In this document: positions 1 to 64,000 of the stretch, in pieces
Position numbering within the stretch: position 1 is the stretch's first letter
Layout of the letters: every line of letters begins with the position of its first letter
Source of the DNA: Yuukianura sp. NJ FZ-2021
Lineage: Eukaryota
Direction: 5' to 3'
Length of the DNA stretch: 64,000 bases
NCBI GenBank assembly: GCA_046563655.1
Contig: CM102284.1
Location: 4,526,001-4,590,000, forward strand
Made by a program: the position numbers and the translations under genes
Notes under the pieces: model-generated
Database searches by the model: none
Told to the model about the DNA's origin: nothing
The model's input: only the letters and a program-made list of their open reading frames with translations

Positions 1-3000
1 TTCCGGATGTTATGAGTGTTTCCATCAGATTCGACGAAAATTCACAAGCGTCTTGTTTTGAAAAAGACGTAAAAAGTGAAGCGCAGCGCAGCGGCGGTGA
101 GATCTGGGTCCTCCCCGGGTCCTATTTTGAAACTTGACATGAAGACATTAGCAAAGAATTCACACGTTGCATACCAGATGAATCCGAACGAGACGAAGGA
201 AACGTTGTCTAAAGTAAACTTTACTTTTTTTCTCGGTTTTTTCGGTTCGGAGGATGATGGGATGGTGGAGTAGGTTAAAATATTACTGTAAGCACTGAGC
301 AAAGCAAAGTTTTTTTCTTGAACTGAAAGGTTTCCGATGTCGTAGAACTTCAAACCTGTCTTTCCGAAGACGTAGAACTTGTCTAAACTTTGGCTAAAGA
401 CTTTAAAACTGTTTTGAACCCCATGAGCCCTGCGGTTTTTCGGATTTTGCAACTCTCTTTTTCTAGAATTTTGAAATTTGTGACCATTGTGAAATTTTGA
501 ATAGAGGGATGAAAGATGCTTGGAGGAGGAAGTTTTTTTTTAAAGGAGCAAGATTTTTTGGTGTGTGGGAAGATGATGGCTTTTAGTTGGTTGGCTTACA
601 CTTGCCTTATTACCCGCTACCCGCTCCGACAAATCTCGGCGGCAGTTAATTTTTAGTTCTCCTCCTGGAGTTCTATTCCCGTAAGACTCATAAGTCACAA
701 GGAGTCGCGGAGACATTTATTTTTTAACCCGAAACTATTTTCGGTGTATTTTGGAACATTCGCAGGCATAAACCTTCAACTTTCTCGAAAAACTCACCTC
801 TTCTGGGTCTGGCACAACGTGGAAGTTTATTTAATGAAAAAGATATAAAAAAGAGCAAACTCAGAAGAAGAGCATTTGGAAGATGCTCAGAAGATCGGAA
901 AGATAAAAGATTTTTTTTTGTGTTCGTATTTTCCGTTTAAATTTTTCAAAAAATGTTGTCCAATGTTGCAAAATTTTTTTGTTAGTTTGTTAATGCACTT
1001 CAGCAGGTTCTTGGTATCGGAAAACCTTTGTCAATTGGTGCAAAATTTGTATCTATTTCGACAATTTGGTTTGGTTCTTTACTTCTTCGGTTCGAAAATT
1101 CGAACTAAAATTTCAGAATTTGACAATTTAGAAATTTTTTCACAAACTTTATTTCGCAAAGATTTGCCAATTTGGTGCATTTTATTTTGAGGATTTGGGA
1201 ATCTGTGAGTAGGATTTTAGTTCGGTATGTTTTAGCAATTGTTAGTTTTGTACTTGAATTTTTGCAAATTGGAAAATGCTGATGTATGATGATGATGATG
1301 AAAATATTTGAACGGTTAGATTGGAAATGTTGGAGTGCATTGAAATTTTGTACTCTGGTTGGGGCTTTTGTTGCTCAATTGAGTGAATTGGACAGTTTTT
1401 GGTCTGTTTTGTTTGTTTTTGAATTTTTGCAAATTGTGAAGTTGGAGATCTTTATTTCAATATTTGGACTGGGCAGTTGTATGAGAAGAGAAGACCGTTA
1501 AGAACTGTAAATTGAATTGAAAATGTTAAATTGAAAGGAGGATCTTGTGGGTCTGTGTGAGTGTTGTCAAGTCCTTGTTCTTGAGGAGATCAAAGCGTCT
1601 TTGAACAGTTGAGACCCAGCAGATGATTAGATTCTGCCTATTTACAAATAGAAGATGTTACAGAGAAACGCTCTCCTTCAAACATTTTTCTTCATTGCAT
1701 GTGTAACTCTCATCACTTTAGAGTCTCATCCACTTCTGACTTCGGAGGAGACTAACTACTATTTTCAACTTTTTTTGGAGTCAAATGGAAAAAAGCTAAG
1801 CTAAGATTTAGGAGAATGACGTGAAAGTTATTAACAAGGGGCAATTTCTGACTTGGTCTACCAGGTTTCACCCACTTCGCAATTTAAATAAATTACACTT
1901 GAGGCAAAAGAGAAAAAAAAAGTATTTGGAACGTCAATAACAATTTAGTAAGCGGTGGTGGTAGAAAAAGTTGCATTTGAAGCGGATTTTTGTTACGGGG
2001 AAGAACTTTGAAAGTTTGAAGAGGTGAATCATACTGTACAAGTACAACACGGAGCAAAAGCTACTGTTTTTTGGTAGTTTGAAACTGGGTGGGATCTGTA
2101 GCTTTTGGCTTTTGGAAAATGAAGGAGGAAGTTTGTGCTAAAGTGCAGATGAAGCAGAAGAGGAAAACATTTCTCAAAATGTTGAATGTTCAAGAAGGAA
2201 AGTGACTTATTACGTGTTTTAAATAAGCAATCTTTTCCTATCTAAACACAAATTTGTACATTTCATTTTTCGAAGGTAATGGAGGAGCTAAAGGACAAAG
2301 ATTAGAAGTTTTCGTGCGTTGAAAAATGTTGAGGCGAAGTGAGGAATTTGGACATTTCGAGATGAAAAGTTATAATTTTGTTGAGATTTTTTCAATTTAG
2401 TTTTTTGGGTAGTGCAGTGTAATACTTGAAAAGTTGTAATTTTGCAAATTGTTTGTTTGCTGTCACTGTTCTTTATGACAGTAATAACCGATTGTTGATT
2501 GCAAATTGATGCTAACAGAGGAGATGAGAGAAGATTGAGTTTCAAAAAAGCAATTGTCGTGAGTATTGTTTAAGTTGTAAATTAGAAGGGAATGTTGTTT
2601 TTTGAGTTGTTTGGATTAGGAGTTAAACTGAATTTTAATTGACTTTAGGTTAGGTTTAAAAGCACTGTTAAGATGACCATCAAACATTTTCAAATGTTAA
2701 GTTGCATGAGGTTTGAAAGCTACTGATGACAAACTCGTTTGATTTAAGAACTGGAATCTAAATTTCAAAATGAAATTGTGAGATTGACGATTCTCATTTT
2801 TCACTTGAGCGTATTTTATTATGATTATTTTAAATAAATAATTTTTAATGTTTAATTAGGTGATTTTAGTTTTGATTGTGGAGGTTAATTAACAAATATA
2901 AGATGGAAAGTTGATTTTTGAAACAAGGTGGGAAGTTGCTTTTTGAAAAAAAGGAAGTTGAGTTTTTTCAAATGTGGATGTTTTAATTACAAGTTACAAG

Positions 3001-5861
3001 TGCAGGAAGCCTGGAGGAACAGTTGAATTAAAGAACAATGAAATCTTGTTGCATCATTTTGAATTTTTTTTTGATTTGTGAAATGTTTTCTGAAGAAGCT
3101 GACTTGCAGTTGGCAGGAGAGAGTATAAGTGATGGGGTTTTTGGTATTTTCAATTATTGATGGGTTCATTGTGGATGAGTTACCTGGTGAGATTGGTTTA
3201 GCATTTGGAAGATGTGGATGGAAAGTGGGCTTTAAGTGTCATATCCACGAAGGGATTAGAAGAAACCATTTAGATTCCTACTGATTTGACTGGTGGAATT
3301 GGAAGATTGACGGTTCATCTCCCGCTTTTTTTTAATACAATTGATCTCTACTAAACAAAACATAAGGGAAAGATCACTTTTTTTGTATGCAGGAGAACGT
3401 GATAGAGGTTATGCCTAGAGGATGAAATCACGAGGCCAGGGTAGAGCATGATGTTGAAATATTTTGATCATCAAAGAAAATTTTTGAAAGTTTTCAAAAT
3501 AGAAAAATAAAGTTCATGAGATTTTAAGATTTGGAGATTTTTTTTTTGCAGAAGTGAAAAAAATATTTGCGAAATTCGGATTACGAATGCGATGTTGAGA
3601 ATTCCAAATTTCAAAGTTCAGCTTCAGGTTTTGGGTTAGGTCAGACATGTTTGCGAAATTCTGCATTGGTGAAGTTTGCAAAATTCGGCACAGACGGTGT
3701 TTCAAAATTTTGAAAGGCGAAGTTTGCAAAAAGAAAAATTGCAATTTTTTTTTCTGCAAAGGTGAAGTTGGAAAAAAATGGGGCTTTTGTAATCTGAATC
3801 CTGCGATTTTTTTTGCTAATTGCACAAAAGTTTTTATCAGAGGTGTGGGATGGTATAAGGATTTTGTTGGATTTAGTTTTTTTTTTGTCTCTTTTATTGT
3901 GATTGTCGATTGGGAGGGCAGATAAAAAGTGAAAAACGAAAAAAACCTTTTGGTTTGTCTGAATAAATGTATAAATTGGTTTTCGGTGTCATTGTCAATT
4001 GTCATTTGGAGAAGAAGTTAGAGATAGCATGTAGGAAAAATTATTGGGTAACTTTCCTATCCCAAATTTCTATTTGAACATGTTCAGTTCAGCCTATCTC
4101 ATCTCACTCTCTCACTCTTTTTTTTTCTTTTAAAAAGTGATGAAGGTGTTTTGGGAATAATCTTGGCTTTGGAATTATTTATGTATGCTTTGCTACTTGC
4201 TCTTTTCTTGTGCTTTTAAAGTGTAGCAACAAGGAATAATAAGTGTGGATTTGCTACCTCACGACCACTGGAAACTATGCTGGTTGTTTCAGCGTTAAAG
4301 CACAAAAGTGCTTTGGAAAGGTGTTGGAGTAGAAGTCTCTTTAGAATTATGCCTGCATCTGCATCTACCAGCACTTTGAATAATGTCACTTTAACATTGG
4401 GCTTCCTTGCAACTTTGAAGCAGCAGAGGCTATAACTTAGGCTAAAAACATGGACAAGATGCGGGAACTAATGGTTTGGAGTGAACCTGTTTTGAGTGAG
4501 GGACAGGGAGCCTGTTAGCCACTTCCTTATCGGGACAAAACGTTAATCTTTTTGCTTGATCTTGTTCGGCTGATGCTAGACGCTCTACTAATAACGCCAA
4601 GATTAAATGCAGATCAAAAGATCATGCACAAATGGGAAGTGGACTTGGTTGTCTGAGTTCTGAGATGAGCAGATTGGACGTCGTAATTTAAAAGAGAAGT
4701 AGTCTAAAACTTTGAAATCTTTTAGAACAAAAACTTGTTGAACTCTGACTGGAGACAAGGACGACGCGAAAAACGATTTGAAAAATGAACGCGTTTGCGT
4801 GGATTTTTTATACGAGTGTCAAGACGCTGATTTTTGTGACATCTTGGAAACGACGATACGCGAGTAGCGAAAGATGAAGAAGTGTTGGACAACCTTGTTA
4901 AGTGCCTGTTGATGCGTTTTTTGCGACTTCTATTTAGAATTTGAGATGATGGAAGCCTTGAAGGGAATTGAAGGGCTCCTCAGGTTGCAACTTCTGAGTT
5001 TTTATTTTTGAACAAAGAGATGCAAAATGCATCATGATGAGAAGAAGCTGAGCTATGCATGATTTGTGCCTAGACGAGCAATGGACGTCAGTTGTTTTAA
5101 GTTTTTAGCTGGACTTGGAAGATGTTTGTGCCTTGAGGAGCCTTGGGATTTTACAAGGAGAGTTTTTGTGGGTTGAGCAGGGCTGACAGGTTCCCTTAAG
5201 AGCCCTTGGGCTTTTTCTTGTCAAATTAAAATGGAAAAGTATGTTTGAATTCGGACTGTTCTAAGTTTTGGCGTTTGTATTTGTGATTTAAAGGGCATCA
5301 AGATTGTTCTAAATGCAGAATGCAGTTTTAAATAGAGTTGGATGAAAAGGAAAAGATGGATATGGAAAAGTGAAAGTAAAAATTTCCGCGCGGACTTTCT
5401 TTATACTTAAAATTGCCCTTTTTACCAGTACCAAGGAACTGGAACTTTTGTCTTGATGGCATTTTATAATAAAAATTTTAGTTAGATGGGTTTAGACTAT
5501 GACAAGATGATGATCCAGTTAGTGTGCTTAGGTTTTCTAATTATAACTTGAGGAGAGATCATGTATAATTACGGAAGATGAAGAAGGAGATGCAGAAGTG
5601 GGTTGTTGTGGTTGCGGTTGTCAAGACTCTGACTCTTTTGTATTCATGACCTCACTTCTAATCCCCTACCCTTAAGAACTTCCGCCGACATGTCAATATG
5701 CTTGAATTAAAGTCTAATTGACCCCTCTTCAGAGACAATTTATTCCCAGGTCACACCTTGTTGTCCTTATGAATATGATCCTACTGAATTAATTCTACGT
5801 TTTATGTTAAGTTAATTTATACTTTGATTGTTGATTTTGCGTTCTTTTGTGTCTTTTGTAG

Positions 5862-5956
5862 CCAAGTCTCTGGAAGGGGTTCCGCATCCGTCGGCTATCA
5901 ACATGAACTACCTTCTACCCTACCCCTACCCAAACGGCTCACCGCTCGGATCAATG
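5862..5956 (+). CDS. pan: TCF/pan coding exon (first visible): xKSLEGVPHPSAINMNYLLPYPYPNGSPLGSM
   Basis: Pyrimidine tract + TAG acceptor (5860-61) and GTAAGT donor (5957). The NMxYL..PYxYPNGS motif resembles the Pangolin/TCF region after the beta-catenin-binding domain. It ends in phase 0, matching the next exon. Confidence 0.85.
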
Positions 5957-6001
5957 GTAAGTAAACCCGAATTTCGTTTTTTTCGGTAGTTTTAGTCGAC
6001 A

Positions 6002-6017
6002 GGGTCATTGACCTTGG
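6002..6017. promoter_or_regulatory. IR1 nuclear-receptor element (EcR/USP-type) GGGTCA-T-TGACCT overlapping an Ftz-F1-type TGACCTTGG
   Basis: Matches RGGTCAnTGACCY exactly; motif match only. Confidence 0.4.
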
Positions 6018-8098
6018 CTGTTTTGTATTGTTCAGGTCATTACAGTCATGTAGAAGTTAAAGTCCGCACACAAGTAAATCTCCCTTTGTGATATCCGACT
6101 TAAAAAAGACAGTTTCGTCAAGTACCAACCACTGCAATTTGTTCATATTCGACTTTTCTGATCTTTTTTGGTTAGTTCACGCTGAATCTTCTTTTGAATT
6201 GTAATTGTATGTCAAGGTCATAGTCTTGTTTGTTTGATCTTTGGATTTGAAAAGGTTTTCAGGTTTGTAAAAAATTTAAAGTGTGTTTTTTAATAATGAA
6301 ATAACAATGCATCCACACGTTTATTATTCGGAACGAGAATTTTTGTGATGAAAAATTGTTTGGTAATAGTGAGGGACTGTTGTGCCTGTTTTTGTAATTA
6401 TATAGGGCCTAGACTGTACACATTCCCTCGCCTGCATCATGTTATTTAGTGACTGGGTACTTTAAGGCCTCTGGTTTGAAGGAGGGAAGGTTAAGAGCAG
6501 TGCATTGTAAAGGGCTCTTTGAAGTGGTGGACCCTTCATCCTCGGCTAGACCATTTATTTACTCTAATGTAATTTCTATAACGAGGTTTTCTACTCTTCA
6601 TCTTTTTGAAAACGAGGTGGGAAGGGATGAAGGGCCTTGAAGTCCTGTCGGAATCCGTCGGAGGGGCCCTTGAGTTACTCCCTCTGCGCTTTCTTTATGG
6701 CGGAGGAAGGGGAACATGCCCAAATTACAGCCCGAGTCAACCGATTAACAGCCTCTGAGTGTGAACTTCAACAAGATCCTTATTCCTTGTAACTTTTGCC
6801 GAACTGCAGCCGAACTACTCAATGTTTCGGTTAGGTTAAAACCGAAAACTGCCACAAGTTGCATGGAAATCTGCAAGCAACTTAACAATTTACCGGGTTC
6901 GAAATGTTCGTCGTAGATTGGCACCAGTAACTGAAGATTCGATTCGGATGATTACGGAATTTTGGAAATATTTAGTTTGTGATGGCTGCGAAGCGTTCCA
7001 GATCTCTGTCGATTTAAATTTTGCTGCTCACTTTGTTCCGTTTTGTTTTTGGAATGAAGATGTTTTTGTTGAAAATCGATTGATGAGGCAGGTTCCTCTT
7101 GGAAGGAATTTCCTGTGGAATTTAGAAGAAGATGAAGATGGTGCAGTAAGATGGAAAGCAGGGCAAAGATGGTGCAGGGCGGAAGATTCCTTTTTCTTCT
7201 TCTGTTCTTCTGCCTTGAAGTTTCGTTTTGCTTATTGTGATTGTTCGTCCCTGGGCCTGGAGGCGAGTTATTTTATGTTGTGTACTTTGTGGATCGGGTA
7301 GAACTTGGCTGGGCATACCCTAACCATAGTCTATGCAGTACAGAATTTAGTTGTTGGGGTCCTTGGAAAGACTTGGAAAAAGTACGCGACCAGTTGTTGG
7401 AACCATTAGAAAACGAAGCCAGGATTTATTTATTTTTATTTCTAGGCTTTATAAACCGAAAGCAGACTTGGAAGAGGCAGGAGAGGGTAAAAGTTTCTTA
7501 TGAGATTCTTAAATGGTTGGCTGGAAACATAAATGGTTTTTCAATCGGTAGGGTTTTTGTTGTCAGGATTGATTGAATTTTTAAAACTGTTTTGAAATGG
7601 AGAGATAGTAATTCCAAATTGAATTTTTGGAAAGTCAACTGCTGTGTTTTCGGTTAGAGTAAAAGTTTGTTGGAAGGAACCTGTAAGTTATGGATTTTAA
7701 GATTGGTAATTTTAAGTTTTGGAGGGGTAACCATTCAAGGGTTACCATTGTAACGAGTTACCCCCTTCAGTGGTTATGGGAATTGGAACTGGAGATGAAG
7801 ATCTCAGTTTTCACGTGCTGCACAGATGAAGTACAAGGTTTTTGGAATGGAGGAAGGTCAAGGCGGGTGATGCAATTGTATTGTGTGCTATTGTTAGGCC
7901 GTGTTTTTCTGACTGCGGCAAATTCGTGTAACTATACTTCTGAGTTATAAAAAATAGCGAAATTAGCGTAAATTTTTGTACATCGGCGAAGATCTTATTG
8001 AAACTCCACAGTTTTGTAGGAATATGAGGAAGTAGGAGGTTTTCAAAATATCCAAAAATGACTAAACGTCGGAACTGGTGAAATCTGGAAAAACTATG

Positions 8099-8163
8099 AG
8101 TTTTTAGAGATTTGGAAACTATCAGTTTTTAGAGATTTGGAAATTTAAAAGTTTTTAGAGATT
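8099..8163. repeat. ~25-bp tandem repeat (AGTTTTTAGAGATTTGGAAA...), about 2.5 copies
   Basis: Units start at 8099, 8124 and 8150. Confidence 0.85.
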
Positions 8164-10210
8164 CGATTGTGGGGAGAAGAAATTTTTGTTGGAAATCGTT
8201 TTTGTGTTTTGAAACGAAAAGCAAATAACAAAGTACATATTTCACAAATGTGGTCATGTTCTCTTCTGTTTGACTTGTTGGGTCTTCTGTTACTTGAAAG
8301 TTTGTTGGGGGAGATACGTTATGTTGTGCAACTGAAAACTGTCGCCTACTTTTGACTTTTCACGCTTTAAAAGCCCTAGGACGAAACTGTTTGGCTTTTT
8401 GTGTGTGTGATACAAACTGCCTTGTAACCAATACTCTCAAGTTTACTTAGGGATTAACAACGATTGATCTGGACCTAAGCAATCAGTAGTATCAGTTGTC
8501 ACTAACACCTTGATTTGTCACAACTATCATTGCGGTTGCGCAGCTTCGTTTTGTTAGGTTAAGTTTACTTTAGGTTTTGGTTAGGTTAACTTTAGATTTA
8601 GAATTTATTATGTCAGAACAAGCGCGGGCGTCTGAACGGACAGAATTTATAGACAGCTACAGTTTCGAGTGACAAGTTTTACAAGGATGATGTTTTGAGA
8701 GGGAAGAAATTATGCGACTTTGTGTTGGAAATAATTAGAAAGTGGCAGGACGCCATTGGATTTGTGAGGTTCAAAATTTCAAAAAATTGGCACTGGTGTG
8801 TTTGGTTAAGTTTATGCAGCGTCGGTTTTTGGTATAATTTAGAGGAGAAGTTAGGAGAAGTGTAAAAAGTAGAGAGAAAAAAAATAATTGTGGTTTTATA
8901 TGAGGAAAAAAGTTTGCTGGAGACATGGAATCGTAATTTGGCTAAAAAGTTTTCCTCTGTTTTGGTCTTCAAGATGTCGAGGCAAAAAACACTTTGGGAA
9001 GAGTGACAGTCATGACTTTGGTGTAGGTGTGAAGTGATTTTGATTTGAGAGAGTAATAAACATATCAAAAGTGGAGTCGTCCAGGAGCATTGGCAATTAA
9101 ATTTCAAGTAATTGGTTTTATAGGAGACACAACGAGCGGGATGCTAGAAAAAGAATCTAAAGTTTGTGTGTCTAAAGTTTTTGTCTAAAGTTAAGAATCT
9201 GAAGTTTTTAATATTAAAAAAAATATAAAACTTGGTTTCGGAGTTTAGAGAAAAAAGATTTTTTGTGCCATGGGAAGTTTTTACGACCATTTTTACAAAT
9301 TTTTGCAGAATTTTGCCAAAATTTTTTGGGGGTTATATACTTTATATTAAATTCGACAAGGCAAAAACAATCGGAATTCTTTTCGGAAATTCGGAAATTA
9401 TTGAATTCGACAGTTTGAAGAAAAATGTTTTTTTTTGGTGGAAAAATTTTCATTAATTTGCACGGGCTGACGAAAAAAAATTTTTTTTGGTGGCTCGGAA
9501 ATTGTTCATTGAATTCAACACTTTAATAAAAAAAATATTTCGATGGGTGGAAAGTTTTTCAATGAATTAGACACTTTGACAAAAAATCTTCTTTTTGTCT
9601 CTCTCCGTGGATTATGTTGAAAAGTTAGCTTTAAATGTATTTTCAAAAATTGAAAATTGCAAACTTTTGAGTAGAATCATGAGTAGAGAGTGGAACAATG
9701 AGGTTGATAACGGCGTAAGGCCTTTTGTTTTGGTAAATGGAGACAGAGAACAAGTTATTTTGACTAGTGAGTTGCATGTTGCATGTTGCGAGTGTATCTC
9801 CAGAGTCAACTGAAGAAAAAAAGTGTCACTGGCGATAAAATGTTACTATTTGAGAGGTCCCTCTCCAGTGTAGCTCTTGGTTTTAGGAAAATGTTGAAAG
9901 TCAAAACGTCAAGCGTCGATAAGAAACACAGGAAGCCACACGCGCATTATCCGTTTCATACTTAACAACATGCTCCCCACAATGTTTCATTTAATAAGCG
10001 ATTTTAAAATCCTTTTGTTCTTTCGCGGACGCTTGTTTTTTTCTTAAGTTTAAACAAGTGCCATTCCAGGCATGAAATTCAATGACTCCTAAATTGCTTA
10101 TGGTTGCTCAGAAACTTAAAAAAAAAAAGTTGGTTTCCTGGCTGCGCTGCTAGTGAACGGTTTTTAGAGAAAGTGTTTCGAAATTTTTTTGGTCTTGACG
10201 CCGTTAGGTT

Positions 10211-10711
10211 TTTTTTTTTTTTTGATTTCATTTTTTTTTAATTCTTCTTGATTTTTTTTTTTTTTTTTAATTTTAATTATTTAATCTTTTATCAACAACT
10301 ATAATAATGCAGAACTGTATTATAAGTAATAAATTTCATCCAATTCTTTTCCGGGGGTAATAGTTCCGAGAATTGAGGCTGAATTCCCACGTTGGATAGC
10401 TATACTAATTCGTTGTAGAAGGAAGGCGGTTGACTTCGGTTCGCCAGTGTAATCAGTAATACGATGTCCAATGGATTTGATGAGTTTTAAACCTTCGACC
10501 CCGAATACTCCTGATGTTTCCACTGCGATGATGCCCACGATGAATTCATTTTCCAAGTCAGCGTAAAGGTTGTGCTTGTGACCTTCTGCCAGAGAAGCAG
10601 CATGTCCGAAATTCACAGAAGAGGCCTGAAGGTAGGATGAAGCATAGGTATCACGACAGGTGAAATCCCAAGCTAAAGAGCGTCCAGATTTCCAGGGGAT
10701 GAGGGTGACTC
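10211..10711 (-). mobile_element. 5'-truncated non-LTR retrotransposon, CRE-clade-like (C-terminal restriction-like endonuclease region), with poly(A) tail and ~12-bp TSD
   Basis: The minus-strand frame is open 10712-10320: GVTLIPWKSGRSLAWDFTCRDTYA...AAxxAE..K...AVETSGVFG...FLLQRISIAIQRGNSASILGT, the typical CRE-like C-terminus. T-tracts lie at 10209-10223 and 10252-10268. The direct repeat CGCCGTTAGGTT is at 10199-10210 and 10712-10723. Confidence 0.88.
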
Positions 10712-13700
10712 CGCCGTTAGGTTGTTTTTAGGGGAAATGGGTGATGCAAAATTTCTTTTTTCTAGTTTACCTGCAGTTTCTAACCCGAAGGTCTTTGCTT
10801 TTTTTGCAATTGAATTCTTCAATTTAGTTTAAATTCATGGTGAGAGAACGTAGGAATTTTGAAAAGTGCAGGGTAGTTTTTATATTTTTGAATGTTGTTT
10901 AGAACAGGTTGAAAAGGGGGATGTGTGTTGTAGCGGTTGACTGAAAGTGAGTTAATGATTTCCCTTGTGATCTGATGAGGGATGAATTATGACCTGGACT
11001 TTTGTAGTAGAAGGGGAGATTTATCGCTTTCACTCCGTGTTTTCCCTGCCCTTTGTTCCGGGCGCTGATTCATAAGACCCGCTTTTCAAAAAACTTAACT
11101 TAAACCTACCTCCTTTGTAGGAAATTTGCGTGACTTTCACTATCCAATTTGAAATCTATCACCCGAGTCCTCCCTAACTTGTTTCTTTTTTTTCCTTGTT
11201 ACTTTTTTGGAGGGAAGGGAATGAATCAAGAACTGGTACTCGTTGTGGTGGTGGTGGTATCAATATCACAATGAAGCGTGACATGACGGGGTCAAGTTAA
11301 CGAACGAAAGTTCACGCTTGCTTAAACCTCTACTCCAACTCTTGTTTTGGTTCAATACTGCGCTGGAGTATAAGATTTTTCTACTTTTGTGAGAAAATGC
11401 TTTATGATTTTAGTGAAAGTTAACACCTAGTAACTCACGATTAGCAGGAAGTGGTTTTGACTAGGGAATTTGGACCAGGTTTGTATTTTTTTAGACTTGG
11501 TAAAAACGGAAAGTAAAACTCGTGCCGTTTTGATTTTTTGAGATTTGAAAGCTCGTGGCCTTTTCAGTTTTTGAATAAACTGAGTTTAAAAATTTGTGAG
11601 AGCTTGAGTTAAAAAAAATCTTGGCAAGTTTAAGACGATCTCTGGAACAGAGATTTATTATTAGTGGTTGATTAAGTTCATTTGACTTGTTTCACTGGAT
11701 GAGCTGGAGGGAAGTTGCAGCATGCTATGAATGAGGAACTGATTTGGAGTGATTTGCTGACGACTTGTTTTGCACTTCTGGTTGCTGGGTTGTTAAGATT
11801 AGATAGGAAGTGCAGGGTGGGAGTTCTTGACAGGCAGAGATCATCCTTTGGTTGGAAATAGTGATGAGATGACAATAATCTTTATTGATGATGGAGATGA
11901 CTGCGCAGGGTGATGGATGGCTCGAGAGATCTGTCAAGCTTGTTTTGGAAACTGGCTCATTCGGAAACTCATGCCACCAACCATACTATGACACTTGAGA
12001 TCTCTTCATCTCTGCGGTCGACATAAGGTCTAGTGTTAGACCGACGAAGCTCTAGCTAGACATAGCTAGACGAGCTGGATGTGTTGGACCTACCTGTTCA
12101 CAAACAAGCTTGCTTGACCTTGCTAGCTGGTTGGCGAACGACGTCGGTCCAACATACGCGGTTTTCTTGATGGAGGGAGTAACTAGGTTAAGTTGGAGGG
12201 TTGAAAGGATGGTTTGAATGAGTGGTCTGATGGAATTAGCAGCTGAACTCAATTGGCGTTGGTCTTCTGCCATTGTTGTGGAGTGTAAATAGACAACTTA
12301 GGCAGGGCTTTTGTTCTCATCCTTTGTAAACTGAAGCCACATGGACGCGTCTTTTCCGTCACTAGTGATCTCCCTCTTCCCATGCCAAAGATCATCTCTC
12401 GCTCCCACTTCTGAGAGCAAGTTGAATTCATCTTGATGGTTTCATTGGTTAGCCTGAGTAAATAGACAAGGTTCTACACCCAAAAGCAACTGCTCAACAC
12501 CAACCAAATGGTGGAACAATGAGGCTCTCAAAGTGCGGAGGGCGAGCACCATATGAGATCATCTTTTGAAACTGATATTGTCAAAACTACTGTTTAACTA
12601 CCCAACTCACACCCTCATGATATGCAGACAGTCGACATGGTTTTTGAATCTGTTTTTTTGTGTGTGTCTTGTTTCATTTTTTGGAAGATTTCCTAGCCGC
12701 TGATTTTGAAGCATGTTATATTTTTGAAGTTAGACTCAGGCTTAGACGCTTGAGCGAAGTGGTTTCTAATTTGAAGCGATTTGGATTCGGGTTTTGGAAG
12801 ATGGAAGCGTCTATTTACTGAGATCTTGTGGTTGTCAGTCATTGTGATTTTGAAGGCGTCTGTAGGTCCAGAGAAGACGTGGATGTCTGGTTAGCAGTAA
12901 GGAGAGGCAAGCCCGAATTCCTTCGTGTAGAGCGTGAGTACTTGAAGTACCTGAAGAACCTAACAAGACTCTCATCTCGGAATTATGATGAGGGAGGGGA
13001 GCCTTGGAGCTACTGACAGGGCAACGGAGTTTGGCTGGAGGGTACTTGAAGGTTTTTAGGCTTGGTCGTATGAGGGGAGAACCTAACCTAACCGGAGCCC
13101 TTTGTTCACCTGTCGCCTACAACAGGCTCAACTGGGCTTTGGTCTAGATTCCGTCTTTGGAGATGCTAAGGGTCCCGGTCCTTGGAAGGCCTGCAACAGA
13201 TGAATGGAATTCTGGAATGAATCATGTTGCTTGTGTTTTTTTGTTTGTTATTTGACGCGGGAGGAAAATTTAAGACTTCTGGGAAAATGTTCCAGAAATC
13301 TTTTAGAAAGTGCGGATGCTCCGTTCAAAATTTTTCGCAAAATGGAGAAAAGTGCTAGATGTATTGGAAGTTTCCATGTCTTGATGGTATTCATGATTTC
13401 TGTGTATGGTTGGCGACATAACTGTAACTGTGGCGACATTTAGCTTGATTTGGGGTAATTTGAGAAAGGGGGCTGCTGTGCTAGGGAAGTTTTGTATTAT
13501 TTTCAAAGGGAAGCGTCTGAGAAGATGATGGACAGGACACAGAAGTCAATCAGTTTAAGTCCCAGGGCTTGTGAGTCGCTAAAGGGGCGCTTAAGTTGCG
13601 CTTTGTGCTGGATTTTCATGCGAAGGCGTCTGGAAAAATAAACATTTGGGCGATACGATGCACGACGCACGAGACATGATGTATAAACGATTAGTTGACT

Positions 13701-16700
13701 TGAATAGAACATGCAAACTTTCCCGCTTTCTAATCAGCACTAAAACACTTGTGCGGAAAAGTAATTGGGACGGTTGAGTGAGGAGTGACTTTAGTTAGTG
13801 ATTTATTGCATATTAAACGCAGAAATTCGATTTTCTAAACAAGAGTTATTCGTTTGTCCAATATTTCGGAATTTCGATTTTCAAAATTTCGAAATTATCT
13901 GCTAAAAGTTGGTGCGAAAGGCGCACACCGATTACTTTTTTGACGGCAAAACTTAGTAGTACATAAGTAACCTAGACTGTCCAGTTAGATTATTGAATGG
14001 ATTTGATTGAATGCAACCTAGCGATGGAAATTTTGACTTTTTTTTGAAAAAAGTTTTTTTGAAACTACTTTTTCGTTTTCAAAGTTCGTGTTTCACCCGG
14101 TCGGAAATTGTTTTTCTTTAGTTTTCTTTTTTTGAGGGAGCAAAAAAAAAGTCCGAAGTGGGAGCTTGGGAAAATGATGAATTGGTTTTGATGAGAGATG
14201 AGAAGCTGTGATAAAATGTTAGAATTTTGGGGGAAAGAAGTTAAAATATACTCAAAAAGTGAGTAATGGACTCTGGAAATTATGAATTTTGTGTCATACC
14301 CCCTTAAGGGACCGTTTTTCAAAAAATTTGTCTTGAAGATTGATTATGGAGAGACCCTTAAGTTTTATATTCCTTCTAGTGTTACTCGAGAATAACTCTG
14401 AAACGGAGGCGTCCTGCTTCCATGACCTCCGGGGACAAGATGTTCCTCTCAAAAGTTAAGGAGTGGAAGACAATTGATAATTAATATTTGCGTCATGTTC
14501 GTCGGACTTTGTGCTTGGCAGCTTCTGCGCATGTCCGTCTTCAAAATGATGGATGATGGTTGAAGGGCCGTTGTTTGAATTTTAACTGGAACCTCTACTT
14601 GTACTTGTTTTTGCAAAATAGAGTTGACAGGGTGGGAGGACTCGAGTTTAAACTGTAAGAATTGAAAAAAAGTTTTCAAAACTGAAAAAATCTACAGAGG
14701 GACGGTCCTTTGAGGACATTGTTCTAAGGGCCCTTAAACTGCTCCAACAAAAGTTTCAAAAGGAAACATTTCTTTTGGTTTTTCTTTAAGTTTGTATGTA
14801 AACTCCGTAAGGGTCGTAGTTTTTCGAAACTTTTTTTTTTGAAAATTTCCTTAAGGCAGAGTCCCTTCCTGTGGTTTGATGGATTACCTTCTGAAGCATG
14901 GCTTTTTCGGTCTTAAGGGCTCTTGTCCCTTGGGGGGTTAGTGAAAATAGAGGTCAGAATCGTATAATATGGCATGGTTCAGTGGAAGAGCCAAAGTAAG
15001 CCTAACCTTAAGTCTCCCTTAAAAGGTGTGGCCACTGCCTATGGTTCCCTAATTGTAGTTGATTCTTGGACTTACTCCCTGGTGCGTAGTGTGGGGCTGA
15101 GGAGAGGGAGAGGGTGGGGCCGGTGGAACCTTCTTTGACTTTGACTTGAATCCGAATGCGGAAGAAGTTCGCCTCGGAGAATTCCGAGTCCATCCGAGTT
15201 CTAGCGGAATTGGTTAAGGTTAGGCTAGGTTAACCTAACCATTTGGTGGGTAAAGCCATTTGCCTTGACGCTTATTTTAAACAATGGACCATTTTCTTCA
15301 GAAGTCATAAAAGATTTGGAGGGGTTGGAGTCCTATTTCAATTTCCCTTTGTTTTTTCAAAACGAAGAGAAGCATGTGAGCTGGAGTTACCAACTGAGAA
15401 AAATATGGCATAATATTTGAGTAACTTGGGCCTGGTGGTTACTGGTCTAATGGTTACTAGTAACCATTCGTAGGAAGTTACTTACTACGAGGTTGGAGAG
15501 AAATGGATCCTTGTTTCCTTGGCTGAAGGACCAAAATGTTAGGCTAGGTTTTGGTACTTTTTAACAGCCTGCCCTAAACGATGGCTCCCTTTGTGGCTCT
15601 AACGTCGTCAAATGGAAATAAAAGTTGGGTAACTGGAGACATACCGTTCCACTGTTTTCTTTTTTGTTCCTGAAGTTAGGCTTGGTTAGGCTAAAGCTAA
15701 ACCTGAACCTAAAAAGGTGCAGCAACTCAACCGAATCGGAATCATGACTTTTGAAATTCTGGACAAAATTGAAATAAGGTGCAAGGGAATGGAGGAAAAC
15801 CAATTTCTCCATCCGTGACGAAATTTATGAAGTTCTAAACAGAAATGACCTAGGGACGCGCAGGCACACTGAAAACCTCATTTGAAAATGGATTGAATTT
15901 CTAAATGAGGGTTGATTACTGCGCAAGTTCCCGCCTTTTTTCGACCAGTCCAAACTCCATTTTTCATTGAGTAATTTATGCCTTCTGCTTTATCCTGATC
16001 TCGTTTTTTTATGTGTTCTGTGGTCCACAGAAGATCATCGACACTTAGGAAGGAAGGAGCAAGGGCCATGGCTATTTGTTGGATAAATTTGAGAGGGTTG
16101 CCAAATAAATTACCATGAAGTAATGGCGTTATGAACTGATTTGAGAGTGAAAAGGAAGATGAGGCCTAGGAGAGAAGGAGTTTACAATTAAAAACTGTTC
16201 CTTGACTACTCGTAAATCTCTTGTAAAGTTCAGCCTCATAAAAATCACCTCCTCCTTAAGTTAAGAGGAAACATAACCTAAAGGACTGTCTGCAGTTTTG
16301 AGTTCGTGCTGAGGATTATGGTGAACAAAGTGCAGAAAATAATATTTTATTGCTCAAACATTTAGGATGCAAACAGATCTTTCATGATCTTTAGACGGAA
16401 GATGATTTAGGAAAACAAATGAGAGATAAATGAGGGAAGGGAATTGAACCTAATTCTTGTCAAAATTCCACAAGGACCACATGACTTATGGTTTTTATGA
16501 GCAGCAATTCAGTGCAATTCAACATAGGTGTGAAAACTACCACCTTTAGCAGGGAGAATTTCGAAAATGTTGAATTCTAGATTTTGATTTTTAAATGATA
16601 AGAGTAGAGGCCCTTAAAATAGCTGTGAAACATGGGGGGCCCTTGGAAATTCAGAAAAATAATTTGAGCAATAATAATTTTTGAGTTGTGAGAACGGTGT

Positions 16701-19700
16701 CGGGATTACAATTATTTAAATATTGTTGATGAGGATTAAGGGGCCCTTTAAGGGCTAAAATTTGAATTTAAATAGGCTAGGTTATGTAATTTTTTCTTAG
16801 TATTTAAAGAGTACTAGAAGTGGTGGAGAACTATTCTCTAAGGAGCCGTAGACGGTGTATAGTTTTTACGCTTATAAATATTTGGACGTTAAGGACTGCA
16901 AGGGGGTCAAAAGAGCAAAATTTTATGGTTGTGAAATGTTGACAAACGGATCATCGTATAAGTGTTGGCTGAGAGCCAAGACTGTTGATGTTGCGATTGT
17001 TTGAAAGTTTTAATCGTAAATTGCAAATGCATCATTTTGGAAAAAAAGTGAAGTCTCTGGGGCATGAGGGAGTACTTTTGGATTTTGAGGAAGAAAATAA
17101 AGAATTTACGATTATGAGGGGATCTCTGTGAACAAGCACAGAAGAGAGTAGTAAAAGACTAAATCAGGTTCAGAGTTTTTATTGTGAACAACGGGGGAAC
17201 TCGGTTTTGTTTAAAACAAAGAAAACTCTAAAGATTTTTAAAGTTTTATTTTAGCAGATGCCTACTGCTGCTTTGACGTAGTAAAAAAGAGTTGAACTTA
17301 AAAAAGTCCCACAGTTTGGGACTATTTTGACTTTTTCATGTGAATTTTTGTTTTCTTTTCTACTCTTTTTTTGAAGTCATTTGCATTGTCATTTAGTTTG
17401 ATTGAAATTCAACAACGAAAAAAATAAGCTAACTTCAGTCGCTTTAACTGCGATTTTTTTTTAGCACAGTTAGGTTTTCAATTGTTCCGGAAAGCCAACT
17501 TTTCTTCAGTGGATTTTGAGTAGAGTTTGTGACAATTTTTTTTTCCGCAGCAGGGAACTTTTTCAAGTTTTCTGAAGTTACGCAACGTTTTTTCCCCTTA
17601 TGTTTTGCCCGTTTTTTGTCTGAAATGAATGGAAAGCAGGAAATATTTTTTTCGGTGCTAGACTAAACACTAAACACAGTTAAAATTTAATGGCGATTGG
17701 GCTTCAGATTTTTTCGATACATTTTGAAATGACGTGAAATCTTAATGTGTTGACTAATCTTAATCGAAGGGATTTCGTGCCTTTATTGCAAAGTCATCAA
17801 AAATTTGCCAGTGCCAACCATGTTTTGCTTTTGCAAATTGACACTTTTAGCATTTATGGGCAGAAGGATGATGTGATAGATTGGGTGGTCTGCTCGTCAC
17901 AGTTATTGCCAATTTTTTTTTGCTAAAATGTAAACAACCAATTGGGAGTTCTGGACAGATAGCAGTTTTTAGCAAAAACATTTAGCAAAATCGTTGTGCA
18001 AAAACATAAGTGTCAGGCTAGAAGCACTTCCGCTGAGGATGAGCAAGAACGGTTAATGGATTTCAGTAGTTTGGAGTTGTCCTATGCAATTGTTAAGTGG
18101 GTGTGAGAGAGTTTTAAAGTGGATTTGGAACACAATGGAATGGATGTATTTGATTATTATTCCAAATTGCAAATATCTCAAGTGTAGTTAGTCTCCTTTG
18201 TTCTCTTCCGTTCGAATTGTGTCGTACGTCCATTTGTGTGAGGTTTAACGATGCCGCCGCAGAAGCCGCCTTTGTTTTATGTAGTAGGCTTAATCTTATC
18301 AATCGCTTGACGCTGGGAAGCTTACTGGTGTCCAGAAGCAAATTTACAAGGACCGGATTTTGTGAATTTTTTCTGAAATCAAAATTTCAAAAAAAAAATG
18401 TTATGGGAGGACATGGAATGCTCAATTGAATCACTCTGAACCTAACGTGCGAAAGTAAATTTGAGTGAAAGGGGTGAAAAGTGACATAGGATCGCCCGGA
18501 TTTTTGTAACTCGAAACTCCTTTCTCTTGTAACGTCGAACTCAATGCACTTGACAGGTTGAAAAGGTGTCATTTGTCGTACCATCGAACACTAATACCAA
18601 CAAACCTTGCTTTACCTAACCCTTTCATGCGTCATTCAACCTAACATAACCTTAACCTAACGTAGGCTTAACCTATTGTGTAAGACCTCTTCAAACTGTA
18701 CGGGCTGTTGCTTCTCTGGATTGGATTTCATGTTTTTAATTTGAAGGAAAAGTGGGGTTCGTTACACGTTACACGCAGAGACACAAAATAGAAATTCTAT
18801 TCTTCTTTTTCGTTTAAAAAAATGTTTACCTGTTCTGAACACAAGTGAGGAGACAAAAAGTTTTTGGAATTGACATTTCTGGACTTTGGATTACTTTTTG
18901 GTCCATTTGAGTTGTGAGTGATTTGAAAATGTGTTGATGATAGTTGTGTCGTCGCCAGAAATGGATCTAGACTTGACGAGATCATTTCCAGGTTGAAGGG
19001 ATGAGAGAATGAGATGCATTGTTTTCCAGATGAAAAGTACAACTATGAAGATGATTTTCATTTTTGAGTTGAACAAAAGTGATTGGTTGATGGGCAATCA
19101 GGGAAGAAGAAGACAAAGGAGAGGAATTTTCAATTGTCTCTGTCGATTCTATTCCTACCTTGGCTGGATGTCATCTCATCTCGCGTGTTCGTCGTCTTTT
19201 CTTTTTTTCCGTATCATGTTGAAGCACTTCGAATCAAGTCGAATCCCCCCGTGGGGTTTGCCTTGTCTAACTAGATGAGAAACGACAAGTTTTCTCCATT
19301 GGAAAGTATCTGACTAACCTTAAGTTAGGATCTTAACCTAACCGGAGTCACAGTTCTTTTCCTTGGAGAGTTTTAGATTTAGGAAAAATCCACTTTCCGA
19401 TTTTAAAATTTTAGTACTCTAGCCTAATCTGAAACCTAAAACTAAATCTAACCAACACAAAGCGTAACTTTATTTTACTTTTTGTTGGTTTAATCCAAAT
19501 GTTATGCTTCAGAGGGAAAGTCTAAACATATACCTTTTACCTTTAGTTCCTACACTACATAAATTCTGCAAAACTATGATGTGTTTTTGACACATAAATT
19601 TTCAAGAAAATATAAAAATTCAATGGTGTTTTAGAATTTAGTTTTAAGCACTGTAGGTTTTACGAATGTTTAGGCTAGGTACTAGCCTAGGTTATGAATG

Positions 19701-21522
19701 TTGGTGTTCACCAACCCATTCAAAATTCAGGTGAGGATTGACAGGTAGAGTGTGTTGTGGTGTTAATGATATGATTTGGGCTCTTCCTGTTTTTGGGTTG
19801 TGATAATGGAAGTATTTGTAAATGTTGAGTTAGGACGTTATGTTGTTTGATGTATGATGGTTTCGGAGAGCGCGAAGAATTGACGTTGGACTTCGGAGGG
19901 GAGGGCGTGCCTAATGACTGCACAATGGCTTCACAGCAGGTTCAACGTTTTCTTCATTCCGAATTTCCAAACTTCTTTTGTACAAGTAACCCTGAAGGAG
20001 GGAAATTTTTACGAGAGTTGACCCATGCCTTCCAGGACCAAAAGCCTAAAGAAGAGAGTTACGGAATTAACGAGCGTCGAATGTTGACCCAGCCTCGGTT
20101 GGAATTGAAAAGTTTATTTTCCATTGTTGTTTCAGTTTCTCTGGAATTCCTTAAAGAGAAACGCATAAAATTGTACAATTTTCTCCGTTTATTGTTAAGG
20201 CATCAGGCAAAACAGGGTATGACGTTTCTTGGCCAAGGTTATGGCTGTTGGAAAAGAAAATTTTCGAAAAGAAAAATTGTAAAAGGAGAAAGTTTCCGGA
20301 ATTGAATTTTTTTTTGGTAATTTTCAATCGAGGCGTTTGAATTTCTCGGAGTTTGCTTTGCTGATGCCAAATTTTGATGATCAGCAGGAACAGAAGCCGC
20401 AAGCTGCGATGTGACCTCAACGACCTCCTTTGTGACGAGTTGAACGTAAAACAAATTGTGAGTCGTTGATTGTAGGTGAATTTGGCAGTGCATCGGGTTC
20501 GATTGTCGCTTCAAGCCAATGTCGTCTGTCATTGTCATGAGTGTCACTGTTAGGGACGTTTGGTTAAGATTTCTGTGACTGTGGCTCTCAATTGCTGTCC
20601 TGACAGATTCAGGCAGAGTAATCGCAGACTGGACTGGCAGGTTTAGAATTTTAGCATCCAACTGCTAAATCAAATGGTTTTTCTTGTGGTGGACCAAAGA
20701 CGCATGAAATAGTGAGAGAGTGGCTGAAGGTGAGGAGGATTGCATGCGGAATATCTAATTGCCTCACCTTGGCAGGTGACAGAGCGTCAAAAACTGGTCC
20801 CTTCATCTAATTCAAAGTGACTCTGTGGTGTCATCTTCACCAGAGACTGGTTGGAGGAATGATGGAACAATTATATGGTGCCTTTAAGCAGGCTTCATGA
20901 CTTCAATCTCACTTCATCTCCAACGCCTCTTCTTCATCTTCCATGTAACCATAAGAAGTGTCACGGAAAATGAAGATGAGTGGAGTCGTAATCGTGATGG
21001 AACTGAATCTGTGAACCATGACCAACTGAAAGTCACTTGGCCACGTCGTCCATTGTCCCACTCTTTTAAAGTGTACTTGAAGAAAGTGGAGATAACAAAT
21101 ATTTGAAAACCACAACAAATTTTCCAGAAGACAAAGTTTTTGAAATCTTTCAATTTAGTGGACTCAAAAAAGTCGTAGTCATTGTCCAGAAACATTGTGT
21201 CAACAGAGTGGAACAATGTTGACAAGTTTGTCGAATTTTTTATGGGAAGTTTATTGCATCTCGAAAATTGTCAAGTTTTTTTTTACTGCAACTTATGAAG
21301 TGGAAATTCTGAAATGCGGATTCAAAAGCCGAGACAAGTTTTAACAATTTTAAGTTTTAACTGTTTATTATGTGCTTAAATGACCGGGAAAGAGAAAGGA
21401 GAATAATAAACCGGTTGTAAACCGCCCATACTGATAATAGCGAAGCAATAGGCCCCCGAAGGATCTGGGTTTGTTAACGGTTTTCTGCCTTTCACCTTCA
21501 GGGGAGTGGGGGTCGCTTAATT

Positions 21523-21678
21523 TCCCCACTTTCCCGGAGCCTTAAACGGTGAGTAGGGGTGTGTTTTCCCGCTTTCCCGCCCCCCCCCCGGGGTAGTGGG
21601 GGTGCGTTTCCCCCACTTTCCCGCCCCCCCCCGGAGTAGTGGGGGTGTGTTCCCCCCACTTTCCCGCCCCCCAGGGGG
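21523..21678. repeat. GC-rich ~43-bp degenerate tandem repeat (CCCCACTTTCCCGCCCCCCCCCGGAGTAGTGGGGGTGTGTT), about 3 copies
   Basis: Visible repeated units with C/G homopolymer runs inside the DINE-like element. Confidence 0.85.
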
Positions 21679-21681
21679 TTT

Positions 21682-21991
21682 TGACAGGTGAGACGTGACA
21701 GCTGAGGCGTGACAGGTGACACCCGGCAAGTGACACTTGAGGGTGGCAGGTGACACGCGGCACGTGACAGGTGACACCCGGCACGTGACAGGTGACACCC
21801 GGCACGTGACAGGTGACACCCGGCACGTGACAGGTGACACCCGGCACGTGACAGGTGACAGGTGACACCCGGCAAGTGACAGGTGACACCCGGTATGTAA
21901 CAGGTGACAGGTGACACCCGGCAGGTGACAGGTGACACCCGGCAATCAACAGGTGACAGGTGACACCCGGCAAGTGACAGGTGACACCCGG
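21682..21991. repeat. Minisatellite, ~21-bp unit CAGGTGACACCCGGCACGTGA with 7-bp ACAGGTG insertions
   Basis: Directly visible tandem array; it explains the repetitive ORFs at 21498-21998. Confidence 0.97.
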
Positions 21992-22408
21992 TGGACACAG
22001 TGCATGAGTGTGTAATGTGTATATGTCAACTGCGTAATAAATTTTTTGCTAAGCAGAGAATCAAAGCCCATGCCAATTGCCTTTCCAGTCTCACAACCAG
22101 AGTTTTTTTTACCCACACTTGCATTACAAATGACCTTTAAAATCGATTTTGACCCGGAAGCAGGTGACCTAGGGTCACACATTACACATAAAAATTGTTC
22201 CCATCGATGAGATGAACAACTTTTGTAGAGGTCATTTTCCATGTTACCGGGATGAAACCGGTTGACCTTGACCTTTGACCCGGAAGGAGTTGACACACGG
22301 GGGTCATATTCAATAGTGAATAGGTCCGGGTCATGACATGGTCACTGGTCAAAACCCGGTTGAAATTGGTCCAATAGTTCCGGAGAAAATCGTTCTAATG
22401 TTTTCCGG

Positions 22409-22436
22409 GACAGACAGACGGACGGACGGACAGACA
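22409..22436. repeat. (GACA/GACG)n microsatellite
   Basis: gacagacagacggacggacggacagaca. Confidence 0.95.
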
Positions 22437-25400
22437 AACCTCTTTTATCATAATAGCTTCGCTATTATAATAAGTGGCGTACGTAAATGAAATGAATGTC
22501 AGTTTTTTGTTAAAAAGTAAAATTTTGAATTATGATTGAACGTTTTTTAAGTTGAGTTTGAGGATTGAGCATAATTGTTTTGTCAATGTTCTTCGTTGTT
22601 TTGTTAAGAATGCATGGGGAGACGAGGAGAGAGACAAGGAAATGGAGTCATTTGTTCTGGTCGACAAAGTTTTAAGTTGCTAAATAAGTGTAAAGTGAAG
22701 ATGGTTTTCTTATGAAGGGAAGCGAGTGACACAAGTTTGGCCCGCGACGAAGTTTCTGACATCACCATTTACATTTGTGAAAATTTTTCATAAAAATTCT
22801 GCTGTTTTGTGCTGGCGGAGCAGGGACTAGCCAAAATGTCGCTTTTGTCGTCCTGCGAAAGTTACTTGACAAATTCATAAAAATTCATAAACATTTTGCA
22901 TTTTTCCAAATGTCAGCGGCTAATTCACCGACAACTTTTTCAAACTGAAGGGTAGTAATTTCATTTTGCATTTTTGATTCTCTGCCGCCTGTTTTTTTGG
23001 TTCTCAGCAACAATGCAATTGCAGGCGCTCAATCAGATGAGTAGTTAAGACGCGGTTTAAGGTTGCTAGATGGCTGTGTAATTGTTGTGGGAATGGCTCC
23101 AGTTTTTTTCTGGAAGTAAATCTGGAAGTCTGGAATGGAATAATAATTTGAGGGATGCAATGAAGTGGAAACATTGAATTGTTGTGCCATTGGAATCAAA
23201 TGAGGCAATTGGGAAGCTAGAATGTAGCTGATTCCACCTGTCTTACGCATTGTACCAACTAGGGAGAAGATGTAATTAAGAAAACAATGGGAGAAAGCCC
23301 AGGGGAGGAAAGCCACTGGATCTGAATCTGCTCGAAATTCCTCCATCAGAGTAATTGACTAGTCGACTGAAGCTTGTTTCAAATAGGGCAAAAAAGAATT
23401 AGGAAAAATAATTAGACGTGGAACTGCCGCGGAGAACTGTCAGGGGAGTTGACATGACTTCGAAAAAAAGAGAAATTGAGAGAAAAAGTAGAGAAATGCG
23501 GAAGAAAATAAGAGAGAGAGAAATCTGGAGAAAGAAGAGAGAAATTTTGGTGAAATTTTGAATGAGAAAATTCAAATTTCAGTTTTTCTGTGAAAGTGAA
23601 CCTAAAAGGATTGGAGAATTTTTTAGAGATGAGGAGCGGTTTATGGAGATGATGCGGATGAATGTAGTATTTCCGGGGAGAAAGGAATTCAGTTTTTGGA
23701 TTTTTTTTTTGAAATTTGGTTTTTCGGAAGTTTTTTCTTAGGTAATTGGTAGTGTCTCGTTGGATTAATTCCGTAGCTTCTTCGTTTTGGTGAATTAGGA
23801 TTAGTGAGAAAAAAAATTGAATAAGGTGGGTTGGGCCGGGTAATTACTTGAACGAGATGGGTTGGTTCACCCTAGTCTTCAACTGCTTTCAAATTATAAT
23901 GCAATTCCATCAAGGTGGGATCCCACCTTCCCACCTTTCCTATTCCATTATTATGACGACCATGGAATCTCTGGTTATAACTTGGACTAGAGAACAATGG
24001 AATCACAAGATTCACGGCATCTTTTGGCACACCCGCCTGCAAAAGAACCAATAGAATTTATAATTCTACATTTATGATATTTTATTCATTCCAGTTCCCC
24101 AATAAACTTCTGTTTCCTGACAATAAGTTTGAGAGGCTAGAGGCAAAGCACACTCTTTAGATTAGTCAGAACAGTCCTAAATCTTTGGGATTTTTACCAC
24201 CAAAAACCAGGATTCAATTTACAATAAGTACCAGATCATATAACAAAAGCAAAACAAGTGAAGCCCGCACCTCTTGTGCTAACTTTTGTTATGAGTTTTT
24301 TTCTGGTTTGCAATTTATGAGTGGGGGATGGGGTTAGAATTGTTGGAGTTTGGCAGTGAATTGGAAAATCAACTCGTGTGGCGTCTCTTTTCTTGTTAAC
24401 TTGTTAACTCATGCTGTGATTTTGGTTGCATTGTTACTGTTTAACCTCCAGGATTTGCGTAGGAGGATTCAAGAATCAGGATTTTAGCAGCAGAGAAGAT
24501 TTGAGCAAAAGATGAGTTGGGGAAAAACAATTGTTCAAGTTTTTGGTTCTAGAAGTATGTGGGATTGGAGGAAACAGAATTAACTAAAATTTGATTAAAA
24601 ATTACTAAAACAAGATTTCAAACTTTTTTTTTGTTTCGTTAAACTTCATTTTGTGTACGAAATTGTCGAAATTTACCAATTTACTAATATAGTGCTTGTC
24701 GTTTGTCAATTTGATAAAAGAATGACAAGAAGTCAGATCGTCTGCTATTATTAATTCAGAAAAATGATGGATTGTCTCCTGCCGTTTTTGAAACTTTTGA
24801 AACCTTCATGCAAAAGAAGCAACACAAAATCGAAAAATTTGAGCGGTGTTTTGTGATGTTTTCGTCCGAGATGTTTCACGTTTCGTAGTTTCTTCCTTTC
24901 TTTATTTTTTTTCTTCTTTGATTTGGTACAACATGGTTTGCAATTTTAAAAATAATTTTCATTGTCTTGCTTTTCATTTAATTTTTTGTGATTTTTTTTT
25001 CTATGGTGGTACTTGAAAAGCCAGAGTTGAAACGAGATTTGTTTTTTGGTTTGCAAGTGTGGACCAGATGTAATAGTTTTTGGAAGTCGAATTTTCCATT
25101 TTTCTGAGAAGGAGGCAATTTTGGAAACCTTTTGCGTTGGACGATGTGCGTCATGACTGCGTGTTTCTTTGGAAGTTTTTGGTGTTCTCTTTGCGTACAA
25201 ATTGGAGTTTGTGTCTCAAGCGTAGAATTTGTGTCGTTTTGGTTAGTTGAAGTACCAAGAATAATCCCCGGGTATTACAAACTACGACGTCGCTCTCCCA
25301 CCACTGCTGCCGTCGCTCTTATTATTTTTGGGCTTCCCCTCCTGTTGAGCCGCTTTTGTCAGAGTATCATGAACCGATTTGGTTGCCATTAGGCGGGTCA

Positions 25401-27645
25401 CAAGGACTCCAAAAAAAAGTCGGGTGACATGACGAGGGACTTCCCGCCCTTTTGTGTCCCTGTCAACTGTGGGCTGGGGCTGATTAAAAAACTTTCTCCT
25501 AATGACATCATCTCTTGCGGCTTCCACAAGGGGAAAGCAGCTCTGCAGGATTCATGCTGTGCAGTGTGTTTTTTAATCTTAGCTTAAAAAAGTGTTTTTT
25601 TTTTTTCAAAATGTAACATGACATTTTGAAATTTGTGTTACGAATTAATTGTGAAGTGATAAAATCGTAAATTTTTTGAATTTCTCCATGCCGGAAATAT
25701 AATTTTCAAAACGTCTATAATTGGTAGTTTTGTTATGTAGTTAACATTTTCCACTGACTTTGATGAGTACTTGAGCTGTTGATTTTGGATTAAATAAAAT
25801 TTCGAAATTTGAGAATTTTCGAAAAATGAAGTTTTAATTTTTTAAAAGGAGGAGGATTGCAGATTTTTGTGAGATGAGACTGTACTGAAATATGACATCC
25901 GGATGTGGAAATTGGTTTTCTGGATCCCTAAGGAGTTAGTGGGGGCCCTTGAGAGCACTTGTGCAATTTCCCATTAGTGGAGACTCCAAAGTACCCTCCC
26001 TGGATTCTCATGTCATTGTGAACTTACGAGTACAAAACTTGAATACTTGAAGGAAGGACCGACTCGTGGAGGTTGGTCTCTATGATTTAATAATTGTGAA
26101 TGAATTGGTTCATTTGAGCATAAGATGAGATGAATTACATGGTTCTGGTTTCACATCTTCTTGAGAAAGGGTTGTAGGTTCGATTCTGGGCTCCAGCAGA
26201 AGTGGAAATGTGACCCTCATCCGGTCCATGGAGCTTCTGAATTGGATCATGTGTAGGGAGAGACTTAAGGGTCCCTCGAGAACAACTGAACTGAACGAGC
26301 CCTTCCTCTTGAATTACTTGGAACTGTGTGAAAGGATTGAGGTTAAGGGAAGATCAAATTAATAAGGAAGCACAATCTCCTTGGAAAACTGATCTCCCAC
26401 TTAAGTTTGTTCCGCTTTTGAACAGACGCAGAAATTGGATTTGGGGAAATTAGGAAGAAACGATCGAAAAGAAGCTTTGTCCTGACAGAAAGGGATTTTG
26501 AAAGTTCCAAAGAAATTTTGACAGGGAGGAGGGACTGGACAATAAAAATTTTGAGATGATCTTGTAAGGAGGAGGCGGTTAGAAAAACAAGATTTTTCTT
26601 CTAAACCCTTCCGCTCTGTCTGTTGAGTCGTAAAATTTTGAAAAACGAAAATAGTTTTCTTTATAACTGAAATTTTTAGAAATGGAATTTAAAAAAACGA
26701 GAGGTTCAAAAGGTAGTGAATTAATTTGGTTTTTTGAAGCGTTTTTTGGCACAAGAACCAGATGCCTCTTTGGAGGATGCGAGAAGGAAGAAGATCAAAA
26801 GACATTTTGTCACCCTGCGTTTTGAATGAATGAACGAAGCGGAAGTTTTGAAAAAAGGAAACGGGAAAATTCCAACTTTTTCGTTTTTTTGTAGCGTTTT
26901 TCGGTTTTTTCTTGTCTCTGGCAGAGGAATAGAAAAGTATTTTTGAAAGAGTAACAATAATAAAAGTACTGCTGTTTCATCCATTGGTTCGCTCGGATGA
27001 ATTTAGAAAGGCGTTGGGAGTGAAAATTTGCAGAAATTTCGGCGGAGGCTGAGGATTAGTTGGGTGCATGCTTTCGTTCTTTTCGAAAATTAACGCCTTC
27101 TCTGTAAAATAGTCAACTGCCACTAGATAGGAGAGGGTGTGAGGCAGGAGAAAGTTCAAAGTGAGCCTTAATTTTCCTACTGTTTGATCTCTCCTTTCAT
27201 CTTCTTTTTGGCCTTAAAAGTTCGTTTTGGGGGAAAGATGAAGAAGAGCGGGAAAAAATAATATTTGTGTTTCCTAATTTCTCAGCTTTGTTTTCCCCCG
27301 TTCAAAATTTACTTTTACTTTTTCAGTTTCACTTTGATGATTTTCGGAAAGTTGGAAAACTGTTTTAGCATCACATTCATGGGGCAATTTATTCAAAAAA
27401 GTTTTGACTAATCAAAAAAAAAATTGAGGAAAGTTTTCTCTTTTTTTCGTCGTTGTTAGAAAGTTGGTTTAGAAATGAAAAGTTTCGCGCCGTTCGGAGA
27501 AAAAACGAGTTAAATTTTGGTTGAAAATTTTTTCTTGTTATTAGATTTCTTTGATTGTTCCGCTTTTTTGAGTACGATTATTGAAATTAATTGTTTCAGT
27601 GTAGTGTAAGTGAAATTTTAGAAAATTTTTTGAAAAAAATTGTGT

Positions 27646-27683
27646 CTAATAAAATTTTCTTTTTTTTTGTGTTCTAGGTAAGT
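27646..27683 (+). other. Candidate recursive splice site (ratchet point) in the 48-kb intron
   Basis: CTAAT branch-like motif (27646-50), pyrimidine tract TTTTCTTTTTTTTTGTGTTCT, then AG (27676-77) immediately followed by GTAAGT (27678-83). Confidence 0.75.
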
Positions 27684-30600
27684 GTGAAAATTGACTTCAT
27701 CCTCGCTTGTTATTTGGCCTAATACGTCTCTTGACGGCGTTTCGTCTTTGGGCGGGCTGGAACATGAAGGAAGAGGCTTCTGCTTCAAAAGTGATGACGA
27801 ACAGTCAAAGGATAAAAAGTTCCGAAGTTATTTTTATGACTGGGTCTATCTCTCGCTGCTCATCTTCCCTCCTTAAGTTGAAGATTTGCTGACATATTGC
27901 TCTTGCTGGGATGTTCCAGAATCTAGGAGTGGTCTCTGTTGAGGTCAAAGGTTGAGGGCAAGGTCAACTGCGAATCCTTCTTTGGAGAATTGGACAAGTG
28001 GAGGGAGGATGGAGCAGAATAACAAGAGAGGGATGATGAAAGAAGTAAACTTCGTTGGGCTTTTTATTTTGGATGGTTGATGGTAAGGTGAGGACAGGCC
28101 TGATTTCACGCTTCGATAAAGAGAAGCCCTCTTCAGGATAATGGAATGGAGAGAAAACAATTAGAAATGGTTTCAAATTGGTTTAGGGGGAGGGGGGCCC
28201 TTGGGCAAAATCCAATTTTGTCCAGCTCATGGGCTAAAATTGTGCGTTTGAAGGTGGACGATCTGTGAGGATTTTGAAATTGAGGATTTGGATTGCAGTT
28301 TTCATAATCGAAATGTCACCATTTCAGTTTTGCCTGATTTTTATTTTTTGGAAGGTAGCGTCATTGAAAGCAATGGATTATTAAAAATGTGAAGATTCAT
28401 TCCGGATTTTTTGATGAGTATAATACTGCTCATTTTCATTTTCATTCTCGGAAATGTTTATGCTTGAGTGCACTTGAAATGCTGGAAATGAAAAGAGGAA
28501 GAAAGCTTTTCCGAATTTTTTGAAAATAATTATTAGCATGGAGTCGATAGACTTTCTCCGCTGATCCGTAACTTTCTCTCTCTTTTGTCATTTACTGACG
28601 ACAGAGTTAGAAGGAAATAATGCGTAAAAGGGGTAAAAGTTTTCCTCATTCGGAGAAAGCATATTAGAAAGTCAAATATGAAAAAGCCTGTTTTTATTTT
28701 GGAAAAAAAAATTCCTCTAATTTTGACTTTTTAGAAATTGTGAGTCACTTTTGAGTTCAGCGGAATAGAACGTTTGTACTTGAAATATTGATTGAAAAAT
28801 GAGGGGTTGACTTTTTGAAAAGTATTTTTTTTTTAAATTTCCCCCCACGTGATTAAGGGAATCATTGAAGTTCGAGCGGAGCTGACTTTTTCAATCCCAT
28901 CAGAATAATGGACTCACACGGTGGTCCTGGATTTTGTAAATACGTTTTTCAAGTAGGTTCGGCAGCTAGGAGCTTCTCAATTTCTGTTTTATTTGGAGGG
29001 AGGGGGATGATGACTTTCTTTTCGGAGAAAAAGTTGATTTTTTCTCTCCAAATGATCATTTTTTTGAAATTTTGACAGAAGAATAACCTAACCTTAAAGT
29101 AGCACTGGGGAAGAGGTGAGTAATTTGAAGTTGATTGGTTTTTTCTGTGAAAAGGAAGAATTCCTCCCCCTCATCATCTTTTTGTGTGATTTTGGAGGGT
29201 GTTTTTTTTTCACTCTGCTTTTGTTTGTAGAGGATTTTGACCGAGGTCGACCGTGGTCACAGGTCTCCACTGAATCTGTTATTAATTTAACTGGGGCGTT
29301 TATTAGAGGGGATGAGGAAGACAGGCGGTAATTGAAGGCTAGGGAACAACTACCTTGTTTCTTTGTATTGTTTGTTCTCCCCTCATGGTGTACTTTTGGG
29401 TAGGTTTGTTAGGCTAACCTGGTTAGGTTTTAGCCTAACAAACCCAGGAAAAAGTACCACGGTTTGTGTGTCCAGGTGAATTTTTGGGGTATGTTTGAGA
29501 AGTGTCTTAACACTTTGAAAAGAGGTTCGAAAGTGTTTGGGATTTTGTCTTTTTTAGAACAAGTCATCTTTGGGGGAGAGAAAAAAACGAAAAAGAAACA
29601 GAAAGAAAAAGCTTTTTGCCTTTTGTTCTTGAGATTTTCGAAAAAGAGGGAAGCTTGTTACCTCAAATCTTGGCGTCAGGGAAGGTGTCAGGCAAAGGAT
29701 CTTTTCTGGAAGATGTGATTTCAAAAAAACGAAAAAAAAAAATGAAAAAGTTGGTTTTTTGTTTGAAAGATGCGTTTAAGGTAGATTTGGACCAGATTAG
29801 ACTAGCTTCTCCGGAGGGAGGAAGAGAAATGTCGAAAAACATTTTTTTTTTGAAAATTGCGTAGAATTTTAACTGATCTGCCCCTACGGTGAAAATGGGC
29901 AGTTTGTGTAATTAAGTTCTCATTGTCGGCAGGTTAACTTCCGAGGGAGGTTTAGTGTCAATGATGTAATGTGTAGGTTTTTTGAAAAAGATCTTTTGTA
30001 AACATGCAAAATCCGTAGAAGATCCGGTTAGGTTGATTCTAGAACTGTCAAAAGCATTGGACAGTGAAATGGATTTTCAAGTAAAGAGGAATAAGCTTGT
30101 GGACCACCCAGACCTCCTCTGGTGGTCCACCTAGAGCAAAGATGACCACAATGGAACTTGGTGGCTCCTTGGAGTTATGACGGAAGGTGAGGCTTCAATT
30201 GTTCACAATTGTCACGCGATTTTCAGTGGTTTTTTGAATGTTGAGTGCAGGAGATGCGACATGTTTATGAAAGAGGCTTTTGTAATGTAGAATTTCGGAA
30301 AAGGAGACAAAAAAATTATTTGGGATTTTTTGAGGGTAGTAATCATGATTAAGTTCAAAAACCGGATTTCAAACGTGCCATACTTGTTTGTGGTTGAGAA
30401 AAAAAAATTGTTTCATTTTTTGGAAAAATTGTTCAATTTGTTTTGGAACAAATTGGCACGTTGACTTCTTCATGTAGGATTAGATTGGACTGAACCAATT
30501 GCAATTGGGAGCAATTTGGCAAAGTAGCAAATAAGTTTTTGAATTTTGTTGGATTTGGTTTAGGTGAAATAATTATTGTTGGAATTGCAATTTTGAAATA

Positions 30601-33600
30601 GTAGTTGATAAGGTACGTGACAGAGAATTGAGTTTAAGTTTTGAAATTTGAAATTTTGATGAAGCCTTTGGAAAGTTTATGACTGTTTAAATTGGACGCA
30701 GGGAGTGGAGTGATGTTGATTTTGTTTAGTGATTTTGAAGTCTTTGATCCCAAGTGAATGTTGTGTATGGTTTCTGGATTGGATTTCAGTTTGGAGTGAC
30801 CAGTGACGAGGGGAGATATGTTGGCAACGTAAGGTAACCTGTCTGTGGATTGGATTAATAATGAGTCTCTTTGTGCCAAGTGGACAAGATGAAATTGGTC
30901 TGAAAGCATAAGGGAGAGAGACCATAAATCAAAGAGATGACTCGTGGTTTATGAGCCAACTGAATCCAAATGAGGCTTTGGTCATTTTGGAATTGGCAGA
31001 GGACGACAGTCACTTCTCTGAGTGCTTTTCTGTAATAAGCAAATATTACAAAAACAAATATAAGCACTCTTTGGACTTGGAGATTTTAATTAGAGTTGGA
31101 CGAAAAGTACAAAGGACGGGAGACTCAGGGATTTCCGTGGACTAAACTTCATCAAAATCCGAATTTTCATGCTTCACTGAATTACAAATTTTGATTTTAA
31201 GTCGACTGTCGCATTTTGTCAAACCAGGCTGGATGTCGGACTTTGTAAAAAATTTTGGCTAGAATTTCCAAATTTCTAATTTTTTCTTGGATTTTGGTTT
31301 CGCGTCATGGGAAATTCGAAATGTTGAAAAATCTTAGTTTCGGCCGATTCGTGTAGGTGAAATAGATTGAACATCTTCTTGAGATTCGTTCATAAATTGT
31401 CTTATCAAATTTTCGCTTTAAGAAGTTTTTGAATTTTAAAATTCCATTCCATCCGTTTTTCTTTTTGGATTTTCCGATTTTCATTAAAAAAAAAGTGTAC
31501 CGAAATCTGTGAAGAAAGTCGAAATCTTTTTGGAATAATTGGAAATGCGTCATGCAAAAAACCGGGAATTGATTCTGCAGAATTGGAAAACTGATTCATT
31601 GCTAAAAACGAGATAGGACGATGAAGACTTTAAGGTTAGCCTAACCTGAAAATGAAAGAAAACATTAGCTTAGGCCATCTTCAAAGGTTACGTTAGGATA
31701 GGAAATCTTATGCTAGTTAGGTGAGGTTTGGGTTGAAAATGAGACGAAAGCGTAATTGTTCTTTGTGGATTTAAATTACATAATGACAGGGTTCAGTTTC
31801 AAACCAACTTTCTGACGTTTTTAAGAAGCATTGTGCCGGTTTGGTTTTCTTTTTCCAATTTTGTGTGATCCCGGGTGGTAAAAATAAGGTACACAAGGAG
31901 AGAAGTGGTTCGGTAGAAAAACAATGCTAAGGTGGCACTCCGGAAGAGTCATAAAGACAAAGACAAGAGGTAAATCACTCCATTTCTTACTGTTTTTTGA
32001 AGTCTGTTAAACTGTAAAGGGAGTGCGGTAGGTACAGTCGTTGTTCAATTACACTTTGCTTTCGGTCCTAATTTCCGACAAGGTACATCTTCTCCCAAGT
32101 AGATTTTTGTCTTTTGGCAGAAGAAGCGTAATTACAGGTCTTGTGTTTTACTATGCTAAACCGTCCCAGGAAGATCTCTCGTAGTGATCTTTAGTATTTA
32201 AAGACATCTTGTTGTTAAAATGGCCAAGTGGAAGATGAGCCGCTTGTTACTTTAGTTGCCGAAATGCCTGATTACTATGCGGCAACTCTTCAAACTAAAA
32301 GGATCTCTCACCTCAAGTACCCACCGCACCCTCAGTGTATTTCTAAACTCTACCTACTAGTTAGCAACCCATCAACAAACCCAGGAAAGTTAACCCTAAA
32401 CACAAGTCATTATCATTTCATCATTAGCAAAACCCATACAAACGTAGGATGAGTTTTTAAAACGGCGGGGCGTAGTAGTGTCTCGAAATTTTCAAATTCG
32501 AAGCGAGGTTAAGCTCTTTGCCGAGCCAAAACTGTTACCGAGTTCGGCTTTTTTGCTATGGTGGAAGTGTCACTTTTCTTTGAAACAAAAGTTGAAGACA
32601 TGCATTTTGAAAGATTGATTTTGAAAGCCGAGTTGACAGAAGTTGGATGTCAAAAAGTCATTTGTTGGTGACAGGGAAGCTTCGGAATGTTTGTGCGTGC
32701 AGAGGCTTTTGCCTTTGTACGTTTGAAATTTTGAAAGTTGAGGTTATGAATTTTGTTTGACTTGTAATTTATGGCCCTTCTGACTTGACATTTACATTTA
32801 TAGCTATTGTAATTTCTGGTAATAAGAAGAGGGAGACGCAAGTTTATTGGAGTGGGAGGGTACTTGGACCAAAAGGACTCAGGCCATTGTTGTTTTGGCC
32901 TCTGCGGAAATGTTCATGTAGTACTTGCGGATAACTGTTAAGAATTGGGATTGTTGAACTAATATCAGTATGTTAATTGAAAGTTTTAGGGTGCGCAGAA
33001 ATGATGCGCTGAAGATGTTTTGAAAAGGGAGAAACAGGGTTGTTTGGAACTGGGCGTTGTATTTGTTTCCGTCGCAGGATCATCAATTAATGTCAATACA
33101 TTTTGGGCCCGGTGCCAAGGGTTTGTCGGACTCCGACTAAGTTAGGCCTAGCCTTAACCGAAAACCTACCTTTTAAGTGTCTGATAGTCCGAAAACGTCT
33201 TTTGTCCAAATAAGTTCCTGGAAGAGGGCTTTTGTAAAGGAAAATTTATAATAGGCACAGCAAGGTAGCAGTGTAGCCCTTAAAGGGACGCCAGAAGACG
33301 GCGACTTATGAAACAGTTTTGCTTCTGTTTGGTTCCTTTTGTGACGATGATTGTCATATTGTTGGTTCGGCTGATCGATGGGACTGTTGATTTTTCCGAA
33401 AAGCAACCGAAAAGGTATCTTCGGGCGACGTCCATTTCTGCTCCTCCAAATAGAATTTTTGTGTTTTTTGAACCATTTTGAAATTTTTTTGAAGAAAAAT
33501 GTGGGATTTGATGTCATGCATTGTGTGGTTTGGTGACAGTGGTGATGGGAGAGGTGTAAATTGGAAGAGGTTAAGGTTAGGTTAAGACTAGGCTTTTGGT

Positions 33601-36600
33601 TAGGTTAAGGTTAGGTTTTGTGGGAGAGTAATGTTGTTATTGTTTGGGTGATGTAAGCTTTTTTGTTGAAAAAGAAGATAGATCCGGTGGATAAGACGAA
33701 TGTTATTGAGTAGAAATACTGCGTCTGCAATTTCCTTGTAACAAGATCGGATAACAAAAGAAAAGCTCTTGGATTGGGAAACTGCTGGGAAAGAAAAGTT
33801 CTTCTTTTCGGGAGAGAAAAGAAGAAAAGTTCCAAATTTTGTGTCCAGTTTGGTTTTTTTTTTTGAAAAAGGAAAATGGAATTTTCGGTGAATTGAGCTT
33901 AGATTTTTGAAAAGTGAATTGATCCTAATGTGTTCCTTTAGAATTTAAGAAAAATGAACCTCAAGAAGGATTTTTACTGGAACCGAATTAAAGAAGCTTT
34001 TCGATCTAATTGTTTCGATTTTTGAAAAAGTTTGCTTTTCAATTTCATGCTCCAATTTTCATTTCTTTTAAATTTCAGATTTCTTGTTAGTAATTTTGAA
34101 CTTTTTTCTTTATTCGGATTTTCGAAATAGACAAACCCGTTTACATTAACGGCGAGAATTCCCTTCTAGTTGTTTTTTGAAAAATCCGTTAAGAATTGGC
34201 AAACTTGTTTTGAAAAATGGAAAAGAATTCCCTTCTAGATATTTTTTTTTCGAAATCCTTAGAGTTCACAGCATGTTTTAAAAAGCAAAAAGGCCCTTGA
34301 GGAAAACATCAACTTTTGTGTGCGTTTGTTTATGAGGTTGTGGATGAGGTATGAAGGATTTTAAGTTGGCACCCTGCTCTTTCTCCGCAATACGACTTTT
34401 TAAGTGGAAGAAAGACAAAGGCAGAATATGATTGTTTATGAGGACAGGGCCAGGAACAGTCCGGAGGTGGTGACACGGCCATTATTTATGAACAGCTCCA
34501 GCTAGGCGCTCTTCTACCCGCGGCAAATTGGGGTCACGCATGGATTCACCAGGATGAGTCAAAAACTACCATCGTGTCATGTCCACTTAGGTTTTTCAAG
34601 ACAGGTCAAAATAAACTCAAAAGATGAGAATTGAGATTGACTAGATTTGGTATTCTAATCAAAATATTTTGTCCATCTTTCCATTTTTGTTTTAGGAAAA
34701 AATCGTGAATGTCAGAGAGATGTTAAAAACTCATTTGAGTCAAGAAAGCTAAAATGTTAAGCTCAAAACTCATTAAGAGTGAAAAGTGTTGGAGGAGTGG
34801 TGGAGTTCTGGACATGATGAAAATCCAGTTAGGAAGTGAACTTATTATTTTTTGTCCAGATTTGACTTAAGGGTGGAATTGAACCCTTGGAGATTTAAAA
34901 AGTACTTTTAAGAAGAGAGAGGTGAGAATGGACAGGCTAATTTGAGGGGAGATGAGGCCAAGGGACCCCTGTCTGTTGAGAGGTTAACCCTTGAAGTGTT
35001 TTTAATCTGGGTGAGACACGTCCATATGCTTTTTAAAATTTTGAAAGAAGGTGTTGGAGATAGCCTGGAGTAAGAAATTTAAGTGATCTCTGGAACTTTA
35101 GAACTGTAGTAATCATTAGACTTAAGTCCCAAGGGAGCCTTAAAGGGCCCATGTGCACTTCTTGACTGAGCTTTTTAGAGTTAGTATTTTACAGACCTGC
35201 ATTATTTTTCTTAAGACCTGTGATTATCACTACACAACCAAGAAACTAAGGGCCCCCATTGTCTCCTTATTAACACTTTGAGCAGTGGAAATCAGTCTAA
35301 AAGCTTAAACGATTCTAAAAACTCCCACTTTAGTACTCCAGGGATGTGTTTTTCTTTTCAAAGGACCCCCTGCAAGGGGGACTTGAAGAATTGCAAAATT
35401 TGCAAGACGGTTAACAGTTTAATGTTTGTTGTAAATCAATGTTCGGTAGATGTCGATAGGTTGGCTTTCTAGTGATTCGCCATCTGTTCAAGAACTGGCG
35501 CAGTGGTGTATTTTATTTTTTAAATAAATTTTTCAATTTAGATTTTTCTTTTTAAAAAGATAAAACACAAACACACTTCAAAAACATTTTTTAACGGAAG
35601 GTCAGGGTTTGTATTGTGTTTTGTTCCAAACCTTTGGCGCAATGATGGCGGTGTTTGATCCTGAAAGTGCAATAATTTTAAGAAGTTGTGGATGTTTTTT
35701 GATTATGGGATTTTAGTTCGGTTGGTTGTTCCGTTTTTCAAAATCTGTTTTGAAAAGATATTTTAACTTTTTTTTTCTTCGCCTAAACTTTTAAAGCTTT
35801 CTTCTGTTTTTATTTGCTCAACTTGTTCCTTCAGTTGTTTGTTTGAGTTTGAATAGAGGGAGAACTTTAGAAAATTGGACTTTGTTCTTCGTTTTTACTG
35901 CCGAATTTGAAAATGTTCTTGGCACTACACATATTCATTTCACATGAATGGAAATTGACATCCCAAAGGTCAAGCATAGGTCATTTCAGACAATGAACTC
36001 ACAAGTTGTTCAAATGAGAGCATATCGCAACTGTAAAATATTTAGGAAGATTGACGGAAGAATTGTGGCTTTTTTTTAGAATGGCGCTTAGAGACAACAT
36101 CGGTTCAAAAAAAGCTTTCACAACCAGTGTATATATTATATTAGAAGCTTTTGGGAAGTAACTTTTCGTTCCTGTTTTTTTTTTGTTTTCGAAATTTGGA
36201 AAATGAAAGTTACAAGCTCTGGTGCTACGAATCTGCATTTCTAGTGTCTTGAGAGACAGCAAATTGCTGTACTCGAGTTGAGAAGATTGAATTGAAGGGC
36301 TGGGCAGCGTAAATTATGAGACACAAATTAGTATTGGATGACCACATTTAGAGGTTGTCCACTTTTTAAAAAACGATGGAAGTGGGTTTTATTTTTCTAA
36401 ACACAAGTAAAATGGATTCTGAACAAGTGGTGAGAGATGTTGTTTGATTTGGATCTGGACCTTGGGGAGAGAGGACGATGCTTGTGCTAAGGTGAGAGGG
36501 AGGCGACAGGTTGAAGTTATATAAATTATGGTCATGCAATTCGCGACAGGTCATAAATAAGTCAATTCAAGTCCAAATGCTCAGTTGTTGTGTGGTAGAA

Positions 36601-39600
36601 TAAACCTAACTAACCTAACAACCTAACGGACTATTCTAAAGTTATAGTCTCTGACTTGTTTTGAGTGAGGATGTGGAGTGGATAGAGGAAGATGAAAGAG
36701 GCGGATATGGTTGTTTGGAGGGCAAGGGCCCTTAAGTCCCTGGAACTAACGCTTTCAAAAGGCTTATAACGAGGCATATAATTTCTTCACCTGTATGTGC
36801 TAAGTAGTGTTGTACTTTTCCTCAGGTGAATTTAAAAAAGACGGGAGAGAGTCATAATTTATGAAATTGTGTTCTGTGGAGATCCCTTGGAATTTAAGTC
36901 TGAAGGTGTTCAAGGCCCTTGTTGAATTTGTAAGGGTCCCTTGCCCATGCTGTCCCTGCTTCATCTTGTTCTCCTGTTATGCCCATAAATCTTTTCCAGT
37001 TTTCTTCTATTTAAGGGCTCGGGTTAATCAAAATTCAGGCCTAATTCCAATTAGTTAAAATTAGATTTCTATTTTCGAAATGGGGTACCCCTAGGAGAAG
37101 AATGGGCGCTCAACCTGTCCAATTCTTTAAATTAGATTTTTTGTGTATATTTTTTAAAAGGAAAGATGACCTAGAAGAGAGATTTAAATGGCGACACACA
37201 CTTGTTTTCAAAATGAGTAAAATTCTGAAGTTTCGTAGAAAAAAGTTTCAGTTATTAGGAAAATATCGGAGAAATTCTAGAGTTCCTGAGGAAAATTTTG
37301 ACTTAGAAAAGAAATCTGCTAATTGATTGATCTATGTATGTAGTTTAAGAAAAGTTTCGATTCAATACAGACAATAGTCTGTAGACAATATGAGAAGTGT
37401 TAAAATTTCGTTAAGAAATTGAATTTGGAGAAATTCTTTGGAAATCGACTAAGGTCGAGGTCGTTTAAAGCAAAATATGGAGAGTTTCTGGAAAATTTGT
37501 TAAAAGATGAAGTTTCTCGATCCACATCTTGTCCGCATTCGTTTTTTTAAGTTTTTTTTTTTTTTTAGTTTAGTTTAGAATTTTAGTTTTTCTTGTGAAT
37601 TTGATTCGTATGGTAAAAGCCTAATTCCGTGTGATTGTTTAGTTTCAAGTGCCTCTTCTTCTATCCCTGTCTCCGATTGCCTCTGTTGAAGTCCTTCGTC
37701 ACTGGAATCCGAATCCCTTTGACTCAGGTTCTTCAGACCGTAAACTGATCTCTGTCCGCGTTGAGAAGACGCCTCCTTCTCCACCAAGATGATTAAGAAA
37801 GAAAATCATAAGTCATTCTGAGTTGACGAAAAATAAAACCTATTCTCAGGATTTTTACCCGCTTGAACATCCAGGAACTTCTGGAAGCTCTCTCATGAAC
37901 CATTCTTCACTTGAAACATAATGTGATGCTTCATGCATGAATTTCCATTGTTATACTCCCGAAATCCTGCAACATACAACTTAGCTCCTAAGTTGAAACT
38001 TTCTGGAATTCCAAATCTCATTCAGCAAGTAAAAAAGTCAGGTTTAAGTGGAATGCTAAAAGATGTCCTAGAGAATAGCAAAGTAGGAAATTTTGATTTC
38101 AACAAACTTCGAATTTGAAAAAAAAACGCTGAACAGTGATCGGGAATTTATGTACATTCGTTCATCAAAGTGCGCAGGAGCGGGTTGTCATTTTGCAGTA
38201 CGAGAATTCAATTGTTCTTTTCGGAATTCCTGAATTCCTGAGTTTGACATGTACGATGTACCTAGGAACGTATCTAATCTGTCAATGTCTTAGGTTTAGA
38301 AGATTCTCTCTTGAGTGAGGGTGATTTAGTAGGATAGTTCATGCTCAGTTCGTATTATGAAAGTAATTAATTTGAGCCGGAATGAGGTTTTGATTTTTTG
38401 TTAAACGGGGAAAAGAATCGTGTGAAATGAGGCTTTCCACCCTCGGAAGAGATTTTTCAAGATGATGAAAAGAGGCAAAGATTAGTTCCATAAATAATCA
38501 GGTGAAAACTCTCCCTCTCTTTTTTGCAGGGTGGAAACGCACCCTTAACAGTTGAATCTCACCTGTACTTTGTTCCAGTTGAAGCTCGTTATTTCTGTGG
38601 TCGTAAAGGGGCCATGATCTGGAATAAATTTGGAGATGGAGATCTCTGTTCGGTCGTTCGTGCGTGTTGAGCCTTTGTTTCCTGGATAAATGGAGGAGAT
38701 GAGGATTTCAAGGGCAGGGAGCCCTTGAAGTTCTTAGCAAGAGTAGACTTTGGTTTTACCTTTAGCTTTTGAAAAACGAATTGGAGTCCTTATTACTTTG
38801 GCAGGAGAAAAGAGATCGTGACTTTGGGTGTTTTTCTTTAAAACGAGTTTCTTCTTAGAGAGAGTACTTAAGGACCCCTAATGAGGATCCAAAATTTACA
38901 CTAATAGTGGGAAAAATGGAGAGTATCGCAAGTGGGGATTTTTTTTTTCTTGAATCATGATCATTTCCTTGTTTTGGGATTTTTTGAAAATCGTTTTTTA
39001 GAATTTCTGTGCACTTAACCCCTTCTGAATCTCCTGTGGATCCGTTGTGGGCGGATCATTTTCCAAATTATGTGGTTTAGAATCAAAATTTTTTAAAGTT
39101 TGGATTGAGTTTCAAAACAAAATCTGGACGTCTCATTCCGTTCGTGTTTTCTGGATGATTAGAGACGCTCGAGGGAGGAGGGGTACTTGAATTGATTTCG
39201 CGTGTTTTATGGATTCTCACGAATGAGGTCTCATAGTTATGATCAAAATTAAACCTTGTTTTGAAAATTTTGGTGCAATTGACACACCCTGAACTAGAAT
39301 TTGGACCAATTTGTTTGTTACTGTGGTGCAGTACTTTTTGGAGTAATTTGGACTAAATTGTAAGTGCTGGGGCTATTTGAATAAGTTTAAACTCACGAAA
39401 GTGTTATTGTGAACTGTGAAGTCAGTTTTAGTAGAAAACTTGAGGCAGTTTACTCCCTCTAAAAATGGAAGTTGAAAGTATGTAGGGGCCCTTTTCTTAA
39501 GGGAAGAAGAGGGTACTTGAGAAATGCGACGACATCTAACGACGGCGGTGGTTTCAAGTTGTTTCACTTTTTAAGAAATAAAGTTTGTACTAAAATGTTT

Positions 39601-42600
39601 TCTTGGAAGTTAAATTTCATAATGTAGCGAAAGCACTGTGTTGGTTTCCGTTAAATTTTTAACGTGTTATTCGGTAAAACGGGGATATTTCTTCCTTTTT
39701 ACTTCACTTTTTGGAATTCGAATTTTTAGTACAAGTTTTTGAAAATTCTTGGTTTTTTGGTTTTATTGACAAAAGTAATGATGCGTGTATGTGTAGAGGT
39801 TTTACACTTGACCCTTCCAGGAAGATTTCTTTTTAGAATTGGAATTGAATGGAGAATTTTTAGAGAAAAGGAGGGGGAAGTTTTGCGTGCTTTCACTTAT
39901 TGGATCCTTTTGTGTGCTCCTTGGAGACTCCGCTTTGTCCGAAATTCGGAGTGACCCCTGGACACGCGGGTAATAGAGGAGAAGATCCAATTGAGTCGCT
40001 TGGGTTCCATTTTCCAAGGAGATCATCCTCCTTCCGCCTTAATCTCCCTCTGGATCATGCAATTTCAAAGGACCAAATAACAAGGTTTTTCTGGACCAAT
40101 CCTTTTCTTTTTAAACTCCGAATTTTTTAAAGAAGAGCACGACAAAAACCTCCGGAATTTTGTAATAAAATAAAAGTCTGTCTCCAGTTGCCCGAAATTC
40201 GGATTTTGTGTCTCCTGGAGGAATTTCAAATTGGTCTACCTTCGCTTTTCTGGAGAAAAAGAGAGAAAGTGGACAAAACTGAAACTGTTTTTGTGTTATT
40301 GGAATTTTTGGAGTTCAATTTGTTTCTGTTCTTTTAAAAGAATTTAGCATGTGAATCCGCGCATTCCTTTTGTTGTAAAATTGTAGAAAAATTTTGTTTT
40401 TAAGAAAAAGCGATTTGGAATGGAAGAAGTTTTTTTTTTCGGAGGAATTTTGAAATACGGAAAAGAATACAAGTGAAAGTTTCGTTTTCTCTCGGTTTTC
40501 GTTATGATTGGCAACTGAAACGGAGGTTCAAGGGTCGATTATTCTTTTGTATTTTCATAATAAAAAATTGGTTGTGGTTCTTTTGTAGTAAAAGGCTGTT
40601 GAATGTGGATGTGGCTTCTGTCGTGTGAAAGGCATCATCTTTTCTATTGTTAGGTTCAAAACGGGGTGTCAAATACTTATGTTAGGGTGTGGATCACTCT
40701 TGTGTTATTATTGCTCTTAATCCGGACTCTCAAAACCAGTGTCAAAGTTCACCATTAGTTCCAATTCCAAAACGTGTCTTTTCAACTTTTTGTTTTCAAT
40801 TGACAATTAAGTTTACAAATTTTAGAAATTCCAAATTAATTTTTTGATGTACGGAAGAATAAAATGACTGTTACTTGAGTTCGTGAACATCAATGGGAAA
40901 GTAAACTGGCGTTTCCGAGTTGTACTATAAGGAGTTCACGTTAATTTGAGTTTTATCGGTGCAGAAGTGAAAATTTGGAGTTTCTGTTTAGCGGTTTGTG
41001 TGCAAGATGGAAGTCATACAAAATTGGAAACAACAGTTGAGCAGGAGTTGAAAGCCCTGCTTGAGGTTTTTTCAAGCTTCTGTAATCAATTGGAGCTCTG
41101 CAAGTGGGCTTTTAAATTGGGAAAATGACAAATGACCTCGTGTCACCAATTTCCGAGTGCCCACGAGGGAACGAGTGTCACAGGACGACTTGTAACGATC
41201 TTCACAAGGCCCTTTGTCACTGATCCTTTGTTAAACAGTACAGAGATGAATGTGATTATTTAATATGAACAATGGACATTTGATAGAGATCTGGCAGGCA
41301 TTTGTTCTCGCAGGACTACTGGTCACATCACACTTCCATCTTTACATTTGTAACTTTCACTCTAAACTTCATCTGAAGGGAATTTGTTATCTTTCAAATT
41401 CAGAGGTGATGCAACACCATTCAAAAATTAATTGAAAAATGTTGACGTTCACTAATGTAGTTCTATAGTTAAATGTGCCAAATGAGAGATGTAAATTTGA
41501 ATCTGCTGAGTTTGTTTTCGGTTTAAAATTGTCATGAAAAGTTGGATCCTGCAGGAGGTTGGATTTTTAGATTTTTTTAAACGAATAAAGTTAAAGAAGT
41601 TTAGAAGAGAGGTTACAGAAATGGCAAGAAATTGTAGGAACTTGGCATGTCACATTCCTTAACATTTTTATTCGAAACCAGCGTCAGCTCGTTGACCCGG
41701 TTGACCTTTGTCACTCAGACACAACTTTTAGCGCGTTTTCAGTTACAAAGTGTCAACTTGTCTTTTTTGGTTCATTGTGTTAACAATGGGAAAAGGTGTG
41801 GAGGGAGCCAGTCCAAAACGTGCCTTGGCTAATGGTTTTTGATTTCAGAAATTTTACACCGCTGAATACTAGTGGAAATGAATGGTGACAACTGAAATGA
41901 AATATTTGTCCAAAAGTTGCAAAAAATTTTAATTTGTGAAAATTTTCTCCACCACTTCTCTTCGTCTCAAGTAATTGAAATTGAAGTTGAGGGTGTGAAA
42001 AATTGGTGTTTTCGTTAGGAATTTTGTGTCTCGAATCAAAGATACATGCACAAACAACTGCCTTGATCTGGTATGCTGCTTGTGGCGAGAGAGAGTTATT
42101 TATGTGGCGTATAAATTGTAATGTTCTCAGGTGACAAATGGGAACGACATTCGGAACTTAAATGAGCATAAATCATATTTTTAGAGATTTATGGGAGCGA
42201 TACTGCAGAGGAGGAGGTGGTGGTGGTTGTTTGAACTAGGAACCAAGAAATGATGGCCGACAGAGCAGGAAGTATTGATTTAAAAGAGAAAGTTTTTGGC
42301 GGGGAAAGGCTTAGGGTTGAGTTTTTGAAATTAATTCTTGAGTAATATCAAAAGGATTGAGTGAACATCAAATGCAAAGAAGAACTTACTGAAGGCCGGG
42401 GGCCTTGTTTTTTAAAAAAAATGTCACATGGGGTTGCTGCAGGCAGACAGACTTCGTTCACAACGTTTTTTTAAACAGAAATTTTAAACCGGAGCGCGGT
42501 GACCTTTGGAGTGAAAGGATGAAGGGGGTCTTCGCTTCGTTGATTTTGAATAGCCGAATAATAGGTAATGCTAAATCAGCCTTACGATCCATGTGTCCCT

Positions 42601-45600
42601 GCGACTCAATTTGTCTCTGGCTTGATCCATGCACCTAGGGCTCCTCAAAACCTGCGGGGGGAAAACCATTGCTTTTTGGAAACTAAAAAGTTGGAAAACG
42701 ACGAATTTTGACTCTTGAAATAACGATGAAAAGGCTTTGAAATGGAACGGGCGCGGTGACTGTGAAAGTGAAAAACATTCATGTTAGGGAAAATTTGTAA
42801 GCGTTTTCATGTTTTCATAAAAGTGAAAGTTTGAGGCTTTTTGGAAATTGAAAATTTTGGAAACTGTCATGTCCAGCGTTATTCTAAAAAGTGCTACGCA
42901 GTCCGAGTTATTTTTCCAGTGAAGCGTGGGGGTGAAGTGGGTGAGGGGTAGTAGGAGAGGGGTCTTTGACAAGCTTTTCTGGAGCTGACTGGAGGATTCG
43001 AACTCACAGCTACTTTCGGTTGAATGACTTTGTCGTCTCTCCCTTATGTAAGTAGAGGGACATCATCATGATCATGAGCATGACAAACCCCGGGAATATT
43101 TACTTACATGAATTGGTTTTTTATAGAGTCCAACTTTACTCTTTTTCAATTCAGATTTTGAGAGTACAACAGTTTCCTTTGTGTAAGAGCATGATTATCC
43201 CCCCTTCAGATTTTCCAGATCTATTATCATTTCAAATCTGTAAATGCTCTCTCTCTCCATTTCGCAAAGTCCTATTTTTCAGTTGAATTCAAAAGAAGAA
43301 AATGATCTGAAATAAAGTTCCCCCTCTCTTTCTCTCCGAATTCGGAGTATTACCCGGGTATTAGAAAATACAATGACATTTTTGTGTCCTCCTCTGGAAA
43401 GTTTTTGTGAAAGCGGGAAAGGGGTTCAGGGATCAAGTTCATGGAAGGCATTTACCAGCCAAAGTCTTTTTTGAATCAGAGAGGCGGATGATAGTGGAAC
43501 ACAATGGACTAATGTCAACGTGAATGTTTGAACAAGAACAGTTAGTAATGCTTGGCCGCATCAATTGTTTTGGACTATTGTACTTTTTTTCAACAACTTT
43601 TTCAGAAAAGTTTAAATCTTTGTCAATTTGCATTGCAACTGTTCATGGGAGGGACTGTTTTCCTTACTTTCCCCTCGGACTTTACTTAATTGTAATGTAA
43701 TAACTGTTTGCGTGTTTAGAAAACGCTGCGTTGGATTCAAAAATCTCGAAATGCATTTTCGTGTCAGAGATTGTTGATTTTTTTTCTTTGGTTTTTTGGA
43801 AAAGTAACTTTACTGATTCTAGAACTCCTGAAAAGATGGATTGTTCGTGTTGCAGTGCACGAATTTTGAAAAGTACGTTTGTTGCGGGGCTGATAACGAC
43901 TGCTAAGCGGTGGTGACAAGTGACACGGTTAGGTTTTAGATTGATGTTAGACGGTGAAAGTGAGCTATGGCCCTATGACAAGGTAGAGGTTAACGAGGCG
44001 GTGGATTTGTTAGATTAATGTTGAATTCGAAATTTTAAAATGTAGTTTTTTGAAGTTTTACCTATAGGTGAGATTGGTGAAAGTTAACAAAGGCTTTTGT
44101 TGCTTTGTCACGACGGAACAAGTAGATAAGTTTTGTATAAGTTAATTTTAAAACAGGCAAATCTCTGATTAAGTACCACTTGCACTCTTGATACTTTTTT
44201 TTGCTTAAATTGTGCAATTCACGAACACAGTTGAAAAAAAGTGACACGAGATCGGTTTGACACGCTAACGTACGCAACACATTTCGTGTTGTACTGGGTC
44301 GATATCTAAATCTGTGATAGTCCAACGCGGTACATAAGTGCAAATATTTCTGAAAATTGAAATTTATTTTGTGTTTATGTTTTTTGAAGCTTTTTTATGT
44401 TTTTTTTTTGTTTGAAATGTTCTTCTGTTTAAGTTTGAAAAGAGTAGGATTATCAAGTTTCGTTTGAATGAAAATGGTGGGACAAGGGCCATCTCGGTTT
44501 CGAAATGGCTCGGAAGTGTCATCGGAAATTACGATAATGGAACCGACGGTAACGTAGGATTCGGAATAAGTTAACGTCCGAAAACAAGAGATCTAAACGA
44601 GGTCATAATTCCTAATAAAAGCGTCACAACGAACGGTTATGTCTCTACCACCACAAACACATCCTTGGGAGGGGGCTTCAAAAGATGTCCACGAAAACAG
44701 AGATGCAAAACGATCCTCTTTTCAAATAAATTTCAAAAGGAAATGGCTTTATTTTGAAATTTGAAAAGAGTTAAGACGAAAGGTTAACATTTTACGGTAG
44801 ATTTTTGTTCCTTCCTGCAAGTTTTTCCGAAGAAAATGTGGACGACTTTTCTCTTTTCCCGTTTTTCTCAACCTGAATCCTCTCAAATGCTCAAATCCTA
44901 TTGAATTTAACTTTTTCTTTTCAAAACTTAAGGAGCTTAGAGTTAGAATTTTTTCGATAGGAGACTTGGATTTTTCCAGATTTTTTTTTTTGAAAATACG
45001 TGTCTCATTTTAAGTGGAACCAAGAAAAGAGTTCCAGTCCCAGTTGACTTTTTTGGAAATCAAAATTCATGTCACGGGGGAAGTAGATTGTGTTCGGTTG
45101 TCCTTTTTAACACTTTGTCACCGTCTTTTTTGTTCAGGAAGAAAATTTGAATGAAATTGCTATTGTGGAAAATGTGACTAGAATTCTAAAAAGTGTTGGT
45201 TTTTGGTGAGGTGACATTTTGGCAATTCCATTTGTTCAAAGAAAAAACTTTTTCGTTTTTTGAATGTTGAAACAACATTTTTGTTGCGTTAGTTGGGCAA
45301 ATTAGGAGTTTCGGAAAGTGTTATAATCTTGGGCGATGAAGGTGTCACGTCAGCTACAATTGGTGACACGCTGTAAATTATTAGCACTCCGCCTTTTATG
45401 TTTAGGTTAAGGTGTTGTCAGGATCTTAATTTTCGAGAACTGTGTCACTGTCCAAAATGGGAAATGAAAATGTGTTCAAAATTTCGAAATTTTGGTGCTT
45501 AAGCTTCGTATTAACGTGTTACTTTTGACTGACTTTTGAAGCAGCTTGGTAACGCATCGTTTACAAGAGCGTGACCAGGAGTGTGAAGGCTTTTATAAAG

Positions 45601-48577
45601 TTTCTTTTTGAATAAATTCTGCAACTTTTGTAAGATTTGTAACTTGTGTTATGTGTTAAGAGGACGAGTGTTAAAGGGGTGGGAGAGGAGTAAGTGTGAA
45701 CAGGGCTTAACAAATGATTTAATGTCTCCATTCCTTAGGATCTGTTGTTAGTCTAAGTAATTCAAGGACTGAGAAATGCGAGGAATGTTTGTATGGGGTA
45801 GAGGTAATAGATCTCTTCGGAGCCAAGATGACATCAGATCACCTTTTGTCTTTAGGAGTAAATAAGGGACTTGGCCCAGCCGCTGTCAAGGCTTTGGCTA
45901 AGAAACTTTGGGAGCTCGGAAGAAACTAGTTTGAATTTATTACATTTTTATGCTAGTGACTACCAAGAGGCGAAGATGATGTTGGAGGATGGGATTCCAG
46001 GTTGGTTTTTGGCTTAGGAGAAACCATTTAGAAGACACAAACGACCTGCAGCTTGAGGATTTATTTATGATCTCCCTCCTTGGGAAATTTGTTGAAACAT
46101 GTGTAACTCTTTCACTTCGGGTCGCTTGTCGCTTCCATTTATTTCACCTATCCGTTTTTAACCTTGTCTTCCCTTAGTTTGTTAGTTTTTGTTAGCTTTG
46201 GCAAGACTCTGCTGTTTCTGGGATGGCGGTATTGATGGATTTTTGGATTTTGAAAAGAGGCGCTGAGGAAACGTTGTTAGGCTTTAGAAGATCTCTAGTT
46301 TCATCACTCCAGTCAAATCATTTGAATCTGTCCTCATCTTACATGGATCTTTTGCTACCTGAGATCCTTGTTAATTTTGTAGTGAAAGTTGAAATGCGGC
46401 GTTCTTGCCAAATTGTAGCGCCCATTTGCATTTCAACTTACTTTCTCCTGGCATAGTTCCCTTCATCACCACGGCGTTGCCTTGGAAACCTTTGAAGTTC
46501 AGCCGCTCATCTGATCTTCATTGGGAAAAAATTTAGGAAAAAAAAATCGGATCAAACCCCCTTTCACTGCTTTCTCTTCGTCATCAAAATAGTTTTTATA
46601 AAATCATGTAGATTTTGTTGGCTCCTCCATTTTTAAAAGAGTTTCATTTTTGAAATTTTGAGTGTACAGACAGGGAGTAACTACGGTAACTTGGGACTTG
46701 TTGGAATTGGAAATGAAAGTGATGAATTTATTCATTCGAGAGAGGCCATTTTGAAGGGGGGATGGCCTCAATTGGATGCTCTTCGCTGTCTCTGCCTATG
46801 AACTGTGCATGACCAAATCATCATTTTGGAAGAGCCAAGAGAAATCCCTATGAATATTTCATGGACCTCCAGCAGCAGGAAGAAAAAAAGCTGCTGGAGC
46901 GTGTGGAGCTTTCTCCATGGTAGTAACGAGTAACTTTGGAGAGGAAGAGGCGAGGCGGGAGATGATGGGTGGATGTCCGGGATCGCATGGGGGAGGAGGG
47001 AGAGGGGCATTTGCAAGTCAAATGTAATGAAAATGTTATTAGTTGAGGGAGAAAGTAACATAGTGTGGGTCCGAGAAAAGTTCTGGAGTTGGCAGGGGAA
47101 AAGCCTTTATTCTTTTTTTCTTAACTGAACTACGCTGCTGTTAGCTGTAGGCTCCGCCTCCTTCCAAAGGACGGAGGAGACCAATAATAAAATTCTGGTC
47201 CAGCGCGCACTCGGATTCTGCTTATATCTTTCTCCGGTCGCAAACTAAGAGAGATCTGCTGCACGTTCGGGAAAAAGTTCGGAGAAAGTCGTGGAGAAAG
47301 GAAAAAATGAAAGTCAAAAAATGAAAAAGAACACAAAACCAAAGTTGACTTGTTTGAAATATTTGAAATATTTTTGATGTGAAATGTGGCTTTCTCTCCG
47401 TAACTTTCTCTGTTTGGGAAACAAGGCGGTGGAAAATGTTAGTATGACAGGCCTAACGTAACAAAAGGCAGGGAGATGATGATCTTTATTTTTCTGGGTC
47501 GGATGCACATTGGTCAAAGGGAGAGAACGTAAGGTCGGCCTCTATTTTCCATTTATTTATCCACTTCCTCTGTGTCTTTTCACTCCAATTTTCCATTTTC
47601 ACTGATGTTCTTCCGTGTGTGTGGACGAAGAATCAAAAATGACGTAAAAATCCACGCGTCGTATAATGCAATGCCGGTTCAAAAAATTTGTCTCAATTTT
47701 ATCGTTCTTCAAATAGAATTTCTCCTAGATTCCTCTTCAAATTCTTTCGTAAGTCAAGCAGTTTTGTGGTGCTGATTGGTGATTAGGATTGTGAGGTGCC
47801 AGAGACACCAGAATGAAAGAAAATTCCGTATCTATTGTTGCAGTAAAAGATTTAGCCACTAAAGTTCCTACCGAGTGTTTCATTACCCCCCGTAAAAATT
47901 TTCTCTTGGGTGGGGAGTAAATTCCTTTAAAGCGTGGGTGGTCCAATGCTGTGAGATGGGGGAAAGGACTAAAAATTCGTAAAATTTAGAAAATTATCTA
48001 ATTAAAATTACTAGGGGGCTTGAAACACTCGGTAGGTTTAGTCATATGAAGTACTTAAACGGTATATTTTTGGCTTTGGCTCAAGCTGGAAGCTGAGGTG
48101 GTCTAAATGGCCTGTCTCTAAAAGTGTCAGCTAACATCCACAGGAGTGGCGTGTCAAAGAAGGTCATAATGCGATTAGATACTTTTTCGAAACGTGAATT
48201 TTAAATGCACATCTCTGGATCTTCCTTTTGACTTCGAAGGGCCTTAGAGAGATCTTGTCTTTGGGGATTTAAGATTTTTGGACGAGGCTTAAGGAAGGCG
48301 TGTTGTGCTCAAGTGCACATCCATGTCCAGTAGCTGAAGCGAGGATAAGCGATTTGTCATGCCTCACCACCTGAACACACTTTGACAACGGAATTATTCT
48401 TTGGTCTGACAAAAGTCTAACAAAGGGAGCTTCAAATCCCAGCCTCCCTTTGTTCCTCTTCTGGAGTGGACCAAGTGCACCTTAACGTGGCTTTTTCAGA
48501 AGCACGAACTTGGATTTCGAACGGCCAGAAATGAAAAAGAGAAAAAGTCAGGGTTTCTTGAAGGTTTTTGAGGAGTT

Positions 48578-50146
48578 CTTTGATGTGGAGGGAGGCTTAA
48601 GAAAATTTGAGAAAAAGTTTCACCTATTAATAGGAATCTTTGATCAGTTTAATTTGGAAGAAAGTGGAGAAAGTTTATCGATTAGAAAAGTTGGAGGCAG
48701 AGGGATTTTGAAGTGAGCGCCAGAAGAAAGCAAATAAGTTTGAAGTAATTTTTGTTTGAAGTTTTGTTCATGACGAGGTTTAGGCTGCTTGCTAGGAGAT
48801 GGAAGGAAAGGCATGACTTTCTCTTCAGTATTGACATGGTCGTTTCTCCCCATTTAATTTGATCCTAGTTATTTTATTCTCTGTTCTTATTTGTACTCCG
48901 TTTTTTAATATTTTCAAAAGTTCTGTGCAGCATCTCTCTTCTAGTTTTTTTCTGCTAGGGGAGCTCTGGGATGAGAATTTGTAGATTCAGAGTTCGTTGG
49001 AGAAGAGAAAGCGGCAAAAGTACAGAGAGAAAGAGGAGAGGGGCACGCGCCAGAGTCGTAGCAAATCAGATTGGGACGCCTGGAACCTCCGAAGGCACCG
49101 CCTTTGATCTTTTACCGACAGTCGCTTTCTCCCTTCAAAACCCCATTAAATAATCCCCCTCTTCTCTCTCTCTTCAGCTCCAGCTTTTTCTGGAAGAGCT
49201 GGAGAGAGTTAGACTGCATCGTTGCTAAAAAACCGGGCACTGGAATGGAACTCAGAGAAAGTGGAATTTGAAATGAATTTGGAATCGGACGCTGGACTTT
49301 TTGGTCCAGGCGTCCATTTCGACCTCGGAAAACTGGAAATTCGACGTCTACTCCAGATTCAGTAACCAGACGCTTTTGAACGGCAATGATGGACCGTAGA
49401 ATGCATTTTCAGTAAGAGTTACGTGTTTCGATAAAGGTTAAGGCTAGTGACCGTCCAGCAGTGACCGTCCAAAAGAGTCCGGGAATCTTTAGGCTCTTGC
49501 TTTTTAGGCTGGAATTACTGTAGGTTTCCTTGGAACCAAGTCCTGCTGCTCTGACGCTCTTTTGAAAGAGAAAGTTGGCCGTAGCGATTTTAAGGAGAAA
49601 GTGTTTTTGGCGGGGAAAGTACTCGCACAGTGCAGCACTAGAGAGAGGGACTGATGATGTTGTTAGGGATTAGAAAACTGGGCAGCAAAGCAGCAAAGGA
49701 GAAAGTTTCCATTTCAAAGGAAAGTTTTTTGGCGGGGAAATTGTGTGCCGAAATTCGTTTGGTTCTGCTGGCGACGGAGTGCGTGATTTCCCCTCCTTTT
49801 TCTGCTCTCTGATGAGATTGTCTTCTGTGGATGCTGCCAGTGCTGGCGGCTTTCTCCTTTTTTAGAAAAGACTCATTAGAAGACGAGCTGCATAATGATG
49901 ATGACAGAGAACAGGCTTAAACAAACATTAAAGGCAGCAGCAGGGAGAAACGACTTTCATTTTGTACTTTTCCGTCTTCCTTGAGTCCAATTTCGAATAT
50001 TTTTACACTCCCGGGCTTTCTTATAAACGGGAAATTTTCAAAATGGAGGCAGTAGATACAGGTCCAGTGATGCTGAGCCTGTTGCGGGACAGGGAGCTTC
50101 ATCTTTTTTGAAATCCTTTGATGTTGAGTAGAAAGCCGCCTTGATG
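48578..50146 (+). promoter_or_regulatory. Candidate intronic enhancer or internal promoter with TCF sites
   Basis: CTTTGATG 48578, CTTTGATC 48638, CCTTTGATC 49101, CCTTTGATG 50115, GCCGCC 50135, GA-rich tracts and two TTTTTGGCGGGGAAA motifs; motif-level evidence only. Confidence 0.35.
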
Positions 50147-50900
50147 TTCCTGCATGCCCTGCGTGTCTCTAATGAATATCTTCAAATATTTACTAAAAGA
50201 CTGTGATGAACCGGGGAGTTTATTTGCAATATTGCAAAAGACAGCAGGTTGAACATCTCGAGTGTTCGCGGCGTCTTTAGTTTTTACCCTGGGCTCAGAT
50301 TTTGAAAAAGTTGAAGTAATTGTAATTGTTTTGCAAGGGATTGTTTGGTATACACAATGTTTTTGAGTACTTGGTGAAATTGTTGGGGAGTACTTGACTC
50401 TTTTGCAGAGTACTTTTAGAGTCATTGTGTTCCTCAGTGGCAGCTGTCACGATAGTGCTGGGATAAGATCCTCTGGAAGCTATTATGATCTCTGTATGGA
50501 GTAGTTAGTTCACCTTTTGACGAAATTATGAGAGCCATTCTCTCCTATTGGGAAATGTTAGGCTAACCTGTTTTTGTTAGGCTAGGGGAAAATGAAATCC
50601 AATGGGGACAACAAACAGCGGATGACAGAGAGCACATGGCTCTCTCCTTTGAAGATTGGAATCTGACAAATGAAAGAGCATGGATCTTCTCGAATCTGAA
50701 GAGGACACACTTTGGACAATCATTTTTCATTGAGATACTGATCTGTCTCTGTTGGAGTCTGCATATGGCATAAGCGTCCATTGTTGTGATCTGTTCTTTA
50801 TCTGATCGCATCTTGAACGAGAGAATTCAGATGACAATCTTGATCATGTTTGACGTAGTTTTCATCCCGGGAGCCCTTGACTATTAGTTTGGTCCAGAGA

Positions 50901-50961
50901 TCTGAAATATTACTCTGGAAATCTGAAATGTTCTGAAATATTAGTCTGGAAATCTGAAATG
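50901..50961. repeat. 31-bp-period tandem duplication (TCTGAAATATTA[C/G]TCTGGAAATCTGAAATG)
   Basis: Two copies, 50901-50930 and 50932-50961, with one mismatch. Confidence 0.9.
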
Positions 50962-53900
50962 ATCTCAAATGTTAGTTGAGAAAATTGAAATGTAGCAACA
51001 GTGACAAAGTTTCCCACTGTTTTGCTTGCTGTGCTGTGACAGATCGACAGAAGTTGCAAAATATGAGGACCCTTGGTAATTAACTATTATTTTGGAAGGG
51101 GGTACTTCGAATGAGGGCCCTGATCCATTTAGAGAACCGGATTTAGAGATAGGAGACTCAAATGGAAACTTTTGACAAAAAAGCACTTAGACTTGAAGGG
51201 TCACCTTGGTTTTAGGCCTGTTTGTGAAGGGGGTCCTTTGCGAAGTGCTGATTTTAATCTGGTTGTCGTTTGGGAGAGGAGTGTGGACCAAAATGGCCCT
51301 GATCATTGTCCTCACTTTTTAGCTTGGATAACTCTGTACTGCTGATCTTACATAATAGTTCATTATTCGTGATTAAACTAAATGCTGAGGATTATGTTGG
51401 GTTGGCGAGAGTCCTATTGTTTCCTTTGTTGTTTTGTCTCCATTCCTAATGCATTTCCTTGTTCAACTCCCCATTAGTTCTCGGCCACTCAATTCTACTT
51501 AATCATGGAAATGGACTTTTGGACAGAACGACATTAAGTCAGCAATACATAGAACAAAATCGGTTAAAACCAGCATTACAAGAACTAAAAAGCTAAAACT
51601 ATATTTGGAATACCAGCGGAGGTCAAAGGCTAGGCCTCGTATTTAAAAACTTATGCTGCGTGAAGTAAAATTTTCCGGTTTATTCCACTATTCCTGAAAG
51701 TTTAATTTTAACTCCATTGAAAACAAACGAGAATTCGAACCAATCTCGAAAACTTAGAAGAAAGTTAGGCAATTCAGTCATTACAGTCAACCCTCTTGTG
51801 CTCTTTTACAATTGAACTAAATTTTGGGGCTGGAATGTTCAGAATCGCTTTGGTTATGGTGGCATAACCTAAACTAACTTAAGAATCCAGCTCCAGCATC
51901 GCTTGACTTCCACCTCGAGCGCTGTTCCTTTGACACTTTGTGTTACTTGTCTCGAAGGCATGTTGGAGAAAACTGGAAATGATGGATTGAACAAATAGAA
52001 AATAAGGAAAAGGAAATGTTGGTGAAAGGGGAGGTCTTTTGTTTTTGGAATAAACTTCCTTGACGCTGATTTCGAAGATTGGTGGTGGTGGTGGTTTTGG
52101 TTCTGGAGAATAACCAAAATATCGACTAAGGTTATCGACTAGTCCTTTTGCCAGTTCTCCACTTGTCCCTAGGAGCAACCTCATCCGCTACGCTCCGTTG
52201 GCTGGAAAATGTTGATCGAGATGGAAGTTTTTCTCAGAAGTTGTCAAATGCACTAAAGCCACTTTCAGAACACCTCGCAGAGGGGGCACTTGGACCTGCA
52301 CGAGGCAAGGCTATGCTCTATGCTAGGCTGGAACCTAGAAACCAAGTTTTTCGAAAAAGAAAAAATTCAAATCCGAAATTCTGGATTTGAGCAGAGAGAC
52401 AGCTTTCTCTGGCTTTATTTTTTGATAAGGCTAAGCAGTTTGTTGCAGAAAACGGCTCACGTTTTTTAAAAAAAGAGAAAGAGGAAATGGAAACTTGATT
52501 CAGTCAGCAAGAAGATGATTTTGAGTACCACTCTGTGTGTTTTGTGGAAAAAGGAAATTTTTTAGTGTTCTTTAGCGTAGGAACCGGAGAACTCTCTTTT
52601 CAATTTCCATTGTAAATTACATTCACGAAGGAACAGGAATTCGGCTGTAAGTCTCCAAGTCTAAGATTTTTGAGTGAAAGTGAAATTTAGGAAACGCCGG
52701 GGAATGTAATTTGGAGGAAGCGGCGTAGCGGAGAAAGTGGAAGTGAAAGGAATCTCGTCCTTTTTTGCATTATTCTCCATTTTAATTTAGCTGCTTTCAG
52801 TTTTTCAAGTAAATAGTGAAGGAGGAAGATGAAAATTTTCTAGCATTTTATTCCTATTAATTTCTTTTCTTTTTATTCTTTTCCCTATTCTCTCCTATGT
52901 CTTCCTTATAACTTTCAAAAAGTGTACAGAATTGAAGAATTTGACTTTGGCGGGAGTAACTATTCTGCGTATAACTTCATCTTGAAGGAAGCAGTGGACC
53001 GAAACGGGCCTTTGGTTCACTGAAGCTTTCACTTCATTCATACTTTCTCCAATTCACTGCGCTTCCTTTCCTCTCTTCCTTCAGTTTCAAATGGAACATT
53101 ATTAAGATTCTGGAATGAAAAGGAGAGCTCAATTCCCATCGGAGTTTTGCTTTTCCCGGGTTTATTTTCAAGTATATGGGGAAAGGCGGGAATCTGGCTT
53201 TCTTCCATGCATCAGCATGTGGAACCATGTTCAACTTCACTTTTTTGAGAATTGAGATCAATTATGTCACATGACTTAACTAGTCTAATTCCATTCTCAT
53301 CATGGTCGGATGAGAGTTTTCAATTGAATTTTCAACTTTCTCCCTCTCTCTCTGGTCCATTCAGATTTTGAAAACGAGTTTCCGCTTCTCCAGTCCCTCC
53401 TGAATAGCTAATTGCAGGAAGTTAGGAAAGTGGAGCTTTTCAAGAAATTTCATGAGTTGCATTAAAGTATGAGCAGGCAGGCATTACTTATTCATCTTCA
53501 TCGAAATTGTAAAGTAATGACGGAAATTGAAATTTTAGGTAATCTCAATCCTACTGGGAGGGAATAATGCCTAATTAGGCAATTTTTGAAGTTGAAGTGG
53601 TCCAGGATTGAAGTTTTTTTTATACGACGATGTTCTTGTTAAGTTCTCATGGGAGATGCTGTACTGTCGTAAGACTTGTTAGGAATGTGTTCTCCAGGGA
53701 GATTGGACGTAATGCATCTCCGAGGTGTGAAAAATGAAGTAGAGTTACCACCTTGGATGAAAAAGTGAAAGATGATGAGCCTGAGTCTGTTCGAGGTGTG
53801 GCCGTAGGCCTTTTAGGGCTCTGTCAGCCTAATTATTATGCATTCACTTCCCTGCGCAAAGTCATTGTCTTTTTGTAACGTGAAGTATGCATGAAGGAAT

Positions 53901-54347
53901 CTAAGGAGGTTCGTTGGATGTTGGAAGTCTTAAGTGGGAAATTGCTAATCATCTTCCTACTTTCGTTCCTTTGACAAGCCAAGAAAGCAAATAGCCTCAG
54001 GCGTTTTAAAGTTTCGGAGCAAGAAAAAAATCAAAAGAAAAAATGTTTTTAAGTCTTGTTCCGAGAAAGTTCTTGGGAAATAAACTGGAAAAGTTCTTTT
54101 CCAGTTTTGTTTTTGAAAGTTGTTGTTTTTTTCTTGGAAACTTTAAATTCAAAATTTTCCGGGTGAAAGTTTACTATTTTCCTTTTCGGAGAAGAGAAAA
54201 CAAAACTGAACTGAACCTAAAGAAGTTTTGAGTTGCCATTAATGTAATTTGGGATCGTTACCGGACAAGAACCTTGTACTATATTAGTTATGGATTTAAA
54301 AAACTTAGGAAATTTTCTAAATGACTTTCTTGTTTGAAATTTTATAG

Positions 54348-54486
54348 AGTCTGAAGAATATGGGACTTGGTGCTGCAGGATCTCTTCCTTTCTTTGTCAA
54401 CGGTGTTGATGGACTGACGCAACCTCCACCAGCTCACATGGGCATTCCGCCCTACCACCACCTCGATCCTTCCAAAGGGGTTCACG
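54348..54486 (+). CDS. pan: TCF/pan coding exon: SLKNMGLGAAGSLPFFVNGVDGLTQPPPAHMGIPPYHHLDPSKGVH(G)
   Basis: tttatAG acceptor and GTAAGG donor; 139 nt, phase 0 to 1; conserved PPPAHxGIPPY..LDP motif of the TCF context-dependent region. Confidence 0.92.
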
Positions 54487-57048
54487 GTAAGGTTCACTAA
54501 CCTAACTTTAAGTTAGGCTAACTAGCCAAACTTAATAGAAACTGTTAATTTCTAAACTAGATTTAAGTTTATTTGGAGTTTGGCGTGCTTAGAGTTTAGT
54601 CACTAGTTAGATTCACGCCTTGGTGCGCAGGGTAAGGTGCCCTTTAGCCATTATAGGCACAATGTCCATCCAGAAAAAGTGGACCGGTCATTTCATGCCT
54701 CTTGACTCCAATCATGTCCGTCGTGATTTGCAAACAACTGGGAGTCGTTAGGGTTTCTGCTACAAATTGAATAGGAGAAGTCATTTGTGGGCTGGGAGGA
54801 AGCAGTTTTGAGGTTCGTCGCACGTTCCGTTGTGGTCACGAGAGTCAGTTTCTTCATCCAATTGTTTACTCTCTGGGCACCTTAAGAGCTTTTCCCATGG
54901 ACGTGCAAATTTTTATTTTGTTTTTGATGATCATCATTGAACATCACCTAGGGCTTGTCCCAAAGTCTTGTGTGGTTAGGTCTGCCATGATGAAATTGGA
55001 GGAGGCTGCGGATCCAAGAATTGGGCACGTACATGATGCAGTACTATACTTTGTCTCAGACGACGTGACAAGTTGGAGCTCCTGGGGTCATTCGATCCCT
55101 CTCCGCAAAGCTCCCAGGGAGACACAAACGAATGAAATTTCTTTTTTGAAAAGAAAAACTGAAAAATCGAAGAAAAAATATGAAACGCAGTGTGTCTTCT
55201 GCATTGATCTCAAAAGTCCAAAGATCTCAAAGACGGAGCAGGTCACCCTACGGTTCGATTCACTTTTTTATTTGTGGGAGATGCAGAAGCCTTGAGCCTT
55301 TTAGCTTACGAGAACTTTGTCTTCACTTTGGGATCAAAAGACTACGGAAAAGCGGTTGGGTTCCTGAATTAGACGTTTTCATGTTTCTCGTCATCTGTGG
55401 AACGGTTGTTTCCTTGTCATGCAGAAGCAAGTGACCAAGCGTCAGAAGTCAACTGCAGCGTCACGCCCAAGTCCAAGACGAAGGAGCCTCTGTCATCTTC
55501 AATGCTTGAGGAATTCAATTTCAATCGCACGCAGGGATCATAACAAGAACAACATTTGGCTCCTTAGGAGCTCCAACCAATTCGAATCTTGCTTCTGACT
55601 TGTGCTTTGAAGTCGATTGTCCGAACCAGAGCCGAACGTTTTCTTTGTCTTAAAACCAAGACTTGAAAATTGATGCTTTATTTTGAAATTTTGAAATGAC
55701 CTGAACGTGACAGGGTCAACTTGGGCTTCTTCTGTTAGAAATTTGAAGGTTGGGGTAGGAACTTGGATGAATTGAGCAAGGGTTAGATACATTGTCATTT
55801 TTCGCATTTTGTTGTAACTCGCATTGTGTAACTTGATATGAAGTTTTGTGAGAGCTTTTTGTAATTAATGAATTCCAAATGACACCCGCCTTCTAACTTT
55901 CTCTCCATTAGTTTTTAGTTGGACTAATTGCAAAGTGCCCCCAGTGACGACAATGGAGGCGACAGTCTACAAATTTTGAAATTCAAACTTGAAAAGCTCT
56001 CGTCGCAGGTTCCTCGAAATGTGGAATTTAAAAGTAGTAGTACAAAAGTTTAATTTGGAGAAGATTCTCATATGCTTTTGTCTCACCCTGGAAAAGTTAA
56101 TGAAAATGGGACACTTAAGGATTGAAAGTGAGCACTACTACCATGGTGTTCTCTTGTTCCTTTTTTAGAACCATTTTCTTCCGTTTTAGCATTTTTTTTC
56201 TAAACTTTTGTTCTATTTGGTTAATTTAAAAAGTTTGTTCAAGGACTCGAGCTCTAAAAGTGTAACACTGGAGAAATATGGAGGCTGCTGTTGTCAAGTT
56301 CAGACGGCCTAAGCCCCCCTAGACTACAATGTGATAATTAAAACCCAAAGTTTTCATCATTAGTCTTGATTAAATTTTGAGTTTGGAGGAGACTTTAAGA
56401 GTTTTCACAGAGACTTCAGGGAGGTATAGCCTCGTAGGGAGTCTCTTTTGATCTTTGGATTGAGTAGACTTTTGTAGGCTGATGAACGATGGTAATGGTG
56501 ATATGGACTTTGGGATTCAATTACCTTTTCAACTCCGCACGGACTTTCTCTGCCAAAATCAAAACTTTCTTCAACTCCCGCCCAGACCACACCAAGGAGA
56601 AAGCCAACGTCGGGCCCTTTATCCGTAATGGTCTTCCGTCTTTTCCAAACTCTTTGAATTCTCTAATTTCCAACTTTTCTAGTTAGTCTTTTCTTCCTGC
56701 TGCTGCTCTGCTGAAGGTCCAAACTTCCCTAAAAGTTGTTCGGAAAGTGTAAATTAGGCACTGAAGTGGGCGTGGCCATTTTTGGGAGCCGAAAAGCCTC
56801 CATTTTTGCCAGGTTGGTCAAATTGGCCTTATCAGGTCCTGGGCACAGACTAGAAGTCGATTTTTCGAAATTTTCGTCACGATTAGCGAGTAACGAAGAA
56901 TCCGAGTTTCCGCTGTAAGTAAGAATTTCAGGATATAATAAAATAATACCATATATAGGACAACGTCTCCACATGGTTTTGAACTGAGTTATGTATTTGT
57001 AAATATCAATAGTTAATGTATTAAAACGGGAATCATATCAAGTCAGAA

Positions 57049-57179
57049 TTTTAACGGAGTTTAAATATTTAACCGGAGATTTAAAAATTTAACCGGAGAA
57101 AATCGGCCGGTTAAATTTAACCGGTTTTGAATTGAATTATTATTTATTTCTCAATATTAATTATTATAATAATTAATAT
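57049..57179. repeat. Short TTTAACCGGAG-containing ~20-bp repeats plus two perfect palindromes
   Basis: Repeated TTTAAC(C)GGAG units; palindromes CCGGTTAAATTTAACCGG (57107-57124) and ATATTAATTATTATAATAATTAATAT (57154-57179). Confidence 0.8.
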
Positions 57180-57835
57180 ATACTAAAACTAGATCTTGGT
57201 GTTTATTACCCCAGAGGTCATATTAGGATACGCAAACTACATCCATATGTTTGCAGCTTAAACTTGCGTGTATTCGAGAATCTAGGCACTGCGCAATTTA
57301 ATTGTTTGTTGATCGGCGTTGAGGAACGTTTGGTCAAAATTTTTTATTTTTGCGTTTTAGGAAAAAGCTAAGCCGTAAGTTATAAATTGCGACAAGAGAG
57401 AAAGGAAGAGGCTTTAGCAGAATGAGTTTCTGAGATTTAAGGAGGATTAGGCTTAAGGATCGTCTCCAACCAACCGACTTCTTCATTCCGATGATTCAGG
57501 CAGAAAGAATAATAAAGTGGAGAAAGCAGAGAAAGCCCCCCGTGCTTCACTGCCTCTCAATCCGACTGATTCAGCGGAATAGGCATCCCCCTCTGCATCT
57601 TTCTCCTAATTATTTACTCGTCAGATTCGGCTTTCAGCTTCACAATTTAACGGAAATTGATCATTGGAAAGGAATAAAATGCTGGTATAAATCCAATTCT
57701 GTTTTTGTCTTCAGCACAAAAGCAATCACGGTTTATTTCATCTTTTGTTGGTTTTCTTAAAATAAAAGGAATTTGTGAAAAGTTGCTTTTGTAAAGGCGT
57801 ATTTTGCTGATCTGTTTTTGTTTTGTGATTTTCAG

Positions 57836-57917
57836 GGTTATCTCGGTCGCCAATGTATCCATTTGGAGGCCAGTATCCTTATTCAGTCCTGCCAGAAGTG
57901 TCTCAAGTAGCTTCATG
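57836..57917 (+). CDS. pan: TCF/pan coding exon: (G)LSRSPMYPFGGQYPYSVLPEVSQVAS(W)
   Basis: tttcAG acceptor and GTAAAT donor; phase 1 to 2; Pangolin-like YPF.GGQYPY and SQVASW motifs. Confidence 0.93.
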
Positions 57918-58183
57918 GTAAATCCTATTTTTACTTCATTCATCCTTAAGACAAGACTCGTATACACTTTGGAGAATGATAAAAAATGAAGAAGTTTAGA
58001 CAAATATTAGGAAGAAGGAGCTACAAGAAGTAGTTTTGAGATGACTGGCAAAGATGCGTTTGTCAAAGAAATTACTTCCTTCCCATAAATTCATCTTCCT
58101 TGGGACAAGATCAGAGATAGTAGTGGCAGAAGAGTCTTTTTGACTAATTCTGATATTTATTTTGGCTTCGTGTTCCTAAACAG

Positions 58184-58300
58184 GCATGCCTCCAACATGT
58201 ACCACTCGATCTCGCAAGCTGGGAATCCAGGAGCCTCCTCCGCCTCTGGATTTCGCAACTACCCACCCACCCTGTCAATACCTCCTACGTCAATTCCTAG
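58184..58300 (+). CDS. pan: TCF/pan coding exon: (W)HASNMYHSISQAGNPGASSASGFRNYPPTLSIPPTSIP(S)
   Basis: aacAG acceptor and GTCAGC donor; 117 nt, phase 2 to 2; continues the ASWH motif. Confidence 0.88.
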   Translation, partial: ACLQHVPLDLASWESRSLLRLWISQLPTHPVNTSYVNS

Positions 58301-58391
58301 GTCAGCACTTTCACTTTTTGGAAAATTCTCAAACTACTAAAAATAAACGCGAATTGAAAAAAAAAACTGATGTGTTGAATTTTTTGACCAG

Positions 58392-58511
58392 TGATTTCTA
58401 TAGGTTTCCACCCGGGAGTTTACTCCAAGGGGCGGGAAGTCTAGGGCATCACCTCAGCGGTGTCTCACCAAAACATGACGACCATCCTCGTTCTAGCCAA
58501 AACCATAACAG
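58392..58511 (+). CDS. pan: TCF/pan coding exon: (S)DFYRFPPGSLLQGAGSLGHHLSGVSPKHDDHPRSSQNHN(R); possible in-frame alternative acceptor giving a start at 58404
   Basis: ccAG acceptor (58390-91) and GTCAGT donor; phase 2 to 2; SDF.RF.P.LL resembles Pangolin. Confidence 0.88.
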
Positions 58512-58594
58512 GTCAGTCACAGATCAAACTATGGTTAGTTTAATTTTTAACATTAATTAAAAACTATGAAACTGAAAGTTCTTTTTCATTTCAG

Positions 58595-58674
58595 GTCAAG
58601 TTCAGATTCCAAATCCAATTCGGACTCACATGGAGCCAAAAATTCAGACTCGGGACAATCTATAAATAGTCAAA
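58595..58674 (+). CDS. pan: TCF/pan coding exon, Ser-rich linker: (R)SSSDSKSNSDSHGAKNSDSGQSINSQ(N)
   Basis: tttcAG acceptor and GTAAGC donor; phase 2 to 1, which is needed to bridge to the HMG exon in frame. Confidence 0.85.
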
Positions 58675-58864
58675 GTAAGCTTCAAGCTTTCACTCGACCT
58701 TAGAAAAAGAAAAAGAAACCGAAAAAGTCAATTCAGTTTGGCTTTTTCTTTTGTTCTTTGTCTAATTCCATTTTGGAGCGACGATTTCTCTTCTTTTTCT
58801 GTTTTCTGCGGAAAATCCTCTTTGATTGACTCGGAAGTTTAAGTTGATTTTGTTTCATTTCCAG

Positions 58865-58951
58865 ACGAGAAGAAGAAGCCGCACATTAAGAAGCCTCTCA
58901 ATGCTTTTATGTTGTACATGAAGGAGATGCGGGCCAAAGTCGTCGCTGAGT
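58865..58951 (+). CDS. pan: TCF/pan HMG box exon 1: (N)[28 protein letters not shown](C)
   Basis: ttccAG acceptor; canonical TCF HMG helix-1 sequence; donor GTACGA splits the Cys codon (T|GT). Confidence 0.97.
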
Positions 58952-59047
58952 GTACGAATCCTTACTTTACCCTACGGACGTAGCTTCTATTTTTTTCTGG
59001 AAGTAATTGTTTTAGTAGTAATCGTATCCCTTATTTCTATGGTTTAG

Positions 59048-59094
59048 GTACGCTCAAAGAAAGTGCAGCGATCAATCAAATCCTTGGAAGGCGG
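59048..59094 (+). CDS. pan: TCF/pan HMG box exon 2: (C)TLKESAAINQILGRR
   Basis: tttAG acceptor and GTAAGA donor; invariant TCF sequence; ends in phase 0. Confidence 0.97.
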
Positions 59095-59386
59095 GTAAGA
59101 GACTAAAACTGTAATATCCTTCTTCCTTGTCTAAACTCAATTTGAACTCTCGCGGCCACTTTTCGGTCGCTGGTCACTTTTTTTCAAAGAACTTTCTCCT
59201 TGATCTCTCCCTTGCCTCTCTGAAAGCTTCTAAATTCAACATCATTTTGCACCTTTTTTAAAAAAAGTTATCATGAAACCAACCAGTTCAACTGACCTTG
59301 CCTTGTTCATCCCTTGGAGTTGCAGTCTAAAAAGGCGAAACGTTTTAGAACAAGATTTAAACAGTTTTTGACTCGTATATGTTTAG

Positions 59387-59488
59387 TGGCACTCTCTGAG
59401 CCGAGAGGAGCAGGCCAAGTATTACGAAAAGGCGAGGCACGAACGGCAGCTCCATCTCCAATTATATCCGGGTTGGTCAGCTAGGGAT
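59387..59488 (+). CDS. pan: TCF/pan HMG cassette A, part 1: [34 protein letters not shown]
   Basis: tttAG acceptor and GTAAGT donor; 102 nt, phase 0 to 0; canonical C-terminal half of the HMG box. Confidence 0.96.
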
Positions 59489-59575
59489 GTAAGTTTTCGT
59501 TAGACAAAACAGTGGGAGGTCATTCACCTTTGACCTTGACCTTTTGATATTGATGGAGACTATGTTTTGAAACAG

Positions 59576-59633
59576 AACTATGGCTATGGAGCTAAAAAGA
59601 AGAAGAGAAAGAAAGAGAAAACTTCCGATGGAG
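59576..59633 (+). CDS. pan: TCF/pan cassette A, part 2 (basic tail/NLS): NYGYGAKKKKRKKEKTSDG(G)
   Basis: aacAG acceptor and GTATTG donor; phase 0 to 1; completes SARD-NYG and the basic tail. Confidence 0.95.
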
Positions 59634-60194
59634 GTATTGTGCAATTCATGCGATTTTTATAGAATTTCGACAATTTTTATTTGCTGCAAACATAAACTCA
59701 GAATTTGACCAACCCATCGGTAATCTGCTGAATTTAAAAAAAAAACGAAAATCCGTGTTTTAAAATTTAGAAAATCAGGCCCGTAGGCACAAATCCCTTA
59801 TTTCGCTTGTTGTTCCTTCCGAAGTCTTAAAGTTGATTTTGTTGGTGTTTTTTAGTTTTGTTAAATTAACTTTTTGGTTCTCATTTGGAATTTGGAAATT
59901 AGTGCACAAATGCTCCTTCTGCAGTTTTCGTTTTTCAAGGCACTTTTGAATTAAAAAGGCAGTTAAATCGGGAACTTGAGTTGAATTATGTAAGAAGGTG
60001 CAAAGTGTGAGATTTTTTGAAAACGGATTTAAATAATTTGAGAAAAGCAGCTTTTTTTTAGTTTCCTTTTTCCTGTTTTATTTCCAATTCTTGAAAAATT
60101 GAAAATTCTAAATCGAAATAATTTTGAAGAGTTTGAAGAGACAAAAACGAAACTTTTAGTAAAACATGATTTTGATTTTGATTTGGGGCCTCAG

Positions 60195-60351
60195 TGGCAC
60201 GCACTAGGTCGTGAAGAACAAGCGAGATACTACGATTTAGCCCGTAAAGAAAGGCAGCGTCATATGCAGATGTACCCCAACTGGTCATCTGCCCAAACTA
60301 GAACTCACCATGAAAAGAAGCGGAAGAAAAAACAAGAGAAATTTGACGGAG
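60195..60351 (+). CDS. pan: TCF/pan HMG cassette B (duplicated, alternative to A): [52 protein letters not shown](G)
   Basis: ctcAG acceptor and GTATTC donor; 157 nt with the same entry (0) and exit (1) phases as cassette A; clearly paralogous to A and open. Confidence 0.93.
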
Positions 60352-60549
60352 GTATTCAGAACTTTTGATACAAAATTTTGACAAAAGTGAAGTTTTTTGA
60401 CTATAAGAAAAATTCACCTAAAACTGAAATCAAATCAAACTTTTCTCAAAAATAACCGATGGGTTTGTGAATTTTCTGAGTTGATGGATGGATATGGTGG
60501 TGGTGTTGGAAATCAATTTAAGTGTGTAAATTGACTTTCTTTTTCACAG

Positions 60550-60619
60550 GAAATAGCATGAAGAAGTGTCGAGCTAGGTACGGGTTGGACCAACAAGCTC
60601 AGTGGTGCAAACCGTGCAG
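60550..60619 (+). CDS. pan: TCF/pan C-clamp exon: (G)[22 protein letters not shown](R)
   Basis: ttttcacAG acceptor and GTAATA donor; phase 1 to 2; CRARF-like and WCxxC motifs. Confidence 0.97.
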
Positions 60620-62119
60620 GTAATAAATCATGCCTCTAACAATAGAATTTTAGTTACAATCGCTCCAAACGGAACTTGCGCTTCGGAAATGAAAGTAACA
60701 CTGGTGCACTTTCAAAAGCCTAAAATGAACAAGTGAACTTTCATTATTCTCTGCATAAGTGCAACTAGTTCAGAATTTTTTGCTGCTAGAACGAAACTAT
60801 TTATAAAAACTAACAGGATTTTGAAGTGAAAGCAGAGAAAGAGGTGAACGCAGAACTTTCTGGGCGAAGTTGTGACTTACGAAAGATTCATTTTCTACTA
60901 GAAACTAACCGAATGCAGGTTTTACACTAACAATTTCCTTAAATGATTTTCGGTGTGAGAAGACACGAGCATTTCTAAAAGTTGCTTTTACTGGGTGTGA
61001 TTTATACAATGAAATTGAATTTTTAGTTTTGAAAAAATCATAAGCTTTGTTTAAAATGCTTCTACTTTCTCTTTTCTCTTCTTTTAATTGTTGTTGGTTG
61101 CGATTTACATGAATTGATTTCAATACGGAACTATGACCTCCGCAATTATTTTTCAGCATGCTCTTCGTTTGCAAATTGGAAATCTTAAAAGTTGACATTT
61201 AGTTTTGATTATTAAAAGAAAGTTGAATTAGTGTGGACGTTGGTTGGATTTAAAAACGACCACTTTTAGATTTAACCTTAGAAAAATATGAAAGTATCGT
61301 TTTCAGAAAATGTGTCTTCCCACATTCCTCATTTTTAGTATATTTTTTGAGTGCTTTGAAGAAGTATTGTTAAAAGTTGACAAGGAGAAATTGTGAAAAG
61401 CAATCAGCCAATACAGTACAAAAAAAAGTTAATTTTGAACTTTGTTAATTTGATGCATGTTTTGCTCAACTTTTTCCGCGGAATTTCGTGGAGAGACGAA
61501 GAACTTTCGTCAGCTTTGTCATGAAATTTGACAATCAAGCAACTTCCATCCAGCACCTCTGTTTTTTTTTGTTTTGAAAATTTATTATTTCAAATGTCGC
61601 TTTGGGTTTGACTTTTTTTCACTTCTACTGGCATGACACATTTTCTGAAGATATTACGTGCCGTTTCTAACTCCTCAAATTGTGCAAATCACCTTTTGAC
61701 ATTTTTGTGACAAAAAAGTTAGATTTTCGCTAACTTTAAGTTTCTCTTCAGTTTTTTAGTTGAGTATTGGGAACCTCTGTAGAAATAATTTCTGGGATCT
61801 GTATTTGGCATGTCACGAGCTTTGTAGTTAGTACTGATTACGTTGACTTTCACCACTTTGCATTTGTGGGTGAAAAGTTTTAGTTTTTGCATGTTTCTCA
61901 CTTCTGAGTTATTGCTACCGTGACTTGGGCAGTTTCCTTGTCCGTGTCTTCTACAATACCAAGTCTGAAATTAAAGTTAACGTTTAGACAGACCCCGGAA
62001 TTAAGTTAACTAAATTGACATTAAGTTGATCACTTTTTCAATCGTTCCTGGATACTAAAACTAATATGTGCTGTATTGGCTTGGTTGACTTTTTAATTTT
62101 CCTTGCTCATGCTGCTCAG

Positions 62120-62477
62120 TCCGGATCAAGTTCAGTCGACGGCTCTAGCCTCTCTCGGTGGAACCGTTTTGAGTTACATGACTGGAGTTGGTGGGGCCAG
62201 CTCCACCTCTAGTATCCCATCGACTTCTGGTGCCGGAAGCACCCATAGTAGTGGTGGGGCTTCAGCAAGGGGCAGTAGCATTGGTGGCCCTTCTTCGTCA
62301 ACTTCTAACAATAGTTCCGGCGGGGCACTGTCCCACCACCATTCTCAGCACCAGCACAACTTGATGGGAATTTTAGGCTCTTTGGCCTCGGCAGCATCCC
62401 ACCAGGGGTCACTGTCCCACTTAAGTCAAATCCCAATTTCATCACCCCTTCCTGAACCGACTTATGTCAACCTATAG
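62120..62477 (+). CDS. pan: Putative alternative terminal exon of TCF/pan: (S)PDQVQSTALASLGG...HHHSQHQH...PLPEPTYVNL*
   Basis: ctcAG acceptor at 62118-19 after a pyrimidine-rich tract, in phase 2 with the C-clamp exon. GC-richer, coding-like Ser/Gly/His-rich open frame ending in TAG at 62475-77 inside otherwise AT-rich intron. Confidence 0.7.
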
Positions 62478-63067
62478 CCACTTGCCCGCTGCCCCACCTC
62501 CATTTTATTTTCCCACGCGTCTGCCCCGTCTGGTTCCAGTCCCACTTGGTCCCACTTTTGAAAAGTCCTGGGGCAAGTGGGCTTCTTCAACGGATTCTAG
62601 TCAATATTTTGTCAAAGTTTCCCGATTTGTCTTCCTTTTAAAGTCATCTTCCTTATCCTTGATGTTTGAAATCCTAATTTTTGTTTGAAAAGAGTCTGCC
62701 ACTGCTGTGATAAATCACATCATTCGTAAATTTTAACGTATAAAACCTAAACCATTTGCCAAATTTGGAGTCCTCTAAATTTCCTGGAAGGTACGGCGAA
62801 TTAAGATTTTTTCGGTATAGGTTCTCTCGTTTCTTGTTTTTGTTGTGCTCGAGATTTTTTCGGATGATCTTTCTTGAATAATTTTTCTGGACTTCTTTCT
62901 TACATTTTAGTTCTGAGTTTACTAATTCTTCTAACACAATTGTTCAAAGCATGCGCATGCACGATTCAGTTTTAGGATAACGCTATAATCTATCGGAGAC
63001 TTAGCAATTTTAAGTATAAATGTAGAATGTTTAAAAATAGTATTTACGAAGTTGTTTGTATTTTCAG

Positions 63068-63270
63068 GCGGAAAAAGAAGTGTATTCGGTACATGGAGGG
63101 TGAAGGTGACGGTGGAACGGGCGGCGGTAGTCCCGATAACATAGGTTCGGTAGGAAGCGGCGGAGATCCTCTGTCACCAGATTCCAAAACTGGACTCGAT
63201 TCTGACATGGACTGTGGAAAGTCCTCCGATCTTGCAATGTCAAGTCCGAATTTTAGCCTCACGTCACCCG
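63068..63270 (+). CDS. pan: TCF/pan exon completing the C-clamp: (R)RKKKCIRYMEGEGDGGTGGGSPDNIGSVGSGG...SLTSP(G)
   Basis: ttttcAG acceptor and GTAATA donor; phase 2 to 1; RRKKKCIRY motif. Confidence 0.96.
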
Positions 63271-63345
63271 GTAATAAAATCTAGCAATATTTTGTTTTGC
63301 TTTTTAGCCAAGAAGTAAACTGTAACGAGTTTTATTTGAAATTAG

Positions 63346-64000
63346 GAATGTCGCTGGCGTCTCCAGGGATGTCACTAAATTCTCCTGGTATGTCGCTTCC
63401 CTCTCCAGCGATGACGTCACCTTGTCCCTCCGGCCTCCTGCAGTCGCCGGCGAGCTTAGCAAGTCCTGCCGTAAGTCTTCCTAGTCTCCAGTCACCGTTG
63501 ACACCGTGTCTCGACGACAGGCATGCCATATCCTCCGTTGGATCCTCAGCAAGTTCCTCCCACAAAAACACGTCCAACAGTCACCACCACCACTCCACAT
63601 CAAATCACATCTTCACCACAAATTCTTCTTCGTCGACCACGCCTTCCTCATCCTCCTCGACGTCACCACCAATGTCATCTCTCATCCTTGGACTTCACTC
63701 TACCTTTAACCCCAACTCCAGCAGTAACAGCAGTAGTCATCAAAAACAGCACGGTAGCAGCAATCCTTTCGGGCCATTCTTTGGAGCTAATGGAACATTT
63801 CCTGGACTGGCTGGACTGAGTCTCAGTTTCAAAGGCCCACATCGAAGTCCCGTGGGAGCCAATCCACATGACATCAACAATCCTCTTAGCGTCAATCAAC
63901 TGACGAATAACAACAATAATCACCACCATCACAACCACACGACTTCCAGTATTAAACGGAGTAGTGGCAATTCCAGTTCCAGTAGTCTTACTTCCAAGAC
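63346..64000 (+). CDS. pan: TCF/pan C-terminal tail exon, open to the window end; SPGMSL repeats, His/Ser/Asn runs, PVGANPHDINNPLSVNQLT block
   Basis: attAG acceptor; phase 1; I found no stop in this frame through 64000. The GANPxDxNNPLS block resembles a conserved invertebrate TCF tail motif (recalled, not searched). Confidence 0.88.

What the first reader, a model, noticed from the sequence alone, without database searches (positions are those of the whole stretch)
27646..27683. Consensus recursive splice site near the middle of a 48-kb intron
Seen: branch-like CTAAT, a long pyrimidine tract and TAG|GTAAGT, i.e. a strong acceptor fused to a perfect donor, on the gene's sense strand. It splits intron 5957-54347 into 21,721-nt and 26,670-nt pieces. 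Established: such zero-length-exon ratchet points remove long introns stepwise in Drosophila and in some vertebrate genes. Inference: this intron is removed recursively, which would be notable outside flies.
Basis: partly seen in the sequence, partly recalled or inferred. Interest (0 to 1): 0.8.

Follow-up and report, generated by a model that had tools for sequence, protein, structure and literature searches.

The report
Conserved ratchet point in springtail TCF
A back-to-back acceptor-donor splice signal in the middle of a 48-kb intron of a springtail-like animal's Wnt-pathway gene (pangolin/dTCF) is too good for chance and is kept in a diverged relative, so the intron is probably removed in two steps as in fruit flies, although no RNA data could be checked.

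Summary
The motif is real. It reads CTAAT, a 14-nt pyrimidine run, TT at -6/-5, then TAG|GTAAGT, with the junction at 27677|27678 on the sense strand. The gene is pangolin/dTCF, and its nearest named relatives are springtails. Homology supports the 48,391-nt intron 5957-54347.

The bare 9-mer is at chance level, but the composite is not. It arose in 1 of 1500 simulated introns at the observed quality and in 33 of 1500 at a relaxed quality. It is the clear outlier among all AG|GT sites on either strand.

A 1,048-nt metagenome contig (L001) is colinear with window 26790-27714. It keeps the branch motif, the pyrimidine tract, AG|GTAAGT and about 36 nt downstream, while most of the surrounding sequence does not align. 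L001 was found by searching for the motif, so this test is biased.

No RNA run was listed, so junction reads, saw-tooth coverage and lariats remain untested.

Verdict: probably a functional fly-type zero-length-exon ratchet point (about 0.75). It is a new member of a known kind. Excess of such sites in mosquito, bee, beetle and sea urchin introns was published in 2009 (PMC2773006), so "notable outside flies" is overstated.

The parts
5862..5956 (+). Upstream coding exon of pangolin/dTCF (..NYLLPYPYPNGSPLGSM). It ends in phase 0 and its donor is ATG|GTAAGT at 5957.
   Evidence: Searches give the acceptor (G at 5861) and the donor; aligns to residues 78-102 of psyllid dTCF P0005, E 2e-7.
5957..54347 (+). 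48,391-nt intron that holds the site.
   Evidence: Searches give the GT and AG ends. In P0005 the segments homologous to the two flanking exons are only 11 residues apart. tblastn with 4 dTCF proteins found no credible exon inside.
27645..27654 (+). Candidate branch-site block TCTAATAAAA. The likely branch A at 27649 is 29 nt upstream of the junction.
   Evidence: The block is identical in L001 at offset 32 against 33 in the window. Duff et al. place ratchet-point branch points at -36 to -21 with a peak at -30.
27655..27675 (+). Pyrimidine tract: 16 of 18 Y at -21..-4, a 14-nt uninterrupted run, and TT at -6/-5.
   Evidence: The two G of the tract are C in L001, which has 18/18 Y.
27676..27683 (+). 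[quoted passage not shown] After step 1 the regenerated donor reads ATG|GTAAGT, the same nine bases as the native donor at 5954-5962.
27645..27714 (+). Conserved island centred on the site: 57 of 70 positions identical to L001.
   Evidence: BLAST E 3e-12; identity peaks at 24-26 of 30 here against a background of roughly 10-16 of 30; 22 of 31 identical at +7..+37, positions not fixed by the search pattern.
27678..27790 (+). Possible cryptic RS-exon (113 nt, out of frame, in-frame stop after 14 codons) ending at the weak donor aaa|GTGATG at 27791. Uncertain.
   Evidence: The donor matches 6 of 9 consensus positions. No equivalent donor was seen in the 130 nt that L001 holds downstream.
54348..54486 (+). 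Downstream coding exon (SLKNMGLGAAGSLPFF..PPAHMGIPPYHHLDPSKGVH), which starts in phase 0.
   Evidence: It is 91% identical to P0001 and 82% to Allacma fusca dTCF.

Best explanation
The site is a fly-type intronic ratchet point, that is, a zero-length exon, in the 48.4-kb intron of a springtail-like hexapod's pangolin/dTCF gene.

Inferred mechanism:
- As the intron is transcribed, the donor at 5957 is spliced to the strong acceptor ending at 27677. The branch is at the CTAAT about 29 nt upstream. This removes 21,721 nt.
- The junction recreates a donor, ATG|GTAAGT, identical over nine bases to the native one.
- That donor is then spliced to the acceptor at 54347, which removes the remaining 26,670 nt and leaves no trace in the mRNA.

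Shown here: the motif, its rarity, its superiority over the gene's ordinary splice sites, and its conservation in one relative. Inferred: that both splicing steps occur.
For: (1) Motif. There are 16/18 Y at -21..-4 and the longest Y run is 14 nt. The gene's 12 ordinary acceptors in the window have 7-14/18 Y and runs of 5-11 nt. TT at -6/-5 is present; Duff et al. report it in 196 of 197 fly ratchet points against 43.76% of all introns. The candidate branch A at -29 lies within the fly range of -36 to -21 with a peak at -30. GTAAGT is a perfect donor; among the 11 ordinary donors of this gene read are GTAAGT.

(2) Rarity. The observed quality arose in 1 of 1500 simulated introns and the relaxed quality in 33 of 1500. 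Expectation from real counts is 2 to 28 acceptor-like sites times 9/48,391, about 4e-4 to 5e-3. No comparable site exists on the antisense strand.

(3) Context. The intron is 48,391 nt and the segments are 21.7 and 26.7 kb. Fly recursive introns average 45,164 bp and their segments 17,953 +/- 9,039 bp. The gene is a developmental transcription factor.

(4) Conservation. Contig L001 matches the window in four colinear blocks over about 925 nt. The best block is the site itself, with 57/70 identical. Branch block, tract, AG|GTAAGT and the next G are kept, and both G of the tract are C in L001. At positions not fixed by the search pattern, 22 of 31 downstream bases match. The chance hit L002 matches 11 of 31 there, and random offsets average 8.1 with a maximum of 21 in 200,000 trials.

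(5) The site region is unique within the window. It has no Rfam family and no unusual fold.

(6) Base rate. In non-fly invertebrates, sense-strand sites of this type exceed antisense ones 4- to 8-fold or more (PMC2773006 Table 2).
Against: - There is no RNA evidence of any kind: no junction read, saw-tooth or lariat.
- L001 was found by scanning for 21 bases of the motif itself. Relatives that lost the motif could not have been seen, and only one relative is in hand.
- L001 carries no coding sequence. That it lies in a dTCF intron rests only on colinearity with the window.
- The -3 base is T, not the C of the fly consensus quoted in PMC2773006.
- No convincing downstream donor for a cryptic RS-exon was found. 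The best candidate, aaa|GTGATG at +113, matches 6 of 9 positions and was not seen in L001. Joseph et al. regard such an exon as part of fly recursion.
- Three other conserved islands lie within 900 nt upstream, so conservation alone does not prove a splicing role.
- The whole genome is not held, so genome-wide sense/antisense enrichment in this species could not be measured.
Confidence: 0.75

Rival explanations
1. The acceptor at 27677 belongs to an expressed alternative exon, either a poison exon or an alternative last exon. It would then be an isoform or dosage switch, not a silent constitutive ratchet point. The exon starts with GTAAGT, as do the Ubx microexons that are themselves handled by recursion.
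For: The acceptor is strong and conserved. Moderate conservation extends to about +36. Frame 0 from 27678 hits a stop after 14 codons, so inclusion would truncate the protein or trigger decay. One A[AT]TAAA lies at 28380.
Against: There is no good donor downstream. The frame-0 peptides of the window and L001 are not alike, and only the window has the early stop. None of the dTCF proteins retrieved carries such a segment. A perfect GTAAGT exactly at the exon start would be unexplained unless recursion is used.
Confidence: 0.1
2. The island is a conserved non-splicing element, for example part of an intronic enhancer cluster, that happens to look like splice signals.
For: Three more conserved islands lie at 26790-26845, 27155-27208 and 27257-27307. 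The neighbourhood is therefore under constraint for some reason.
Against: The conserved bases are exactly the splicing signals. The two tract differences between the species are G against C. The composite is a rare event in itself, at most 33 of 1500 simulated introns.
Confidence: 0.06
3. The GT at 27678 is only the donor of an unannotated upstream exon, for example a first exon from an internal promoter giving an N-terminally truncated dTCF. Or 27606-27677 is an ordinary 72-nt intron of some unannotated transcript.
For: A second GTAAGT lies at 27606, so 27606-27677 has the form of a typical short intron. Internal promoters are known for vertebrate TCF genes (recalled, not checked here). Four acceptor-like sites lie 130-400 nt upstream.
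Against: The 27606 GTAAGT is not conserved; L001 has a single GTAAGT, at the site itself. An exon ending at 27677 would end in TAG in the frame needed by exon 54348. A donor-only role does not explain the conserved branch motif, tract and AG. The 72-nt unit does not explain the GTAAGT after the AG.
Confidence: 0.05
4. Chance co-occurrence of an acceptor-like and a donor-like sequence with no function.
For: The bare 9-mer is at chance level.
Against: Searches show the rarity of the composite. Searches show conservation in a colinear relative. The 22-base pattern found nothing in the prokaryote genome or viral contig collections.
Confidence: 0.03

Closest known systems
Drosophila intronic ratchet points / zero-nucleotide recursive splice sites (Hatton 1998 and Burnette 2005, as cited in the papers read; Duff et al., preprint 10.1101/006163, whole text read; Joseph et al. 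2021, PMC8605326, Introduction read)
   Same: Juxtaposed acceptor and donor ending in AG|GTAAGT. An unusually strong pyrimidine tract. TT at -6/-5. A branch candidate near -30. A sense-strand position in an intron of typical recursive size with typical segment sizes. A sharp conservation peak at the site. A developmental host gene.
   Different: The lineage is springtail-like, not a fly. T replaces C at -3. No clear cryptic RS-exon donor was found. There is no RNA evidence. Whether fly pangolin has such a site could not be checked: the supplementary tables are closed, and a search for 'recursive splicing' with 'pangolin' listed 3 of the 4 papers that hold both terms; judged from their titles and abstract starts alone, none concerns the fly gene.
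Predicted RP-sites in large introns of mosquito, honey bee, flour beetle and sea urchin (Shepard et al. 2009, PMC2773006; Table 2 and passages read)
   Same: The same composite motif, inferred from sequence alone, in a non-fly invertebrate. Sense strands showed an excess over antisense of 4.0-fold in bee, 8.0-fold in beetle and 8.2-fold in sea urchin; mosquito had 1.029 against 0 per 100 kb.
   Different: That work is a genome-wide statistic without individual sites or conservation. Here there is a single site with cross-species conservation but no genome-wide count.
Vertebrate recursive splice sites with RS-exons (Sibley et al. 2015, as described in PMC8605326 and PMC13149111)
   Same: AG|GT inside a long intron of a long regulatory gene, with a regenerated donor.
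   Different: Vertebrate sites are defined through an RS-exon with a competing downstream donor and are few (9 high-confidence sites). No sense-strand enrichment of the motif is seen in vertebrates (ratio <=1.5).
Predicted recursive site in the 230-kb intron of locust NPF1 (PMC8892266; passages read)
   Same: A non-dipteran site predicted with the Burnette matrix.
   Different: The locust site has U2AF65 RNA-immunoprecipitation support but no conservation analysis. The present site has conservation but no experiment.

Membership tests
Fly-type zero-nucleotide ratchet point | [quoted passage not shown] | tested here: met
   One search shows TAG|GTAAGT at 27675-27683 on the + strand. Sense orientation follows from the flanking exons. 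The -3 base is T, not C.
Fly-type zero-nucleotide ratchet point | TT at -5/-6 (196 of 197 fly sites) | tested here: met
   TT at 27672-27673. Only 5 of the gene's 12 ordinary acceptors have it.
Fly-type zero-nucleotide ratchet point | Pyrimidine tract more prominent than at ordinary acceptors | tested here: met
   16/18 Y and a 14-nt run, against 7-14/18 and runs of 5-11 nt at 12 ordinary acceptors of the same gene.
Fly-type zero-nucleotide ratchet point | Branch point at -36 to -21 with a peak at -30 | tested here: inconclusive
   A CTAAT motif with its A at -29 is present and conserved. Use as a branch point needs lariat data.
Fly-type zero-nucleotide ratchet point | Location in a long intron (fly range 11-133 kb) with segments of about 18 +/- 9 kb | tested here: met
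   The intron is 48,391 nt with segments of 21,721 and 26,670 nt. The intron model rests on homology, not on RNA of this species.
Fly-type zero-nucleotide ratchet point | Conservation peak at the site relative to the flanking intron | tested here: met
   using one relative (L001). Caveat: that relative was found through the motif.
Fly-type zero-nucleotide ratchet point | Exon-to-site junction reads, saw-tooth read density and recursive lariats | not testable with these tools
   One search listed no RNA run, so read laying could not be used.
Fly-type zero-nucleotide ratchet point | Cryptic RS-exon (about 50 nt) with a weaker downstream donor (Joseph et al.) | tested here: inconclusive
   the best candidates are aaa|GTGATG at +113 and aag|GTCAAC at +285, each matching 6 of 9 positions. 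Neither was confirmed in L001.
Fly-type zero-nucleotide ratchet point | Genome-wide excess of such sites on sense strands of long introns in the species | not testable with these tools
   No whole genome is held for the window.
Vertebrate RS-exon type recursive site | An RS-exon that is included when the regenerated donor is weakened or repressed | not tested
   This needs RNA data or minigenes.

The most novel reading that the evidence does not exclude
The site is not a silent relay but a dosage or isoform switch. Whenever the regenerated donor at 27678 is not used, the transcript runs on into sequence with an in-frame stop after 14 codons. That would give either decay or a short protein with only the N-terminal part of dTCF and no HMG box. 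The efficiency of the second recursive step would then set how much full-length Wnt effector is made. The conserved 36 nt downstream of the site, and the conserved islands upstream, would be the regulatory handles.
Probability: 0.1. Interest if true: 0.55.

Novelty: new member of a known kind. Interest (0 to 1): 0.35.

Why it matters
If RNA data confirm it, this would be an individually identified, evolutionarily conserved zero-length-exon splice site in Collembola, a hexapod lineage outside the insects, and in a core Wnt-pathway gene. It would support the view, so far based on motif statistics in a few genomes, that stepwise removal of long introns is an old arthropod habit and not a fly speciality.

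Two searches of the held paper library for 'recursive splic' with 'Collembola' or 'springtail' found 0 papers.

The practical lesson for genome annotation is small. The two named springtail dTCF gene models retrieved (P0002, P0009) start with unrelated N-termini just before the exon that follows this intron. Long introns of this kind may therefore break gene prediction.

Tried and rejected
- RNA evidence: the look-up of sequencing runs (kind rna, window 23000-32999) listed no RNA holder. Read laying could therefore not be used.
- Whole genome of the window: none is held.
- Earlier findings of this scan: nothing near the site, no look-alike stretches, and two unrelated word hits.
- Repeat origin: blastn of 27100-28300 against the window found only itself.
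- RNA families: no Rfam match in the whole window.
- Hairpin or mirtron reading of 27606-27677 and of 27540-27740: z-scores +0.48 and -0.82, so not structured.
- More relatives: the 22-base gapped pattern found nothing in genome contigs or viral contigs.
- Second metagenome hit: L002 shares only the pattern, with 11 of 31 identical downstream, and is taken as a chance hit.
- Naming the relatives: the cluster look-up gave no organism for P0001 or P0003.
- Pfam on three long ORFs inside or beside the intron: no family.
- Burnette et al. 2005 (PMC1450422) is not held. It is cited only through the papers that were read.
- Supplementary tables of Duff et al., which list the fly host genes, are closed. 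Whether fly pangolin is among them is unknown.
- A coding exon starting at 27678 was considered and rejected because of the stop after 14 codons and the unlike peptides in L001.

Full report
**Observation.** On the + strand the window reads ctaat (27646-27650). A pyrimidine tract follows at 27655-27675, interrupted only by G at 27669 and 27671. Then comes TAG (27675-27677) directly followed by GTAAGT (27678-27683).

**The gene and the intron.**
- The flanking open frames translate to ..NYLLPYPYPNGSPLGSM (exon 5862-5956, donor ATG|GTAAGT) and SLKNMGLGAAGSLPFF..PPAHMGIPPYHHLDPSKGVH (exon 54348-54486).
- Downstream lie the two halves of an HMG box (Pfam PF00505, E 1.7e-7), a C-clamp-like segment and a long serine-rich tail.
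- A protein search with the second exon gave 8 hits at E<=0.01 among 23 candidates. The best were an unnamed 140-aa protein (91% identity) and dTCF of the springtail Allacma fusca (82%), then psyllid dTCF at 65-70%.
- A search with a less conserved exon gave one hit among 133 candidates, from the springtail Orchesella dallaii (70%).
- The host is therefore a springtail or a close relative, and the gene is pangolin/dTCF.
- In psyllid dTCF P0005 the first exon aligns to residues 78-102 (E 2e-7) and the second from residue 114. The two exons are thus adjacent in a relative's protein, and 5957-54347 is one intron of 48,391 nt.
- tblastn with four dTCF proteins found no credible exon inside it.
- A strong G-over-C and T-over-A bias runs unbroken on the + strand from position 1 to about 52 kb. 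This fits one long transcription unit read in this direction.

**Is it more than chance?**
- The bare 9-mer is not. It has one match against 0.63 expected, and 47 of 100 shuffles had at least one.
- The composite is. In the whole window only 2 AG|GTRAGT sites lie on the + strand and 1 on the - strand. Only this one has a pyrimidine tract: 16/18 against 5/18 and 8/18.
- In the intron's sense strand there are 2 acceptor-like sites of this quality and 28 at a relaxed threshold. GTAAGT occurs 9 times in 48,391 nt including the intron's own donor. The expected number of composites is therefore about 4e-4 to 5e-3.
- A third-order Markov simulation of the intron gave the observed quality in 1 of 1500 runs and the relaxed quality in 33 of 1500.
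- In a simple combined ranking of all AG|GT sites the site scores 30. The next best sense site scores 25 and the best antisense site 24. No second convincing site exists in this intron or in the 5.9 kb of the preceding intron.

**Comparison with the gene's own splice sites and with fly ratchet points.**
- The 12 ordinary acceptors of the gene in this window have 7-14 of 18 pyrimidines and runs of 5-11 nt. Five of the 12 have TT at -6/-5. The site has 16/18, a run of 14 and TT.
- Of the 11 ordinary donors read, only 2 are GTAAGT.
- Duff et al. (preprint 10.1101/006163, whole text read) describe fly ratchet points as follows. Their pyrimidine tract is more prominent than at ordinary acceptors, and TT at -5/-6 occurs in 196 of 197 sites. 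Branch points lie at -36 to -21 with a peak at -30. Host introns average 45,164 bp and segments average 17,953 +/- 9,039 bp.
- The present site meets each of these at the sequence level.
- After the first step the regenerated donor would be ATG|GTAAGT, the same nine bases as the native donor.
- The one feature that is not clear is the cryptic RS-exon with a weaker downstream donor that Joseph et al. consider part of the mechanism (PMC8605326, Introduction read). The best candidates are aaa|GTGATG at +113 and aag|GTCAAC at +285, each matching 6 of 9 consensus positions.

**Conservation.**
- No eukaryote genomes are available to the tools. I therefore scanned the metagenome contigs for nine T, three free bases and TTCTAGGTAAGT. 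Two contigs matched.
- L002 shares nothing beyond the pattern (11 of 31 identical downstream) and serves as a chance control.
- L001 (1,048 nt) matches the window in four blocks on one strand, in the same order and with similar spacing:

| L001 | Window | Identical |
|---|---|---|
| 94-162 | 27714-27645 | 57/70 (E 3e-12) |
| 520-567 | 27307-27257 | 41/51 |
| 603-659 | 27208-27155 | 44/59 |
| 917-968 | 26845-26790 | 42/56 |

- The sequence between the blocks does not align. L001 is therefore the orthologous stretch of a diverged relative.
- In a sliding 30-column count the site region is the highest peak, at 24-26 of 30. The other islands reach 20-22, and the background is mostly about 10-16.
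- Conserved at the site are the branch block TCTAATAAAA (offset 33 against 32), the T run, TTCTAG|GTAAGTG and much of the next 30 nt.
- The two G that interrupt the tract in the window are C in L001, which has 18 of 18 pyrimidines.
- At +7..+37, positions not fixed by the search pattern, 22 of 31 bases are identical. Random offsets gave a mean of 8.1 and a maximum of 21 in 200,000 trials, and the binomial P is about 2.5e-7.
- The important caveat is that L001 was found through the motif. A relative that had lost it would have been invisible, and there is only one relative.
- Even so, exact retention of 21 chosen bases in a locus whose surroundings are mostly unalignable is not what neutral drift gives.

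**What could not be tested.** These are junction reads 5956>27678, a saw-tooth step and lariats. The window's genome is not held, so the species-wide sense/antisense excess could not be measured.

**Rivals.**
- A second GTAAGT lies at 27606. Together with the branch motif, tract and TAG it outlines a typical 72-nt intron. It is not conserved, since L001 has a single GTAAGT, at the site. The unit has no special fold, and it would not explain the GTAAGT after the AG.
- A donor-only reading (an upstream exon or internal promoter) does not explain the conserved acceptor signals. Such an exon would also end in TAG in the frame that exon 54348 needs.
- A coding exon starting at 27678 is excluded by a stop after 14 codons and by unlike peptides in the two species. 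A poison exon or alternative last exon remains possible.
- A non-splicing conserved element is possible, because other islands lie nearby. The conserved bases, however, are precisely the splicing signals.

**Comparison with what is known.**
- Shepard et al. 2009 (PMC2773006, Table 2 read) counted such sites per 100 kb of large introns against their complementary strands:

| Species | Sense | Antisense |
|---|---|---|
| Fly | 2.196 | 0.101 |
| Mosquito | 1.029 | 0 |
| Bee | 0.484 | 0.122 |
| Beetle | 0.807 | 0.101 |
| Sea urchin | 0.540 | 0.066 |

- In vertebrates the ratio was at most 1.5.
- A locust site has been proposed with U2AF65 pull-down support (PMC8892266, passages).
- A 2026 review still names only Drosophila, mouse and human as documented cases (PMC13149111, section 5.2).
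- The mechanism and its likely spread beyond flies are therefore in print. A specific conserved site in Collembola is not: searches for 'recursive splic' with 'Collembola' and with 'springtail' each found 0 papers.

**Verdict.**
- The finding is a new member of a known kind. It is of moderate interest to people who study splicing of long introns or arthropod genome evolution, and of little surprise to them.

Noticed in passing
window 1-52000, + strand: There is a very strong and uniform strand asymmetry. GC skew is +0.14 to +0.30 and T exceeds A over the whole intronic part of the gene, then the skew falls to about 0 in the exon-rich 56-64 kb. In the intron G=11,107 against C=7,567. This is far stronger than I would expect from transcription-linked bias, and the cause is unknown.
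   Followed up: no
window 27606-27677: A second perfect GTAAGT lies 72 nt upstream of the site. Together with the branch motif, tract and TAG it forms a unit shaped like a typical short intron. Another GTAAGT within 100 nt has a chance of about 3%. It is not conserved in L001 and not structured.
   Followed up: partly
window 26790-26845, 27155-27208, 27257-27307: Three further islands are conserved with L001 (42/56, 44/59 and 41/51 identical), colinear with the site island. By eye, two contain GATCAAA and one contains CAAAG, which resemble HMG-box binding cores (recalled, not tested). They may be intronic regulatory elements.
   Followed up: no
window 59387-59488 and 60195-60351: Two alternative versions of the exon encoding the second half of the HMG box lie in tandem ([34 protein letters not shown] and [34 protein letters not shown]), probably mutually exclusive. 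Both forms also occur among psyllid dTCF proteins P0008 and P0005. The Allacma model P0002 strings both together.
   Followed up: partly
window 58595 and 59048: Two ordinary coding exons of the gene begin with GT directly after their acceptor AG (cag|GTCAAG and tag|GTACGC). AG|GT alone is therefore common at real exon starts here. Only the full GTAAGT with the strong tract marks the candidate ratchet point.
   Followed up: no
proteins P0002 (Allacma fusca) and P0009 (Orchesella dallaii): Both named springtail dTCF models start with unrelated N-termini just before the segment homologous to exon 54348. Both lack the segment homologous to exon 5862-5956 and everything upstream of it. The likely cause is that a very long intron at this place defeats gene prediction in those genomes too.
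   Followed up: no
window 21552-21991: There is a G+C-rich tandem-repeat cluster (periods 14, 21, 43 and 49) inside the intron. It produces long spurious ORFs on the - strand.
   Followed up: no
window 10320-10727, - strand: A 135-aa open frame lies inside the intron with no Pfam match. It may be a remnant of a mobile element, but it was not identified.
   Followed up: partly

What the first reader, a model, noticed from the sequence alone, without database searches (positions are those of the whole stretch)
59243..60482. Two crossing long-range RNA duplexes that could switch between HMG cassettes A and B
Seen, duplex 1: CATTTTGCACCTTTTT (59243-59258) is complementary to AAGAAGGTGCAAAGTG (59992-60007), 16 bp with 2 G-U pairs. 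It is extended by nested helices AGTTCAACT (59285-93) / AGTTGAATT (59979-87) and TGCCTT (59299-304) / AAGGCA (59956-61), and it encloses cassette A. Seen, duplex 2: AACCCATCGGT (59711-21) / ACCGATGGGTT (60455-65) plus AACTCAGAA (59695-703) / TTCTGAGTT (60474-82); it encloses cassette B. The arm order L1<L2<R1<R2 is crossing. Established: competing or bidirectional intronic base-pairing controls mutually exclusive exons in arthropod genes such as Dscam1. Inference: this is an RNA switch that picks the TCF DNA-binding half-domain. I do not know of it being described for TCF/pangolin.
Basis: partly seen in the sequence, partly recalled or inferred. Interest (0 to 1): 0.9.

Follow-up and report, generated by a model that had tools for sequence, protein, structure and literature searches.

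The report
Conserved RNA helices choosing TCF exons
In a springtail's Wnt-pathway transcription factor gene (TCF/pangolin), short complementary intron segments conserved between springtail species bracket two alternative exon cassettes for the DNA-binding domain and probably fold the pre-mRNA so that only one is used, a known kind of splicing control apparently not yet reported for this gene.

Summary
The arms exist exactly as written. The gene is springtail TCF/pangolin. It has two cassettes, A (two exons, 160 nt) and B (157 nt), and the frame stays open only if exactly one is used. A relative's spliced contig joins E2-B-C-clamp and skips A.

In this window alone, duplex 2 beats every shuffle (0 of 150, 0 of 40). 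Duplex 1 does not (39 of 150, 8 of 25).

Comparative evidence settles it. In two other springtail contigs the introns are otherwise unalignable. The only long conserved intron islands are the four arm cores plus two further elements, X and Y. Duplex 1 is kept in all three species, with compensatory changes and species-specific complementary extensions. Duplex 2 is kept in two. X pairs with exon B, and Y pairs with cassette A's 5' splice site.

The architecture matches the bidirectional RNA pairing shown for Drosophila srp (PMC4691838). This is a new member of a known kind. Function is inferred, not tested. My searches found no report of it for pangolin/TCF.

The parts
58865..58951 (+). Exon E1, start of the HMG box (..[27 protein letters not shown])
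   Evidence: Spliced contig of organism C ends this piece at 58951.
59048..59094 (+). Exon E2 (TLKESAAINQILGRR). Its donor is the upstream constitutive 5' splice site.
59243..59258 (+). L1, 5' arm of duplex 1 (upstream docking element in intron I1). Core CATTTTGCAC.
   Evidence: It is the only exact match of 10 nt or more between I1 of the window and of L001 (12 nt; longest in 40 shuffles 11). It is present in L002. The intron of organism D realigns only at 59234-59305.
59285..59304 (+). Complementary but unsupported.
   Evidence: Pair probabilities 0.03 and 0.01. No counterpart in L001 or L002. Indels at 59284 and 59289 in organism D.
59387..59488 (+). Cassette A, exon A1 ([34 protein letters not shown])
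59576..59633 (+). Cassette A, exon A2 (NYGYGAKKKKRKKEKTSDGG). A1+A2 = 160 nt, 1 mod 3.
59610..59644 (+). 3' end of A2 plus its 5' splice site. Partner of element Y.
   Evidence: Duplex of -28.1 kcal/mol. It is the best partner of Y in the window and in L001. 0 of 25 shuffles of I3 reach it. Intron positions +1 to +10 are identical in L001.
59695..59721 (+). L2, 5' arm of duplex 2 (D2b left 59695-59703 plus core 59711-59721)
   Evidence: 13-nt exact island with L001. Pair probability 0.95-0.98 in the full transcript.
59799..59815 (+). X, intronic element complementary to the 5' part of exon B
   Evidence: I4. 14-nt exact island with L001. Duplexes of -26.6, -23.6 and -29.6 kcal/mol in the three species. 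Compensatory C-G to G-C in L002.
59902..59935 (+). Y, intronic element complementary to the cassette-A 5' splice site region
   Evidence: 22-nt island with L001, 20/22 identical. Both differences (59912, 59922) lie at unpaired positions of the duplex. Pair probability 0.82-0.97 in nascent transcripts.
59992..60007 (+). R1, 3' arm of duplex 1 (selector upstream of cassette B)
   Evidence: 14-nt exact island with L001. Present in L002 with U.G to U-A and C-G to A-U changes.
60195..60351 (+). Cassette B ([53 protein letters not shown]), 157 nt, 1 mod 3. Positions 60213-60229 pair with X.
   Evidence: Used in the spliced contig of organism C.
60455..60482 (+). R2, 3' arm of duplex 2 (core 60455-60465 plus D2b right 60474-60482), downstream docking element in intron I4
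   Evidence: 10-nt exact island with L001 (mean 0.07 such matches per shuffle).
60550..60619 (+). C-clamp exon ([22 protein letters not shown]), the downstream constitutive acceptor

Best explanation
The window holds the 3' half of a springtail TCF/pangolin gene. The C-terminal half of the HMG box and its basic tail are encoded by two tandem, homologous cassettes, and only one can be used. Conserved long-range intronic RNA helices around the cassettes most likely guide that choice, as in the 'bidirectional RNA pairing' shown for Drosophila serpent.

Duplex 1 (L1 in the intron after E2, with R1 about 190 nt upstream of B) loops out cassette A. It brings the E2 donor close to the B acceptor and so favours B. 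Nested inside it, element Y pairs with the end of A2 and its 5' splice site, which would hide that site.

Duplex 2 (L2 about 60 nt after the A2 donor, with R2 about 70 nt before the C-clamp exon) loops out cassette B and favours A. Nested inside it, element X pairs with the first part of exon B.

In the window and in L001, every helix of one state crosses every helix of the other. The two states therefore cannot coexist without a pseudoknot. In L002, Y lies upstream of X, so those two inner helices do not cross.

Folding predictions suggest an order of events. The B-favouring state forms first on the nascent RNA. The A-favouring state is favoured in the window once intron I4 is made. Transcription and splicing kinetics could therefore set the ratio.

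Shown here: exon structure and frames, use of B in a relative, the complementarity, its conservation and its compensatory changes. Inferred: that the helices form in vivo, the direction of their effects, and the kinetic order.
For: Gene and cassettes. Cassette B is 90% identical to Allacma fusca dTCF and 79% to Folsomia candida. Only A-only and B-only messages keep the frame: A+B stops at residue 103 and skipping both stops at residue 47. A 4251-nt spliced contig of organism C joins E1-E2-B-C-clamp.

Conservation. Between the window and L001 there are 6 exact intron matches of 10 nt or more. Five of them are L1, L2, X, R1 and R2, in collinear order. Shuffles give on average 0.25, 2.45 and 0.07 such matches in I1, I3 and I4. 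Y is a 22-nt island with 2 differences.

Independent recovery. The best I1xI3 duplex found separately in L001 (0 of 40 shuffles reach it) and in L002 (1 of 40) contains the same core, CATTTTGCAC/GTGCAAARTG. In organism D the intron after E2 is unalignable for 119 letters and then realigns at 59234-59305.

Covariation.
- D1 k=10: C-G, C-G, A-U.
- D1 k=2: U.G, U.G, U-A.
- D1 flanks are complementary but differ in each species, for example k=-5 U-A versus C-G and k=-6 A-U versus U-A between L001 and L002.
- D2 k=-2: C-G versus U-A.
- X-exon B k=5: C-G, C-G, G-C.

Energies. D1 is -41.3, -55.9 and -47.5 kcal/mol in the three species. D2 is -37.8 and -36.2. X-exon B is -26.6, -23.6 and -29.6. Y-5'ss is -28.1, -25.9 and -37.2.

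Folding. In transcripts ending just after R1, D1 has probability 0.93, 0.96 and 0.97 in the three species, and Y-5'ss has 0.69-0.97. In the full window transcript D2 has 0.95-0.98.

Precedent. srp has the same four-element crossing layout, tested there by mutation (PMC4691838; abstract, introduction passage, section 5 and further passages read).
Against: D1 alone is not better than chance in the window: 39 of 150 and 8 of 25 shuffles reach it.

The D2 sequence is not found in L002. L002 has no CCCATCG in I3, only a different GA/CT-rich I3xI4 duplex, and low-complexity sequence can produce such a duplex.

X-exon B is weak in single-sequence tests: 2, 2 and 3 of 25 shuffles reach it. Y-5'ss is clear only in the window (0 of 25, against 2 and 3 of 25 in L001 and L002).

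Full-length equilibrium folds disagree between species:
- Window: D2 0.98, D1 0.00, X-B 0.009.
- L001: D2 0.001, D1 0.02, X-B 0.94.
- L002: D1 0.00.

With helices forced in the window, the B-favouring state is about 17-21 kcal/mol worse than the A-favouring state.

The arms of D1 and D2 share no sequence, so nothing forces exclusivity except topology. In L002, Y lies upstream of X, so those two helices do not cross.

Only three full sequences and one fragment were compared. No A-containing transcript and no expression data from this lineage were available. In organism B (about 99% alike), 0 of 20 listed intron substitutions fall in an arm, but only about 2 were expected.
Confidence: 0.65

Rival explanations
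1. The helices are real and conserved, but they are not an isoform switch. They would serve splicing fidelity or efficiency, by shortening effective intron length or preventing A-B double inclusion. Alternatively X-exon B could be an ADAR editing duplex. The A:B ratio would then be set by protein factors.
For: The frame rule plus NMD already enforces exclusivity. D1 and D2 share no sequence, so there is no direct competition. In srp, disrupting both pairings increased aberrant splicing (PMC4691838, legend of Fig. 2, passage). The window encodes Arg (AGA, 60225-60227) inside the X-exon B helix where L001 and L002 encode Lys (AAA, AAG). That is the pattern expected of a hard-wired A-to-I site, which is my inference.
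Against: Each helix encloses exactly one cassette. The inner helices mask a splice site or exon of that same cassette. That is what isoform selection predicts. In srp, pairing strength correlated with exon choice (PMC4691838, passages from section 10).
Confidence: 0.17
2. The conserved islands are binding sites for splicing regulators, or DNA-level elements such as intronic enhancer motifs in opposite orientation. Their complementarity would be incidental.
For: The cores are short (10-14 nt) and invariant, as protein-binding sites are. Y contains a pyrimidine tract followed by CAG or TAG and could be a decoy 3' splice site or a PTB-type site. D1 is not exceptional thermodynamically in the window.
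Against: The sequences flanking the D1 core differ in all three species yet remain complementary. Several pairs changed on both sides. Both differences in Y fall on unpaired positions. Four separate island pairs being complementary by accident is very unlikely (my rough estimate).
Confidence: 0.12
3. The matches are chance, or remnants of an inverted repeat or transposon, with no function.
For: AT-rich introns give many 14-17-nt imperfect inverted repeats: 44 pairs in 2.1 kb. D1 is reached by 39 of 150 shuffles. 59731-59768, between the arms, is a dispersed repeat.
Against: The arms are conserved across springtail contigs whose introns otherwise do not align. The arms are unique within 64 kb. 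No shuffle reaches D2.
Confidence: 0.03

Closest known systems
Bidirectional RNA pairing at Drosophila serpent (srp) exons 4.1/4.2 (Yue et al. 2016, RNA 22:96, PMC4691838; abstract, introduction passage, section 5 and further passages read)
   Same: Two mutually exclusive exons. [quoted passage not shown] The upstream pair encloses the first exon and activates the second. The downstream pair encloses the second and activates the first. The order is crossing, and the authors note a possible long-range pseudoknot.
   Different: The gene is TCF/pangolin, not a GATA factor, and the lineage is Collembola. Cassette A is itself split by an intron in the window. Two further conserved helices mask the A 5' splice site and part of exon B; the parts of the srp paper I read describe no such inner helices. 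Nothing has been tested by mutation here.
Docking site-selector competition (Dscam1 exon 6; 14-3-3xi; Dscam exon 4 and 9 clusters), as summarised in PMC4691838 and PMC6071210 (passages read)
   Same: Conserved long-range intron-intron pairing next to tandem homologous exons in arthropods. The pairing approximates splice sites and loops out unused exons.
   Different: In that model one docking site is shared by all selectors, so exclusivity comes from competition for the same nucleotides. Here L1/R1 and L2/R2 share no sequence.
Human ATE1 exons 7a/7b with five intronic elements R1-R5 (PMC7797038; abstract in a search listing only)
   Same: A two-exon mutually exclusive pair controlled by several conserved intronic elements forming alternative structures.
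   Different: A vertebrate gene with an ultra-long-range helix. In ATE1, R1 and R4 compete for R3. I did not read the paper beyond the start of its abstract.
TCF/pangolin (dTCF) proteins of Pancrustacea
   Same: HMG box followed by a basic tail and a C-clamp. The best match is 90% identical over cassette B (Allacma fusca dTCF). Both cassette types appear in tandem in gene models of Allacma, Folsomia, Cloeon and Petrolisthes, and in 15 of 43 metagenome loci.
   Different: None at the protein level. Several public gene models read both cassettes into one protein, which the frame rule says cannot be one mRNA.

Membership tests
Bidirectional (srp-type) RNA pairing control of mutually exclusive exons | Two tandem homologous exons, of which exactly one is included | tested here: inconclusive
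   Homology and the frame rule are met. The B-only junctions E2-B and B-C-clamp are seen in a relative's spliced contig. No A-containing transcript from a springtail was available. An insect metatranscriptome protein (P0007) carries both A-C-clamp and E2-B-C-clamp junctions.
Bidirectional (srp-type) RNA pairing control of mutually exclusive exons | Four conserved intronic elements: one upstream, two between the exons, one downstream | tested here: met
   L1 (I1), L2 and R1 (I3) and R2 (I4) are exact islands of 10-14 nt between the window and L001, in otherwise unalignable introns.
Bidirectional (srp-type) RNA pairing control of mutually exclusive exons | Elements pair upstream-to-middle and middle-to-downstream, each pair enclosing one exon, in crossing order | tested here: met
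Bidirectional (srp-type) RNA pairing control of mutually exclusive exons | Pairing maintained in evolution, with compensatory changes | tested here: met
   D1 is kept in 3 of 3 springtail sequences, with double changes at k=10 and in the flanks. D2 is kept in 2 of 3, with a double change at k=-2. L002 has a different I3xI4 duplex. The sample is small.
Bidirectional (srp-type) RNA pairing control of mutually exclusive exons | Disruptive mutations shift exon choice and compensatory mutations restore it | not testable with these tools
   Needs minigenes or genome editing.
Docking site-selector competition (Dscam exon 6 type) | A single docking site complementary to a selector next to every alternative exon, so that selectors compete for the same nucleotides | tested here: not met
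   L1 pairs only with R1 and L2 only with R2. The arms share no sequence. The best I1xI4 duplex is at chance level (27 of 150).
TCF/LEF (pangolin) transcription factor gene | HMG box, basic tail and C-clamp in this order, with orthology to dTCF | tested here: met
   Hits carry PF00505 and are named dTCF or pangolin; the best is 90% identical. I did not look for the N-terminal beta-catenin-binding part.
ADAR editing-site complementary sequence (for the X-exon B helix only) | An intronic element pairs with the exon around an adenosine that is edited in RNA | not testable with these tools
   The helix exists. No RNA reads were available.

The most novel reading that the evidence does not exclude
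The six elements form a two-state, four-helix co-transcriptional switch. It would be conserved since the deep split between springtail lineages, and perhaps replaced by analogous helices in other hexapods. The B-favouring fold (D1 enclosing the masked A 5' splice site) forms first on the nascent RNA. It is overtaken by the A-favouring fold (D2 enclosing the masked exon B) only if splicing has not yet committed. RNA polymerase speed or splicing kinetics would then decide which DNA-binding half-domain the Wnt effector TCF carries.
Probability: 0.3. Interest if true: 0.75.

Novelty: new member of a known kind. Interest (0 to 1): 0.6.

Why it matters
TCF/pangolin is the nuclear effector of Wnt signalling. 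The alternative cassettes replace the third helix and basic tail of its HMG box, the parts that contact and bend DNA.

The data show that the A/B cassette pair is ancient. It is present in springtails, a mayfly, a crab, termite-associated contigs and Lepidoptera-like sequences. In springtails it comes with a compact, conserved set of RNA helices.

That gives a concrete way to force one isoform or the other in vivo: mutate one arm, then restore it with the compensating change. One could then ask what the two DNA-binding variants do, a question about which little seems to have been written.

For the RNA field it adds a second transcription-factor example of the srp-type bidirectional architecture. 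It comes from a basal hexapod and has extra helices that mask a splice site and an exon.

Tried and rejected
- No whole genome is held for this window.
- No RNA holder was listed by the look-up of sequencing runs, so expression and the A:B ratio could not be examined.
- The pieces of run X8 (organism E) are 18-42-nt matches from many different contigs, at 59731-59772 and 60015-60128. They are repeats and uninformative.
- RNA.duplexfold on whole introns chained helices through large loops and gave meaningless -100 kcal/mol 'duplexes'. I replaced it with local alignment and windowed energies.
- The first energy-shuffle run timed out with no output. I repeated it with smaller windows.
- blastn of the window's region against the loci found only exons and splice-site flanks, plus one 28-nt hit in Y.
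- MAFFT of the whole E2-to-C-clamp region misaligned L1 and L2. I therefore did not use the count of structure pairs or RNAalifold. Pair tables were made by anchoring on the cores.
- Rfam gave no match with E up to 1 in 58500-61000. There are no relevant tandem repeats.
- Earlier findings of this scan: nothing.
- Generality beyond springtails was examined for 5 of the 13 non-springtail loci that hold both cassettes: L004, L005, L014, L015 and L017.
  - The A-5'ss-versus-I3 test was significant only in L017 (0 of 25). It was not significant in L004, L005, L014 or L015. The exon-B-versus-I3 test was significant in none.
  - Six termite-associated contigs share one I3xI4 duplex (0-4 of 40 shuffles reach it), but they are near-identical to each other.
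  - L015 and L018 scores come from microsatellites.
- Rejected readings: transposon or inverted-repeat remnant, docking-selector competition, and D1b/D1c as functional helices. The reasons are given under rivals and the observation check.
- Hatje & Kollmar 2013 is not held. Supplements are closed.
Full report
**What is in the window**

The + strand of 58.8-60.7 kb carries the 3' half of a TCF/pangolin gene. The exons are:

| Exon | Coordinates | Content |
|---|---|---|
| E1 | 58865-58951 | start of the HMG box |
| E2 | 59048-59094 | HMG box, continued |
| A1 + A2 (cassette A) | 59387-59488 and 59576-59633 | 160 nt |
| B (cassette B) | 60195-60351 | 157 nt |
| C-clamp exon | 60550-60619 | C-clamp |

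All have AG/GT borders. A and B are paralogous and both encode the last part of the HMG box plus the basic tail. Each is 1 mod 3. Only E2-A-C-clamp and E2-B-C-clamp stay open. A+B stops at residue 103 of the test construct, and skipping both stops at residue 47.

Cassette B is 90% identical to Allacma fusca dTCF and 79% to Folsomia candida, so the organism is a springtail. Several public gene models read A and B in tandem: Allacma, Folsomia, the mayfly Cloeon and the crab Petrolisthes. Fifteen of 43 metagenome loci hold A followed by B. The cassette pair is therefore old within Pancrustacea.

**Checking the observation**

Within this sequence alone the two duplexes behave differently. I aligned each intron locally against the reverse of another, scoring base pairs, and compared with dinucleotide shuffles.
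- I3xI4: the best duplex is D2+D2b, with score 56. It is reached by 0 of 150 shuffles.
- I1xI3: the best duplex is D1, with score 35. It is reached by 39 of 150 shuffles.
- The four control intron pairs were at chance: 27, 111, 108 and 88 of 150.

Windowed duplex energies agree. I3xI4 gives -39.3 against -23.4 +/- 2.1 kcal/mol (0 of 40). I1xI3 gives -25.9 against -25.2 +/- 2.8 (8 of 25).

The arm cores are not repeats. In 64 kb the only matches with 0-1 mismatch are the arms themselves. Rfam has nothing here.

**Transcript and relatives from sequencing runs**

No RNA run was listed, but contigs of four runs could be laid on the region.
- **Organism C.** It has a 4251-nt contig that joins 58951 to 59048, then 59094 to exon B, then B to 60548/60550. 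This is a spliced message that uses B and skips A.
- **Organism D.** It is under 90% alike. It has no intron between E1 and E2. After E2 its intron is unlike the window for 119 letters. It then realigns at 59234-59305, the region of L1, before the contig ends. All 11 gap letters lie at or after 59261, and two of them fall at and inside D1b's left arm.
- **Organism B.** It is about 99% alike. It has 20 listed intron substitutions, none in an arm or in X or Y. Only about 2 were expected, so this says little.

**Other springtails**

A scan of metagenome contigs with an alignment of cassette B gave 43 loci. L001 (B 88% identical in protein) and L002 (79-85%) have the same exon order. Both lack the E1/E2 and A1/A2 introns. 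blastn finds almost nothing in their introns.

A direct search for shared words is striking. Between the window and L001 there are six exact intron matches of 10 nt or more, leaving out splice-site flanks:
- L1, 12 nt
- L2, 13 nt
- X, 14 nt
- a 10-nt T/G-rich word out of order
- R1, 14 nt
- R2, 10 nt

Shuffles give on average 0.25, 2.45 and 0.07 such matches in I1, I3 and I4. A seventh island, Y (59908-59929), has 20 of 22 identical letters.

The best I1xI3 duplex computed separately in L001 (0 of 40 shuffles reach it) and in L002 (1 of 40) contains the same core, CATTTTGCAC/GTGCAAARTG. The best I3xI4 duplex of L001 contains CAACCCATCGGTA/TGCCGATGGGTTGA (2 of 40).

**Covariation**

Pairs were anchored on the cores.
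- **D1.** Ten core pairs are kept in all three species. At k=2 the pair is U.G, U.G, U-A. At k=10 it is C-G, C-G, A-U.
- **D1 flanks.** The flanks are complementary in every species but with different sequences. The window extends inward (CTTTTT/AAGAAG). L001 extends outward by 6 pairs and L002 by 9. Between L001 and L002 there are double changes, for example k=-5 U-A versus C-G and k=-6 A-U versus U-A.
- **D2.** Eleven core pairs are kept in the window and in L001. At k=-2 the pair is C-G versus U-A. At k=10 it is U-A versus U.G. Both species extend the helix outward with different sequences.
- **D2 in L002.** The D2 sequence is absent from I3 of L002. L002 has instead a purine-rich/pyrimidine-rich I3xI4 duplex at equivalent positions, 1807-1859 with 2470-2523. 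I treat this only as a hint.

**Two further helices**

X (59799-59815) is complementary to exon B at 60213-60229 (item I4). The duplexes are -26.6, -23.6 and -29.6 kcal/mol in the three species. A synonymous G-to-C change in the exon of L002 is matched by a C-to-G change in X (k=5).

The best partner of Y anywhere in the pre-mRNA is the end of cassette A with its 5' splice site, in both the window and L001. The duplexes are -28.1, -25.9 and -37.2 kcal/mol. Three observations support it:
- Both differences between the window and L001 in Y (59912, 59922) lie at unpaired positions.
- Intron positions +1 to +10 after the A donor, which include the 7 letters that pair with Y, are identical in L001. 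The B donor flank is not conserved.
- In the window, 0 of 25 shuffles of I3 reach the Y duplex. In L001 and L002, 2 and 3 of 25 do.

X alone is weak in such tests: 2, 2 and 3 of 25 shuffles reach it.

**How the parts fit**

The order in the window is: L1, cassette A with its donor, L2, X, Y, R1, exon B, R2. D1 encloses the Y-5'ss helix. D2 encloses the X-exon B helix. Every helix of one set crosses every helix of the other.

Partition-function folds support an order of events. In transcripts that end just after R1:
- D1 has probability 0.93 (window), 0.96 (L001) and 0.97 (L002).
- Y-5'ss has probability 0.69-0.97 in the window and L001.
- D1b and D1c have 0.03 and 0.01.

In the full window transcript D2 has probability 0.95-0.98 and D1 has 0.00.

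These long folds are not robust. In full-length L001, X-exon B has 0.94, but D1 has 0.02 and D2 has 0.001. With helices forced, the two states differ by about 17 kcal/mol in the window and 3.6 kcal/mol in L001.

**Comparison with what is known**

Yue et al. 2016 (PMC4691838; abstract, introduction passage, section 5 and further passages read) describe the same layout for Drosophila srp. There are four conserved intronic elements: one after exon 3, two between exons 4.1 and 4.2, and one before exon 5. They form two stems. The upstream stem gives exon 4.2 and the downstream stem gives exon 4.1. The authors remark that both might form a long-range pseudoknot, and they tested the stems by mutation.

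Ivanov and Pervouchine (PMC6071210, passage) state that simultaneous formation is impeded by the pseudoknot. They list RIC-3, MRP1 and Dscam clusters as further cases.

The classical single-docking-site model does not fit, because the arms share no sequence.

I found no mention of pangolin, pan or TCF in the main texts of PMC4691838, PMC6071210, PMC3303723, PMC3228551, PMC2724269 or PMC3923563. Six full-text searches gave no paper on it. Supplements, the Kassiopeia database and Hatje & Kollmar 2013 could not be seen.

**Verdict**

Its core, two crossing long-range duplexes each enclosing one cassette, is supported by conservation and compensatory change in independent springtail sequences. Two other conserved helices were found.

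The most likely function is srp-type guidance of mutually exclusive splicing of the TCF HMG-box cassettes (confidence 0.65). This is a new member of a known kind. Function awaits RNA data and mutational tests.

Noticed in passing
window 59531-59548; L002 1783-1798: A direct repeat of the nuclear-receptor-like half-site TGACCT sits in the A1/A2 intron of the window (TGACCTTGACCT). A similar TTTGACCTTTGACC lies right after the cassette-A donor of L002, where it is part of the Y-5'ss duplex. A related TGACCTTGCCTTG is at 59293-59305 (D8).
   Followed up: no
window 60604-60611: The C-clamp exon (codons W-C-K) contains GGTGCAAA, a direct repeat of the R1 core (D14). It is therefore also complementary to 8 nt of L1. 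It could be a further pairing partner or a coincidence of coding sequence.
   Followed up: no
window 60225-60227: Exon B encodes Arg (AGA) where L001 (AAA), L002 (AAG) and other TCFs have Lys. The site lies inside the X-exon B helix (U.G here, U-A in the others). This is the pattern expected of a hard-wired A-to-I editing site.
   Followed up: no
window 59731-59768: This is an A-rich stretch that behaves as a dispersed repeat. Extra, unrelated contigs of organisms B and E map here with loose ends.
   Followed up: partly
window 58952-59047 and 59489-59575: The E1/E2 and A1/A2 introns of the window are absent in L001 and L002. The E1/E2 intron is also absent in organism D's contig. This is intron gain or loss among springtails.
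   Followed up: partly
window 1-52000: There is strong positive GC skew (0.14-0.30) on the + strand across the upstream part of the window. It falls to about 0 after 56 kb.
   Followed up: no
proteins P0001, P0002, P0019, P0026: Public gene models of Allacma, Folsomia, Cloeon and Petrolisthes read cassettes A and B into one protein. The frame rule makes this impossible for a single mRNA, so these are probably annotation errors.
   Followed up: partly
L005, L006, L008, L009, L012, L013 (e.g. L005 9718-9777 with 10449-10502): Termite-associated contigs have their own I3xI4 duplex around cassette B, including the 12-bp perfect helix GCAGAATAGGTT/AACCTATTCTGC. It is unrelated in sequence to the springtail D2.
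   Followed up: partly
protein P0051: This is a gene call on an unnamed 4785-nt contig that reads from exon B (89% alike) into the following intron. It contains the residues KPMGWIWW. That is what the R2 core followed by the window's GGATATGGTGG (60455-60503) would encode, so a further lineage may keep R2. The DNA could not be fetched.
   Followed up: no
protein P0007: This metatranscriptome protein from an insect-like source carries an A-C-clamp junction and, further on, an E2-B-C-clamp junction. It is probably a chimeric assembly of both isoforms. That would mean both are expressed in that organism.
   Followed up: no

Follow-up and report, generated by a model that had tools for sequence, protein, structure and literature searches.

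The second half of the HMG box of pangolin, the single nuclear effector of insect Wnt signalling, is present twice in tandem, as exons A and B, in the 64,000-nucleotide stretch of genomic DNA analysed here (the window). How is one copy taken into the mRNA and the other left out? The host gene of the pair is pangolin/TCF, with exons from about 5840 to the window end. Upstream exons were traced back to that point by tblastn; the first 60 residues of the protein were not found in the window and probably lie outside it. Two springtails, Allacma fusca (90%) and Folsomia candida (79%), provided the dTCF models that exon B hits best, and the window species is accordingly read as a springtail. Exon A1 matches residues 41-74 of 2LEF (E 2.9e-16), in keeping with an HMG box of the LEF type and the basic tail behind it. 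The C-clamp is complete with four cysteines, encoded by 60550-60619 together with the exon starting at 63068. The exon upstream of the pair ends at 59094 and all introns are GT-AG. The coordinates and phases claimed by the first-pass annotation (A of 160 nt and B of 157 nt, both entered in phase 0 and left in phase 1) are exact. A and B are homologous, near-equal in length and identical in phase, as expected of mutually exclusive tandem exons (Table 1). Besides these exons, the window contains a 135-codon frame on the minus strand inside a long intron (10323-10727), which presumably resembles the end of a retroelement-type protein, a G+C-rich tandem repeat region in a long intron (21500-22050) and a steady positive GC skew of the transcribed strand over the long introns (1-56000).

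Table 1. Exons and pairing elements of pangolin/TCF in the window; the roles given for pairing arms are predictions.
Feature	Coordinates	Strand	Remark
HMG box first half, two exons	58865-58951 and 59048-59094	+	96-nt intron between, absent from relatives
X, 5' arm of stem I (would loop out A)	59243-59258	+	sole word of at least 10 nt in that intron common with L001
Exon A1, HMG helices 2-3 up to ARD	59387-59488	+	102 nt
Gained phase-0 intron within exon A	59489-59575	+	87 nt; A unsplit in 14/14 hexapod loci containing it
Exon A2, NYGYG linker, basic tail and spacer	59576-59633	+	58 nt
5' arm of helix V, A2 end and A donor	59617-59643	+	pairs with 59902-59929
Y, 5' arm of stem II (would loop out B)	59711-59721	+	
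Z, arm of helix IV, encloses B acceptor	59799-59811	+	pairs with exon B 60217-60229
3' arm of helix V	59902-59929	+	
X', 3' arm of stem I	59992-60007	+	
Exon B, alternative helices 2-3, tyrosine-less linker, basic tail	60195-60351	+	157 nt
Internal in-frame acceptor of exon B	before 60208 (AG at 60205-60207)	+	CAG-type YAG
Y', 3' arm of stem II	60455-60465	+	
C-clamp exon 1	60550-60619	+	three of four cysteines
Outer conserved stem before alternative last exon	60954-60968 with 61943-61954	+	springtails
Inner conserved stem, 15 bp	61302-61316 with 61635-61649	+	nested in outer
Alternative last exon ending EPTYVNL	62120-62478	+	C-clamp cut before fourth cysteine
Exon completing C-clamp (RKKKC)	63068-63270	+	

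The duplication is old. A1 agrees with the opening 102 nt of B at 61 of 102 nucleotides and 21 of 34 residues, and only 6 of the 19 degenerate codons for shared residues are the same, which argues for its age. A tandem A then B was found in gene models of springtails, a mayfly, a cricket, cockroaches, stick insects, a louse, a psyllid, beetles, moths, a wasp and malacostracan crustaceans; the chelicerate proteins returned have a single ARDNY-type copy each. Phylogenetically, window B and insect B form a clade (support 99/97), and crustacean and hexapod copies showed no resolved grouping in a tree on 49 columns. An old duplication with alternative HMG exons in Drosophila pangolin had been proposed in the first-pass annotation, and this is borne out by Drosophila melanogaster isoform Q, which has B. 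Two such exons were reportedly described in the 1997-98 cloning papers of dTCF/pan.

RefSeq and FlyBase proteins have A or B; isoform Q (NP_001245405) represents the B form and D. mauritiana X3 the A form. Leaving out the barnacle, nine clusters list 69 members, of which 58 have exactly one copy, none has both, and the 11 with neither are fragments. Both forms were found in 8 species among the listed members. Taken alone, the exclusive use of A and B, read from annotated isoforms of relatives, is very likely. In 36 other two-copy proteins the copies are 58-225 residues apart with unrelated filler between them, and these look like prediction or assembly artefacts. Three further records have unusual arrangements. 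In the barnacle Amphibalanus (P0212-P0225) there is a separate 22-residue partial duplicate of the start of the helix 2-3 region, which 6 of 14 listed members include in frame ahead of the complete exon. In the aphid-like L003 (764-1483) B runs without a break into both C-clamp exons and the 3' end, and the intron before B is present; this contig is either a partly spliced transcript or a case of intron loss. Protein P0009 has A-form and B-form HMG/C-clamp regions in tandem on one short contig, each cleanly joined; here two isoforms of a beetle-like gene seem to have been assembled into a chimera.

Can the reading frame account for this exclusivity? In silico, a transcript with just one of the two copies has an open frame across the C-clamp. 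The two dead ends foreseen in the first-pass annotation hold as well: A1-A2-B meets a stop at once in B when the normal acceptor is used, and skipping of both copies shifts the frame to an early stop. Because A1 ends in phase 0, the joins of A1 to B and of the upstream exon to A2 are in frame, and A2 joins B in frame at a second AG inside B (join at 60208). These three in-frame leaks mean that frame alone cannot enforce exclusivity in the window species. Thus, the mutual exclusivity claimed earlier stands for a tandem, old and exclusive pair; its enforcement by frame alone does not. Two classical explanations were rejected. The intron between A and B, at 561 nt, is probably too long for steric hindrance to be the cause, and the donors (GTAAGA, GTAAGT, GTATTG and GTATTC) do not resemble the U12 consensus, so that U2/U12 incompatibility does not apply.

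Two of the leak routes are a consequence of intron gain. Among 40 fetched loci, 19 have a hexapod-type B and 14 of these include A. None of the 14 has a split A, and all six loci that show the first half of the box have it in one exon; the introns at 58952-59047 and 59489-59575 are therefore lineage gains, and the latter, which leaves A1 in phase 0, created both routes. Intron 58952-59047, inside the HMG helix region, opens with five bases that recur at the start of the following exon, a trace that a repair- or insertion-type gain would be expected to leave. An origin of both gained introns from a repeat was rejected since no long copy was present in the window or the loci, and intron 63271-63345 was rejected as a gain since L001 has a break at the same place. 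TGACCT repeats lie within the gained intron of A (59526-59544). This stretch has a 15-nt match at 22262-22276 of the window and a 12-nt match just past the A donor of L002 (1786-1797), and it can also pair with X' (-16.4 kcal/mol).

The introns around the pair suggest a different device. Those of the window and of the springtail-like locus L001 hardly align apart from short blocks. Exact shared words of at least 10 nt number 1, 5 and 2 in the three introns (shuffle means 0.2, 1.3 and 0.13), and six of these eight words are helix arms. At the junction of A2 and the A donor 37 nt are identical between window and L001. All seven blocks tested had another block or an exon arm as best partner, compared to 16 of 120 random 13-mers; these blocks, which cover six of the eight shared words, were picked once the helices had been seen. 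The elements follow the order X, A, Y, X', B, Y', with all of A enclosed by the predicted stem I and B by the predicted stem II, and consequently the two stems cross. Helix V is nested in stem I and has the same shape in L001; helix IV is nested in stem II. Part of Y could also take part in a weak pairing with A1 (59470-59480), but the probability of this alternative is about 0. A search of Rfam over 58000-64000 gave no match.

Sequence changes within the arms are few. All 11 core pairs of stem I are kept in the window, L001 and L002, with one two-sided and one one-sided change, and the single two-sided change in helix IV falls in an alanine codon, where it is synonymous; these counts come from only three springtail loci. 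The stem II sequence in L002 differs from that in the window and L001, so no column-wise covariation is seen in this stem. Synonymous differences from L001 are lower in B (0.43) than in A (0.80).

The best helix between flanking introns was compared with 300 dinucleotide shuffles in the window, L001 and L002. Around A (stem I), 3, 1 and 0 shuffles were as strong, and around B (stem II) 3, 0 and 0, compared to 70, 153 and 219 for a control pair of outer introns. For helix IV, 1/40, 2/40 and 16/40 shuffles were as strong, the value for L002 not being significant. The energy of helix V was not beyond shuffles in the three loci (5/60, 10/60 and 45/60 as strong). Folding linked the helices to one another: forcing stem I brought 6/7 core pairs of helix V in the window, and forcing stem II brought 13/14 pairs of helix IV in L001. 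In folds before B is transcribed, stem I had a mean pair probability of 0.65 in the window and 0.96 in L001, and stems I and V were favoured in both. The global optimum contained stem II in the window, where stem I lay about 20 kcal/mol above it, and stem I in L001, these 1.4-1.6 kb folds being rough. A further helix, III, hardly forms in folding and was rejected as a main element.

Based on this layout, the A/B choice in springtails is probably set by competing long-range pre-mRNA pairings of the bidirectional type described for serpent. We infer that the stems form in vivo and steer splicing. In the B state, pairing of X with X' would loop out A1, the new intron and A2 together, and helix V would aid stem I by covering the A donor. 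In the A state, pairing of Y with Y' would loop out B, aided by helix IV over the start of B. As stems I and V cross II and IV, the two sets should not coexist. Double inclusion through the normal acceptor, or double skipping, would lead to an early stop and nonsense-mediated decay as a back-up.

In insects, support for this layout is partial, and the full two-stem arrangement was found in springtails only. A related stem enclosing B, with one-sided changes, is the top helix in L004, L005 and L017 (2/60, 2/60 and 2/40 shuffles as strong), and L015 and L018 have a different, perfect 16-bp helix around B; in L017 and L018 the outer-intron control pair is itself significant. In L005, L017 and L018 a conserved stem just past the A donor encloses the 5' arm of the B-enclosing stem, in the same order as helix V in springtails. 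The six termite-like loci are 97% identical and therefore uninformative for covariation. A stem enclosing A is clear in one of five insect loci (L014, 0/60; others 36/60, 12/60, 19/40 and 4/40).

This last result would fit an explanation in which splice-site competition, protein regulators and decay make the pair exclusive, the blocks being protein-binding sites with incidental complementarity. In addition, both A and B tracts are 3n+1 long at every locus measured, so that decay can police the pair. However, the blocks pair with rather than resemble one another, the helices show compensatory changes and species-specific extensions, and the A1-B and upstream-A2 joins of the window species are not excluded by frame. 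We consider this explanation unlikely.

A second possibility is that the pair is not strictly exclusive and that the acceptor 13 nt into B yields a third protein with two tandem helix-3/basic-tail modules. The A2-B join at this site is in frame in the window, and of three Allacma models two, P0003 and P0057, use it for an in-frame junction of A with B. Codon 4 of B is CTA or TTA in 7/9 lineages, giving an internal AG in 6/9 compared to 5/36 at other leucine sites, but codon 4 of A is likewise CTA or TTA in 4/8 lineages and the difference is not significant (p 0.33). Moreover, the internal site lies directly behind the main AG, and the junction occurs in just 2 of 237 fetched proteins, both from one annotation, although it had served as a query. 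Such a protein is accordingly improbable. That B is a silent or decaying duplicate in the window species is hardly credible: three substitutions in window B (positions 11, 14 and 22) are absent from eight other lineages, but its frame is open, its splice sites are intact, pN/pS is 0.10 against L001 and 0.07 against L002, its linker is identical in two further records with different intron sequence after it, and Allacma model P0056 contains B only.

The corresponding values for window A are 0.10 and 0.15, all being uncorrected proportions. The check on selection suggested in the first-pass annotation thus gave pN/pS of 0.04-0.10 for B among three springtails and no sign of decay, and by this measure exon B is under strong purifying selection.

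What the choice between A and B would change in the protein was judged from alignments. The first-pass annotation had suggested that B may alter the spacing to the C-clamp. Spacing to the C-clamp has been proposed to constrain site geometry, according to the available part of PMC4154663. Here, the basic tail starts 11 residues past the conserved Trp in both forms and A is one residue longer; with a difference of one residue only, spacing was rejected as the main A/B effect. The divergence of B in helix 3 and the linker, also claimed earlier, was confirmed for the linker. In the helices, part of the difference comes from A: hexapod A mostly has S, K and Q at positions 3, 15 and 18, where B has A, L and R and is nearer to LEF-1. 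Judged by sequence, most of the difference between the A and B products lies in the linker from helix 3 to the basic tail.

In that linker, the tyrosine of the ARDNY motif, six residues past the conserved Trp, is present in 17/17 distinct hexapod A copies, 17/17 other ARDN-type copies and 4/4 malacostracan second copies, and in 0/21 hexapod B copies. This distribution indicates that hexapod B has lost the tyrosine. The matching tyrosine of LEF-1 presumably contacts the minor groove. The loss makes the effect on affinity or bending envisaged for the B linker more specific. In the accessible text of PMC4999783 the basic tail contributes to binding and bending, and in that of PMC9771472 how long the SRY/SOX complex persists depends on the box-tail junction. 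From this, an altered DNA affinity or residence time would be the likeliest effect, probably tuned through the tyrosine-less B linker.

A second set of conserved stems precedes the alternative last exon. All 15 pairs of the inner stem are present in the window, L001 (3767/4231), the termite-like L005 (7877/8226) and the wasp-like L018 (9446/10308), with one two-sided and one one-sided change across the four. Its 5' arm (61302-61316) could instead pair with 60954-60968, likewise a conserved block. Across hexapods the last exon has a variable middle, an SP start and a PTYVNL end, and TYVNL or a like motif ends 46 fetched proteins.

In insect pangolin/dTCF the same exon pair occurs in the same order and phases as in the window. 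There, A lacks the gained intron that splits it in the window, and the springtail B linker is one residue longer and without the SSR arginine. The closest likeness of the pairing layout is Drosophila serpent exon 4, described in the available part of PMC4691838 as two exons with four intronic elements (one upstream, two between, one downstream) and two crossing stems, which mutation showed to steer exon choice. Window and L001 fit this element layout, each crossing stem enclosing one exon. Unlike serpent, pangolin would have extra helices over the A donor and at the beginning of the B coding sequence, and one of its alternatives is a two-exon unit; its duplication predates the springtail-insect split, compared to about 80 million years for srp, and its stems are known here as predictions whereas those of serpent are mutation-proven (PMC4691838, same part). 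In the 3' variable regions of PGRP-LC, CG42235 and Pip, competing pairings activate a proximal acceptor and mask a donor (PMC6191721, accessible text). These may be a precedent for helix V as well as the stems that precede the last exon of pangolin, although they concern duplicated cassettes and the last exons of pangolin are not mutually homologous. Splicing of the E, S and M tails of vertebrate TCF7/TCF7L2 likewise yields a whole or truncated C-clamp; the variation there, in the available part of PMC4999783, lies after the basic tail and is not an exchange of half an HMG box.

A full-text literature search, with subscription papers and some supplements beyond its reach, returned nothing on the pangolin exon pair or its RNA structure, and nothing on the LEF-1 tyrosine under the name Tyr75. 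Pangolin/TCF is absent from the main texts of PMC6191721, PMC11802352, PMC4691838 and PMC6071210, the last two of which have genome-wide supplementary lists that might include pan, and from four supplementary files of PMC2724269. The accessible portions of DNA-binding studies of fly TCF do not mention an alternative HMG exon. Taken together, the exon pair is already known, and the predicted pairing layout, clearest in springtails, is probably a further case of the bidirectional-pairing class.

If so, a mechanism established by experiment for only a few genes would gain a very ancient example. An exclusive exon could tolerate the gain of an intron because the stem encloses both pieces. The mapped elements give exact coordinates at which the gene might be locked in A or B, and both DNA-binding domains compared in vivo. 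As a more tentative idea, which we hold to be possible rather than probable, the hexapod pangolin pre-mRNA may carry two old RNA switches, one for A or B and one for a whole or truncated C-clamp, giving four DNA-binding modules, with B, which lacks the tyrosine that TCF/LEF proteins otherwise have, recognising different Wnt response elements or a looser set of them. If this is true, insects with one TCF gene would do part of the job for which vertebrates have four.
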